The notes under the pieces were generated by a model, which saw only the letters and a list, made by a program, of their open reading frames with translations, was not told where the DNA came from and did not search any database. The position numbers were made by a program, and so were the translations under genes. 64,000 bases of DNA, from assembly GCF_006345805.1 (NCBI RefSeq), contig NC_042999.1:69316001-69380000 (forward strand). The letters run 5' to 3'. Below are positions 1 to 64,000 of this stretch, piece after piece. Positions within the stretch are counted from its first letter, which is position 1. Every line of letters starts with the position of its first letter. This stretch comes from Octopus sinensis. Its lineage: Eukaryota.

Positions 1-321
1 TTCAACTAAACGATGAGACACAGTTTTTCGAGATAAAGTTTTCTTCAGTACAATGCTCATTTCCCGAGAAACAGCAGCAGCAGTTTTAAATCTGTCCATT
101 TTAACCAACTTTACCATAGCACGATCTCTCTTGGTCGTTTTTCTTGGCCTACCTGTAGACTTTCTTGCTTCACACGAACTACAATCATCGTAGACCTTAA
201 GAATACCGTGAACAACACTTTTTGACTTGTTAACAATCTTTGCAATAGACCCAATACTTAACTTATCCTTTTTTTGAAGCTTAATAATCTGCTGACGAAT
301 TGGTAACGGAGTAAGTGGCAT
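1..321 (-). CDS. Tc1-like transposase N-terminus (paired-like HTH plus GRPR), open to window edge
   Basis: 107 uninterrupted codons: MPLTPLPIRQQIIKLQKKDKLSIGSIAKIVNKSKSVVHGILKVYDD...STGRPRKTTKRDRAMVKLVK...SRKTVSHRLVE. Confidence 0.85.
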   Translation of the reverse strand, partial: MPLTPLPIRQQIIKLQKKDKLSIGSIAKIVNKSKSVVHGILKVYDDCSSCEARKSTGRPRKTTKRDRAMVKLVKMDRFKTAAAVSREMSIVLKKTLSRKTVSHRLVE

Positions 322-635
322 TATATTAACAAAGTACACTGCAGATATTCTTACTAATGATTAGTAAACGAACCGTCATGTAAACAAATTCAAAACATTA
401 GGGTTCGCCGGTTAAATATACTAAAACACGGAGTAAAAGCAACTGTTCTGATCATTTTGGCCACCATGGATTTTGCAGTAAATCACTAAATCATCCATAA
501 CTTTTGTATTATCCTCTCAAATTACACCAAAATCTCAGAAATCTGTGAAAATTATAGAATATAAAACAACTTTGATAAAAAATTATACCTACTTTTCTGA
601 CGAAAACAATGCCGTTCTGAACATTTTGGCCGCAA

Positions 636-638
<3 letters not shown>
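1..638 (-). mobile_element. Tc1/mariner transposon, 5' end (IR/DR-type TIR)
   Basis: Terminus CAGTTGCGGCCAAAATGTTCAGAAC abuts TA at 639-640. An inner direct-repeat copy sits at 445-462. The transposase frame starts at 321. Confidence 0.85.
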
Positions 639-675
<37 letters not shown>

Positions 676-975
676 ACCCCGGACTTATTTTTTGTAAGCC
701 TAGTACTTATTCTATTGGTCTCTTTTGCCGAACCGCTAATTTATGACAGCATAAACACACCAACATCGGTTGTCAAGCGATGGTGGGCAGACAAACATAC
801 ACACACACACACAAATATGACAGGCTTCTTTCAGTTCCCATCTACCAAATCTACTCACAAGGCTTTGGTTGACCTGAGGGTATAGAAGACACTTGCCCAA
901 CATGCTATGCAGTGGAACTGAACACGGAACCATGTGGTTGGGAAGCAAGCTACTTACCACACAGCCATTCCTGTA
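676..975 (-). mobile_element. tRNA-derived SINE, family A (representative copy)
   Basis: Head GGCTGTGTGGTAAG...GGTTCAGTCCCACTG, body ggcaagtgtcttctactatagcc...gagtggatttggtagacggaaactgaaagaagcc. Other copies at about 17240-17525, 20838-21185, 22045-22450, 23125-23475, 37070-37490, 47640-48105 and 57555-57715. Confidence 0.8.
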
Positions 976-1362
976 CCCATATATCTATGAGTGAGTGTAT
1001 TTGTGTCTGTGTTTATTTCCCATTATCACTTGACAAGAGGTGTTGGTTTGTTAACATCCCTGTAACTTAGTGGTTCGGTAAAAGAGTGATAGAATAAGTA
1101 CCAATCTTTAAAAAGAAATAAGAACTGGAGTCATTTCATTTGACTAAAATTCTTCAAAGCGGTGCCCCAGCATGGCCTCAGTCTAATGACTGAAACTAGT
1201 AAACAACAGAAGATAATGAAAGGAAACAGGAAGAGCAGAAATAAGAGGCAAGTAGAGAGAAGGGGACGGACAGAGATGACCAACATAGAAGAGAGGTTAA
1301 GGGGAAAAGAAGAGATAAAGAGAGAAGAGAGTGAAAATAAGGGGTGAAGCAGACCTACTCAC

Positions 1363-1611
1363 ATTAGCACCATAAACCATATGAACTCCTTGATAAACAA
1401 TAAATTGGGAATATTCTCCAAGGTAAGTCAAGATATCAGTGACATGGGCCCCAGTTGGAAGGTTTCGTAACCGTATACAGTCGCGCTTGCGAGATGCAGA
1501 AATCATGTTGTGTGGTACCAAAGGCCCAGATGTTGGATGTGTAGCTATCAGTGGTGGAAGAGCAGTTTCCTGTTGTTCAGGGTTCCTTGGGTCCATGCTA
1601 CGGTTTAGCAC
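1363..1611 (-). CDS. ESRP: ESRP coding exon, linker plus RRM3 N-terminal part (gene continues beyond window start)
   Basis: ttgtag| acceptor, |gtgagt donor, 249 nt, phase 0 to 0: VLNRSMDPRNPEQQ...RDCIRLRNLPTGAHVTDILTYLGEYSQFIVYQGVHMVYGAN. Confidence 0.94.
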
Positions 1612-3786
1612 CTACAACAAACAAAACAACATTGTATAGAGATTTATCTTGGTTAAACTTAACCAGGTGCCTTGTAGTATTTGGAGGAAATTCCTTCTTC
1701 TATTGGTAAACATTTTATATAAGTAATTGTTACATTATGAACTCTCTAACATTCAGTGCAACTGTTTCACTTTTTTTCTGTATCCTATTGGTTCTTTTAA
1801 AGGTCAAGTTAGCACCACATTCTTTTGAAGATCTTAGTAATTAACTTAGAGTCACAATGTGTCTAATGTCTCGGTGAGTAACAACAGGCTAGATATAATA
1901 GAAATAGTATTGGTTTCAAAATTTGGCTCAAGGCCAGCAATTTTAAGGGAGAGTGCTAGTTGATTACATTGACCCCAGAGCATAACTGGTACTATTTTAT
2001 CGCCCCCCCCTCCAAATGATGAAAGGCAAAAATCAACCTCAGCAGAATTTGAACTCAGAACATAAAGATGGACAAAATGCCACTTAGAATTTTGCCTGGC
2101 ATGCTAACAATTCTTTTCTACATTAGGCACAAGGCCTGAAATTTTTTTTTTGGGGGGGGGCAGTTGATTTGGTCGACAGCAGTACGCAACTGGTACTTAA
2201 TTTATTAACCCCGAAAAGATGAAAGGCAAAGTCAACCTTGGCAGAATTTGAACTCAGAATGTAAAACACAGACAAAATACACTTGGCGTGCTAACATTTC
2301 TGACAGCTTACTGACCTAAATAGAAATAATATTAATCTCTGTTATGGTAATTACTTTGCTTTCTTCCAAACAGTCAACATTAAACAGATATATGTATGTG
2401 GTTGTGTGTATTTAGAACCAGCAGTCTCTGTCAACAAATATGATCTAGTAATTTACACTATGCTTTCACTCATTGTTTTAGGTGCCTGTATAGTCACAAG
2501 CAGTCATAAGATACCTTGTTGACTCAGTCACCCTTTAACCCAGCAGCATGTCCAGGAAGAGAGAGGGAGAGAGAGAGAGAGATGCATTTCTTGTTGGACA
2601 GACTGGAGCAATATAAAATGAATTGAATCTTTGCTCAAGAGTACAATGCACTGAAGCCTGGTCCTAGAATTGAAGACTTGATATAATTATGAGCTGAATA
2701 ACTTAACTCCTAGGCCTTGTATCTTCACCCACACCCACACAGACAAGCAGATCTGTAGATGCATGTGTAATATTCCAAGACATTTTGGACATCAAAATAC
2801 AAAAACATGAAGTCTCCACTTTCTTAATTAACCTTAGATATAGTACCTGAAACTTTGGTATGAAATTTTCAGTTTTCATTACCAAATATGGTAATTTAAA
2901 ATGAAGTCATCATCGTCATCATTATCATTATTGTCATATAACATCTGCTCTCCATGCTGGCATGGGTTGGATGGTCTGACCAGGACTGGCAAACCAGGAG
3001 GCTGCATCAGGCTCCAGTCTGATTTGGCATGGTTTCTACAGCTTGATGCCCTTCCTAACACCAACCACTCTGAGAGTATAGTGGGTGCTTTTACGTACCA
3101 CCGGCATGGGAGCCAGTCAGACGGCACTGGCATCAACCATGCTTGAATGGTGCTATTTATGTGCCACTGGCAAGGGGGCCAGTCAGGTGGCACTGGCATC
3201 TGCAATGACTGCGATTTCACTCAGTTCAACAGGTCTTCACAAGCATAGCATATTGCCCAGCCACTGAAGGGTGCTTTTGAATGGGCCAGTTGTGTGACAC
3301 TGGCATCAGCCACGACTACAATCTCACTTGGCTTGCTGGGTCTTCTCAAGCAAGGCATATCTCCAAAGGTCTTGGTTGCCTGTCATTGCCTCTCTGAGGC
3401 CCAACTTTCGAAGGTCAGCTTCAAAGTAAATAATAATAATAATAATTTTACTAAACATACCAGTTCTTCTACTTTTTTCTAATCACGTATTTTGATCAGT
3501 AATAGCTACATTAAACCAGTTTTCAGGAAATTTTTCTCATAATTTCTACGGGAGTTGACTCTTTTATGACCAGCTTTTTTTCACAGAACTTTCAAGATAA
3601 ATAGAAATCTTTTCATTGAAATCTATCCTACAATATATATTTTTGTTCTCATTATCATGTTTTATCAGGTTTTATTGTGATAGTTAATGTAAATATTTTC
3701 TTTGTAACAACAACCCAACCTATTTTGTAAGTCAATAGTCGTGGAAGGGTTATTCAGTGGTTGAACTGGGACAGCAACTCGCTTAC

Positions 3787-4002
3787 CTGCTGTACTTCGG
3801 CCATTGTGCTTTTGAACAGCTCGATGTAGCGTGTTCCCATCGTGTCTCGGTGTTTCTTAAGTGCCTTGGAAGCTTCTTCTTCTGAACTGAATAAAACAAA
3901 GGCATCTCCAGTCGATCGACCATCTGGATAATAAACAAACAGAATGCCTTCTTCTCCATCAAGGACATTGCAAGGATTAGGTTCTCGGGTAAAAAATTCC
4001 AG
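3787..4002 (-). CDS. ESRP: ESRP coding exon, RRM2
   Basis: ttcttgtag| acceptor, |gtaagc donor, 216 nt, phase 0 to 0: [72 protein letters not shown]. The ORF track shows the wrong frame here. Confidence 0.96.
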
Positions 4003-5139
4003 CTACAAGAAAAGAAGAAACAAAGGAGATTCAGAATATATTATAAAAAGGAAAATTAAAGGGTGTGGGGTAAAGAACAAAAGGAAGCCAGTCTGATTGT
4101 ATGAGTTAATGCTACAAGAAGCCCGCTTTCACCTGAAATTGTTAACACACTAGCACAGATCCAGGTTATTTAGAAAGTATATCTGCAACCATGTCAGCTT
4201 GTAAATGAAGAGTATATATTTAGAGGGGGCCGTTATTATTGTTGAACAAAACAAAACACCCTTGTAGTTTATTTCCAAGAAAGACAAGTATTAATCGATA
4301 AAAAACTAAAAGGATTATCAGAAACAGAAGAGAATATACCATTTTATTACATAGGACAATCGTATGTCTCAGAGAGGAGGCTTATAATGTTGAGGTCATT
4401 AAAGATAAGTTGTATAACAAGTTAATTCACTGAAGCTTCTGGAATTTTATGAGATGAAGAAATATAAACACTCTTTTCATGGTCCTTTTTCAGAAACAAA
4501 AAAAAAGGATGAATTTCCTCTCATTCTACTATTACAGACTTTATTCTAGATATTCCATCTCTATTATAAATATTTTTACATTCCTTGCCCTTTGGTGCGT
4601 TTCTATTTCTACACTCCTGTTAATGTACATTGCCTGCCTGCCTGCATTCATAAATACATACATACATAACCAGATTGAAGACCAAAATATTAAAAAAACA
4701 ACCAAAGTATTAAAAACAAAAGTAAAAAAGGTTCCAGACCATTTTGCAGCAATGGAAGGAAACGGAATTTAACTGACCCCTGCAGAAATCTGAATAATGA
4801 GACCAGCGTCAAATTTTCCTACTCTCTACATAGTTTCAGTTCTTTAGTTTATTTTAGACTTCCCAGTCAAGACCATGCTGGAACATCCCTCATTATTGTC
4901 TTACAAAATTATCACTTACACCTGATAAATTTTAATGAACTCCTGTGGCTAACAAACCCTTCATGATCAATAATTATGTAATTAATTATTTCTTACATAT
5001 ATTTTCTTAAATTTTGTTGAAAAAGAATAGAGCTGAGACTAGTAAATTCCTGTTTGTAAATTATTGAACTATTCTCAGTAAAAAAAAAAAAAGAGCAAGA
5101 AATGGTTTTATTCTGAATTTGCTGTTTGAAAAGTATCCG

Positions 5140-6075
5140 CTAAGTGACATAATTGATGTTTTGGTCGTATTACGATTTAATTAACTCGCTCTTTGACATA
5201 ACTAATCCTCTGGTCACATTATGACATAATTAGTTCATTAGTTACTCACTTAATATAATTGACCCTTTGGTTACACAGTGATATTAATTTACCCATTGAT
5301 CAGCCTACAGCTTAATTAATTTATTCCCTGTTTATAATGGTTATTCTTTGACATAACTCACTGATCACTCTAAGATGTAATTAAAACATTAAACACTCTA
5401 GATATGTTTAACCCATTAGTCACTCTTTGTCATAATTAACTCATTGGTTATTCTAAGACATAAATAACCCACTGGTAACTCTACAACATAACTACCCCAT
5501 TGGTAATGGTGCAATTATACACAATGACCACTCCTTGGTCATTCTATGCTGTAGTTAACCGATTGATCACACTATTATATTTATCCTATTTCGGAGCTAT
5601 AAGTTATCATTATTTATTTACTCTTACACTGTTATTTGTAGTAATAAACTGGTGAATTTCCAGGCAGTATTATATTTTTAACACTGTGGACACTGCCAGA
5701 TTGAATGGTACTGCCCAAGTATCAAAACCATAATGACATCTGTTTGGACAGCTGATGATGGGAATGCACATATGCAAGATTCTGAATTCATTATATCTTA
5801 GTCTTGTTATTCTGTGTTATTCTTCATTTTTGTAACCTAATTAAGCTTGGACAGTGCTTAGATTCTGGTGCCTAGTTTTGAGAAGTTCTGTGGTATACAG
5901 TTAGCTCAGTGGTCACTCTATAATTAGCCCACTAACCTAATTATCCACTGGTCACTATGGTGCAATTAACTCTCAATCATGCTATAGAATAGTTAACCCA
6001 TTCGTTACTACTCTTTGACATAATTAACCTCAGGACACACTGATATAATTAACGCCCTACTTACATTATGATTTG
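5140..6075. repeat. Degenerate tandem array, unit about 28 bp, in two blocks
   Basis: Consensus about GACATAATTAACCCATTGGTCACTCTA. Unit starts at 5195, 5223, about 5251, 5280, then 5374, 5401, 5429, 5457, 5485. Resumes at about 5900-6075. Confidence 0.7.
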
Positions 6076-7033
6076 CTTAATTGTTGAGTGATAGAAAAAT
6101 GGAAACAGTAAAAATATCAATTTTGACCAAACAGGCCAATATAAGTTCCTGTGAGTTATCAAAAGCTGATAGATCACAGTTCCAGCAGATATTGCCAATA
6201 AGGCTCAGTGTGTCAGAAGCTAAATACACTTCACTCGATATTGAATAAAGCATCAAGGAAACTTCACTATTCAATCTATCTGCAGTGATTTTAATATACT
6301 ACCAAAGTCTCAAACAAAGAAAAACGAAAGAATATTATAAAGAAAATAGTCCTCTGCTTAAAGAAATAGATATTTGCTGTATAAAAACATTTACCACTAC
6401 AAAAATAGCTGGTATCTATCTAAATTAGAAAAAAAAAGGTATTTATATAAGAAAAAGACAGGTATCTACATAACAAAAACAAGCACCTATGTATCAAAAG
6501 ATGGCTGTATTCCATATACAGAAGAGGTATCTATGTAAGGAAGAGATGTCTATATAAAAAGCAGAGTGTTTTCGTTCTCAAATGGGCAGAACAAGCAAAA
6601 ATTTGGTTAATAGATAAACCCACAACCTTTTAAATGAATTAGCAAAGAAGCAAAGGAATTCACTTGAAGATTAAAAGAACCCATTTTTAGTATCAGATCC
6701 TTAGCCTGGATGTGTGCTAGTATAAAATCCAACTAAATATTGGTAAAAAAAGTCAAAAAATAAGTAAATAAAAGACATGAAGTATTAAACACCATAGTCC
6801 CAAAACTACCACCGCCCGCACACCAATGAAACCGCGCCTCACTAATGTAGTAGAACTGGAGAAACTGGCATCAAACGGAACCTTGCAAATGGCCAAACAC
6901 AGTGTGACAATGTTAGCACAAACATTGATTATAAAAAGTTGACCATTTGTTGTGCCGGCACCGATACTGCCATAGGTAAAAAATCCGATCCACAGCCAGT
7001 TATACCTGATAATTCCTGACCCTATCCACTTAC

Positions 7034-7084
7034 CTGGGTGCAGTTTTAGCTTTACAATAGCTTAAGCTCAATTTAGTCAGGGCG
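7034..7084 (-). other. Candidate stop-containing (poison) cassette exon of ESRP
   Basis: Minus strand reads CTAAC branch point, ttttatgttcctttCAG|, 51 nt, then CAG|GTAAGT. Frame 0 gives CGC CCT GAC TAA. Confidence 0.6.
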
Positions 7085-8241
7085 CTGAAAGGAACATAAA
7101 ATAGTTAGATAATTAAGTGGTCGCCATTTTCAGTATTGTTGTCAATGGCATTAAACCAAAAGACAACTTTTGACATTACAAGATGCTTCCTACAAGTGAA
7201 GAAATCCATAACAATTCACTATTTTTCATAGTATATTCCATCTTTAGATGTTTTAGATTCCAATTCATTTATGTTCATTGAATTCTTCCACAGGTAGAGG
7301 AATCTGTTTCTTGGAGGTCAAAGTTTCAATGAAAATTCTTCAAGATTCAAAAGTGTCTTTTGTCTGATGAATCTATTGTTTTTCAGTTTTTTTTTTTTTT
7401 GGTATTTTCACTGTAAAATGCCGAACCAAATTCTAGACTTATCATGGGTTCATTTTTCTTTTTTCTTTCTTTCTCTTTCTTTTAATTTTTTTTATAATCT
7501 TTGTTGAATAAAATTTGATTGGACTAAAACAAATACTAATTCTCGTTAAAAAAAAATTAAGTATGCCAAGCTTTGGCAATTCTTTAGATGATAAAACAAA
7601 TAAAAAAAGAATTGGTAAATGTGAAAAATACAAAAAAGAAAAAGACAGATGTAAGTACCAGTACAGAAATGTTATAGTTTTTTTTGATATGATATTCTGA
7701 AAATAACCAAAGAATTAAATCTCCAAGACAATGAAAAACAGTGAATAGTCAAATCAAAACTAATCAAAGAGTGGTATAAAGAAGTTCTATTTTGGGATTG
7801 AAAGTTAAATTCTTTATTTTATGCATTTTATATTGCAAATGCTGAATAAGACCATTGTTGTTCATAGATTTCCAAAGACGAAAATTTCCTTGGAAATCTA
7901 ATTCCAGAGAGACAAACATCACTGGTCCATTAAGTAGAGTTACAAGACAAGGTATGTGGAACACAATGAGGTAAAATAAGTACAATGGGATATAAAGTAC
8001 CTGGATTTTCATTTGGAAGTACCTGTTGATCAATTTACTGCTCTCTCACATTATATATATATATGTGTGTGTATATATATGTATATGTATGTATATATAT
8101 GCAAATAAGTAACAAGGATGTCCAGGTCTGGACATTCTTGTTACTTATTTGCTTTTTATTCACCTAACTTTGAGCTGTGTGGACAATACCAGACTGACAT
8201 GGTGCCTCCACTTAAGTACCTAATTCAACTGAATCTTAATT

Positions 8242-8274
<33 letters not shown>

Positions 8275-9844
8275 TATATAATACTTTTGTGTGTATATAT
8301 ATATATACACACATAAATATGCATATATATACACACATACACACCCACATATATATATTTATATATACATACACATGCACACACACATATATACATATAT
8401 GTCCCCTAAATCCTTCTTCAGCCGAGTGAGCTTAATGTTGCAGGCGCTCATGGGTGCTGTCGCCACATATAAAGCACCTATGCTGATGCCGCATAAAAAA
8501 GTCATGCAGTCCACTCTGCAAAGTGGTTGCCATTAAGAAGAGCTTCCAGCCATAGAAACCATGTCAAAACAGACGGAGAGCCTGACCACTATGGAAAACA
8601 GACATTAAATGACAATGATGATGATGATGACCTACATCAAAATATATATACTTTCAGACACATACTTATGGACATACACACTCACATTCATACATACACA
8701 CATATACGCAAACATACACACATACATTCGAAAACTTAGGAAGGGCATCCAGCTGTAGAAACTTTGCCAGATCAGATTGGAGCCTGGTGAAGCCTACTGC
8801 CTTGCCAGCCCTCTATCAAACCGTCCAACCCATGCCAGCATGGAAAATGGACGTTAAACGACGACGATGAAGAAGACAATCTATCAATCCATCCACACAC
8901 ACACACAGACACATATATTCATCTATTCATTTGGTTAAATAATTGCCTTACTACCAATCTCAAGAAGCCAGAAAGAACATACCTAATCAAGTGATATACA
9001 GATACATGCAATCAAAAGCACTGTCAAAATGTGTAAAACATTCATAAAGTCCAGTATGCAATAAGATCTATGCTTGCTCCCCCCATATGTGCCTGTGCAC
9101 ATGCACTTAATACATGCATTATGAGCTTCCATCTCCTACATTCCAGTTACACTTTTTATCTCAACACCTTTGTCTTTCATTAATCAGTTACACTGAAGGG
9201 AGTTTGTCTCATTTCTCTCCAAACTCCACAAATCTCTGAAGAGCCATGTCACTCAACTAGGCAGCAGCACATTTTGTATATAATCATTGAACAATCGGTC
9301 CTTCACTTTGAAAGAGAGACCCTTGATGATTATAGTTCTGCACCAGAATCTTTCCTTGTTCTTACATTGCTTACATTTCCAGTGCTAAAGGGATCTCCCA
9401 AATAACAGAAGCTATCAACAACCTACTTCTAGAGGACTTTCTGACCATACGAATGAGGCTGGTGCCAGTGCCCCCTGATTGGCTCCCATGCCAGTGGCAC
9501 ATAAAAAGCACCATCTGAACTTGGCTGATGCCAGTACTCTCTGATTGGCTCCCATGCCAGTATCCCCGACTGACCCCCCCGTGCCGATGGCACATAAAAA
9601 GCACCATCCAAATGTGATCAATGCCAGGCCCGACTGACTGGTTCCTGTGCCGGTGGTACATAAAAAGTACCCACTACACTCTCGGAGTACTTGGTGTGAG
9701 GAAGGGCATCAAGCTGTAGAAATATTGTCTGATCAGATTGGAGCCTGGTGCAGCTGCTGGCTCTCCAGACCTCAGTCAAACTGTCCAACCCATGCCAACA
9801 TGGAAAATGGACATTAAACAATCATGATGACAATGGAGTTAATC

Positions 9845-10195
9845 TCACATGGATTCTTACTGTTTTCAACTCTTATGCATTTCTCATATCCGACGCCTAA
9901 CTTTATTGTCAACCTGTTTGTACTCCTTTGTGAGATGAAACTTTGCTATGATTACACTGTACGGAGTTCCTACCAACTCCTTTTCTGCATACTGAGTATA
10001 GCTACTGTCCTGTTTTCTTTCCAGCTAATTAAAATTTCAGCATTTGTTATGTTTCCTTTGAGACCTCTTAATTCTTGGTTTTGCTCCCAAATTTGGAACT
10101 TTCTTGCTAAATATTTGACTAATTCAACAAGAACAAGGTAATTGGCTTACAGGGGTATATACAGAGAACTGGTTGTAAATTCCCTTTTCATGGCA
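9845..10195 (-). mobile_element. Degenerate RTE-clade LINE fragment (end of RT plus Cys-rich segment)
   Basis: Reverse translation resembles ...YADDLVL...KFQIWEQNQELRGLK, with stops and frameshifts. Confidence 0.6.
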
Positions 10196-10689
10196 AGTGT
10201 TTGAGAAGACCTATCAGGCCAAGTAAAATCATAGCCACGGCAGATACCGGTGTAATGCAAATGGCACCCATGTCAATGGCACATAAAAGCACTCATTACA
10301 CTCTCGTTGACGTTAGGAAGGGCATCCAGCCATAAAAAAAAAAAACCTCAAATCAGACTGGAGTCTGGTGCAGCCTGCCAACTTGTCAGCCTTGCTCAAA
10401 CTCCCCGATCCATGCCAGCATGGACAATGGATACTAAATGATGATGATGATGATCAGTGGGGTAAAAATTGAACCTTAATGTACACCAACTTGTATCTTG
10501 AATTGCTTGCTGATCACACTCCTTTCACCAAGCTGATGGCCTGAAAACTCTCTGAACCCACTAGCAAAATTCAGAGTAGCATTAGACTGACTTGATATAT
10601 ATATATATATATAACTCCAAGAAAGTTAGAGATTGTGAATCCAACCCACTAAGAGATAATATCTATCTAATATACTGCTGGTAGAATGA

Positions 10690-10724
<35 letters not shown>

Positions 10725-13655
10725 TAGGGATGGTATTATTAAAATACCATCAGAAGTGGTAAGCGAATTATCAGCTGTACAGGCAAATTAATAAAATATA
10801 CACATACAATATTAGATATGTACATATATACACAAGGCTACTACATGAGTACCTATATCGCTAATGATAGAAGTCAAAAAATACTTCTGTACCACTGAAT
10901 AGTCACAAATCTATTACAGACTAGATAGGGAAATATATATATATCTTTTATCCTTTACTTTTTTCAGTCACAAGACTGTGGCCATGCTGGAGCACCACCT
11001 TGAAGAAGTTTTAGTTGAATGAATCAACCCCACTGCTAATTTTTTATTTTAAGCCTAATACTTATTCTATCAGTCCCTTTTGCTGAACCACTAAGTTACA
11101 GAGATGTAAATGCATGATCCCCGGTTGTCAAAAAGTGGTGGAGGACAAACAGAGACACAAAGACATACTCACACACACACACACATACAGTTTGTGTGTA
11201 CCAAATCCCTTAAAAAGTAAAATATGTACCTGTGTGACTAGCATAAAGTGTGTGTGTGTATATATATGTATGCATGTATATGTATATACATAAAAAGCAC
11301 CATCTGAATGTGGCTGATGCCAGTACCACCTTGACTGGCTTCTGAGCTGGTGGCACGTAAAAGGCAGCAACCAATAATGGTCGTTGCCAGCCTCCTCTGG
11401 CCCCTGTGCCGGTGGCACGTAAAAAGCACCCACTACACTCTCAGAGTGGTTGGCGTTAGGAAGGGCACCCAGCTGTAGAAACACTGCCAGATCAGACTGG
11501 AGTCTGATGCAGCCTCCTGGCTTCCCAGACCCCAGTCGAACCGTCCAACCCATGCCAGCAGAGAAAACCGACGTTAAACGATGATGATACATGTAGGCAT
11601 TGTAGGCAGATATCTAGGCTATAGAAGAAGACAATTGTCCAAGGTAACACACAATGGAACTGAACCTGGAACCACATGATATGAGTGCAAACTTCTTACT
11701 ACACAGCCACGCCTATATAAATTTACTTATTCAACTCTTCGCTACTTGATCAATGACTTCTGTTCTAAAATTAACACAGTTCAATATGGATTCCTAACTT
11801 ACATTGTTTAAATTGAATATAGTGTAGCAGGATTGCAGTTATTTCTAAACACCACAACATCATGCCACTCCACAAACTGTAAAATATTAAATAAGCTTAT
11901 AGAAAATGGGAATAATAGTCATGAGAATAGAAACTGCCTTTTTATGAGTCAACATAAGTAAAATGCATTGAATAGAATGTGAGTGCATGTGTGTGTGTAT
12001 GTGTATAGACAGAAATACAATTACGAGGTCAAATGCAATTATAAAGGTTCGTTCTCAGAGAAAAAAATTGTAAACGTGAGAAAAAAACATTGTATTGGAA
12101 TGCAGGTTAATGTTTAATTGTTTTCTTTAGCTCTTTCAAAAGGACATCTTTGTATTCTAAATAAGATGAAAAGATAGAGGGAGAAAAATAGAGAGAAAGA
12201 TGGATAGTTAGTGGGAGAAAGGTAGATAGATAGCGAGAGAAAGATAGATAGATGGTGAGAGAGAGGTGGGGGGAGATGTAGATAAAAAAATGAATTGGTG
12301 AAAGAAACAGAGTGAGGGTCATTTACTGGCCTCAATCATAGAACTGTAGGCAAGATGAAGTCCCATTTCAAGGTTTTAAGTCAATGATGTTGGTATATGT
12401 TCTTAAGCAAGGCTAGTGTTTGTGTTTATTGGTTTCTTTTTATCAAATTGCTTTGAATAATTGCCAAATGAGTTGTTTGCTTGAGTAATTAGTAACATAA
12501 AGCTCAGAGTAATGAATCTTAAAGCTACAATTTCTCATAAAACAAACAAGTTCTACCTTTTTGGTATAAAGCATTTATTTTCTTGTGAACACAAGAATTC
12601 ACCATACCACACACACACACACACACACACACACATTTGATCATCATCATCATCGTTCTGACATCCACTTTTCCTTGCATGCATGGGTTTGAGTTTATTG
12701 AAACAGATTTTCTACGACTGGATGCCCTTCCTGTCACCAACACTCATCTATATCATCATCATCATTGTCGTTTAATGTCCGCTTTCCATGCTTGCATAGG
12801 TTGGATGGTTTGACTGAGGACTGGTGGGTCAGAAGGCTGCACCAGGCTTCGATCTGATTTAGAAATGTTTCTACAGGTGGATGCCCTTCCTAACGCTAAC
12901 CACTACAAGAGTCTAGTGGGTGCTTTTACGTTTCACTTGCACGAGAGCCAGTCTGGCGGTTCTGGCAATAACTACGCTCATATGTTTTTCATGTGCTGTT
13001 AAGGTGACACTGGCAATGATCACGCTCGAATGGTGCTTTTTATGTGCTACTGGCACGGGAGCCAATCCGTGGCCATGGCAGCAATCATGCTTTGATGTGC
13101 TTTTAACATTCCACTGGCACGAATGCCAACCAGGCAATACTGTCATTGGCCACGTCAGCAAATTTGATTTTGTTTTCACTTGCCTCAATAGGTCTTTGCA
13201 AACAAAGTCTGTAATAAGTAATATTTCTTGATGGGCAAACATAATTTTGCAGAATATTGGAAATGAATGACACTGCTTGTATGACAGTGGACAATCATGT
13301 GACATCAAGGCACAACAACAATAACACACACACACAAAGGGCTTCTGTCAGTTTCCACCAACCAAATTCACTCCCAACACTTTGGTTGGGTCAGGGCTCC
13401 AGCAGAAAACTCTGGCACAAGGGGCCATACAGTGGCAAACTTCTTAACCACACAGCCATGTCTGTCTCTCAGCTCTCCATAAAAGAGAGGGTCAACCACA
13501 TTGTTCAGGGTTGAATCCCACTGCATGACACCTTGGGCAAGTGTCTTATAGCTCCAGGTTGACCAAAGCCTTGTGAATGGACTTGGTAGGCAGAAACTGA
13601 AAGAAGCTCGTAAATATATCATAACCATTATCATACTTTAATGTCCATTTTCCAG

Positions 13656-13692
<37 letters not shown>

Positions 13693-14044
13693 GCATGCAC
13701 GTGTGTGTGTTCCCCCATCACCGCTTGTCAAATAGTCTTGGTTTATTTACATCCTCATAACATGGTGATTCTGTAAAAGGTACCAATAGAATAAGTACCA
13801 AGGTTATAAAAAGAATAAAAAATTTAAGGCAGTACCCCAGTATGGCCACAGTCTAATGACTGAAACAAATAAAAGAAAAGAAAAGAGATAACAATGTTTA
13901 TAAATAATTTCAGACTTTCTGGAATGTCCTAGAACAAGTGGTTTGAAACTTTTATTCCAGTATACTTTGGTGTACCCTTGACAAAGAATATTGGGTATCA
14001 CAAAATAGACAAATAGTGGAAACCATAAAACAAACAATCTGTAA

Positions 14045-14306
14045 TTTGTAGTAAAGATTGTTTGCCAACATAACATGGCAGTGCTGGTTTAGGACGAATG
14101 TTGTTGTAGTTTAGCCCCAGGAGACGTCGTGTCCAGCTGGCTATATGGCATGATCTGTGTCCTTATATTTTCAAACAAGGGAATATAAGGACACAGGCTG
14201 TGTCATATAGCCAGCTGGAGATGATGTCTCCTGGGGCTAAATTACAGCAATATTTGTCCTAAACCAGGACTGCCATGTTATGTTGGCAAACAATCTTTAC
14301 TACAAA
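14045..14306. mobile_element. Hairpin (foldback) MITE
   Basis: Arms of about 125 bp: tttgtagtaaagattgtttgccaacataacatggcag... is inverted at ...ctgccatgttatgttggcaaacaatctttactacaaa, with a loop of about 11 nt. Confidence 0.8.
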
Positions 14307-14469
14307 ATACTGTTGCTGAATATCTCACCTTGTGAGATTTAGAAATAGTAATTTTCTTATCTGTAATTTGTTGTCAATTAATTATAATTAACTAGAAGTC
14401 ATGACTTCCAAACAAATCTCTTTATTAAAAATACTCTCTCTCTTTAGGTATCAAGTCCTAATGGGCAGT

Positions 14470-15050
14470 CATGTCCTGCTACAATTCCCTGTTCGTCAAG
14501 CTTGACATCCTTCTCCTTCCTCTGCTTCTTTTTCCAACAATATTTCTGATCATCGCTAAATTCTCCAGGCCTTCTTTCCTCATCACATAACCAAGAAATC
14601 TCTGTTGCTTGGCCTTTATCTCTTGAAGCAGTTTCCTACTTACTGCAACCTGGTTTGTCCATTACCATCCTCAATATTCCCCTTTTGAACCACATTTCCC
14701 AGCTCTCAAAGCCCCTTCTCATTTCTGACAGTATAGACTACACCTCACTTCCATACAAGGTAGACATAGCAGGTTAAAATACAGATTTTGATCTCGATGC
14801 TCAGACTACGGTTTCTCAAGAGGTTTTACAATTTTGAAAATGCAAATTTTGTCAGCACTATTTGTCTTTTGATTTCCATCACACATCTTCATCTTCTGGG
14901 ATGAGAGTTCCAAGGTAGTTAAAGGACAACACCAGCTTAATGGTTCAATTGTTCACTTTCAGCATGCACTTTGGGTTTCCCTTCTTTGTCACCACCATAC
15001 ACTCTCCCTCCTTGCCATATCAGTTGAAAAAATTTGGTTGTGACTATTTC
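14470..15050 (-). pseudogene. Degenerate RTE/BovB-like LINE ORF 3' fragment
   Basis: Reverse strand gives CMVVTKKGNPKCMLKV...FNYLGTLI...EIKRQI...KFAF...LLRNRSLSIEIK, a post-RT region typical of RTE elements, with many stops. Confidence 0.7.
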
Positions 15051-18000
15051 AAACTTCCAACATTTTTATAAATGTATATCTCAGTAATTTCACATGTATA
15101 CCTCTATATTTTCTCTGCCATTTATGTCTATGCCCTCGCATACTGTCTATCCCTGATGAGTCTCACCCCAACTCATCTTTCTAACATGCTCCCCCTCCAC
15201 CTGTGTTCATCACTCACTGCATGCTCCTCCTCCCTATCTCCCACTCTCATCAACCTACCTATTCACTCACTCTGTCCAATCTTCTGCACCGCCAACACAT
15301 ATTCATGACCAACATCTCTCTCTCTCTCTCTCCTCTTTCTCTCTCCTCTCTCTTTTTCTAATGGAGCAACCATGTATCACCTCTGCTGCAAGACACATGC
15401 TTCTGTCCCTCTATCATACATTAACTTCTCATCACCTGGTGTAAAGCCATCTCCCTCAATACTAACCCCACCTCTCACTACAATCAGCTGATGGGGTTCT
15501 TGTCTTGCAAGTTACTTGATGACCTTACAAGTGCTGGTCACACATAAAAGACCTAGCACATTCAGTAAAGTGGTTGGTGTTAGGAAGGGCATCCAGCCAT
15601 AGAAACCATGTGGATCTTCGCACAGGTCTTCAAAGGGGTCTCAGGAAGTAAGCATGCCTCCGTTCCTGAGCTAATTTTCCACTACATTTCTTAAAAATCA
15701 TGGTAGAAGCTTTGGTGTCAGGACCACTCATGTCTAGAAACTGAGGCTGGGGATAAGCAAGGGCATGCTCCCTGTAGAAAATCCAGCTCCAAAAAGACCT
15801 CATGATAGCAAAAGAGAATGGGCACCAGCCAGCCAGAAGGTTGGGGTGGGCTGCACCTGCCTATCTCAGTTGCTATGGCATTGAGGTTGTTCTGGCCACT
15901 TTTGTTAACGGGAACAAAACCCGGATTTAAAACACTGGATAATGATGATGATGACGACATAGTCCTCTACCTCACTGGCTGCTGTTGAGCCATCCAACCT
16001 ATGCCAGCATGGAAAACACTAAAATGTGATGATGACGATGACCCTTGTTTGAAAACTTTGTGAATCAAATAATCAATAGAAAAAAATACAGTTTGACTTC
16101 CTATAATGGTTTTCTCTCTAATGCTACCACGCAAACAACGATGGCAAATTACAAGAGGGCCATTACAAAATTACTTCTTAAAACCCATTTATTTTTTACC
16201 TGGCTGCATAATATTAAATATTTGTTTTATTAACCGAAGTGAAACAACGTGGGGAAGGGTGCAGAAACCTAGCAAAAGCAGAAGATAATAGGGGTTGTCA
16301 TCACCCTTAACCCCCCCCCCCCGAAGTATTCCCCCCACTCCTATCCCAAACGTCAGTTTATTGGGTTTTATTTCTTTCTTTGTTAATGTTTGTTTACAAG
16401 ACAGAGAAGTGCTTAATAAACAAAGAGAGGAATTTGGACAGCAAGTCTCATATTGACCCAGTGTCAACAGTAAAAGGGTGGTGGGTGGGAGGAGGGATGT
16501 GCATTAAGCCAGCCAACCAACCAAAGCAAATAAGGAGACTTGTGTTAATATTGCCTTTTTTCTCTCTGTCTCCCTCTGTCTCTCTCTCTGTCTCTCTCTC
16601 TCTCTTTCTTTCTCTCTCTTTCTCTCTCTCTCTCTCTTGTTCCCCAACCTTTAGACAAACAGAGTGTTTGTTGAAGTTTGAGTTTAAAGCAGGAAATAAC
16701 TACAGGAACCAAGAAGAGAATATTTTAGTGATGGTCACCAAAGGAATAAATAAATTGAAAAAACAAAAAACCCAGACATGTTTGAATTTTTAAGATTTTA
16801 TCAAGATCAACGTAACCGTTTTTTTGTGCCGACCAACTTTACAAGTAATCTTCTTGGATTTTAACTATTTTCTTTCATCTTTTCTCTTTTATCTTTTACT
16901 TGTTTCAGTCATTAGACTGTGACCATGCTGGGGCACTGCCATGGGGTATTTTAGTTGAACTAATTAACCCCAGTACTTATTTTCTTTTTAAGCTTAATGC
17001 TTATTCTATTGGTCTCTTTTGCCAAACTGCTAAGCTTGATCCTCACAGTCTTTTAACAACCGGTGTTGGTGTGTTTTCATCCCTGTAACTTAGAAAAACA
17101 AGTACCAGAGCCTATTCATTTGACTAAAAATTAGATTGTAGCCCCAGCATGGCCACAGTCTAAAGATTGAAACAAGTAAAAGATAAAAGATTTAAATATA
17201 ATGCCCTAGCTTGTTATATATTTAAATATAAGACATAGGCATAGGAGTGGCTGTGTGGTAAGAAGCTTACTTCCCATGGCTCCGGGTTCAGTCCCACTGA
17301 GTAACCAGAGCCTTGTGAGTGTACTTCATAGACAGAATCTGAAAGAAACCTGTTGTGTGTGTTTGTCCCCCCCACCATCATTTGACAACTGATGTTAGTG
17401 TGTTTCTGTCCCTGTAACTTAGCAGTTTGGCAAAAAGACTAATAGAATAAGTACTAGTCCTGGGGTCGATTTGTTTGACTAAAATTGTTGCTCCAGCATG
17501 GCTGCAGTCAAATGACTGAAGCAAGCCAAAGAATAGCCAGTCCGCCGTTGCTTTCGTAGTAAAAATAGATCTTGTTTTAAAAGAACACACAAAAGCTCTT
17601 AACCATTCCTTTATATTTTCTTGAGCAAATTATTCCAGCTTTGGAAAATACCAGCAACCAACAACTCTAACAAATTTCCTGCTTATTCTTTAGTTCAGAT
17701 CAAAATTGTATTTATACTATTTTATGGTTTAAAAAAACAAAAAAAATAAAAGCTTTGCAGAATATGTCTCATGTCCTTTGCTAAAAAAATAAAACACCGT
17801 GACAAATTGAAGAAGAAGGGAAAATGTGTTTTTCTGTCATTCTCACCTCAAAAGGCTTTGTTTGTTTGTTTTTATAAATATAAAATGGAAGATAGAAAAT
17901 ATAATAATTCCTTCAAAATTGCTAATAAAATTGCTATAAAGATTGTTCATCAAAGCGTAGGGTGAGTAATTAGAATATTAAGTTTATAAATGAGCCATTC

Positions 18001-18381
18001 AGTTCACCAAACCATATTAAATATAATGGTTGGCCATGATTATTCTGTAGCCAAACTGTAACAGGAATGAGGTGATCCTATTGGCCAACTGGTTTAATCA
18101 TTTAATTTGTGAGGTGACAAAATTAGGTCGTCTGAGTCCCTAATATAATATACAGAAGTATGTCTTCAGAATATTGCTGTCTTTTGTAGTACTGAGACAT
18201 AATGGCATTTAAGATACACATAAAAAAATGTCTTCTGCTGAAACAGACATCATCATCATCATTTAATGTCTGTATTTTACGTTGGAATATGTTGGATGGT
18301 TTGACAGGAGCTAACGAGCCAGATTTCTGTGTTGATCTCCAGTGTCTACATTAGCATGGTTTCTGTGGGTGGATGTCATTC

Positions 18382-18614
18382 TTAACCTATTAATGGCCAA
18401 TTTTTTTTATTTAATTTATTACCAAAAGTCTTTTTTTTTTATACAACTTTATCTGATACTAAATATATATAAAAAAATTTGATTACAATACTTGAAAGAC
18501 ACTCCAAACTTGATGACTAATTAAATATATCTCAGAAAAATACAGGTGTTACAGAAATATGATGGATTATCCTTCTGGTCCTAAAAAAAAGGACCATGGG
18601 TGCTAATGGGTTAA
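18382..18614. mobile_element. piggyBac-like MITE
   Basis: TTAA-CCTATTA...TAATGGG-TTAA, inserted into an RTE-tail repeat. Confidence 0.6.
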
Positions 18615-21600
18615 TGAAAGCCACTTCACAGTGTGTGCTGGATGCTTTTTTTGTGGCACTGGTGCTAATGAAGTTACCAAGTAACTCACAAGATACGACC
18701 CCTTAACAAAGTGGTGGGTGGCATGCAGTATAGAGGGAGATGGCTTTGTGCCAGGTGTTGAGAGGTTAAAGTATGATGGGGGCAGGTACAGGTGTCTTGC
18801 AGAAGAGGAGATACATGGCTACCCTAGTAGGAAAGGAAGAAAAGATGGTGGAGGTAAAGTGACAGACATATGGCTCAATGGTTAGGGTATATGGCTTGTG
18901 ATTATGAAGTCATGAGTTCAATTCCTAGTGGTGTGTTGTGTCCTTGAGCAAGATACTTTATTTCATGTTGCTCCAGTCCTCTCAGCCAGCAAAGATGAAT
19001 CTCCCTGAGAACTACATTAAGGGTGTGCATGTCTGTGGCATGCTCAGTCACATTGATTTCACGAGCAGGCTGTTCTGTTGATTGAATCAACTGGTAGATT
19101 CATCATAACCAATGGAGTGCCAAGCAATTGCAAGCATTGAGGACAGGTCTCTGATTTCAGGATCACTCCCTCCCACCAGGCTCTATAAAGGGTCATAGGT
19201 ATTTCCTTCCCTACTCACTCTTAGCAGAGGTTACAATGTGAAACCTAATGCTAACATACAACACAATTAGTCAGTGTGTAATATAAAACATGTCACACAA
19301 AGTAGCAGGTATTTGTGATACAAATCACATAACTGCACTGACTTAGTCTGTGGTACCACTTAAAGAGCTCAGTATTTAAATAAATTAATAAAATACTTGT
19401 AGATCATATAACTATAAGGTTTGTTTTACTGGAAGATGATTCATTGAAAATATTTGCTGTTAGAATTCTTTGAACAAAAACAAAGGAAGCAAGGCAGCAT
19501 TATTAATATTCAATTAGCAAACTGGGTTGTGGTATATTTGGTGTATTTGAGTGGCTGAGTATCTCCTCTATGTTAAGATAACTATCTCTGTCCCTTTATT
19601 ATATTTGAACCTCTCACCTGGCACACACCCACTTCCCTTAGTTTCACTTCCTCTCTTCAGCTGGCAGATCTTTGTCGTGTTAGATTCTTGGTGACCCCAG
19701 TGGTGCTGGTGCCACGTAAAAAGCACTCTGTGCCAGTGCTGTGTAAAAGGCACCCAAGTCATTGCCATGTTAAAAGCACTCATGCCAGTGTCACATAAGA
19801 AGCAGCCATACTAGTGCCACATATAAAGCAGCCAGCACATTCTGCAAAGTGGTTGACATTAGGAAGGGCATTCAGCCATAGAAACTATGCCAAAACAGAC
19901 AACTGAAGCCCAGTGCAGTTCTCCCGCTTGTCAGATCCTGTCAATCCATCCAACCCATGCCACAATGGAAAATGGACATTAATCACCACTGCCAATTGTG
20001 ACCAATTAATTACCTATACCTGTGTCTCCATCATACTATAACCTCTCATCAGCTGGCACAAAACCACCTCCCTCAATGCTATTCCCACTCTCAGCTGAGG
20101 AGCCTTGTCTTGTGAGTTACATGGAAACCTCACTGATGTTGGTGCCACGTAAAAAGTACCCAGTACACACTGTAAAGTGGTTGGCATTAAGAAGGGCATT
20201 CAGGCATAGAATGTAAGCCAAAACAGACACTGGAGATTGGTCCAGTCCTCTGGCTTGCCAGATCTTGTCCAACCAATGCTAGTATGAATATGGATGTTAA
20301 ATGATGATAGTGATAATGATGATGACAACACTCTTAATGATGAGAAATAAACAAGCATTAGCTTAATAATTAATTGTGGTCAAAATCTACAGAAGAAACA
20401 ACCCTAGAAGTTTAAATAATTAAAAACAGAATTCTGTAAGGAGTGTACTATATTTCTGGTCAGAGTAACAGTGTTTTAATCTTATGAGATCTCATCAGCA
20501 ACACATAGTATAACAATTGCTGCCAGATCCTGGTTTAATTGATTGACCAGCTCTACAACCCTCTGATCATGAACTGAACACTCTCACCACTGGGCCACAT
20601 CCTTCATACAAAGAAAATGTTACACAATTTCATTCTTGCAGCCTATGAATGTTTGGTTTTGGGACTCAGCAAGACCTGAATTAATCCCACCATTGTCTCC
20701 TTGACTTAAGAACAAAAAACAAAAAGGGAAAATGGAAGGTAATCACTGAACAACATTGCTCTTTCTTCATTATATAATTATTTCTAATTAGGCTTTTCAT
20801 TCTCCCTGAATTAAATATATTAACAGCAGACACAGGTGTGGCTGTGTGGTAAGAAGTTTGCTTCTTAATCACATGGTTCTGGATTCATTCCCAGTGTGTT
20901 GTAGCTTGGGCAGATGTGTACTACTATAGCCTATGCCGACCAAAGTCTTGTGAGTGGATTTGGGAGACAGAAACTGAAAGAAGCCTGTCGTGTATGTGTG
21001 GCTTTGTGTCTGTGTTTGTCTTCCACTACCGAATGACAACTGGTGCTGGTATGTTTACATCCCAATAACTTAGTGGTTCAGCAAACGGGATCAATTGAAT
21101 AAGTACTTGGGTCAATTCATTTGACTAAACATTCTTTCAAGGCAATGCCCCAGTATAGCCACAGTCTAATGACTAAACAAGTAAAACATCATCATCATCA
21201 TCACGATTATCATCATCATTATCATTTTATCATCCATCTTTCCATGTTTGTATGGGTCAAAAAGTGTTTATTAAAGCAAATTTTCCGTGGTTGAATGCCC
21301 TTCCTGTCACCAACCCTCGCCTTTTTCCAAGGAAGGTCAGGTATGTTTTCACAGAACATCAGAAACAAATGACATTTATTTACAGCAATCACATGATGTC
21401 AAGACAAGGAGACACAAGCACACACACACACGACAAGCTTCTTTCAGTTTATGCCAATCAAATCCACTCACAAGGCTTTGGTTGACCCAGGGCTATATAA
21501 GACGATGCTGAAAGTACTACACAGTGGGGCTGAACCTGAAGCCATGTAGTTAGGGAAAAAAATAATCTTAATCACACAGCCACAGACTATTCGATTTGCC

Positions 21601-22489
21601 AACATCAACAAAGGTAAATAATTCTGTAAATTTTATGGCAAGGACCGTGGAGATTATATTCCACTGATGAGATCACAATAATGCTGAAACATATTCACAA
21701 TTGTCTCCTATATTTGATGGAATAACCAAAATAATGTCATTGACTAATGTTGTTTTGTTTTCTTGTCACTGCATATTTATTTCTGCTAAGCATTTATTTA
21801 AATGTTAAAACTAACACAATTATTGAATTTTTCTGCTCTGCTTATCCAATATGTAAGGAATTCCATTTTCTTACAGAAATGCCATTTATGCATTTACTGA
21901 TTCATTCATAACTACCATGACCTCAGTGGTGTACATATTTCACTGATAAGGTCTCAGGAGGTGGAAACATGTTCACAGTTATGTTCCTTGCTTGCTTGAA
22001 AATGAAAATTCTATTAGTCATTGACTAATACACACAGGAGGGGCTGTGTGGTTAGTAGCTTGCATACCAACTACATGGTTCCGTGTTAAGTCTCACTGCA
22101 TGGCACCTTGGGCAAGTGTCTTCTACTATAGCCTCGGGTTGACCAAAGCCTTGTGAGTGGATTTGGTAGACGGAAACTGAAAGAAGCCCATCATATATAT
22201 GTATACATATATATGTGTGTGTGTATATGTTTGTGTATTTGTGTTTATCCCCCAACCCCACCCCAACATCACTTGACAACTGATGCTGGTGCGTTTGCAT
22301 CCCTGTAACTTAGTAGTTTGGCAAATGGAGACTGATAGAGTAAGTACTACGCTTACAAAGAATAAGTCCTGGGGTCGATTTGCTCAACTAAAGGTGGTGC
22401 TCCAGCATGGCCACAGTCAAAATGACTGAAATAAGTACAAGAATAAAAGAAGTTGCATGTATTGAATACCTGCCTATTCTTTGATACAT

Positions 22490-22770
22490 TCCATCTGCCC
22501 ATCCCTCCATTCATCTATTTCTCTATCACTCCATCCATCCACCCATTCACCCTTACAACCATCCCACCATCTCTCCATTCATCTATCCATCCAGCCCCCT
22601 CCCTCCTTCTTTCCATCCATCTTTTCAGCTCCCCCCACTCTCTCTCCATCCATTCATCCCTCTTTCCCTCCATCCATCCATCCATCCATTCATTCAGCAA
22701 CCACACCCCATTCTTTCTCTCTCTCTCTCTCTCTCCCCTTCTCTCTCCATCCATCCATCCACCTCCCTGC
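22490..22770. repeat. (TCCA)n / (CT)n microsatellite just downstream of the RRM2-start exon
   Basis: Direct reading of the sequence. Confidence 0.85.
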
Positions 22771-22906
22771 ATTTGTTTCTAGATAACATCTCAATGACCC
22801 TCCACACTTACATTAAATGTGTTTACCCTAACCCAATGACCAGCTGGGTTGACATTGGAGACAGCACAACAATAAAGGTATCAGAGTGGACATTCAGAGG
22901 ACTTAC

Positions 22907-23001
22907 CACTTGTTGTACAGTTGCCGTGAAAGGTAATCCACGCATTCGTATAATCACTTGTCCTCCTCTGGATAAAAATGCTTGAGCTTCAAGATTATTT
23001 C
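22907..23001 (-). CDS. ESRP: ESRP coding exon, start of RRM2
   Basis: tttgcag| acceptor, |gtaagt donor, 95 nt, phase 1 to 0: [31 protein letters not shown]. Confidence 0.96.
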
Positions 23002-24483
23002 CTGCAAACAATAAGGAAAGAAAAACTTGGAGAAAGACTTTCAAACTGTTCTGGAGTCATTGGTGAGGATTAAATCAGAGGGTGTTGGGCATTTAGCTGA
23101 GGTTTGCATATAATATACATCTTTTATTGTTTACTTGTTTCAGTCATTTGACTGTGGCCAAGCCGGAGCACTGCCTTTAGTCAAACACGTCAATCCCAGG
23201 ACTTATTCTTTGTAAGTCTAGTACTTATTTTATTGGTCTCTTTTGCCAAACCGCTTAGTGACTGGGACATAAACACACCAACATCAGTTGTCAAGCGATG
23301 GTGGGGGGACAAACACACACATATATACGATGGGCTTCTTTCAGTTTCCATCTACCAAATCCACACATAAGGCTGTAATCAAGCTGAAGCTATAGTAGAA
23401 GACACTTGCCCAAGGTAACACGCAGTGGGACTGAACCTGGAACCATGTGGTTGGAAAGCAAGCTACTTTCCACACAGCCACTCCTGCACCTATATGGTAA
23501 CAATAACAACAATGTTGGTTGAAGTTTATGTGATGGTACGTGGCCTTGTGGTTGGGGTGTTGAGCTCACAATCACAAGGTTGTAGGTTCAATTCCAATAC
23601 CAGATGAGGTATTGTATCTTTGAGCAAGTCACTTCATTTCAAATTGCTCCAATCTGCTCGGGTGAGAAGGAGCAGCAGCCAAGTACAAGATCAGCTCTCT
23701 CTCTACCTGTATTCCCCATCATTTAACATCCATTTGCGGTGCTGGTGGCCATGTAGAAAGCATCCAGTATATTCTAAAGTGGTTGGCATAAAGAAGGGCA
23801 TCTAGATGTAAAACCAAACCAAAACAGACTACGGAACCTGGCACAGCCCCTGGCCTTGCCAGTGCCTATCAAACTGTCTAACCCATGCCAGGATGGGAAA
23901 TGGATGTTAAATGATGGTGATGATGAAGATGATTCCCTGCTGGCATGGGATGGAAAGTTTGATAGGATCCAATGGATCCAAGGACTGAATCATATTCCAG
24001 TGTCTGTTTGGCAATGGTTTCTATGGTTTTATGCCCTTCCTAACATAACCTTTTTACAACATGTATTGGGTGCGCTTTTCGTGCCCCCTCTACTATTGAG
24101 ATGACCTGCAGCTCATAGAACTACAAACCCTAAGGGTGGGGGAATCAGCTTCACGTTAGTAGATGAGGGGATTAGAATATGAGAAGCAGGAAGCAGTGCA
24201 AGTTCTTGCAGGGGATCTGTATGGCTATGTGAAAGATAGAAATATTAGCGTGGTCACTACTCTCACAGCCTACTAACCTGCCTAATATTGCGTACTACCA
24301 ACAACAATTGAATGACCAAACCCACTAAAATTTTTGGAATCACAGACCACCATATTGATTCTTGGATTCCAGATTAAATCCTGGTTCTATAAGGATCGGG
24401 ATTAAATTGCTTTCATCAAGTGGAAACCACAAATGAAGAGAAAAGAGAAAGTAGATAAAGACCCAATGAAGAGTTCATCTTAC

Positions 24484-24659
24484 CTCCAGCCACATTGATG
24501 AAGTCTTTGCCAGTTGATTTATATACTTCAATGTAACGTTGGCCAATGTGGTGTTTGTGTCTCTTCATTGCAAGATCTCGATGTTCTTCACTTTCAAACC
24601 AAATCAAAGCTTCTCCATTTCGCCGACCTTGTTGACTAAGACAAAGTGCCACACCGCCT
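24484..24659 (-). CDS. ESRP: ESRP coding exon, RRM1 C-terminal half
   Basis: atgtag| acceptor, |gtaaga donor, 176 nt, phase 2 to 1: [58 protein letters not shown](G). Confidence 0.96.
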
Positions 24660-24694
24660 CTACATAAGGAAAACAAATGATAATAATAATAATG

Positions 24695-24742
<48 letters not shown>

Positions 24743-25042
24743 TTCCTTTCTACTATATGCACAAGGCCTACAATTTGGGGGAAGGGGGTCAGTCGATCAC
24801 ATTGACCCCAGTGTTTTACTGGTACCTAATTTATTGACCCTGAAAGGCAAAGTCAACCTTGGCGGAATTTGAACACAGAATGTAGCAACAGGCGAAATGC
24901 CATAAAGCATTTCATCCAGTGTGCTAATGATTCTGCCAGCTTGCCGCCTTTAATAATAAAAGTAATTTTTAAAAATATTTTTAGTAAAATATCTAAGATA
25001 AAATTAAAAATAATAATAAATAAAAAGTAAAACAAAAAGTAA

Positions 25043-25285
25043 AAAGTGATAGCATGTTGTCAACTTAATGTGACAGTCCCATGAAAGGGAAGAATGCTAC
25101 TGTCATTTAGCCCTAGGAAACACCGTTTCCTGTTGGACTTGACATATTTCCTGTGTCCTTATGTGTCAAGTTCAATGTGAAATGTGTCAAGTCCAACAGG
25201 AAATAGTGCTTCCTAGGGCTAAATAACAGTAGCATTCTTCCTTTTATGGGACTGTCACACTAAGTTGACAACATACTATCACTTT
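25043..25285. mobile_element. Hairpin MITE, same family as 14045-14306
   Basis: aaagtgatagcatgttgtcaacttaatgtgacagtccc... is inverted at ...gggactgtcacactaagttgacaacatactatcacttt. It shares the tttagccc.agga.ac core and the downstream gagatttagaaat. Confidence 0.8.
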
Positions 25286-26427
25286 ATCATGCTGCTACTG
25301 CATAAATCTCTCTGAGAGATTTAGAAATGTATTATTTCTATTGTCAAAAAGTAAAAAGATAAAATGATAAAAATGTGATTATAAAAATGATATGGTGAGT
25401 GTAAATAGCTCGTTGTTGTAAATATGTAATTATTTATACTCTTCTTTTATGATGTGATATCTATTCTTGTTGCTGTCTTCCCAGTTTTGTGCCGCCTGAC
25501 TGGCTCCCGTGTCAGTGACAAGTAAAAAGCACCATTCAAGCGTGGTTGATGCCAGTGCCACCAGTCTAGTTCCCATGCCGGTGGCATGTAAAAAGCACCA
25601 TTTGAGCGTGTTCAATGCCAGTGCCACCTGACTGGCCCTCGTGCTGGTGGCACAAGCTGTAGAAACATTCAGCAGTAGAAACCTTGCCTAATCAGACTGG
25701 AGCCTGGTGCAGCCTTCTGGCTTAGCAGTCGTCAGACACAACCATCCAACCCATGCCAGCATGGAAAACGGATGTTAAACAATGATGAGTTTCATGAAGA
25801 ACAAAAATAAAGAAATAAAAGAAATCATCATCATCATCGTTCAATGTCCACTTTTCCATACTTGCATGGGTCCAATGGAATTTGTTGAGGCAGATTTTAT
25901 ACAACCAGATACCTTTCCTCTCAACCACCCTCATCTGTTTCTAGGTAAGATAATATTTCCTTGTAGTCAGACATGATTTTTCAGAAACAACATTGCTTGT
26001 ATGATGGTGATGCTCATTTACAATGATCATATGATGTCAAAACAAGGGTATACAGACACAAACACACACACAAACATATATACAAACACACGCACAAATA
26101 TTCATATACACGCACACATATACAAGCACACACACACACAAGCATATATATATATATATATATATATAAATATACACAAACATAGATACACACACACACA
26201 AACACACACACACATATATACACACATACTCATGACAGGCTTCTGTTAGTTTCCATCTACCAAATAAGGTTTTGGCTGACCGTGGGCTATAATAGAAGGC
26301 ACTTTGCAGCAGGACTTAGCTTGGGACTACACAGCCATGCCAGCCCCTTTGGAGCCACATCTGCAACTTTGGCCACAACAGTGGGAAAAGTCAACTATGA
26401 ACATGAGAAATGACGAACAGTTCTTAC

Positions 26428-26538
26428 CGCATGATATTGAGTCCTTTAAAAAATCTGGCAATGTCTTGATCGGATGACTGCCATGGTAGACCTCGAGCTC
26501 TTACAACTGTATTATCATCAACACGTTCATTCTTACTG
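26428..26538 (-). CDS. ESRP: ESRP coding exon, start of RRM1
   Basis: 111 nt, phase 2 to 2, |gtaaga donor: (C)[36 protein letters not shown](R), near-identical to ESRP1 RRM1. Not present in the ORF track. Confidence 0.96.
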
Positions 26539-26955
26539 CTGCCAAGGAAGAACAAGGAGAAAAACAAACAAGAAAAAAGAAACAGTGATAAAGTAAAACC
26601 ATAAATTGTTCAGGTCAATCAAAGTGCACATTCAGGAAAAACAGGATGGTATATTGTGGGACATAAAAAAATATTTAAAAATTTTTATAAAAATAAATCT
26701 AAACAAAGTTAGGCGTGCCAATAGTATGTATATATATATATATATTATATATATATTAATAATATCAGGGTAATAAAGATTTAAAAATTTTTTGCTACCT
26801 GTGGCCTAGTGTGTAGCAAAATTAGTCAATAGATTAATATATATATATATATAATATATATAAATATTATTTATTGAGACAAAACCACTATTTTGCAAAA
26901 CAAACAAGGAAAGACTTAATCAATACATAAAATTAATAAATAGTCAAAAAAACCG

Positions 26956-26998
26956 CCACTACAATCGTTTCTTGTCTTGATCGACAATCTTCAGGTGG
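26956..26998 (-). ncRNA. Mirror copy of the minimal hammerhead, on the ESRP sense strand
   Basis: Reverse complement of 28076-28118 within the left arm. Confidence 0.7.
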
Positions 26999-28075
26999 AC
27001 TTCCAATCTAAAAAATCAAAATTTTAAAATATAAAAATAATACTTTTAAATAATTAAAGTATAAATGAAAAAATATAAGTATATAATCCATATATAACCT
27101 ATATATAATCCATATCGAAAATATAGACTAATTACCACGAAAAAAACCATGATAAAACAAAACTCTTAAAAACATATAACGATAAAATCTCCCTTTGCTA
27201 AACTCTATAACAAACCTATAAAGTAAACCCCCTAACCTAACATTCACACACAAATACACACACGTAAACCACAGACTCACGACTATACACATACCTATAC
27301 TAACTTATAAACCTCAATATACACCAAAACCCACTCCCTCCCCACACAGACAAATTAACACATACATCCCAAAACCTAAATAACAAACCCATATACACAT
27401 TCACACACAAAACACACACTCACACGCCAAACACTCACACACAAAAGATACATCTACTCCCTCACATATACGCCTATACATACTCACTAGATTCGACATA
27501 TACAACAATACTTACACACCCACAAAAAACATTATATACATTTATGAGCTTTAACTCACCTTAGCATCTCTAACAAACAACTTGCAGTAACCCAATCCCA
27601 TTCTCTATGCCTACCTCACTACTACACTATTCCATTCACATTCCAAGCAACGCTAGTCCACCACCCGGTTATTCACGTGGCAAAACGAACACCACTCAAA
27701 AATTATGAATGAAACAATGTAAAAAAATAACCAACACCTAAAATAGACAAAATACCACAAATTACCTAAAAACCATGATAAACCAAAACTCATAAAAGCA
27801 TATAACGATAAAATCTCCCTTTGCTAAACCCTATAACAAACTTATATAGCAATCCCCCTAACCTAAACATTCACACACAAAAAACCCACACGTAAACCAC
27901 AGACCCAAGACTTATACACAAACCTATACTAACTTATAAACCTCAGTCTATATTTTCGATATGGATTATATATAGGTTATATATGGATTATATACTTATA
28001 TTTTTTCATTTATACTTTAATTATTTAAAAGTATTATTTTTATATTTTAAAATTTTGATTTTTTAGATTGGAAGT

Positions 28076-28118
28076 CCACCTGAAGATTGTCGATCAAGAC
28101 AAGAAACGATTGTAGTGG
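28076..28118 (+). ncRNA. Minimal type I hammerhead ribozyme motif
   Basis: CCAC-CUGAAGA-UUGUC(GAUCAA)GACAA-GAAA-C(GAUU)G-UA-GUGG: catalytic core, 5-bp stem II, minimal stem III, 4-bp stem I. Confidence 0.7.
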
Positions 28119-29646
28119 CGGTTTTTTTGACTATTTATTAATTTTATGTATTGATTAAGTCTTTCCTTGTTTGTTTTGCAAAATAGTGGTTTTGTCTCAA
28201 ATAATATTTATAATATTTTACTATAAATTGGATTTAATCCTAAATCTGATTTTTTTTCCCTGTAAATTTGGATATATTCCCTAATATTTATTATTATATA
28301 TTATATATATATATATACGTGTGTGTGTGTGTGTCAAGGTTATTCAGTCACTGTAGTCAAATCCATCATGTGACTTTTAGAAGCCCTCTGCAACTTTTTT
28401 TTTTCATGGCCCCATCCTTTCAATCAAAATTCATAATCTACACACCTTTTATTCATAGTTGTACTTTACTTTAGTCTATCTGAAGTTCAATATTTCATGT
28501 TATCCTAAAGAACATCTTTGAAAGTACAAATTTCAATAAGTAAAATTTTCAGATATGAATAAAAGAGCATTTTTATAATTCAGGCAACTTTCAAAGACAA
28601 ACACGGCGCACTTTTCACTTTGCGAAATCATTGATCCATTCAGAATAATCAAATAGATATCATTGACAATCCACAAAGTCTGGTACCCGTTTGTAGTACA
28701 AGGTAATATTTTTACAAGAACTTTTGCAGGTGCAATGTATTACAATTTTATTTCTTGAAATTTTCAGTTAACATAGTTTAATTCTTGTTCAACATCTTAA
28801 CCAAAGCAAATAGATGACTCGTCTACATACTTTGATCTTAACATGGACCCCTCAACGGCAGGGGTTGCAGGGTCTTAGCGACGGCCCGGACTGTACTCGT
28901 AGTGTGTCACTAAGAACACAGTGAACTGAATGGCCTCATTTCAATTCAGATTGCTACTGCTGTAATCTTCAGTGTCACTAATAAATCCACAGGTTTTCAT
29001 ATCTATCTTACAACATTAAGCTCCAAACAAGATAACAAAGGCTACTTCTGTGTGAAATGGTCATTAAATTTCTTCAAATCAGTTTCTGTTGTGTTAAAAT
29101 AGGAAGGCTGGGATACAAGGCTTTTTGACCATAGGTCTGCTCAATCAGTATTGGCCTGGGGCTAAACAGTAACAGCGATAACAACAATACTCTCTTCTTC
29201 CCATGGCTTGAGGCAGAAGAGGAAGGAGATCTCCCAGAACTATATTTGATGGTTTTAAACAAAGTGGTGGAAGATACTTTATAATTCCTTCTAATTTTGG
29301 CAACAGTTTTGAGGGGAGGGGAAAGTCAATTTCTTTGACCCATTTCTCAACTGATACTTATTATTACCGACCCTGAAAGGCTGAAAGGAAAATTCAGCCT
29401 TAGTGGAATTTGAACTCAGAACATGCTGGCACCATGTAAAAAGTACTCAGTACACTGTAAAATGGTTGGCATCAGGAAGGGCATCCAGCTGTACAAAACA
29501 TGCCAGAACAGATAACTGGAGCCTGGACAGCTCTGCAGCTGGCCAGATCCTGTCAAACTGTCTAATCCATACCAGAAAAGAAAATGGATGTTAAATGTTG
29601 ATGATGAAGCGTGAAAAAATGTTGCTAAGCATTTTCTCTGGCAACC

Positions 29647-29875
29647 AAACCTTTTGGCATTCAGGTTACCCTGTTAACTCTAAAGCTTATTCAGTCACTT
29701 TGTTTTAAATGAATCCTGCATTGTTTTGTAGCTTCAAGATTTCAATCATGTGATTGTATATTTTTGGAATGACATTGTAGGGTAGGTGTGAGAGGCTGGA
29801 TGTGGCTGGTTTGACCACAAAACAGGTTGAATATTTGGGAACAGAAATTGGCTGGTTTAAATGGTAAAAGGTTAA
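29647..29875. mobile_element. piggyBac-like MITE
   Basis: Begins aacctttt ggcattcag, ends aaatggtaaaaggTTAA. A related copy at about 36944-37571 is interrupted by a SINE. Confidence 0.55.
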
Positions 29876-31580
29876 AACTGTAAAGAAACAATGAAGCCAT
29901 GAGAAGGGAGACTAGAAATTATGAATCTAAGTAACTAACAATACATACCACTGCCACCACCACCACCACCACCATCCCAAGCAATGTGGCTCTGACAATA
30001 GACACCACCACCACAGTCTCATACAATGAGACTCTAACAATGTACACCCCACCTACATCTTATACAAGAGAACTTCAATACAAAACCACCATCGCCACCC
30101 CTGCTCCCTCCACCTCATTTAGTGGGGCTTTGACAATTGTATATGTATATTTCCCATACTGTATACCACAATTAATTATGTATTATATATCAGAGGTGCA
30201 GTGAGACTGAGAGGTTAAGAAGTTCACTTCACAATCACAAGATTGTGGGTTCAATCTCACTGCATGATGTGTTCAGTAAATGTCATCTTCTATAGCCTTG
30301 GGTTGACCCAAATCTGGTGAGTGGAACTAAGTAGATGGAAACTGTATTGAAGCCCTTTGGGTGGGCTGTACCACTAACTCAAAAAGTACAACCTTGTCAT
30401 GTCACACTGTGCCATGCTGAATTTATCTGAGAATTTTGTTAATTATCATTTAACATCTATTTTCCATGCTGGCATGGGTTGGACGGTTTTTGACAGGTGC
30501 TGACAAAACAGTGGGCTGCACCAGGCCTCATTGTTTGCTTGGATGTTCTTTACATTGACCACTTTACAGAGTGTACTGGGTGAATTGTTTGTGCCGCCTG
30601 CACTAGTGAGATTACCATAATAATAACGACAATAACAATAATAATGATAATAATCATCCTCATCATCACTTAATGTCTGTTGTCCATGCTGGCATGGGCT
30701 GGACAGTGTGACCAGAGCTGGCAAGCAGGGAGGCTGCATCAAACTCTAGTCTGATTTGGCATGGTTTCTATGGCTGGATGCCCTTCCTAATCCCAACGAC
30801 TTTATAGAGGGTGCTGGGTGCTTTTATGTGGCACTACATAGGCAATTTTATGTGTCGTCGTACAGGCAATAATTTTTCCTCCTACAGACACAAGGCCTGA
30901 AGTTTTGAGGGAGGGGGCATAGTCGATTACATCAACCCCAAGGTTCAACTGGTGCATACTTTATCAACCCCAAAAGGATAATAATAATAATAATAGCAAC
31001 AACGATAACATTGAATAATATCTCCCATGATTCTTTTTAATTTAGGCACAAGACCAGCAAGTTTGAGTGGTGGAGGTAGTGAATTACATCGACCTCTCTC
31101 TCCCAAGTGCATGACTGGTATTTATTTCATTGACCTGAAAAGTATGTAAGGCAAAATTGACCTTGGTAGAATTTGAACTCAAAACATAAAACCAGAAGAA
31201 ATACCACTAAACATTTTGTCTGGTGTGCTAACAATTCTGCCAGCTAAAATAATGGTAAGATTAATAACAATGGCTTCTGATTTAAGAATAAGACCAACAA
31301 TTTTAAGGGGAGGGGCACAAGTCGATATCCTTGACCTCTGTACTTGACTGGTGTTTTATTTTACCCAGCGGAGGGGGGGGGGGGAAACAAAGCCAACCTC
31401 GGCATCAAAATAATTCATAATAAAAATAACAAAACTAAATAGTTAAAAATAAACTAACAAATAATAATAATAATAATAATAACAACAACACTGATAATAA
31501 CGATGATGATGATGATGATAATCACTGCCTGTCATGCTATGAAACAAGATAAGGTATTTTGCTTAAAAAAAATATATATG

Positions 31581-31653
<73 letters not shown>

Positions 31654-32266
31654 CCTGTGTGTGTGTGTTTTAAATGAGGCAAACATGTTTATTTAGCTTA
31701 GTAATGCTAATTGATAAGATGTAAATATTATTTGATAAGATTTTACCGTCAGTGGTTGAAGATAGAGTGAACAGGATGATATTGTCAGAGTGGGCCCTCT
31801 GATGCACACACACACACACACAGCTATGCAAATATATATATATATATAACTTTGATCACTTTGATAGGTTTCAGGGGGCACCAAAACCCAGTCTAGCAAA
31901 GAGTTATTATTGTTGGAGACATGTCTGGGTGAAGGAAGTTGGTCCAGGATTTTTTGAAGAACTTTGTCTAGTAAACATTTGAAGTTTAGGGGATCCATTT
32001 CCATTTTGCCATATCTTGGTATAATATTAAAGAGAGCTGGAGTGGTTGAGGTAAAGTAATTGTGACATTATGTTGCTATGTGTCCTGAGTTCAATTTTTG
32101 TTGTGGGCAGATAGCATGGGGGCCAAGTCTTGGGTAGATTTTAAAATTGATGCCAACATCATTTGTGTAATATGTATGTATATATATATAAAATATATAT
32201 ATATATATGTGTATATATATATGTGTGTGTATATATATATGTATATATATATATATATGTATATGT

Positions 32267-32574
32267 GGAGGTGCAATGTCCCAGTGGTTAGGGCAGCAAA
32301 CTCGTAGTTGTAGGATCGCAGTTTCAATTCCCAGACCGGGCATTGTAAGTGTTTATTGAGCGAAAAGATCTATAGCCCCAAGAGGCTCCAGCAGGGAGTG
32401 GTGGTAATCCCTGCTGTACTCTTTCGCCGCAACTTTCTCTCACTATTTCTTCTGTCGGCCTGCTCGCTTAGCTAACAGGGTGGCGCCATTTGAAGGCTAA
32501 AACAATGAGAAGCGCATTGTGACCAGCGATGTGTAGCAACATCTGATAGCCTGGTTGGTCACATGATCACGTGA
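32267..32574 (+). mobile_element. tRNA-derived SINE of a third family
   Basis: A/B-box-like head ggtgcaatgtcccagtggttagggc...gtttcaattccc, GC-rich body, tail gtcacatgatcacgtgat. Confidence 0.65.
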
Positions 32575-34921
32575 TATGTATATGTATGGTTATGTGAAGC
32601 TGGTATAGGGTACAGCTATGAACTCACCGCAGTCACAGCATATCTCCAGAGGTCTTGGTCTTTCGTCATTGCCTCTGTGCATCATCTTTTAGGATGATTA
32701 TGCACCAATTCACACAGCTAAATTTGTTACTGAATGGCACAAGGAATGTTCTAGTGAAGCTGAACATCTTATCAGGCCACCACAGTCCCCAGATTTCAAT
32801 AGTATTGAACGTTTATGGTGCATTTTAGAAAAGCAAGTGAGGAGTCGATATCCTCCCCCATCATCACTGCAAGAACTAGAGACAATTCAAACTTTGTAGA
32901 ATTCAAGCTGAATTTACTGCTAAAGGTGGTTCTACCCCATATTAAAATAAATATAGAACTTAAATATAGAATTGTAAAATACTTCAAGGCAGTGCTCCAG
33001 CATGGCTGGAGTCAAATGCCTGAAGCAAGTGAAAGATAAAAAATGTATATATGCACATACATGCATATACATATCAATATATATGTACATATATATATAT
33101 ATCACCTTCATCATTTAATGTATGTTGCCCATACTGGCATGAGCTGAGCAGTTTGACAAGGGCTGGTAAGGTGGAAGGCTGCACCAGATTCCGGTCTGAT
33201 TTGGCAGGGTTTCTATGGCTGGATGCCCTTCCTAATGCCAACCACTCCAAGAGTGCAATGTGTGCTTTTACGTGCCAATTTGTGTGACACAAGTATCTGC
33301 CATAACTATGATTTTGCTTGCCTTGATGGGTCTTCTCAAGCATGACATAATGCCAAAGGTCTTGTTCATTGCTGCCCTGAGGCCCAATACTCAAAAGGAA
33401 CTCAGCCACTTCGCCTCTGACCCATGCCAGCATGGAAAGCAAACATTAAACGATGATGATGAACTATACATATGTGTGTGTTTAGGTCTTTGTGTTTGTC
33501 CCCATCACTGCTTGATAACCAGTGTTGGTTTGTTTACATCTTCATAACTTAGCAGCTCAACAAAAGAGAACCAATAGAATGAATACCAGGTTTAAACAAA
33601 AAGTACTGGGATGGGGGAAGGTGATTTGTTTGACTAAACCCTTTAAGGTGGTACCCCAGCATGGCCACAATCTAATGAATGAAACAAGCAAAAGATAAAA
33701 GACGATAAACTATGGTACCACTGATTGGGTACTGGTGTTTATGTGAACAGAAACAGCTGTAGTGACTTAAGGGAGATGGGGGTAGAGCAAGGGAGGGTAA
33801 CAGACAGGGGGTGGATAGGGTGCGGGGGGGGCAGAAGCTATCAGTGGTGCAATGGTTGTGAAATATTGGTGGTTGCTAGATTATCTCGTCAGCTGTTTTA
33901 TTGTCAACTCAGTCAACAATGTGTAAGCGTGTGTATGAATATGTGAGCGTGTGTAAGTGTTTGTGCAAGTGTGTGTGAGTCTGAAAGTGTTTGACTATGT
34001 TTATGCTTGTGTGCATATAAGTATGTGTGTGTGTTCATGTGCTGGTTTTAGGCTTAAGACTGTGGCCATGCTGTAGCACTGTGTATGAGGATGTTATTGA
34101 TTATGTTACTTCCATTATTTATATTATTGATCTTCTTTGATTGATAAAGTTATCGTTTATTTAAAGTCATGGCTGGTACCCTACAATCTTTCCCTCTCTT
34201 CCCTCTCTCTCATAAATGCACACATTTAGTATTAATTACTCCATACATATGTGTGTGTTTATAGATGTATATACACACACATGCATACATATATAGATAG
34301 ATACTCTCGGAGTGGTTGGCGTTAGGAAGGGCATCCAGCTGTAGAAACATTGCCAGATCAGATTGGAGCCTGGTGCAGCCTTCTGGCTCATCAGTCCTCA
34401 GTCAAACCGTCCAACCCATGCCAGCATGGAAAACAGATGTTAAAGGATGATGGTGATACATATAGATGTATAGATATGTATATGCATGTAAGGTGGTTGG
34501 CATTAGGAAGGGCATCCAGTCTTAGAAACCCTGCCAAAACAGACAACTGGTGCCTGACCAGCTCTCCAGCCTTGCCAACTCCTTTCGAACCATCCAACCC
34601 ATATCAGCTTGGAAAACGGGCGTTAAATGATGACGATATGCATGTATATGTGTTTATAGGTGTGTATGTATATGTATGTGTGTGCATATATATATATATA
34701 TATAATTAAGAGAAATAACCTCTATTGAGTAATTCAGTTGATAGTGAAAGGTATTATCTATATTAAATCATAGAAAAAATATTATTTTATAGAATTGCAA
34801 AATTGAATTTTTTCCTGTAGGTTTGGAATTTTATATTCCCTACTATTATTAATGTATATATGTGTGTGTATGTGTGTGTGTGTGCACAGTATATATATAT
34901 ACACACACATATATGTGCAGA

Positions 34922-34964
<43 letters not shown>

Positions 34965-34978
34965 TATATATATGCACA

Positions 34979-35025
<47 letters not shown>

Positions 35026-35151
35026 TATATATAAATATATGTACTTCAAAGATTTAACAAAAACACATCAAACGGAAAATTTTACAAAAACATAACAAAC
35101 AGAAAATTCATAATATATGTGTGTCTGTGTGTATAAATATACATACATATA

Positions 35152-35605
35152 CAGGGTGGTGCAAAAGTAGATATACAGTTATGAAAAAAGAAAACATGTA
35201 CAATACTCATTTATTTTTACAAAAAAAACTAAAAATTATGATAAATGTATTTTTGTGATTAATGACACTGGAAATATCAAAAATGAGGCTAATTAATTTA
35301 ATGAACTAATGATTTTAATGAATTAAGTATCCTTTTCTACTCTAGGCACAAAGCCCAAAATTCTAAGGGAGGGGTCTGGTCAATTAGATTGACTCCACTA
35401 TGCAACTGGTACTTAATTTATCGACCCCAAAAGGATAAACGGCAAAGTCGACCTTGGCGGAATTTGAACTCACAACGTAAAGACAGACGGAATACTGCTA
35501 AGCATTTCACCCGTCATGCTACCATTTCTGCCAGCTCGCTGCCCTTAATGAATTAAGTATTGTAACACCGATGTGATACTTACTGTATACCTATTTTTGC
35601 ACCAC
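35152..35605. mobile_element. Tc1/mariner-type MITE with nested SINE
   Basis: TA-cagggtggtgcaaaagtagatatacagt ... actgtatacctatttttgcaccac inverted termini. Confidence 0.6.
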
Positions 35606-35763
35606 AAATCATCATTGTGAAGTCACCATGTAACTCACAAGACAAGACCCTCTGAACTGAGTAGGGGGTGTTGAATTGGGTAGGGGTGGCTTTATGTCAG
35701 ATGATGAGAGGTTAAAGTAGGATAGAGGACAGAAGCAGATGCTTTGTAATAGAGAAAATATAA

Positions 35764-36680
35764 ATACCGTAAAAACCCATTTAATTTGTGCACCTGTATA
35801 ATTTACACAGGTGATTTTCAGGATAAAATTTGTTAAAAAATGCTTCTACTTATGTAAAATTTGCACCCAAAATTTTCAGAATTGCTGATATGGCCAGGAA
35901 AAAAAGGTTTCCAATTTAGTTGTATTTAGCATAATTTCACTTACTTATGGTTAGTTTTTATTACGTTTTCATTAAATAAAAATGATTTCTGATTAACAGG
36001 TATCAGTTTAAAAGCTATTAAATTATAAAGTATTTGTGTTGTTTATAATAAACTCTATTTTACATTTCTTGCCCACAAGAGATTATGTCCGATCTTTAGC
36101 ATACTGCTGTATGTCTTCTCAAACCATGATCACAGAAAAAGTTTTTGATAAGGATTACTAACAAAAACAAATCTGATAAATATGCACATGTATTGCAAAT
36201 TAAGTTTAATTACCAATAAACATTAATGGTTTTACAGTTCTATATTTAAGAGATGAGGAATTATGTACATTATTTACATTTGATGGATATTTGTCCTCAT
36301 CTTGTTTGTTGTTAACACAAAGTTTCGGCTGATATACCCTCCAGCCTTCATCAGGTGTCTATGGGGAAATTTAGGACCTGAGTTCTCATTCCTAAGGTTT
36401 TAGTAAATTTATACAGAAAAAGTAAGCATTATACTGTCCAGCATAAATAAAAGTCAACTTCATTATATTTCAGCCATTATTTTTTCTGTAAAAACCTATT
36501 CTCATATTAAATCAGTCAACTTCCAGTACGAATGTTTACATTTTGTACTTCTTTTTTCAACAAAAAAAAAAATTTCTAAAAACATTCTGGAAACGATCTA
36601 CTCATAGAATTTATGCACCCCTAAAGTTTATTTTATTTTTGTGAAAAATATGCATAAATTACATGGGTTTTTTATGGTAT
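35764..36680. mobile_element. Old DNA-transposon relic (pogo/Tigger-like ends) with nested Penelope pLTR fragment
   Basis: ataccgtaaaaacccatttaatttgtgca ... tgcataaattacatgggttttttatggtat. Confidence 0.5.
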
Positions 36681-36842
36681 ATGGTTAACCCTAAATAGAA
36701 AAGAGAAAGAATGGTGAAGAGATGTCAGTGCATAATCTTTCTTGCTTCCATTTTAGAAGATTACATTCTTGTTAATCTATTACTTTATTGTTAATTTATC
36801 TAATAATTCCCAAACATTAAAATAATTGAATATTCAACTCAC

Positions 36843-36897
36843 CATATTCCTGGTTCCAAATGTTCTTTAATTAATTCTGCAGTTCCAAATGAATGAC
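36843..36897 (-). CDS. ESRP: ESRP small coding exon (linker)
   Basis: ttcttctttgaag| acceptor, |gtgagt donor, 55 nt, phase 1 to 2: (G)HSFGTAELIKEHLEPGI(C). Compare ESRP1 HRFSDPERVNYKFESGTC. Phases fit both neighbours. Confidence 0.88.
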
Positions 36898-37289
36898 CTT
36901 CAAAGAAGAAAATTGTAGCATTAATGAAATCTTCTTCATCTTTTAAACCTTTAGCACTTAGGATAATCTTTAGCTCTCAGGATAATTTCTGTCAAATCTA
37001 ATGCCTATTTACATTCTTTGTTTTGAATTTATCATGCATTTTCCCATAGCTTTTTGATGAAGCAATTACTCTTTTACTTGTTTTAGTCATTTGACTGCAG
37101 CCATGCTGGAGCACCACCTTTAGTCGAGCAAATTGACCCCAGGACTTATTCTTGGAAGCCTAGTACTTATTCTATCACTCTCTTTTGCTGAACCGCTAAG
37201 TTTAAGGGGACATAAGCACACCAGCATCGGTTGTCAAGCAATGTTGGGGGGACAAACACAGACACAGAAACATATACACACACATACAT

Positions 37290-37333
<44 letters not shown>

Positions 37334-38629
37334 CGACAGGCTTCTTTCAGTTTTCGTCTACCAAATCCACTCACATGGCTTTGGTCAGCCTGAGGCTATA
37401 GTAAAAGACACTTGCCCAAGGTGCCACACAGTGGGAATGAACCTGGAACCATGTGGTTGGTAACCAAGCTACTTACCACACAGCCGCTCCTGAAACTCAT
37501 TCTAAAAATTGTTTATTTTTCGAATGAGGTTGAATATTTGGGCTAGACATGACCTGTTAAAATTCTAAAGGGTCAATACCCATCTTCCATGCTGGAATGC
37601 ATTGGAAATGGCATGGGTCATGTATGCATTATCACCATCATCACCTTCTACGTTCCATGCTGGCATGGGCTGGACATTCTGACTGGGTCCAAGAACTGCA
37701 TCATGATCCAGTATGGCATAGTTTCCATGGCTGGATGCTCTTCCTAATGCCAACCACTTTACTGTGTGTACTGGATCCTCTTATTCAGGACACCAGCATT
37801 AGTGAGGTTACGATGTAACCTGCATGACTACAAACCCCAAAAGAAGTTGCTTTGTGCTTGGAGATGAGAGGGCTAAACTATGAAAGAAGTGGTGAGAGTA
37901 GAACATGTTTCCAGCTGTAGAAGGGCCAGGTGGCTACTCATATTTTAGAAGAGAGATGGGTGAGGTGGAGCAGGAAAGAGATTAAATAGAGATGATCTGG
38001 TATCTGGAAGGACCCTCAGGATATGAGGTGAGAAGAAATGGCAGGGGATCGAGGAATCAGGAGTGTGGGTGGGAAGAATTTGTAAGAGTGTTAGGAAGCG
38101 TTAGAAATGGAAAATGGGTGCAAGTATGTTAAATTCAAACTGGCTTAGCCCCCAATTTATGTAACAAAGAAATTATGTGGGTATATTTCTCCACCAGAAT
38201 TTAAAACCAGTGCCAGTTTACATTGGAGAGACTGACCTTTTTAACCCTTTGGGTGCACTAATTAATGTTTACTTATACTTGCTAACACAGGACACCATAA
38301 TAAATAAAAAAATATTTAAAAATTGTATTTGTATATTCATCATCATCATCATTATCATTGTTTAATGTCCACTTTCCATGTTGGCATGGGTTGGATGGTT
38401 TGACTGAAAACTAGCAGGCTAGGTGGGGGCTACACCAGGTTCCAATCTGTTCTGGCAAAGTTTCGACAACTGGATGCCCTTCCTAATGCCAATCACTGCA
38501 AGAGTATAATGGGTGCTTTTTACATGCCACCAGCATGGGAGCCAGTCAGGTGGCACTAGCATCAATTTGCATATTTATTCTTTATTTATATATATATATA
38601 TACATACACACACACACACAGATATATAT

Positions 38630-38663
<34 letters not shown>

Positions 38664-38946
38664 ATATATATATATATATCATCATCATCATCATCATTTA
38701 ACATCCACTTTCAATGCTGGCATGAATTGGACTGTTTGAAAACTGGCAGGGGTGGGGGGAAGGGCACTAGGTTCCAATCTGATCTGGCAATGTTTCTACT
38801 GCTGGATGTCTTCCTAATGCCAATCACTCCGAGAGTGTAGTGGGTGCTTTTTACACACCACCGGCACAGGTCTTAGAGAGGATTGACAGACTCTCAGGAT
38901 TTCTTATTAATAGCTTACATCTCCCAGGAACTTGCTACAAAAAGAG

Positions 38947-39096
38947 TTAACCCTTTGAGCCCATGATTATGCTTATGTTTCTGTCCATTACCCAGCCATA
39001 AATACAAAACCATATGGCCACTCGTTTTCATGTCTTCCAGGAGTGTCAAATTGAAATCATGCCTGCTGAAGAAGAGTCGTAGATTCAAAGGGTTAA
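38947..39096. mobile_element. piggyBac-like MITE
   Basis: TTAACCCTTTGA ... TCAAAGGGTTAA. Confidence 0.65.
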
Positions 39097-39111
39097 ACAG
39101 TAAAAATTGAG

Positions 39112-39771
39112 TGTAACAACACTATGTCCGAAATGATAGTGTCACTTTCTATTTTTAAGTTTATCTCTCCAGATTTTCTATAGAATCCAGAGCTAACACT
39201 GCAAGTTACGGTTCATATACAAATACATCTTTGCAAAAAGAATGCAATCAAAGATAGGAAAAGTAGGTAATGGGTGTGTAGTGAGTCAAGGAAGCTCTAT
39301 TTGGTGGTTGCATATTGGCACAGTTGTGCTTTGGCAACCGTAGCCAATCAGAGCTGGTAGTATACCTATAAAAGCAACAGTCATCAGCCCAGCAGGAGTG
39401 CACCTTTTTGCAGTCAGTCAGCAGAAGGCCTTGACACCACAACTATCAGCAGACAGATTTCTGCAACCGTTAGTGGACAGATCTCCTCAACCAACAGCGG
39501 ACAGATCTTGGCATTTCACACCAGCCTTCATACCACCGGTTACTACCTGTTTGTTTCTCTTACATCCTTAGCACCACAAACTTCTAACCTACTTGTGCAA
39601 TTGCAAGTTTCAAGGCTTCCCTTCCATTCCTGCATATATACACTCACTTTGCTCAGCACTTGTCAGCAATCCAAATAAAATTACTATGCTTTATTAACAA
39701 ACATGCCTTCTGACATTTATTTCTACATACACTTCATTCCATGTTATATTGTGACATTCGAACATGTTACA
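39112..39771 (+). mobile_element. Possible solo LTR
   Basis: TGTAACA...TGTTACA ends, CCAAT at 39344, TATAAAAG at 39367, AATAAA at 39674. No TSD found. Confidence 0.45.
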
Positions 39772-40270
39772 ACTTTGAACCAGTTACAGGTGTATATGCA
39801 TATTTCAAGAATTATTGTTCTTTCATCAGTTGGTACAGATGAAAGAGCAATCCATTAACTATCCACAAATGGATTGCTTAAATAGTTACTGAATACAGCA
39901 GTGCAACACTACTGCATAAATCAGTTTACATATTGAATACATTCCTGACAACTGGTATGTGTGTATTAATTGCTAGTTAGAACACAGAAACTGAATACTG
40001 TGTCCTTACTAACAATTAACACGTTGGCTCCCAAGCCTCATTTCACGTTTTATCCCAAAGTCCCAATACAATCATCATCATTTAACGTCTGTGTTCCATG
40101 CTAGTATGAGTGGGACAGTACCATAAGAGCCGGCCAGGCCAAAACCTGCACCAGACTTCTGTGACTGTTTTGACAGGATTTTTACAGCTGGATGCCCTTC
40201 CTAACACCAACCACTCAGCAGAGTGGACTTAGTGCCTTTTTATGTGGCACAAGCACAGGTGAGGTGATTA

Positions 40271-40997
40271 ATTTTGACATGAGCATTGTAATATTTTTAC
40301 ACTATACTATATGTGGGGTAAGGATCACATAAGTAGTGTTAGATATCTATGTCCCACTGGAAGGTCATGTGGTACCCTAGTTCATATCACACCCTAGATA
40401 CCACAAGACCTATCCATGATCAATTTAAAATTTGGGGTATTTTCTATTGGAAGATCTTGAAATCTTTTCCAAAAGAACTATTTTTGTTTCAGTGGCAAAT
40501 AAAATTTTCTCAATACTCAGTCTTTTATTTTACCTCATTACATGATGAAATCAGAAGAAAAAGGAAAAATACATACCAAATCTATAGCAAAATTCAGTTC
40601 TCTTAGTGTAGCAACAGCACAAATCAAAGCAATCGGAGTATTCCAGCTTTCAGAAAACCCATAAGAAAGGAATCGAAAAATGACCCGCTGGTGGAGTGGG
40701 TGGGACTCACTAACATTCCAACACGACCCACCGGCAGGACTTGTGGGAGCCAATGTGTTAATATTTTACCTGTCATGGAACCCAAAATAGTTCTTTTTGA
40801 AAATAATTCAAGATCTTCCAATAGAAGATAACCCAAATTTTTAAACGACCATGGGTAGGTTGTGTGGTATCTAGGATGTCGTATGACCTATGGTACCATA
40901 TGACCCTCTGGTAGGACATGGGTATCTAACACTACCTATGTGAACCTTGCCTCACATATGGTATAGTGTAAAAATATTACACTGCTCATGTCAAAAT
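40271..40997. mobile_element. Foldback/MITE with imperfect TIRs of about 190 bp
   Basis: 40271-40462 is the reverse complement of 40806-40997 (attttgacatgagca.../...tgctcatgtcaaaat), with scattered mismatches. Confidence 0.75.
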
Positions 40998-41113
40998 AAT
41001 ATGTCACACTCTATTTTTCAAATAAAGGACTCTGAATGAAACCTTATTTATATCAGAATAGCATTGCTCGTTTATTATGCAATTAAGAATTAAATAATTT
41101 TCTGAATACTCAC

Positions 41114-41203
41114 CACTTGTTACCATTCTGTGTAAAATGCTTGCCATCTCCTGGCATTGATGGACACCATATTCCACAGACTGATCTTGTTTCAGTCCCA
41201 AAT
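41114..41203 (-). CDS. ESRP: ESRP coding exon (end of DnaQ-like domain)
   Basis: cattag| acceptor, |gtgagt donor, 90 nt, phase 1 to 1: (H)LGLKQDQSVEYGVHQCQEMASILHRMVTS(G). Confidence 0.88.
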
Positions 41204-41533
41204 CTAATGACAGTTAAGTAAAATGTTTTTTATATTGTTTCAGGAAATAAAAAAAGAATACTTTCAAAATTTTCCTTTACCAATTTTCTAAGACTACAGG
41301 AACAAGGCTGAAAAATTTTCAGTGGAAATTAACATTTCAAAACTAATAATCTCAAGTTACGAAAGGAATAATTACAATATTTATATCTATGCTATTTATG
41401 TCATGTAGCCATGTTTATTTACAATGTGTGTGTGTGTGTGTGTGTGCATGTGTATGTGTGTACATAGACTAATATTAGCTTAATCTTTACAATGTATATT
41501 TACAATACTTATATCTACATTATTACTATTATT

Positions 41534-41570
<37 letters not shown>

Positions 41571-43232
41571 CTTAGAAAAAATATACAGGGTAGGAAAATT
41601 ATAGAATTTTTTTCTACTAGTGGCCTAGCATGCAGAAAGTAGTCAATAGACTATATATTATTCATATAAAATTAGTGTACATTTAAACACATAAGAGGTG
41701 CCAATAATGTGTGTGTGTGTGTATGTATATATATATATATATATATAGGAAGAATTCACAAAAAAACAAAAGACGAAGACAGGTGGTGTAGACAACGAAC
41801 TGTTGTATTAGTATAACACTCAAGAAGTGAAAAAGTCTTTAATGTTTCGAGCCTACACTCTTCCACAGAAAGAAACAAAGGGAGAAAGTAAAGAATGTGT
41901 AGTGGCTATATATATATATATGTAATAATAATAATAAGATGCTTAGAGAACTTGGGAAACAGAAAGATAATATGCATAAGTACACATGTGTGTGTGTGTA
42001 TATACACATATATATTTTATGTACGTACAAACATATTTGTGTATGTAAGATATACATGTGTGTATACACACACACACATCATTTAACATCTACTTTCCAT
42101 AGTGGCATAGGTTGGACCATCATCTTTACAATATATTTTTACTACACACACATGCATATATATATATATATATATATATAGATAGATAGATAGATAGATA
42201 TATGTGTAAATATAAAAAAAATGGAACAAACATGCAATAGAGGACGATAAAACATTCAGACAGATAGACGATACAAAGGCAGACAGGAGAAACAACAATT
42301 AGAAGGACAGGCAAAAAAAGACAGGTCATTTGTAGCTTTCTTTCCTCAGTCAAGTTACCAGAAGTCCTTACTGTTTCGGGCAGTTACACTTGAGACAATT
42401 TGATCTGGTTGCCCCCCAAAAAGTCTAAGCTAAGAGCATTAAATTATTTGTAAGAAAGCTTGCAAATGTGTATGGCAACAAAGACAAAATCGGAGAACAT
42501 TGTACACAATTACAAATACAAACAACAAGAATATAACAACAGTTGTCTTTTGATTGAGAATGATAAAAATTGGGCCGGTGTGTATGAAAAGCCTAAAGGC
42601 AGGAATATAGGAGATGGACATAAGAGGTGTTGGCAGTCGGCAGTCAGTTATATAGATATATAATAGAAAAACCCAGTTGAAAAGAATTTGAATCCAAGTA
42701 ATGGGAGAAATGGATACAGTTTATGATTTTCTTCTCTACTTCCATCTGTCTATTTAAATTCTTATACATAACTATTGTAATAAATGCTCAGCGGTATTTC
42801 ATCTGTCTTTATGTTCTGAGTTCAAATTCCGCCGAGACTGATTTTGCCTTTCATCCTTTCGGGGTCGATAATTAAAGTACCAGTTCTGTACTAGGGTCGA
42901 CCTAATCGATTATTTTAACCTCTAACTCAAGTAACCTATATAGATATATAATTATATAGAATGCAATTATAATTAAGGTCACAGAAGTCACTGAGCCTAT
43001 ATACTAGAAGAAGACACCAAATATGTCCAACCACTAGAAGATTCACTTCAATATATACAGGTTGAAAGTGGGAAAAGTGGATGAACCAAAATTTCATAAA
43101 ATAATTCTCTGAATTCAATCTGCGTGTATTGAAGTGAATTGTGTAGTGGTCGGATGTATTTGGTGTCTTTTTCTAATATATAGGCACAGTAGCTTCTGTA
43201 CCCTTAATTACAATTATATTCTATATAATTAC

Positions 43233-43239
<7 letters not shown>

Positions 43240-43270
<31 letters not shown>

Positions 43271-43274
43271 GTGT

Positions 43275-43339
<65 letters not shown>

Positions 43340-43341
43340 TA

Positions 43342-43374
<33 letters not shown>

Positions 43375-43431
43375 GTGTGTATATATATATATGTGTGTGT
43401 ATATATATATATATATATATGTGTATATATA

Positions 43432-43485
<54 letters not shown>
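43240..43485. repeat. (TA)n/(TG)n microsatellite (representative of many)
   Basis: Direct reading. Similar tracts at about 34845-35040, 49880-50400, 57365-57550, and (TAA)n at 44010-45005. Confidence 0.9.
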
Positions 43486-43486
<1 letters not shown>

Positions 43487-44423
43487 TAAATACAATGTAC
43501 AATGAGTTATACAAAAGAACAATACTAACAAATATGCTTTTAGCTTTAATGGGAAGTGAAAGTGTCATAATGTTTGAGACATTAATCTTTTGTCAGAAAA
43601 AAAGTAAAGTGTAGAGGGAGTGAGAAAGAAGAATAGAGGGTGAGAAAGAGACCGGAAGAAGAGGAGGAGGAGAAGAAAAGAAGGAGAAAGTATGGCCATG
43701 TAGCTGAGAATAGACTTAGACACATTCTAGTTCTTACACCTGTACCCAACAGAAAATTCAAGAAGTGACAGATGGTGGGAGGGAGATTGGGTATTGCCAG
43801 TAGTCAGGTGGTATATGGTCAGGAAGAATGGGTGCAGGCGCATCCCCTAAAATTTTGTGGGGACAATGAAAATACTTTGGATATCCTCCTGGAAAACTTC
43901 ATCGCCAAAACAAATAATTGTAGAAACAGTTTTGACAGATTTGAAACATTACTTTTTCTGTTATTGGTTTTATCTGATTTGATTGATGTGGAAACATAAT
44001 AATAATAATAATGATAATAATAATAATAATTTCTACTTTAGGCACAAGGCCTGAAATTTGGGGGAAGGGATTAAGTCGATTACATCAAGACCAGCACTTA
44101 ACTGGTACTTATTTAATCGACCCTGAAAGGATGAAAGACAAAGTTGACCTCAGAACAGAGCGACGGGTGAAATACAGCTAAGCATTTTGTCCAGCACGCT
44201 AACGATTCTGCCAGCTCACTGCCTTTAATAATAATCATAATAATGATAATAATAATAATAATAATGATGACGATGATGATAATGATAATAATCATAATGA
44301 TAAGAAAAATCAAGAGGGTTCTAAGTGCTTGAAAGACTATTGAAAATAGTGGATACCTAAGGTTACAGGTAGTAACCTGCTGCCCAAATTCTACCAGGAA
44401 TAAGATTGAACCTGAGTCAAATC

Positions 44424-44455
<32 letters not shown>

Positions 44456-44934
44456 TAATAATAATAATTATTATTATTATTGTTATTATTATTATTATTA
44501 TTAAGGCTGAATCGCTAGCACGCTGGACGAAATGCTTAGCAGTTTTTCGCCTGTCACTGCGTTCTGAGTTCAAATTCCACCGAGGTCAACTTTGCCTTTC
44601 ATCCTTTCAGTGTCAATGAATTAAGTACCAGTGAAACATTGGGGATCGATGTAATCGATCACCACCCCCCACCAAATTTCAGGCTTTGTGCTTATAATAA
44701 AAAGGATTATTATTATTGTTATTATTGAAGTAATGAGCTGGCAGAATCATTAGCACGCCAGGTGAAATGCTTAGTGACATTTTGTCTGTCTTTACATTGA
44801 GTTCAAGTTCCACCAAGGTCGACTTTGCTTTTCATCCTTTTGGGGTCGATAAATTAAGTACCAATGAAACACTGGGGTCGATGTGGTCGACTCATCCCTC
44901 CTCCAAAATGGCTGCCCTTATGGCAAAATTTGAA

Positions 44935-44982
<48 letters not shown>

Positions 44983-45188
44983 CGTTATTATTACTATTAT
45001 TATTATACCTGCGTTTGTGTTGATACTAAGATGGAAAAAAATCAACCTTGTTTGTCAAAAATTTAGGACCTGGGTTTGCACCCTGTAAGTAAATTTCATT
45101 CCCACGCTTATGTCAAGTGGTGGTCACTTTTCAGGTGATTAAACTGAATCAATGTGAAATGAAGCTCCTTGTCCTCCATTGTGTCCTT

Positions 45189-45694
45189 AAGGACACAATG
45201 CATTGACCAGTCTAGGAATTGAAACCACGACCTTTTGATCCCACATATTCACTTGAAAGGAAAGGACATAATGCATTAACCAGTCTAGGAATTGAAACCA
45301 CGACCTTTTGATCTGACAAATTCACTTGAAAGGAAAGGACACAATGCGTTGACCATTCTAGGAATTGAAACCACGACCTTTTGATCCCACATATTCGCTT
45401 GAGAGGAAAGGACATAATGCATTGACCAGTCTAGGAATTGAAACCACGACCTTTTGATCCCACATATTCACTTGAAAGGAAAGGACATAATGCATTAACC
45501 AGTCTAGGAATTGAAACCACGACCTTTTGATCTGACAAATTCACTTGAAAGGAAAGGACACAATGCGTTGACCATTCTAGGAATTGAAACCACGACCTTT
45601 TGATCCCACATATTCGCTTGAGAGGAAAGGACATAATGCATTGACCAGTCTAGGAATTGAAACCACGACCTTTTGATCCAACATATTCACTTGA
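45189..45694. repeat. 73-bp tandem array (about 7 units) with a 219-bp higher-order repeat
   Basis: Units start at 45189, 45262, 45335 and onward. Identical ORF translations are offset by 219 nt. Confidence 0.92.
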
Positions 45695-46496
45695 GCCACA
45701 GGCAATTCTCTTTGATCTAATAATGACAATCAGTTGTAATAGATTGCATGATAGTCTTGATATTCTCATGAATTCGTTTCCAAGGCAACAATAGCTAAAA
45801 ATAAACTTTGGATTTCTTCTTTTCTTTCCTGCTTTCTTTTTTATTTTCATTTATTTGTTTGTTTATTTTTGAATGCCAAATTAAAAAGCAAGAAGGAATT
45901 TTTCAACAAATTTGAGTCAGTTGAGTGAAGAAGAACGAGTTAGACAAGGTTTGTTCTCATAATGGGACTTCATGTCATTAAGGAGTGTTGACTGGTCTTT
46001 GAAAACCGGTTGGAGAGGGAGAGGGGGAGGGGGGAAAGAGAGAGAGAGAGAGAGAGCAACATAGATGGAAATTATGATAGACAAGGATAGAAGAAATAGA
46101 AAAGAAACCTGTTAATATATATTTCTTATCAACTAGCTCCACAAGTTTTTCTCTGTGCTTTTAGAATTATCTCTGAGACTAAAATAAGCACTTTTTTTTT
46201 GCTCTTTGACATAGTGTAACAAAAATCATCATCATCATCATCATAAATTGCATTTACATACATCAAAGTCATTTTAATTATTTCTTGTGAGAAACTGATT
46301 TGGGTTGATCTAGCAAGTGGTGCTTTGTTTCAGTGGTGGAGTGGGGGGGGTCTGGTGTACAATAATGCCATCGAGAGGAAGACCCCAAAACAGCACACAT
46401 TCTCTCCTGATCACCCCATGAACCTGCTGGTGTCTGGTATGCAGAGCTTTCAACTGGTAGCACTTGTGTTCTAGGAGTTGTTTGCAAATAATCTCC

Positions 46497-46545
<49 letters not shown>

Positions 46546-48135
46546 TCATCATCATCATCATTTAACACTCGTTGTCCATGCTGGCATGAGTTGGATGGTT
46601 TGACCAGGGCTGGTAAGCTGGAAGGCTGCACCAGACCCCAGTCACATCTGCCATGGTTTCTACGGCTGGATGCCCTTCCAAATGCCAACCACTCCGAGAG
46701 TGTAATGGGTGCTTTTACATGCCACCATCATGGATGCCATATGCATGACACCAGTATCTGTCTTGACTGTAATTTTGCTCAGCTTGATGGGTCTTCTCAT
46801 GCATGACATAATGCCAAAGGTCATTGCCTCTGTGAGGCCCAACACTCAAAAGGAACTCGGCCACTTTGCCTCCATCAGGCCCAGCATGCATATATATGTA
46901 TGTATATATATTTCATACTGCATTGAGCACTCTTCTTTTTATTAATATAGATAGAATATGTTGGATCAAGACGGCAATATACTGTTTTGTGTGTGTGTGA
47001 TGGAAATCAAAATATGGATAGAAACTGATCATTGCTTGTTAACGAGCTGCAAAAGAAAGATTATTTATAATTAGCCCAGCTGATATTTTCCAGTTTTTAC
47101 CACTTCATACATACACACATACACACATATGTAGACACATGCATACACACACACACACACATGCACACACATACATATACACACACATACACACATGCAA
47201 ACACCACACACACACACACATATCATCATCATCATTTAACATCCGTTGTCCATGCTGACATGGTTGGATGGTTTGACCAGGGCTGGTAAGCTAGAAGGCT
47301 GTATCCGATTCAGGTCTGATTTGGCATGGTTTTCTACGGCTGGATGTCCTTCCTAACATTAACCACTCCAAGAGTGTAATGGGTGCTTTTATGTACCACT
47401 GACACAGGTGCCGTTTGCGTGACATCAGTCCCTTTCACAAGTGTGGTTTTGCTCAGCTTAATGGGTCTTCTTCTCAAGGATGACATAATGCTAAAGGTTT
47501 TAGTCATTGCCTTCATGAGGCCCAACACTCGAAAGGAACTCAGCTACTTTGTCTCCCTAAAGCCCAACACTCAAAAGGTGCTCTTTACACACCACTGGCA
47601 TGGGTGTCAGTTACATAACACATAAATATTTATATACTCTTTACTCTTTTACTTGTTTCAATCATGTGACTGCGGCCATGCTGGAGCACCACCTTTAGTT
47701 GAGCAATCGACCCCAGAACTTATTCTTTGTAAGCCTAGTACTTATTCTATCGATCTCTTGTTGAACCAATAAGTTACGGGGACGTAAACACACCAGCATC
47801 GGTTGTCAAGCGATGTTGGGGGGACAAACACAGACACACGAACATATACACACACATACATATATATATATATATATCATCATCATCATCATTTAACGTC
47901 CGCTTTCCATGCTAGCATGGGTTTTATATATATATATATATATATATGACAGGCTTCTTTCAGTTTCCGTCTACCAAATCCACTCATAAGGCTTTTGTCA
48001 GCCCGAGGCTATAGTAAAAGACACTTGCCCAAGGTGCCACGCAGTGGGAATGAACCTGGAGCCATGTGGTTGGGAAGCAAGCTTCTTATCACACAGCCAC
48101 TCCTGTGCCTATATATATATATATATATATATATA

Positions 48136-48510
48136 TACTAGCAGTGTCGCCCGGCGTTGCTCAGGTTTGTAAGGGAAATAACTATAAAGCATTTTTAGAG
48201 AGTTATAGCCAAAAAATGGAAAAAAATATGGTAAAATTTTTTTTGAGAGTTAAAAAAGGATGGAGTTGCGTCCCCTAGACAGTTTGTGGTTCGTGTTTCT
48301 GATTCTCGACCCCATGTCGAATTTATCGATTTTTTTTTCAGAACTGGGGGAACTTTTCAAAATTTTGGCTGCGTTAGTTTTGAATTATGACATTGGGCTA
48401 TGTGTGTGTCAAGTTTCATCAGAATCGGTTGAAAGCCGTGGTCAGGGTGAGGGTACAAGCAAACAGACACACAGAAACACGCACAGACAAACTGCCGTTT
48501 ATATATAGAG
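48136..48510 (+). mobile_element. Non-autonomous Helitron-like element (Lep1-like architecture)
   Basis: TACTAGcagtgtcgcccggcgttgctc start, aagtttcatcagaatcggttgaaagccgtg, an acag/acac microsatellite, and a tatatatagag end, inserted in (TA)n. Confidence 0.5.
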
Positions 48511-48569
48511 AGATATATATATATAGCCTGGGCAAAGTTCAGGGAGCTCCTACTTCTGCTGGCAACTAA

Positions 48570-49415
48570 GGGCCTCTCGATCAGAGTAAAAGGTAGACTG
48601 TATGATGCATGCTGAGGACGTGCGTAGGCTTGAAAGACATGAAGCTTGTATGATATGCTGGATGCGTAATGTCAGTGTGTATACACGACAGTGTAAGTAC
48701 CCTGAGAGAAAAGTTGCACATAAGAAGCATCAAATGTGGTAAGCAAGAGAGGATTCTGCACTGGTAAGGTTATGTGTTACGTATGAATGAAGACAGCTGT
48801 GTGAGGAAGTGTCACTCCCTAACTGTAGAAGGAACCTGTGGAAGAGGTAGACCCAGGAAGACATGGGATGAGATGGTGAAGCATGACCTTTGAACACTGG
48901 GTCTCACAGAGGAAATGACGGGAGGTCAGGACATTTGGAGATATGTTGTGATTGAGACAACCCGGCAACTAAAGTGAGATTGCAGCGATGCATGTCCAGC
49001 CCTGTTAAGAATATCCCTGATGTGTTGGGCGATATATGCTTGAGAAGACCATCTGAGTCAAGTAAAACCAATATTGTAGGTGTGGCCAGTGACTCCTGAC
49101 TGACTTCCATGCCAGTGGCACATAAAAGGCACCAACCAATCATGGTAGATGCCAGTACCCCCTAGCTGGCTCTTGTGCAGGTGGCATGTAAAAAGCACCA
49201 TCTGAACGTGATCAATGCCAGGCCCGCCTGACTGGCTCCCATACCAGTGGCATGTAAAAAGCACCCACTGCACTCGCAGAGTGGTTGGCATTAGGAAGGG
49301 CATCCAGCTGTAGAAACATTGCTAGATCAGATTGGAGCATGTGCTGGCTCTCCAGATCTCAGTCAAACCTTCCAAGCCATGCCAGCATGGAAAACTGACG
49401 TTAAACGATGATGAT
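48570..49415 (+). mobile_element. RTE LINE 3' end: ORF remnant plus 3' tail
   Basis: GRLYDAC...RLERHEACMICWMRNVSV...MNEDSCVRKCHSLTVEGTCGRGRPRKTWDEMVKHDL, followed by the ggcattaggaagggcatccagctgtagaaac repeat and a (GAT)n tail. Confidence 0.75.
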
Positions 49416-50329
49416 GATATATATATATATAAATATATATATATATGCAGGTGTATTTGTGCTTCTGTATCTGTGTTTTACCAGTGTTGGTGAATTTACA
49501 TCCCCCATAAAAGAGACTGATAGAATAAGTATCTGGTTTTCAAAATTCTTCAAGTTGGTGCCCCAGAATGGTCACAGTCAAATGACTGAAACACATAAAA
49601 GCTCTGTCAAGGTAATGAATGATAAAACAAAAGACAAGGCTATATATCAAACAGGTGTATATAACTTGTTGTAAACAACAACAACATAAGAAATGACAAG
49701 CAATGAGTAACAAATTATAAGCAACTGCTAATATGGCCGACTTCCTTTAAGAAAGGTCAAACGAGATCTTGCTAAGTAAGAAGCTAAGGCCACTATAAAT
49801 AATGAATGATATTGGTGACAAGAGATAAACAGACAAATGTAAATGAAAAACACTATGGAGTACTTATACACACATAAATACATATAATATATATGTATAT
49901 ATGCTTATTTATATAAAGATTGCTATATATATATAAGCATGAATACAGGTACATATATATGTATGCATGTATGTGTATATATATATATAAGCATATTGTG
50001 TATAGATGCTTATGTGTATGTATCTATGTATATATATATAGATACATACACATACATACAGATATATAGACTTATGTAAACATAAATATATAAATATACA
50101 TGTATATGTACGTAAAAGATGTATCCATATATATATATATATATATATATTCACAAATATGCACACATATACTTATATGTGTACATTTGCACACATCTTC
50201 ATATACATTCATGTATACAAATATATGTATATATATATACACAAATATGCACACATACACATATAGGCATTCATATAAATATATAGATATACACATACAT
50301 ATACATACATACATACATACATACATACA

Positions 50330-50365
<36 letters not shown>

Positions 50366-50834
50366 TATATACACATGAATATATATACATAAATATGTGT
50401 GTGTGATTTATTATCTGAATACACACACATGGGCACACACACTATCATCCTCATTTAACATCCGCCTTCCATGCTGGCATACACAGACACATAAATATAC
50501 ATGTGAGCACATAGGTGCAAAACTAGGCGGAGAAACCACATACATATAAACAAAAGGTGACAAGTGTTTAGAAGAAGGCATTGACGTCACAAACAAGAAC
50601 AGTTCCTGCACAAGAACGAAATAACTTTTCTTGAAGCAGAGAAGTAAATTTAGAAAGTTGACCTAGAAATGCTTTCGTATATGGAAGGTAGTGATTACCT
50701 ATCAGTGAAACACCTTTATCAGTCGTCTGTTGACTTCAAATAAGGGTCACGCTTATATAATCCTCAAGAAATAAAAAAAGTGTCGTCTAGTTTATTTATA
50801 TAGCATGTGATCACTAGCATAACTAGGGGAAGGT

Positions 50835-51045
50835 GACGAGCTGGCAGAAATGTTAGCACACCAGGCGAAATGCTTAGCGGTATTTCGTCTGTCTTTACAT
50901 TCTGAGTTCAAATTCCACTGAGGGTGACTTTGCTTTTTGTCCTTTCGGGGTCGATAAGTTAAGTACCAGTTGTGTACTGTGGTCGATCAAATCAACTTGG
51001 CCCCCTCCCACCAAAATTTTGGGCCTTGTGCATAGAGTAGAAAAG
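50835..51045 (+). mobile_element. SINE family B (representative copy)
   Basis: gagctggcagaaatgttagcacaccaggcgaaatgcttagcggtatttcg...gagttcaaattcc...ctttcggggtcgataa. Other copies at about 1930-2310, 24760-24950, 35340-35545, 44030-44225, 44500-44700, 44735-44935 and 63655-63870. Confidence 0.75.
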
Positions 51046-51462
51046 AATAACATAACTAGTGGGTGGCAGTAGGGGTGATCCAATCCCCCTTCCGAGTGGC
51101 ACTTTTAAAGGGGTACCACCTCTGGGTCTGCTGTAGATAATATGCATTTTTGGGGGGTCCAGGGTCAGAAAATGGAAGGGCCACCCTAGGTGGAGAACAG
51201 AAGGGCTGCCCCATGTGGCACACAGCCTAGCTACCCTAATACAAGTCACTTTCTACTTGTTTTAGTCATTAGACTGCAGCCATGCTGGGACACTGCCTCA
51301 AAGAACTTTTAGTTGAATGAATTGACCCCCAGACTTTTCTTTTCTTTAAGCTTGCAAATTATTCTATTGATTGCATTTGTTGAACAACTAAGTTACAGGG
51401 ACATAAACATACCAACACTGGTTGTCATGTGGTAGTGGGGAACAAACACAAACACACACACA

Positions 51463-51526
<64 letters not shown>

Positions 51527-51543
51527 CAAAATAAGCAACAAGT

Positions 51544-51696
51544 ATATCCGAGGTAATGTGGTACGATCGTTTCATGCTAATTCATTTTATTAAACACTGT
51601 AAGCATTACATCGACATTTTAAAACTGATGTAATGCTTACAGTGTTTAAATAAAATGAAGTAGCATGAAACGATCATACCACATTACCTCAGATAT
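51544..51696. repeat. Near-perfect hairpin, arms about 69 bp, 14-nt loop
   Basis: atatccgaggtaatgtggtacgatcgtttcatgct... / ...agcatgaaacgatcataccacattacctcagatat. Confidence 0.85.
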
Positions 51697-51790
51697 AAAT
51701 CACCCCATGGATTTATATGGATAATACCATACAAAATTCTGGTGCCTTTGACTTAAGTACCATATTCATCTGAATCTAAATTTTGCTGAA

Positions 51791-51828
<38 letters not shown>

Positions 51829-53431
51829 GCTTCTTTTAGGTTCCATTTATCAAAACCACTCACTAGGCTTTGGTTGGCCTGAGTCTATAGCAGAATACAC
51901 ATGCCCAAGGTGTCATATAGAAGGACTGAACCTAAAACCATGTGGTTGGGAAGCAAACGTCTTACTTCACAGCCACACCTTGCTAAAATTTTATGCAGAG
52001 TGAGTCCCCGTATGTTACATGGCCATTAGTCTAAAATTGGAACAGGGGTGTGGCACATCTTGTTGGGATCCGTTTTAAACATCAGTAAGTTCATATATTA
52101 TTTGTATTGGACAGATATGTGTCCTCAGCTTGTTTGTTGTTAGCAAAACGTTTTGGCTGATTTACTTTCCAGCCTTCATCCTGGTAGAATTATAGCATAA
52201 TGGTTAAGAGCATGGGCTACTAACTCCAATGGGTTGGACAGTTCAACTGGAGTCTGGGAAGCCAGGAGGCTGCACCAGGCCCAGTCTGATCTGGCAGTGT
52301 TTCTACAGCTGGATGTCCTTCCTAATGCCAACCACTCTGTGAGTGTAGTGGGTGCTTTTTACATGCCACCGGCATGGAGGCCAGTCGAGGTGGCACTGGC
52401 AATGGCCACATTCAGATGGTTCTTTTACATGCCTTGAATAAATGATAATAACACCAGCAAAAAAATACCTTAAGCCAGGAAATGTGAGAGAGGGGGAATG
52501 AAAGAACAAAGAGTGGAATGAACAAAGTAAGCATGAAAGGGCTGATAGAAAGGAAGGAATGAAAAAATAGAAAGAATAATAGAGTCGTATAAAATTTATA
52601 TATATATACTCACATATATATATATATAATGTATATTTGTATGTATGTATATATATATATATATATATGCCAGTTTCACATAAAAGCACCCATTACACTC
52701 TCAGAGTGGTTGGCATTAGGAAGGGCATCCACCGAGAAACCATGCCAAATCAGACTGGAGTCTGGTACAGCCTTCCAACTTACCACCTCTGTCAAACCGT
52801 CCAACCCATGCCAGCATGGAGAATGAACGTTAAATGATTATGGTGATGATGATCAATATAGATATATGCATAAATGTGGTATAACTTCAGTTTATGAATT
52901 TAATTCATTCATGAAGGCTGGTGGTCACCCAAATCTATTTTTCCCATCTGAAACTCAAGAGGAGACAATGAATTTGAGCAAGAATGTGCACTGAGTGAAA
53001 GATGGAAAGAATCATAAACCCTCCCACTGATTCTCACAAATTAGGGTACTTGGGTGTGCTTTTGACAAAGCCTAGAGGCACATCCAAGTACCTTAATTTT
53101 ATCTACCAACCACTACAGTATACTGAAAAGATGGATATAACATGTGGGGTACTGTGAACTCTTGGCATTTCTTCTTGCCCCCCCCCCCACACACACACAC
53201 ACTGTTGTATTTTCGGATTGGTCATTTTTCTTTTTTGCCAAATAAACACACACACTAAATATTCATTCTTCACTCATTTATTACTCTTCTTAATCTAACT
53301 CATGTCCTCCAGTGTCTGGAAATATTTCATCACACATCTGTGACCTCTTCAGCGACACTTTCCGTCCGCGTGTATGCTCTTGCTCTGCTTAGTCCATTCT
53401 ACCATTCTACGATGTGTATCCTTAAAGGCCT

Positions 53432-53477
<46 letters not shown>

Positions 53478-54074
53478 CACTTGCAAACATATACTTACAA
53501 AGCTTAACAATGACAAAGTTATTTCGGTAACATCATTATTATTTTCAAAATTAATTGAAATAAAGACAGCATGCTTCAAGAGAAATATGGTAACATGAGG
53601 GTTAAAACCCTGCAATGATTTTGGTCTCAAATTCCATCAAACACATTAAACTTCCAAGAAATTTAAAACAGTTTAAAACAGACCAAATTATTTGCTAAAA
53701 CACTTCCTTGGTTCCTATTATTGAAAATGAGCCCCATTTAGGTAGGGGGTGGGGATTCAAGTGAACACTACAAGCACACACACACATTCAGATGGCAACT
53801 AGTGTGGGTGTGAGAGAGTGGTGTATGTGTATAAGTGCCAACACCATTAGTATATGTGGGAACTAAAAGAGGACTTTTACGTAAAATATTGTTTTGTCAA
53901 GTTATAAATGAGGGATTCTTAACTGGAATCCATATGGCCCTTGAGGGTCCACATAAGATTTTGTTAAAATTTATATGCAATAAACTAGTTATACTCCTAC
54001 AATACACAAAATATACAAACATATATTTATCAAACGCCTGATATTTAATTATAAAAACAAAATGGGATTTTTAA

Positions 54075-54700
54075 ACTTCTGTGCTGGCGGCATGTAAAAA
54101 GCACTATCTGAATGTGGCCAATAACAGTACCCACTGACTGGCTCCCATGCTGGTGGCATGTAAAAAGCACTATCCGAATGTGATCAATGCCAGACCCGCC
54201 TGACTGGCCCCTGTGCCAGTAGCACATAAAAAGCACTATCCAAGCATTGCCGATGCCAGTACCCCATGACTGGCTCCCATGCTGGTGACATGTAAAAAGC
54301 ACTATCCATATGTGATCGATGTCAGTGCCCCCTGACTGGCTCCTGTGCTGGCAGCACATAAAAAGCATTATTTGAACATGGCCAATGACAGTACCCCCTG
54401 ACTGGCTCCCATGCTGGTGACATGTAAAAAGCACTATCGAAATATGACTGATGCTAGTGCCTCCTAACTGGCTCCTGTGCTGGTGGCATGTAAAAAGCAC
54501 TATCTGAACATTGCCAATGCCACTACCTGCTGATTGGCTCCCATGCTAGTGACATGTAAAAAGCACCATCTGAACATGATCGATGCCAGGCCCGCCTGAC
54601 TGGCTCCTGTACCAGTGGCACATAAAAAGCTCTATCCAAATGTGATCGATGCTAGGCTCACCTGACTGGCTCCTATGCTTGTGGCACATAAAAAGCACCC
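54075..54700 (+). repeat. 66-bp tandem array (about 9.5 units) inside an RTE-tail repeat
   Basis: The taaaaagc motif starts at 54095, 54161, 54227, 54293, 54359, 54425, 54491, 54557, 54623 and 54689. Confidence 0.9.
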
Positions 54701-56324
54701 ACTACACTCTTGGAGTGTTTGTTGTTAAAAAGAGCACCCAGCTGTAGAAACATTGCCAGATGAGATTGGAACCTGGTGCAGCCACTGGCTCTCCAGACCT
54801 CAGTCAAACTGTCCAACTCATGCCAGCATGGAAAATAGACATATGATGATGATGATGATGAATATCAATGAGGGTCCACCCAAGATAAATAAAAGTCAAA
54901 GAGGCCCATAAATTAAAAAAATGGTTGGGAACCACAGATGTCAGTAAATAAACTATTCCTTTTAGTAATCGGAATCATTTGTTAAATTTATTTGATTAAT
55001 TTTGTTGTATATATGCATGTAATTAGGTACTATATATAATGTTTGTATGTATGTATATATATGACATATAGCATTTGAAATGCCATATTGATCTTTGATA
55101 CATGGTAGTTGTTTTTAATTAAACTATGGATTATCAACAGGGTGAGCTAGTAAATAATCTTAGAAATGCTTTCATTACGTGTGACTAGTTTAGTTGAAAA
55201 GCCATGTACTGTACCTTATATTATTGTGGTGGATATGGTGAATAGTTTAGGAAATAAGTACCTGAGAGTTAGAAGCACTTTTACAAACTTGAACACAACC
55301 AAAAGAACTTATTTAAACATTTACAGGAGTGCTCGAAATACCTGAGAATTTGTTTTCTTATCAGCAGAATTAACTTGGTCTATTTGCTTTTGTCGTTTCC
55401 TTGTTCATAAGAAATATGAAGTCACGAAAGGAAAAATGTATTTTCTCAACATGAAGTGATTTCTCAACATGAAGTTGTCAAATGGTCATATAATCCATTA
55501 GAAAGATTACAAAATATAAAAGAAGTGATCAGATTGATAGTCAGTTCTGTTTACATAATAGAAAACTTCTAAGGTTGCATAATGGAATTAACTTGGAAAA
55601 TATCACCTTGCTTTGGTTGTGATGATCTAACAATGATATGTTGCCTCATACGAAATATTCTTTCAGAAGTAAAACCTAATTAGACCAAGCACCAAAGGAG
55701 TTTCTATAAAACATTTGTCACCCCTCAACAACCCTTCCAACACCCACTTCTATGTTTATTTGATGTCAGCCAACAAAGACAAATTAGAAATGGATTCCTT
55801 GATGTCACTTGAAATCCTGCCTTGCACCCATTACAGAAATAATGTCCCATAAAAGATTTCAAGCTGTTAGTTTCTTCCAAGAAAATTGTTGAATTCAGAT
55901 CTTGTTTTAAACCTTGTTAATGCCAATCTTTTTTCAAATTTTGGCACAAGGCAAGCAATTTCGGGGGAGTGGGGTGGTGGTGGTGACCACAGTGCTCACA
56001 TTGATCACAGTGCTCAGTTGGTACTTATTTTATTTGACCCCAAAAGGATGAAAGGCAAAATTGACCGTGACAGAATTTGAACTCAGAACTAAGCATTGTG
56101 CTTGGCATACCACTGATTCTGCCAGCTTGCCACCATTAGATCTTGTTAATATTAATAAAATCAGGATCTAGAAATATACTTGATAGATATGATGGATCAG
56201 GCTAAACAGATGCTGTGCCTTGTTCACTGCTAAACATATGGTGTGCCTTGCCAAAGGAAATCACTAAGAGACAAAGGAAGCTTGTGTTTTCTCTTTAGAT
56301 TCTTTTTCATTCTCAACAGGAAAT

Positions 56325-56690
56325 ATTACCTCTGCCTTGGTGAAGGAGGAGGTATTGTTTTCAGTCGTGTTTCTTTGTTTGTCCGTGGACAAGATATCTC
56401 AAGAACCACTGGATGGATTTGGATGAAACTTTCAGGGATGTTTGGCCCTGTGATTGGCCCAAACTGATTGGATTTTAGGATTGATCTGCTACCAGACAAG
56501 GATCCTGGATTATTTTTCCTGTTTTTTTACTTAATTGTTGAGAGTGGGCGGGTTCATTTTTAGTATTCTCGTTTGTGAGAGCAGTTGCGTTTATTTCAGA
56601 TATTCTCATTTTAAAAATCATCTCTAGCTAATCATTGAGGGGCTGTTGGGGTTGCCTTGGTGGAGGTTTGCGCTCTCTGAGTGCTCTTGC
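56325..56690. mobile_element. Non-autonomous DNA element (Helentron/HINE-like architecture)
   Basis: tattacctctgcc..aggaggtattgttttcagtcg...ggatttggatgaaactttcaggg...gtggaggtttgcgctctctgagtgc. Family assignment is from recall only. Confidence 0.4.
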
Positions 56691-57369
56691 TTTGAATTAT
56701 TTTATCAACTACTAAATCTTACATGTGTGTGCATGTGTGTGTGTGAGTGTGTGTGTGTTTGTATGTATGTAAAATCAATTTGTACACATGGTAAATTTAT
56801 ATGCCACAATTAACGGTAAGGTTCATGTCAAGAGATATATAGGAACATCTACAGCCAAACTCACAAACCATGAATCTGTATTACGACACGGTACGCAGTC
56901 TGATGTTTTACTATCAAAATATTGATAAAAGGAAATTCCTAAAATATTTTCCTTTTTTCTCTCTCACTCTCTCTCATTAATTAACAAATTAATAATAGGC
57001 AATAATTAACAGAATTTCAATGACACAATTAACAGAAACATAAATATTATAGAGGCATTTGAATATTACTTGTTAAGACCATAATTGAGGGAATATAAAA
57101 GTAGGGAGCCGGCAGAATGATGAATGCATCCGATGAAATGCTTAGCAGCATTCCCTCTTGTTGTTTCCATTCTGAATTCAGGTCAACTTTGTCTTCCACT
57201 TTTTTTTTGGGGGGGGGGGCAATAAAATACAGTACCAGTCAAGTATTGAGGTTGATGCAATCAGCTTGCTACCACCTCTGTTTTATCTTAAGTAGCTGTA
57301 GTTTATCATGTCTGCTGCATCATTGTCCAGCAGATATAAACCATATCCATATATAAATGATAAATAATA

Positions 57370-57449
<80 letters not shown>

Positions 57450-57757
57450 CATGTACATATGTATATATTATATACATATATATATATATATATATTATAT
57501 ACATATATACATTATATATATTATATATATATATATATTATATACATATAGGCGCATAAGTGGCTGTGTGGTAAGTAGCTTGCTTACCAACCTCATGGTT
57601 CCAGGTTCATTCCCGCTGCATGGCACCTTGGGCAAGTGTCTTCTACTATAGCCTCGGGCTGACCAAAGCCTTCTGAGTGGATTTGGTAGACGGAAACTGA
57701 AAGAAGCTTGTCATATATATGTATGTATATATATATAATATATATATAAATATATAT

Positions 57758-58395
57758 GCCACCTCACTCTCCCGTGAACATCTAGATTCCTTCCTCTCTT
57801 TCGTTTAATACTTCCATCCTGCCCTCCACTTCACCTCCACTATCTCCAACACCTCTGTCTCCTTCTTCGACATTTCGGTCAGCATCCATCACTCCACTCT
57901 TACCACCTCCATTCACTACAAACACACAGACTCACACTCATACCTAAACTTCTCTTCCTCCCACCCCAAACACACCAAGCTTTCCATTCCCTATTCCCAA
58001 TTCCTCCGTCTACGTAGGCTCTGTAGTGATGACCATGACTTTGAGACTCAGTCTCAACTCATGGCTCGCCACTTCATCCTACGTGGATACCCCCTCACTA
58101 CTATCCATACCGCCCTTGCAATATCATCTATTGCATCTCCTGCTCTCTCTGCCATTCCCTGTACATCGGACAAACGGGATGCCGCTTGGCTGACCAGTTC
58201 GCGGAACACCTCCATGACATCCGCCTTGCCAACGACACACTGGTCTCACGCCATTTCCACTCCACCGGTCACTCCTTGCAACACCTGTCTGTGTTCGGAT
58301 TGTCCTTACGCAGAGGCCATCCGGATTCCTGTTTGTGCCGTGAACAGGAATTAATCTTCTCTCTTCGCTCTTTCATGCCATTTGGTCTCAACTCT
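57758..58395 (+). pseudogene. Penelope-like element remnant: RT thumb plus GIY-YIG endonuclease
   Basis: FHPALHFTSTISNTSVSFFDI...YKHTDSHSYLNFSSSHPKHTKLSIPYSQFLRLRRLCS, then NIIYCISCSLCHSLYIGQTGCRLADQFAEHL...EQELIFSLRSFMPFGLN. Confidence 0.85.
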
Positions 58396-60501
58396 CCCCC
58401 CCTTCTCATCTAACTTTCCCCCCCTGACTCCTACTTCTCTTCAGTCTTTCATCTTTTCACCCCACTCTCTTTCCCTCCTCTTCTTTCCTCTTTCTTCTTC
58501 CCTCTTCCCCTTCTCTCTTTCTCTCTGCTCCCTCACTCCCCTTCTCTCCCCCTCCCCTCCCCTCCTTTCCCATCCCCCTCCTCTTCTCCTCTCCTTCCTT
58601 CTCATATGAATGTGCCTATTCATATATACATACATCAGAATATATTACTAATGCTTCCAATAAAAATAGGAATGAAAGGATTTCTTGGATGCTAGAATTC
58701 TGAGTAAATCTGCAATATTTCGCAGGCCAGGTGAAGATTGTTAGCATTTAAAAAAAATAATCTATTATCTAACACACAGTGAATTCACATGATTGTAATT
58801 ACTTCAAGTATTAATAAACCCAGGCAAAACCAGGTCCTGCTGCTAATTAATAATAACTGTCACTAGAATTCTGTGTCATGCTTACCAAGCTAATCACATG
58901 ATGATAGTCACATGACAACTAAATAAAAGGAAGAATTGTTACCAGCGAAAGCAATGAGTAAGAAATAATAAAACACAACTAAAATGTCAATGTTCTATGA
59001 ATGCGCTCCACTCAGCCAATCAGCAGCTCTGATTTTAGTGATGTAATATATAAATTATGATAATTGTTCACACCTACTCCACTACACTAAAACCTGTATA
59101 TTTCCTTAGTGGTTCTCTTGTCACTACTTTGGTATGTATAGCGAAGTGAATATTTCACTGATGAGGTTTACTAATAACAGAACATGTGCAGAGTTGTCTC
59201 TTGTACATACTGAAATGATTAAAATATCAGTCATTGATCTAGTGTTATCTCTAGCATTGCAACCATGTGGTTTTGGGTTCAGTCCCACTGCACAGCACCT
59301 TAGGCAAGTATCTTCTGCTGTAGCCCCAGGCCAACCAATGCTCTGCAAGTGAATTTAGCAGATGAAAACAATATAGAAGCTTGTTTTGTGTGTGTGTGTG
59401 TGTGTGTGTGTGTAGGCAAATAAGAAGGTGGAGAGGATACAAAATTGACAGACATCAGGTCCTAGTCTCTGATTGGCAGCTACACACCCATTCAGTTTTA
59501 CTGACAATCTGTTCATTTACTCATTTGCTCATTTAATCACTTGTTCCTATATGATTATATGCTTCCACATGCTTGTTTTGGCAATTACCAAATCTTTCTG
59601 CTTGACAGTCTGTACCACAAATACATGTGTGTGGATTCATCTAATACAATGGAATAAATAGGCATACTGGAATGTTTTCCAGCAGATGTCTGTCAATTTT
59701 GTATCCTCTCCAGTTTCTTATTTGCCGTATAAATCAAGGGTAAACCACTTTTTACCCCTGCCCATATTTAACACTCAGTTGCAAGATAGCCACGCAATAA
59801 CTAGCACTTGCGTATGAATATTTGGGGACACGACCAGCAGTATATTGGATAGGTACTATCCCTTAGTTGGTTTCTCAACCTCTAACCCACACAGAAATAT
59901 ATATATACTGGGCAATAAACTGTGCTTGCAAAAGACCTGTTGAGTCAAGTGAAGTCATTGTTGTGGCTGATGACAGTACTGCCTGATTGGCACCTGTGCC
60001 AGGGGCATGTAAAAAGCACCATTCGAGCATGGTCAATGCCAGTGCCACCTGACTGGCCCTCGTGCTGGTGGCATGTAAAAAGCACCCAGTACACTCACTA
60101 AAATGGTTGGCATTAGGAAGGGCATCCAGCTATATAAGCCATTCTGAAACAGACAATGGAGTGGAGTCTGGTATCGGTTCCGGCCTTGCCAGCTCTTGTC
60201 AAACCATCAAACTGAGGCCAACATGGAGAACAGGTGTTAAATGACTATGATAGTGATGACAGTTATATATGTGTGTGTCTATGCCTTAGACCCCACCACC
60301 ACCTCTTGACAACCAGTGTTGGTTTGTTTACGTCCTTGTAATTGAATAGTTCAGCAAAAGAGACCAATAGAAAAAGTACAAGAAGGTCCTGGGGGTTGGT
60401 TTGTTTGACTAAAGCCTTGAAGGTAGTGCCCTAGCATGGCCAGAGTCCAGTGACTAAAATGTGTAAGAGATAAAAAAATAAAAGCTGTATTCAAAGGATA
60501 C

Positions 60502-60724
60502 GTTCAAGCATTGACTTGATTCCGGTAGCTTCAGTTCTGTAAAATTTCCTGAATTCTTTCCTCAGGTCATAAAACTTATACATGTATTTTGGTAAATTAA
60601 TGTTCTTTTTACTACATTCTGGATGCAGACATTGACGTACGTGAGCTTGTCCATCTGTACATATTGTGAAAGATTTCCCTCCATGGTCAGGATGCACTCC
60701 CTTCGCTGATAAAAATCGATCCAT
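60502..60724 (-). CDS. ESRP: ESRP/fusilli coding exon, DnaQ-like N-terminal domain (upstream exons outside window)
   Basis: ttccag| acceptor, |gtatcc donor, 223 nt, phase 0 to 1. Translation [74 protein letters not shown] matches recalled ESRP1 [39 protein letters not shown]. Confidence 0.93.
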
Positions 60725-62089
60725 CTGGAAAGAGAAACGCAAATGAATTAGATAAACCAAATATGTGGAAACCATGGAATATATAGATTATTTCTTCTAT
60801 AAGTCCTAGTATATGACTGGTATTTATTAAACCATATCTACTAAAAATAAAACAAAAAATTCCCCTCTCCCCACTACCACCCTAAGATACAAGAAAGCCA
60901 AGGATTAACATTATTTACTTTATTTACATTGGACGGATATTTGCTCTCATCTTATTTGTTGCTATCACGTTTCAGCTGATTTACTCACCAGCCTTCATCA
61001 GGTGGCCTGGTAGAATATTGAACCCAACCCTGGGTTCTCATTCCTAAGGTTTTTTTTTGCTGATGTTGTTATTATTATTATTATTATTATTATTAGGCAC
61101 TACCTAGAATTGAACTCGCAATGTTAGGGTTAGTAGCCTGCGCCCTTAACCATTATACTATATGCCTATGGGTAAATCAGCCAAAACATTGAGGTAACAA
61201 CAAACAAGATGAGGACACATATCCGTCCAATGTAAATAATGTACAGAATCCCTCATCTCAAAAATATAGAACAGTGTAGGATTCCTTCCACCCCAACTTT
61301 GTGAACGGGGCTTTTCCCCCCTTCTTTTTCTGACTTGCAAGTAACTTGGCAACCTCACTGGTGCAGGTGCCATAAAAAAAAGACATTCAACACACACAAT
61401 AAAGTAGTCGGTGTTAGGAAGGGAATCCAGTTATAGAAATTATGCCAAAGCTGACACTGGCGTTTGATGCAGTCCTAGAGCCCATTGGATTCTGTCAAAC
61501 CATCCGACCCATTCCAGCATGAAAAAACAGACATTAAATGATGATGACAATTACAATGATCTAGTTCAATGCTTCACATATTCCAGTCAGTTGCCTTTCT
61601 AAATTTTTCAATTATTCTAACGAATTTAATAAAGGATCGATGCTAGAACCGCCAGACTGGCCCCCATGCCGGTGGCATGTAAAGAGCACCATCTGAACGT
61701 GGCTGATGGCTGGCTCCCGTGCCGGTGGCACATAAAAAGCACCATCCGAATGTGGCCGATGCCAGTACCCCCTGATGGGCTCTCGTGCCGGTGGCACGTA
61801 AAAAGCATCATCCGAACGTGATCGATGCCATGCCCGCCTGACAAGCTCCTGTATCGGTAGCACGTAAAAAGCACCCACTACACTCTCGGAATGGTTGGCG
61901 TTAGGAAGGGCATTCAGCAGTAGAAACATTGCCAGATCAGATTGGAGCCTGGTGCGGCATCCTGGCTTGCCAGTACCCCAGTCGTTTCGTACAACCCATA
62001 CCAGCATGGAAAATAGACGTTAAACGATGATGATGATGATGATTATGACTCCTTCTGCTCTGAAGATGTGATAAGAATCAGTTGATGAT

Positions 62090-62880
62090 CTCAATGGGAT
62101 AGGAATCACTATCGATAGAAAAGACATCAACAGCCTATGGTATGCTCATGATGTAGTCCTTATCACAACATCAGCAGAGTTGCTACAGAGATTATTGGAT
62201 AAGGTAGAAAGTTAAAGATTTGTATTGAGTGAGTACCGGCTGGAAATCAATACAATGAAGACAAAAGTGATCGCAGTAACAAAAACAGAGGAGCATAACA
62301 TTCAATGCCAAGGGGTTACATTCAAATGGATCACCAAGTTCAAATGTCTGGATACTATTACAATGAAGAAATCAAGAAACGGAGGCTACGAAATAGGAGC
62401 ATGATTCAGGGCAGCGAGATCTGTCCTACAATTCACTCAGTAGAATATGAAATGACAGTGCTTTAAGAACATCAAATTAAAGCTTATGAAGTCACTAGTT
62501 TGGTCCGTTGCACTGTATGGATGTGAAAGATAGACCCTGAAAGCAAAGAACGTTGCCGAACTCATATTATTTGAAACAACATACTGTCAAAGAATATTGA
62601 AGATTAGCGGGACTGACCATCAAACAAAGGAGTTAGTACTTGTGGAAATGGGAACAGAAAGGGAAATTTTTGATAATTGCCAGGGAGAGAAAGCTGCAAT
62701 ATTTCAGGGATGTCATCTGGGCCCGGAATCTCAGCACTGATATCCATGAAGGAAGAGTCAATGGGATACAAGGAACCAAAGAACCGTGAAGACACTAGCT
62801 GGACAACATCAAAGAGTGGACTGGAAGAGCTCTGACTGAATATACACAACCATAACCAGCGGCGGAGAGAAAGAGAGAGA
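62090..62880 (+). pseudogene. Degenerate RTE/BovB-like LINE RT 3' fragment
   Basis: INSLWYAHDVVLI (YADD motif), MKTKVIAV, LMKSLVWSVALYGCE, LDNIKEWTG, with frameshifts. Confidence 0.8.
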
Positions 62881-63384
62881 GCGCACGTGTCCGTAGTCCC
62901 CAACCCTTAGCAGAAGAGAAGCAACAGTTCATCTCTCGTTAATTGCATTATCCCATACCTATGAACTGAGCCCTTAATTTTTAGTGATGAAATCTGATTA
63001 AGTGTAAATACATTTGTTTCTGTGAATCCTGCTTTTAAGCTTGGCGAAAACCCGTAATAAACTCTTCCTGTGCACCAATTTCAATATGAAGATATGAAAA
63101 ATATATTCTTCTCCTCCTTGGATTCTGTGGGTTTCCAACATCTCGTATTTCATTTGATCTTAACAAAAAAGTATTTATGTTAAGAGCAAGATATTAAAAG
63201 AAACTTTATTGTTGTGACTCGTTGTAGAAAGCTCTGGAGAGCAAAAGGGCAATAATTAAGCGTAAAATATAGGTGGTGCCACAAGAGAATGATTGGAGGA
63301 CAGTCTTTTTATTTTTATACTAAAACCACGATGTGAAGCTTAATATAATAAGGAGGGTTTGGACTCTATTACTTTTACTTCACG

Positions 63385-63588
63385 TAGGGTGCAGCAAAAA
63401 TAGAATAAAATAAATCCTCCCACATTTTTATTCTTGATTATCGCATGGTGGATGCTGGTCCAGAGAATAAAACAAAAAAATAAACAGTAAAACATTAGCT
63501 ACAGGAAGACCCTATTATCTTTGCCAAACTTTATTAGCGCCACGCCAATGGTCGTGTAAAATACGTGAGGTTTTTCTGCTGCACCCTG
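63385..63588. mobile_element. Short MITE
   Basis: agggtgcagcaaaaa ... ttttctgctgcaccctg inverted ends. Confidence 0.55.
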
Positions 63589-64000
63589 AATTTTCGATTA
63601 TTAATATTTTCTAACAGGATCTGGCTTTTAATGCTTAATATTTCAAAAGACAAGGGTGGCGAGCGGGTAGAATCGTTAGCGCGCCGGGCGAAATGCTTAG
63701 CGGCATTTCATCTGTCTTTACGTTCTGATTTCAAATACCGCCGGGGTTCACTTTGCTTTTCATCTTTTCAGGGTCAATAAAATAAGTACCAGTTGAGCAC
63801 TGGAGTGGGGGGTGCAATCGACTAACGCCCTCCTCTGAAATTGCTGGCATTGTGCCAAAATTTGGTGCCAAAATTTCAAAAGACAAACTTTGATAAATTT
63901 GCTTCAGTAGTTTGTCTATTAAGAAAAGAAATGCTAAGGATTACATTTGAGATCGTGAAGATTTCAGATAATTCGTATGTGTTGCTGAGAAGAGGAAAGT

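What the first reader, a model, noticed from the sequence alone, without database searches (positions are those of the whole stretch)
7034..7084. Candidate poison cassette exon splitting RRM2 of ESRP
Seen: in the 19-kb phase-0 intron between exons 22907-23001 and 3787-4002, the minus strand has a full set of exon signals. These are a CTAAC branch point (7104-7108, about 21 nt upstream), a pyrimidine tract ending CAG, 51 nt of exon, and a perfect CAG|GTAAGT donor. In the ESRP frame it reads R-P-D-stop (TAA 7075-7073) with two more in-frame TAAs, and at least two exon junctions lie downstream. The surrounding 400 bp lack the SINE and microsatellite sequence found elsewhere in the intron. Established: SR proteins, hnRNPs and PTB use such exons for NMD autoregulation. 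Inference: an ESRP feedback switch that I do not recall being described. One of the other reading frames is open, so a different splice partner is an alternative.
Basis: partly seen in the sequence, partly recalled or inferred. Interest (0 to 1): 0.85.

Follow-up and report, generated by a model that had tools for sequence, protein, structure and literature searches.

The report
Candidate poison exon inside ESRP gene
A 51-base stretch in a long intron of the ESRP splicing-regulator gene has all the signals of an exon that would stop the protein early, and the 490 bases after it are almost unchanged in a related species, so it is a credible but unproven self-limiting switch.

Summary
On the minus strand there is CTAAC (7108-7104), a pyrimidine tract ending CAG, a 51-nt exon (7084-7034) and CAG|GTAAGT. 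It lies in the 18,904-nt phase-0 intron that splits RRM2 of ESRP, and it reads R-P-D-TAA in frame. It is single-copy in the window and carries the only CAGGTAAGT on either strand. A pair of sites this strong arose in 1.1% of 1000 shuffled introns. In-frame stops mean little, since about 69% of random 17-codon stretches have one.

The main new result is a contig from a related species (L039) that aligns to window 7032-5783. The 488 nt directly after the donor are about 96% identical, against about 80% for the next 760 nt (p = 9e-19). Frame-breaking indels show this conservation is non-coding. A conserved UGG/GGU-rich cluster lies 208-244 nt downstream, where ESRP-enhanced exons carry motifs.

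Several things are missing. L039 starts 2 nt after the exon, so conservation of the exon itself is unseen. No transcript data could be reached. Distant relatives have short introns with no counterpart. I found no described ESRP poison exon.

Verdict: partly supported. It is a credible lineage-restricted poison-exon candidate, and ESRP feedback is untested.

The parts
22907..23001 (-). ESRP exon encoding the first half of RRM2 (...[20 protein letters not shown]). It ends in phase 0, with donor GTG|GTAAGT.
   Evidence: tblastn matches to ESRP fragments P0001-P0003. Acceptor score 13.9 and donor score 9.7.
7104..7108 (-). CTAAC branch-point-like motif. The branch A at 7105 is 21 nt before the first exon base, and no AG lies between it and the acceptor.
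   Evidence: CTAAC occurs 15 times in the 18.9-kb sense intron, so the chance of one in a 23-nt window is about 2%. The real exons of this gene show no CTRAY in the same window.
7085..7103 (-). Pyrimidine-rich tract and acceptor, TATTTTATGTTCCTTTCAG.
   Evidence: Acceptor score 9.9. Only 6 acceptors this strong lie in the sense intron.
7034..7084 (-). Candidate 51-nt cassette (poison) exon. In the ESRP frame it reads R P D * I E L K L L * S * N C T Q.
   Evidence: Single-copy in the window. GC is 43%, against 27-33% upstream.
7073..7075 (-). First in-frame stop (TAA). It lies more than 55 nt upstream of the 3787/1611 junction.
7028..7033 (-). Donor GTAAGT. With the exon's last three bases it forms CAGGTAAGT.
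   Evidence: This 9-mer occurs once in the window, counting both strands. Positions 7032-7028 are identical in the related contig L039.
6545..7032 (-). Conserved non-coding block directly downstream of the donor. It has 15 substitutions and a few 1-2-nt indels in 488 nt against L039.
   Evidence: Every 100-nt window is 93-98% identical, against 57-89% for 6544-5783 (Fisher p = 9e-19). The indels break the 101-codon open frame. There is no Pfam hit, no Rfam hit and no unusual RNA fold (z = +0.61).
6790..6826 (-). UGG/GGU-rich cluster TTGGTGTGCGGGCGGTGGTAGTTTTGGGACTATGGTG, lying +208 to +244 from the donor. It contains GGUGGU at 6813-6808.
   Evidence: Positions 6826-6793 are identical in L039. 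The cluster lies within the first 250 nt of the downstream intron, the region where ESRP-enhanced exons carry motifs (PMC5703972, PMC4566030).
3787..4002 (-). ESRP exon encoding the second half of RRM2 (LEFFTREPN...STMAEVQQ).
1363..1611 (-). Next ESRP exon (linker plus the start of RRM3). It supplies further downstream exon junctions.

Best explanation
The 51-nt element is most likely a genuine alternative cassette exon of ESRP, restricted to this lineage. The roughly 490-nt conserved block after it is its splicing-control region.

Shown:
- The exon has a complete, strong set of splice signals.
- Including it between the two RRM2 exons puts a TAA four codons in, upstream of at least two further exon junctions.
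- The intron sequence starting at its donor is under strong purifying selection at the non-coding level.

Inferred:
- The exon is skipped by default.
- When it is included, the mRNA encodes only the N-terminal domain, RRM1 and half of RRM2, and is removed by nonsense-mediated decay. ESRP output therefore falls.
- Factors that bind the conserved GU-rich downstream block set the inclusion level.

ESRP itself is one candidate regulator, because its UGG/GGU motifs downstream of an exon promote inclusion. That would give negative feedback. This last step is the least supported.
For: - Splice signals are as strong as those of the real exons. The donor is the only CAGGTAAGT in 128 kb of both strands.
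- A pair at least this strong on both sites appears in 1.1% of 1000 shuffled introns.
- Among pairs not assigned to a mapped exon, it is the strongest on either strand.
- The sequence is single-copy and lies in a repeat-free 4-kb stretch.
- No competing strong splice site lies within 300 nt on the sense strand.
- The related contig L039 is collinear over 1.25 kb. The substitution rate is 3.1% in 7032-6545, against about 19% in 6544-5783.
- Indels of 1-2 nt rule out protein coding in the block.
- The block is G+T-rich on the sense strand, at the 96th percentile of the intron.
- A UGG/GGU cluster that is fully conserved at 6826-6793 lies at +208 to +244. This fits the published ESRP RNA map (PMC5703972, PMC4566030, PMC9550651).
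- AS-NMD through conserved poison exons is an established way for splicing factors to control their own level (PMC3967051, PMC13228269).
Against: - No RNA evidence of inclusion could be obtained.
- L039 starts at window 7032, so conservation of the exon, acceptor and branch point is unknown.
- The block as seen extends only downstream and has sharp edges, which also fits an enhancer-type conserved element.
- ESRP-motif enrichment is modest: no exact UGGUGG, and core 5-mers at only the 81st percentile.
- The exon has no obvious purine-rich enhancers.
- Distant relatives have short orthologous introns with no comparable exon.
- Comparable decoy pairs exist elsewhere in the window.
- The splice matrices are generic and not trained on this species.
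Confidence: 0.45

Rival explanations
1. The exon is a chance pseudo-exon that happens to abut, or lie inside, a conserved non-coding element with another function. The likeliest such function is a DNA-level enhancer of ESRP or of a neighbouring developmental gene. The splice-like signals would be unused, or used only as splicing noise.
For: - Decoy pairs that pass the real-exon thresholds occur about once per 10 kb per strand in this window. One antisense pair is only 1 bit weaker.
- By a looser criterion, 39% of shuffled introns contain a pair as good as typical real exons.
- Stops are expected in 69% of random 51-nt stretches.
- The conserved block is long, uniformly conserved and sharply bounded, like many enhancer-type elements.
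- No counterpart exists in more distant relatives.
- General knowledge: most intronic conserved elements in developmental genes are enhancers.
Against: - It needs a coincidence: the strongest non-annotated splice-site pair of the window sits exactly at the visible start of the one conserved block found.
- The strict shuffle probability for such a pair anywhere in the intron is 1.1%.
- The donor's intronic positions +2 to +6 are conserved.
- The block is strand-asymmetric (GU-rich on the sense strand). A DNA-level element does not need that.
Confidence: 0.35
2. The conserved block is itself transcribed as part of another RNA, and the 51-nt element is only its edge. Possibilities are a composite or alternative terminal exon of ESRP made by intronic polyadenylation, or an intronic non-coding RNA.
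For: - The conservation is non-coding and contiguous for 488 nt from the donor onward.
- There is a local GC rise at 6800-7100.
- Read through from the acceptor, the ESRP frame would end at the same TAA and give a truncated protein with a conserved 3' UTR.
Against: - No AATAAA or ATTAAA lies anywhere in 7300-6400.
- No Rfam family matches.
- Folding is no more stable than in shuffles (z = +0.61).
- A perfect U1-complementary donor at the start of a terminal exon would normally suppress polyadenylation (general knowledge).
Confidence: 0.1
3. Neither the exon nor the block has a function. The high identity would reflect local mutation-rate variation, gene conversion or an assembly artefact in the single short contig available.
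For: Only one related contig (L039, 1233 nt, from one sequencing run) supports the conservation. Its species and library type are unknown.
Against: A six-fold drop in substitution rate over 488 nt, with an abrupt boundary inside one collinear alignment (p = 9e-19), is hard to obtain without selection. The flanking 760 nt of the same contig diverge normally, so the contig is not contamination from the window's own species.
Confidence: 0.07

Closest known systems
Poison cassette exons of splicing-factor genes (SRSF3, TRA2B, hnRNP L exon 7, PTBP1/2 and others), used for AS-NMD auto- and cross-regulation
   Same: - It is a cassette exon inside an RNA-binding-protein gene.
- It carries in-frame stops upstream of further exon junctions.
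- It is flanked by unusually conserved non-coding sequence.
- Motifs for the encoded protein's own family lie nearby.
   Different: - No inclusion or NMD data exist.
- The exon is only 51 nt, whereas the classic SR-gene poison exons are several hundred nt and sit inside the conserved element.
- Conservation is shown between two related species only, and only on the downstream side.
- It is absent from more distant relatives, so it is not 'ultraconserved' in the vertebrate sense.
[quoted passage not shown]
   Same: In that system ESRP binds UGG motifs downstream of a splice site in its own pre-mRNA and shifts its own isoform output. Direct ESRP self-regulation by splicing therefore has a precedent.
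   Different: The mammalian event changes the nuclear-to-cytoplasmic isoform ratio near the C-terminus and does not involve a premature stop or NMD. The candidate here lies in RRM2, would abolish the protein, and is in an invertebrate gene.
Intronic pseudo-exons (decoy splice-site pairs) of long introns
   Same: It is a short stretch with consensus-like 3' and 5' splice sites in a long, repeat-expanded intron. It is full of stops, and no transcript evidence is known.
   Different: It ranks at the top of the window's decoy distribution. It has a perfect U1-complementary donor and a consensus branch point, and it abuts a strongly conserved block. Ordinary pseudo-exons show none of these.
Recursive-splicing sites and RS-exons of long introns
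   Same: It lies in a very long intron, is a cryptic exon with a strong 5' splice site, and would be 'poisonous' if retained.
   Different: The defining juxtaposition is missing. The acceptor is followed by CGCCCT, not GTRAGT, so no 5' splice site is rebuilt after the first step. The CAG|GTAAGT at the donor has no pyrimidine tract in front of it.

Membership tests
Poison (PTC-carrying) cassette exon, AS-NMD | An exon bounded by a usable 3' splice site (branch point, pyrimidine tract, AG) and a 5' splice site | tested here: met
   The scores fall within the range of the gene's real exons, there is CTAAC at -21, and no AG intervenes. This is a sequence-level test only and says nothing about use.
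Poison (PTC-carrying) cassette exon, AS-NMD | Inclusion introduces an in-frame stop more than 50-55 nt upstream of a downstream exon junction | tested here: met
   TAA at 7075-7073 is in the phase-0 frame, and junctions 3787/1611 and 1363/next lie downstream. The feature is weakly diagnostic, since about 69% of random 51-nt stretches here carry a stop.
Poison (PTC-carrying) cassette exon, AS-NMD | The inclusion isoform exists in RNA and is stabilised when NMD is blocked | not testable with these tools
   No transcript of this species or of a close relative was reachable. The protein searches found only relatives at 89% identity or less.
Poison (PTC-carrying) cassette exon, AS-NMD | The exon and its flanking intron are conserved above the neutral level | tested here: inconclusive
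   The downstream flank is conserved at about 96% against about 80%. The exon and upstream flank are not covered by L039. There is no conservation in distant relatives.
Autoregulatory poison exon (feedback by the encoded protein) | Binding motifs of the encoded protein sit at positions that promote inclusion | tested here: inconclusive
   One GGUGGU and a conserved UGG-rich cluster lie at +208 to +244. Density in the first 250 nt ranks at the 97th (TGG+GGT), 91st and 81st percentile of the intron, depending on the measure. There is no exact UGGUGG.
Autoregulatory poison exon (feedback by the encoded protein) | Inclusion responds to the level of the protein | not testable with these tools
   This needs a minigene, knock-down or CLIP experiment.
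Recursive splice site / RS-exon | A 3' splice-site AG directly followed by GTRAGT, so that a 5' splice site is regenerated | tested here: not met
   The acceptor context is TTTCAG|CGCCCT.
Composite terminal exon (intronic polyadenylation) | A polyadenylation signal downstream of the acceptor within the conserved stretch | tested here: not met
   No AATAAA or ATTAAA in 7300-6400. Only weak variants occur.
Repeat-derived (SINE/TE) exonisation | The sequence belongs to a multi-copy family | tested here: not met
   There is no second copy of 6600-7500 in the 64-kb window, although 41% of the window is self-similar repeat. Genome-wide copy number could not be tested.
Conserved non-coding element | A substitution rate well below that of the adjacent intron, without a conserved reading frame | tested here: met
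   15 substitutions in 488 nt against 134 in about 700 nt (Fisher p = 9e-19). Five indel events of 1-2 nt break the 101-codon frame.
Known structured RNA family (Rfam) | A match at the gathering score | tested here: not met
   No hits in the window at gathering scores. Only sub-threshold chance hits occur in 6000-8200.

The most novel reading that the evidence does not exclude
ESRP in this invertebrate lineage limits its own abundance through a short poison exon. ESRP protein would bind the conserved GU-rich block 200-250 nt downstream of the exon and drive inclusion. The resulting mRNA, with RRM2 interrupted, would be destroyed by NMD. This would be the first NMD-coupled feedback loop described for the ESRP family. 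It would also be an independently evolved analogue, with its own conserved element, of the ultraconserved poison exons of vertebrate SR genes.
Probability: 0.15. Interest if true: 0.7.

Novelty: new member of a known kind. Interest (0 to 1): 0.5.

Why it matters
ESRP is the master regulator of epithelial splicing programmes across animals. How its own level is set after transcription is largely unknown. The only self-regulation I found described is a choice between 5' splice sites in mammals that changes protein localisation (PMC9550651).

A conserved poison exon would add ESRP to the splicing factors that buffer their own dose through NMD. It would also show such a circuit arising independently in an invertebrate lineage whose introns have expanded greatly.

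Even if the exon proves to be a decoy, the 488-nt block is a sharply bounded conserved non-coding element in a key developmental gene and is worth a functional test.

Tried and rejected
1. Same-species or close-relative transcripts.
- Two protein searches with ESRP exons found nothing above 89% (RRM2b) or 75% (linker/RRM3a) identity.
- No hit ended at ...VQQVRPD.

2. Metagenome scan for relatives.
- It returned 36 loci at 85% amino-acid identity or less.
- Their orthologous introns show no similarity to the candidate and no strong pseudo-exon.
- This rejects deep conservation only.

3. Recovering the neighbouring contig of the L039 species.
- The P0142 cluster has a single member.
- A concatenated six-frame query of 6990-8050 hit the 8000-candidate ceiling and returned nothing, so it is uninformative.
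- Twenty exact ORF look-ups all failed.
- A 30-mer from the conserved block has no match in genome contigs or viral contigs.

4. Protein-coding reading of the 101-codon open frame 7058-6756.
- Rejected: no Pfam hit, and the frame is broken by indels between the two species.
- The two other hits to that ORF (P0143, P0144) are bacterial repeat proteins that match a low-complexity GxGTTxxQL stretch.

5. Other readings of the region.
- Nested gene or TE ORF in the intron: the ORFs of 90 aa or more are low-complexity or repeat-derived.
- ncRNA: Rfam, tRNA scan and fold z-score are all negative.
- Recursive splicing and intronic polyadenylation fail on their defining motifs.
- RBFOX (GCATG) and QKI (ACTAAY) sites are absent.

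6. This needs the phase-2 RRM1a exon to skip two constitutive exons and then leaves RRM2b out of frame, so I rejected it.

7. Identifying the organisms behind SRR11869385, SRR9969973 and the other accessions in the literature gave no hits.

Full report
**1. The observation**

The sequence runs ATCTAAC (CTAAC at 7108-7104), then TATTTTATGTTCCTTTCAG ending at 7085, then 51 nt (7084-7034), then GTAAGT (7033-7028).
- There is no AG between the CTAAC and the acceptor.
- The upstream exon 23001-22907 ends ...ACT GTA CAA CAA GTG|GTAAGT. The downstream exon 4002-3787 begins TAG|CTG GAA TTT TTT.
- Joined, they read ...[58 protein letters not shown]...[15 protein letters not shown]. This matches Pfam RRM_1 and ESRP fragments of other animals.
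- The intron is phase 0 and 18,904 nt long.
- With the 51 nt inserted, the frame reads R P D TAA, and two more in-frame TAAs follow.

**2. The gene**

- tblastn with ESRP fragments from other animals places the other exons on the minus strand.
  - RRM1a is at 26538-26428.
  - RRM1b is at 24659-24484.
  - The linker plus RRM3a is at 1611-1363.
- An N-terminal-domain exon lies near 60679-60545.
- The whole window therefore lies inside ESRP. Several exon junctions lie downstream of the candidate stop.

**3. Chance**

I scored splice sites with generic metazoan position matrices, taken from general knowledge and not trained on this species.

- The candidate scores acceptor 9.9 and donor 12.7. The five mapped real exons score 8.3-13.9 and 8.3-11.9.
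- CAGGTAAGT occurs once in the window, counting both strands.
- In 1000 dinucleotide-preserving shuffles of the intron:
  - a pair 25-300 nt apart, with both scores at least as high, appeared in 1.1%;
  - a pair with at least the same summed score appeared in 8.6%;
  - a pair with the candidate's acceptor score and a donor of 9 or more appeared in 39%.
- Empirically, the window holds about 11 other pairs that pass the weakest-real-exon thresholds.
  - Four are on the sense strand. Two of these, 52990-52784 and 52253-51979, were translated and are full of stops.
  - Seven are antisense. The best of them, 40177-40258, is only 1 bit weaker in sum.
- The candidate is therefore the top of a continuous decoy distribution. 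It is unusual but not unique.
- The 'poison' property adds nothing. At this composition a codon is a stop with probability 0.067, so 69% of random 17-codon stretches carry one.

**4. Repeats and other content**

- Self-comparison of the window shows that 41% of it, and 34% of this intron, is repeat. The stretch 4003-8040, which contains the candidate, has no second copy.
- The intron has no credible coding ORF.
- There is no Rfam family and no tRNA.

**5. Distant relatives**

- Neither the protein collection nor the metagenome scan holds this species or a close relative for the coding exons. The best matches are 86-89% amino-acid identity and 72-77% nucleotide identity.
- In those relatives the QQV|LEFF intron position and phase are conserved.
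- Their orthologous intron is short: about 2.5, 1.8, 1.25 and 0.9 kb in L003, L004, L005 and L002, and under 110 nt in several others.
- Only the two flanking exons align.
- The same matrices find no strong pseudo-exon in those introns.
- The candidate is therefore not an ancient feature of ESRP genes.

**6. A close relative, found indirectly**

- Next to the candidate there is a local GC rise (6800-7100) and a 101-codon open frame (7058-6756) that is not the ESRP frame.
- An exhaustive profile search with that frame found P0142, which is 89% identical.
- P0142 lies on one 1233-nt contig of sequencing run SRR11869385, stored here as L039.
- L039 is collinear with window 7032-5783 on the minus strand.
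- The alignment has two regimes.
  - From 7032 to about 6545, every 100-nt window is 93-98% identical.
  - From 6544 to 5783, identity is 57-89%.
- Counting substitutions only gives 15 in 488 nt against 134 in about 700 nt (Fisher p = 9e-19).
- The five indel events in the block are 1-2 nt long and break the open frame, so the constraint is not on a protein.
- L039 begins at the T of the donor GT. The donor's +2 to +6 positions and the 488 nt after them are therefore conserved, but the exon, acceptor and branch point are not covered.
- All attempts to reach the neighbouring contig failed. One search hit a candidate ceiling and is uninformative.

**7. What the block looks like**

- It has no canonical poly(A) signal, no GCATG and no ACTAAY.
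- It has no competing strong splice site.
- Its RNA fold is no more stable than shuffles (z = +0.61).
- It is G+T-rich on the sense strand, at 59.6%, the 96th percentile of intron windows.
- It contains the cluster TTGGTGTGCGGGCGGTGGTAGTTTTGGG at +208 onward. This cluster is identical in L039 and includes GGUGGU.
- The enrichment here is moderate, at the 97th, 91st or 81st percentile depending on the measure. There is no exact UGGUGG.

**8. Literature**

- Full-text searches found no description of an ESRP poison exon or of NMD-coupled ESRP feedback.
- ESRP is an epidermal marker in a squid (PMC9839350).

**9. Weighing**

- Before the L039 result I would have called this a good-looking pseudo-exon.
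- What changes the balance is that the strongest unassigned splice-site pair in the window coincides with the visible start of a sharply bounded block under about six-fold reduced substitution.
  - Under a chance-decoy model, the flank should be conserved only as often as conserved blocks cover the intron. That is probably a few per cent, which is my assumption and not a measurement.
  - Under a regulated-exon model, a conserved flank is expected.
- My probabilities are:
  - about 0.45 that it is a real, conserved cassette exon carrying a premature stop;
  - about 0.35 that it is a decoy abutting an element with another function, such as an enhancer;
  - about 0.1 that the block belongs to another transcript;
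  - the remainder that nothing here is functional.
- ESRP self-feedback specifically is about 0.15.

**10. Limits**

- The conservation rests on one short contig from a species and library type I could not identify.
- The splice matrices are generic.
- No RNA data were reachable.

Noticed in passing
L039:1-1233 versus window 7032-5783: The only related contig begins exactly at position +2 of the predicted donor (TAAGTGG...). Its first 30 nt are orthologous and not repeat, so the break is not a repeat boundary. It could be chance, low coverage, or a heterozygous variant at the donor G in that species.
   Followed up: partly
L039:1207-1233; window 17233-17259 and about 5783: The last 27 nt of L039 match a window repeat at 17233-17259. 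The relative therefore seems to carry a repeat insertion at the point orthologous to about 5783, which the window lacks.
   Followed up: no
window 22531-22806 (minus strand): The densest UGG/GGU stretch of the whole intron lies 100-350 nt downstream of the constitutive RRM2a exon. It includes a (TCCA)n/(TGGA)n microsatellite at 22645-22689. It sits where ESRP-type motifs would enhance the upstream exon, but it is low-complexity sequence.
   Followed up: partly
window 11128-11592, 54045-54500, 61612-62007 and many others: A SINE-like repeat family gives spurious ORFs with recurring ...LQSDLA.FL.L.ALPNANHSESVVGAFYV... and ...HGSQSGGT... translations. About 41% of the window is self-similar repeat.
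   Followed up: partly
window 24680-24745 (minus strand): A long (ATT)n microsatellite sits directly in front of the pyrimidine tract and acceptor of the RRM1b exon (24659). That exon has the weakest acceptor score of the mapped exons (8.3).
   Followed up: no
window 40177-40258 (plus strand): An antisense decoy pair (82 nt, acceptor 8.9, donor 12.7) is nearly as strong as the candidate. It is either a useful negative control or an unannotated antisense exon.
   Followed up: no
window 7058-6756 (minus strand): A 101-codon open frame in AT-rich intron has no Pfam match, and 1-2-nt indels break it in the relative. It is an accident of the GC-richer conserved block and not a gene.
   Followed up: yes
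L002-L037 versus window 22906-4003: The RRM2-splitting intron keeps its position and phase across many animals, but its length ranges from about 50 nt to 2.5 kb in the relatives found, against 18.9 kb here. The expansion in this lineage is largely repeats in 8041-22453.
   Followed up: partly
window 18055-17847 and 15746-15472 (minus strand): Two further sense-strand pseudo-exons lie in the same intron (209 and 275 nt, summed scores about 19). Both are full of stops.
   Followed up: partly
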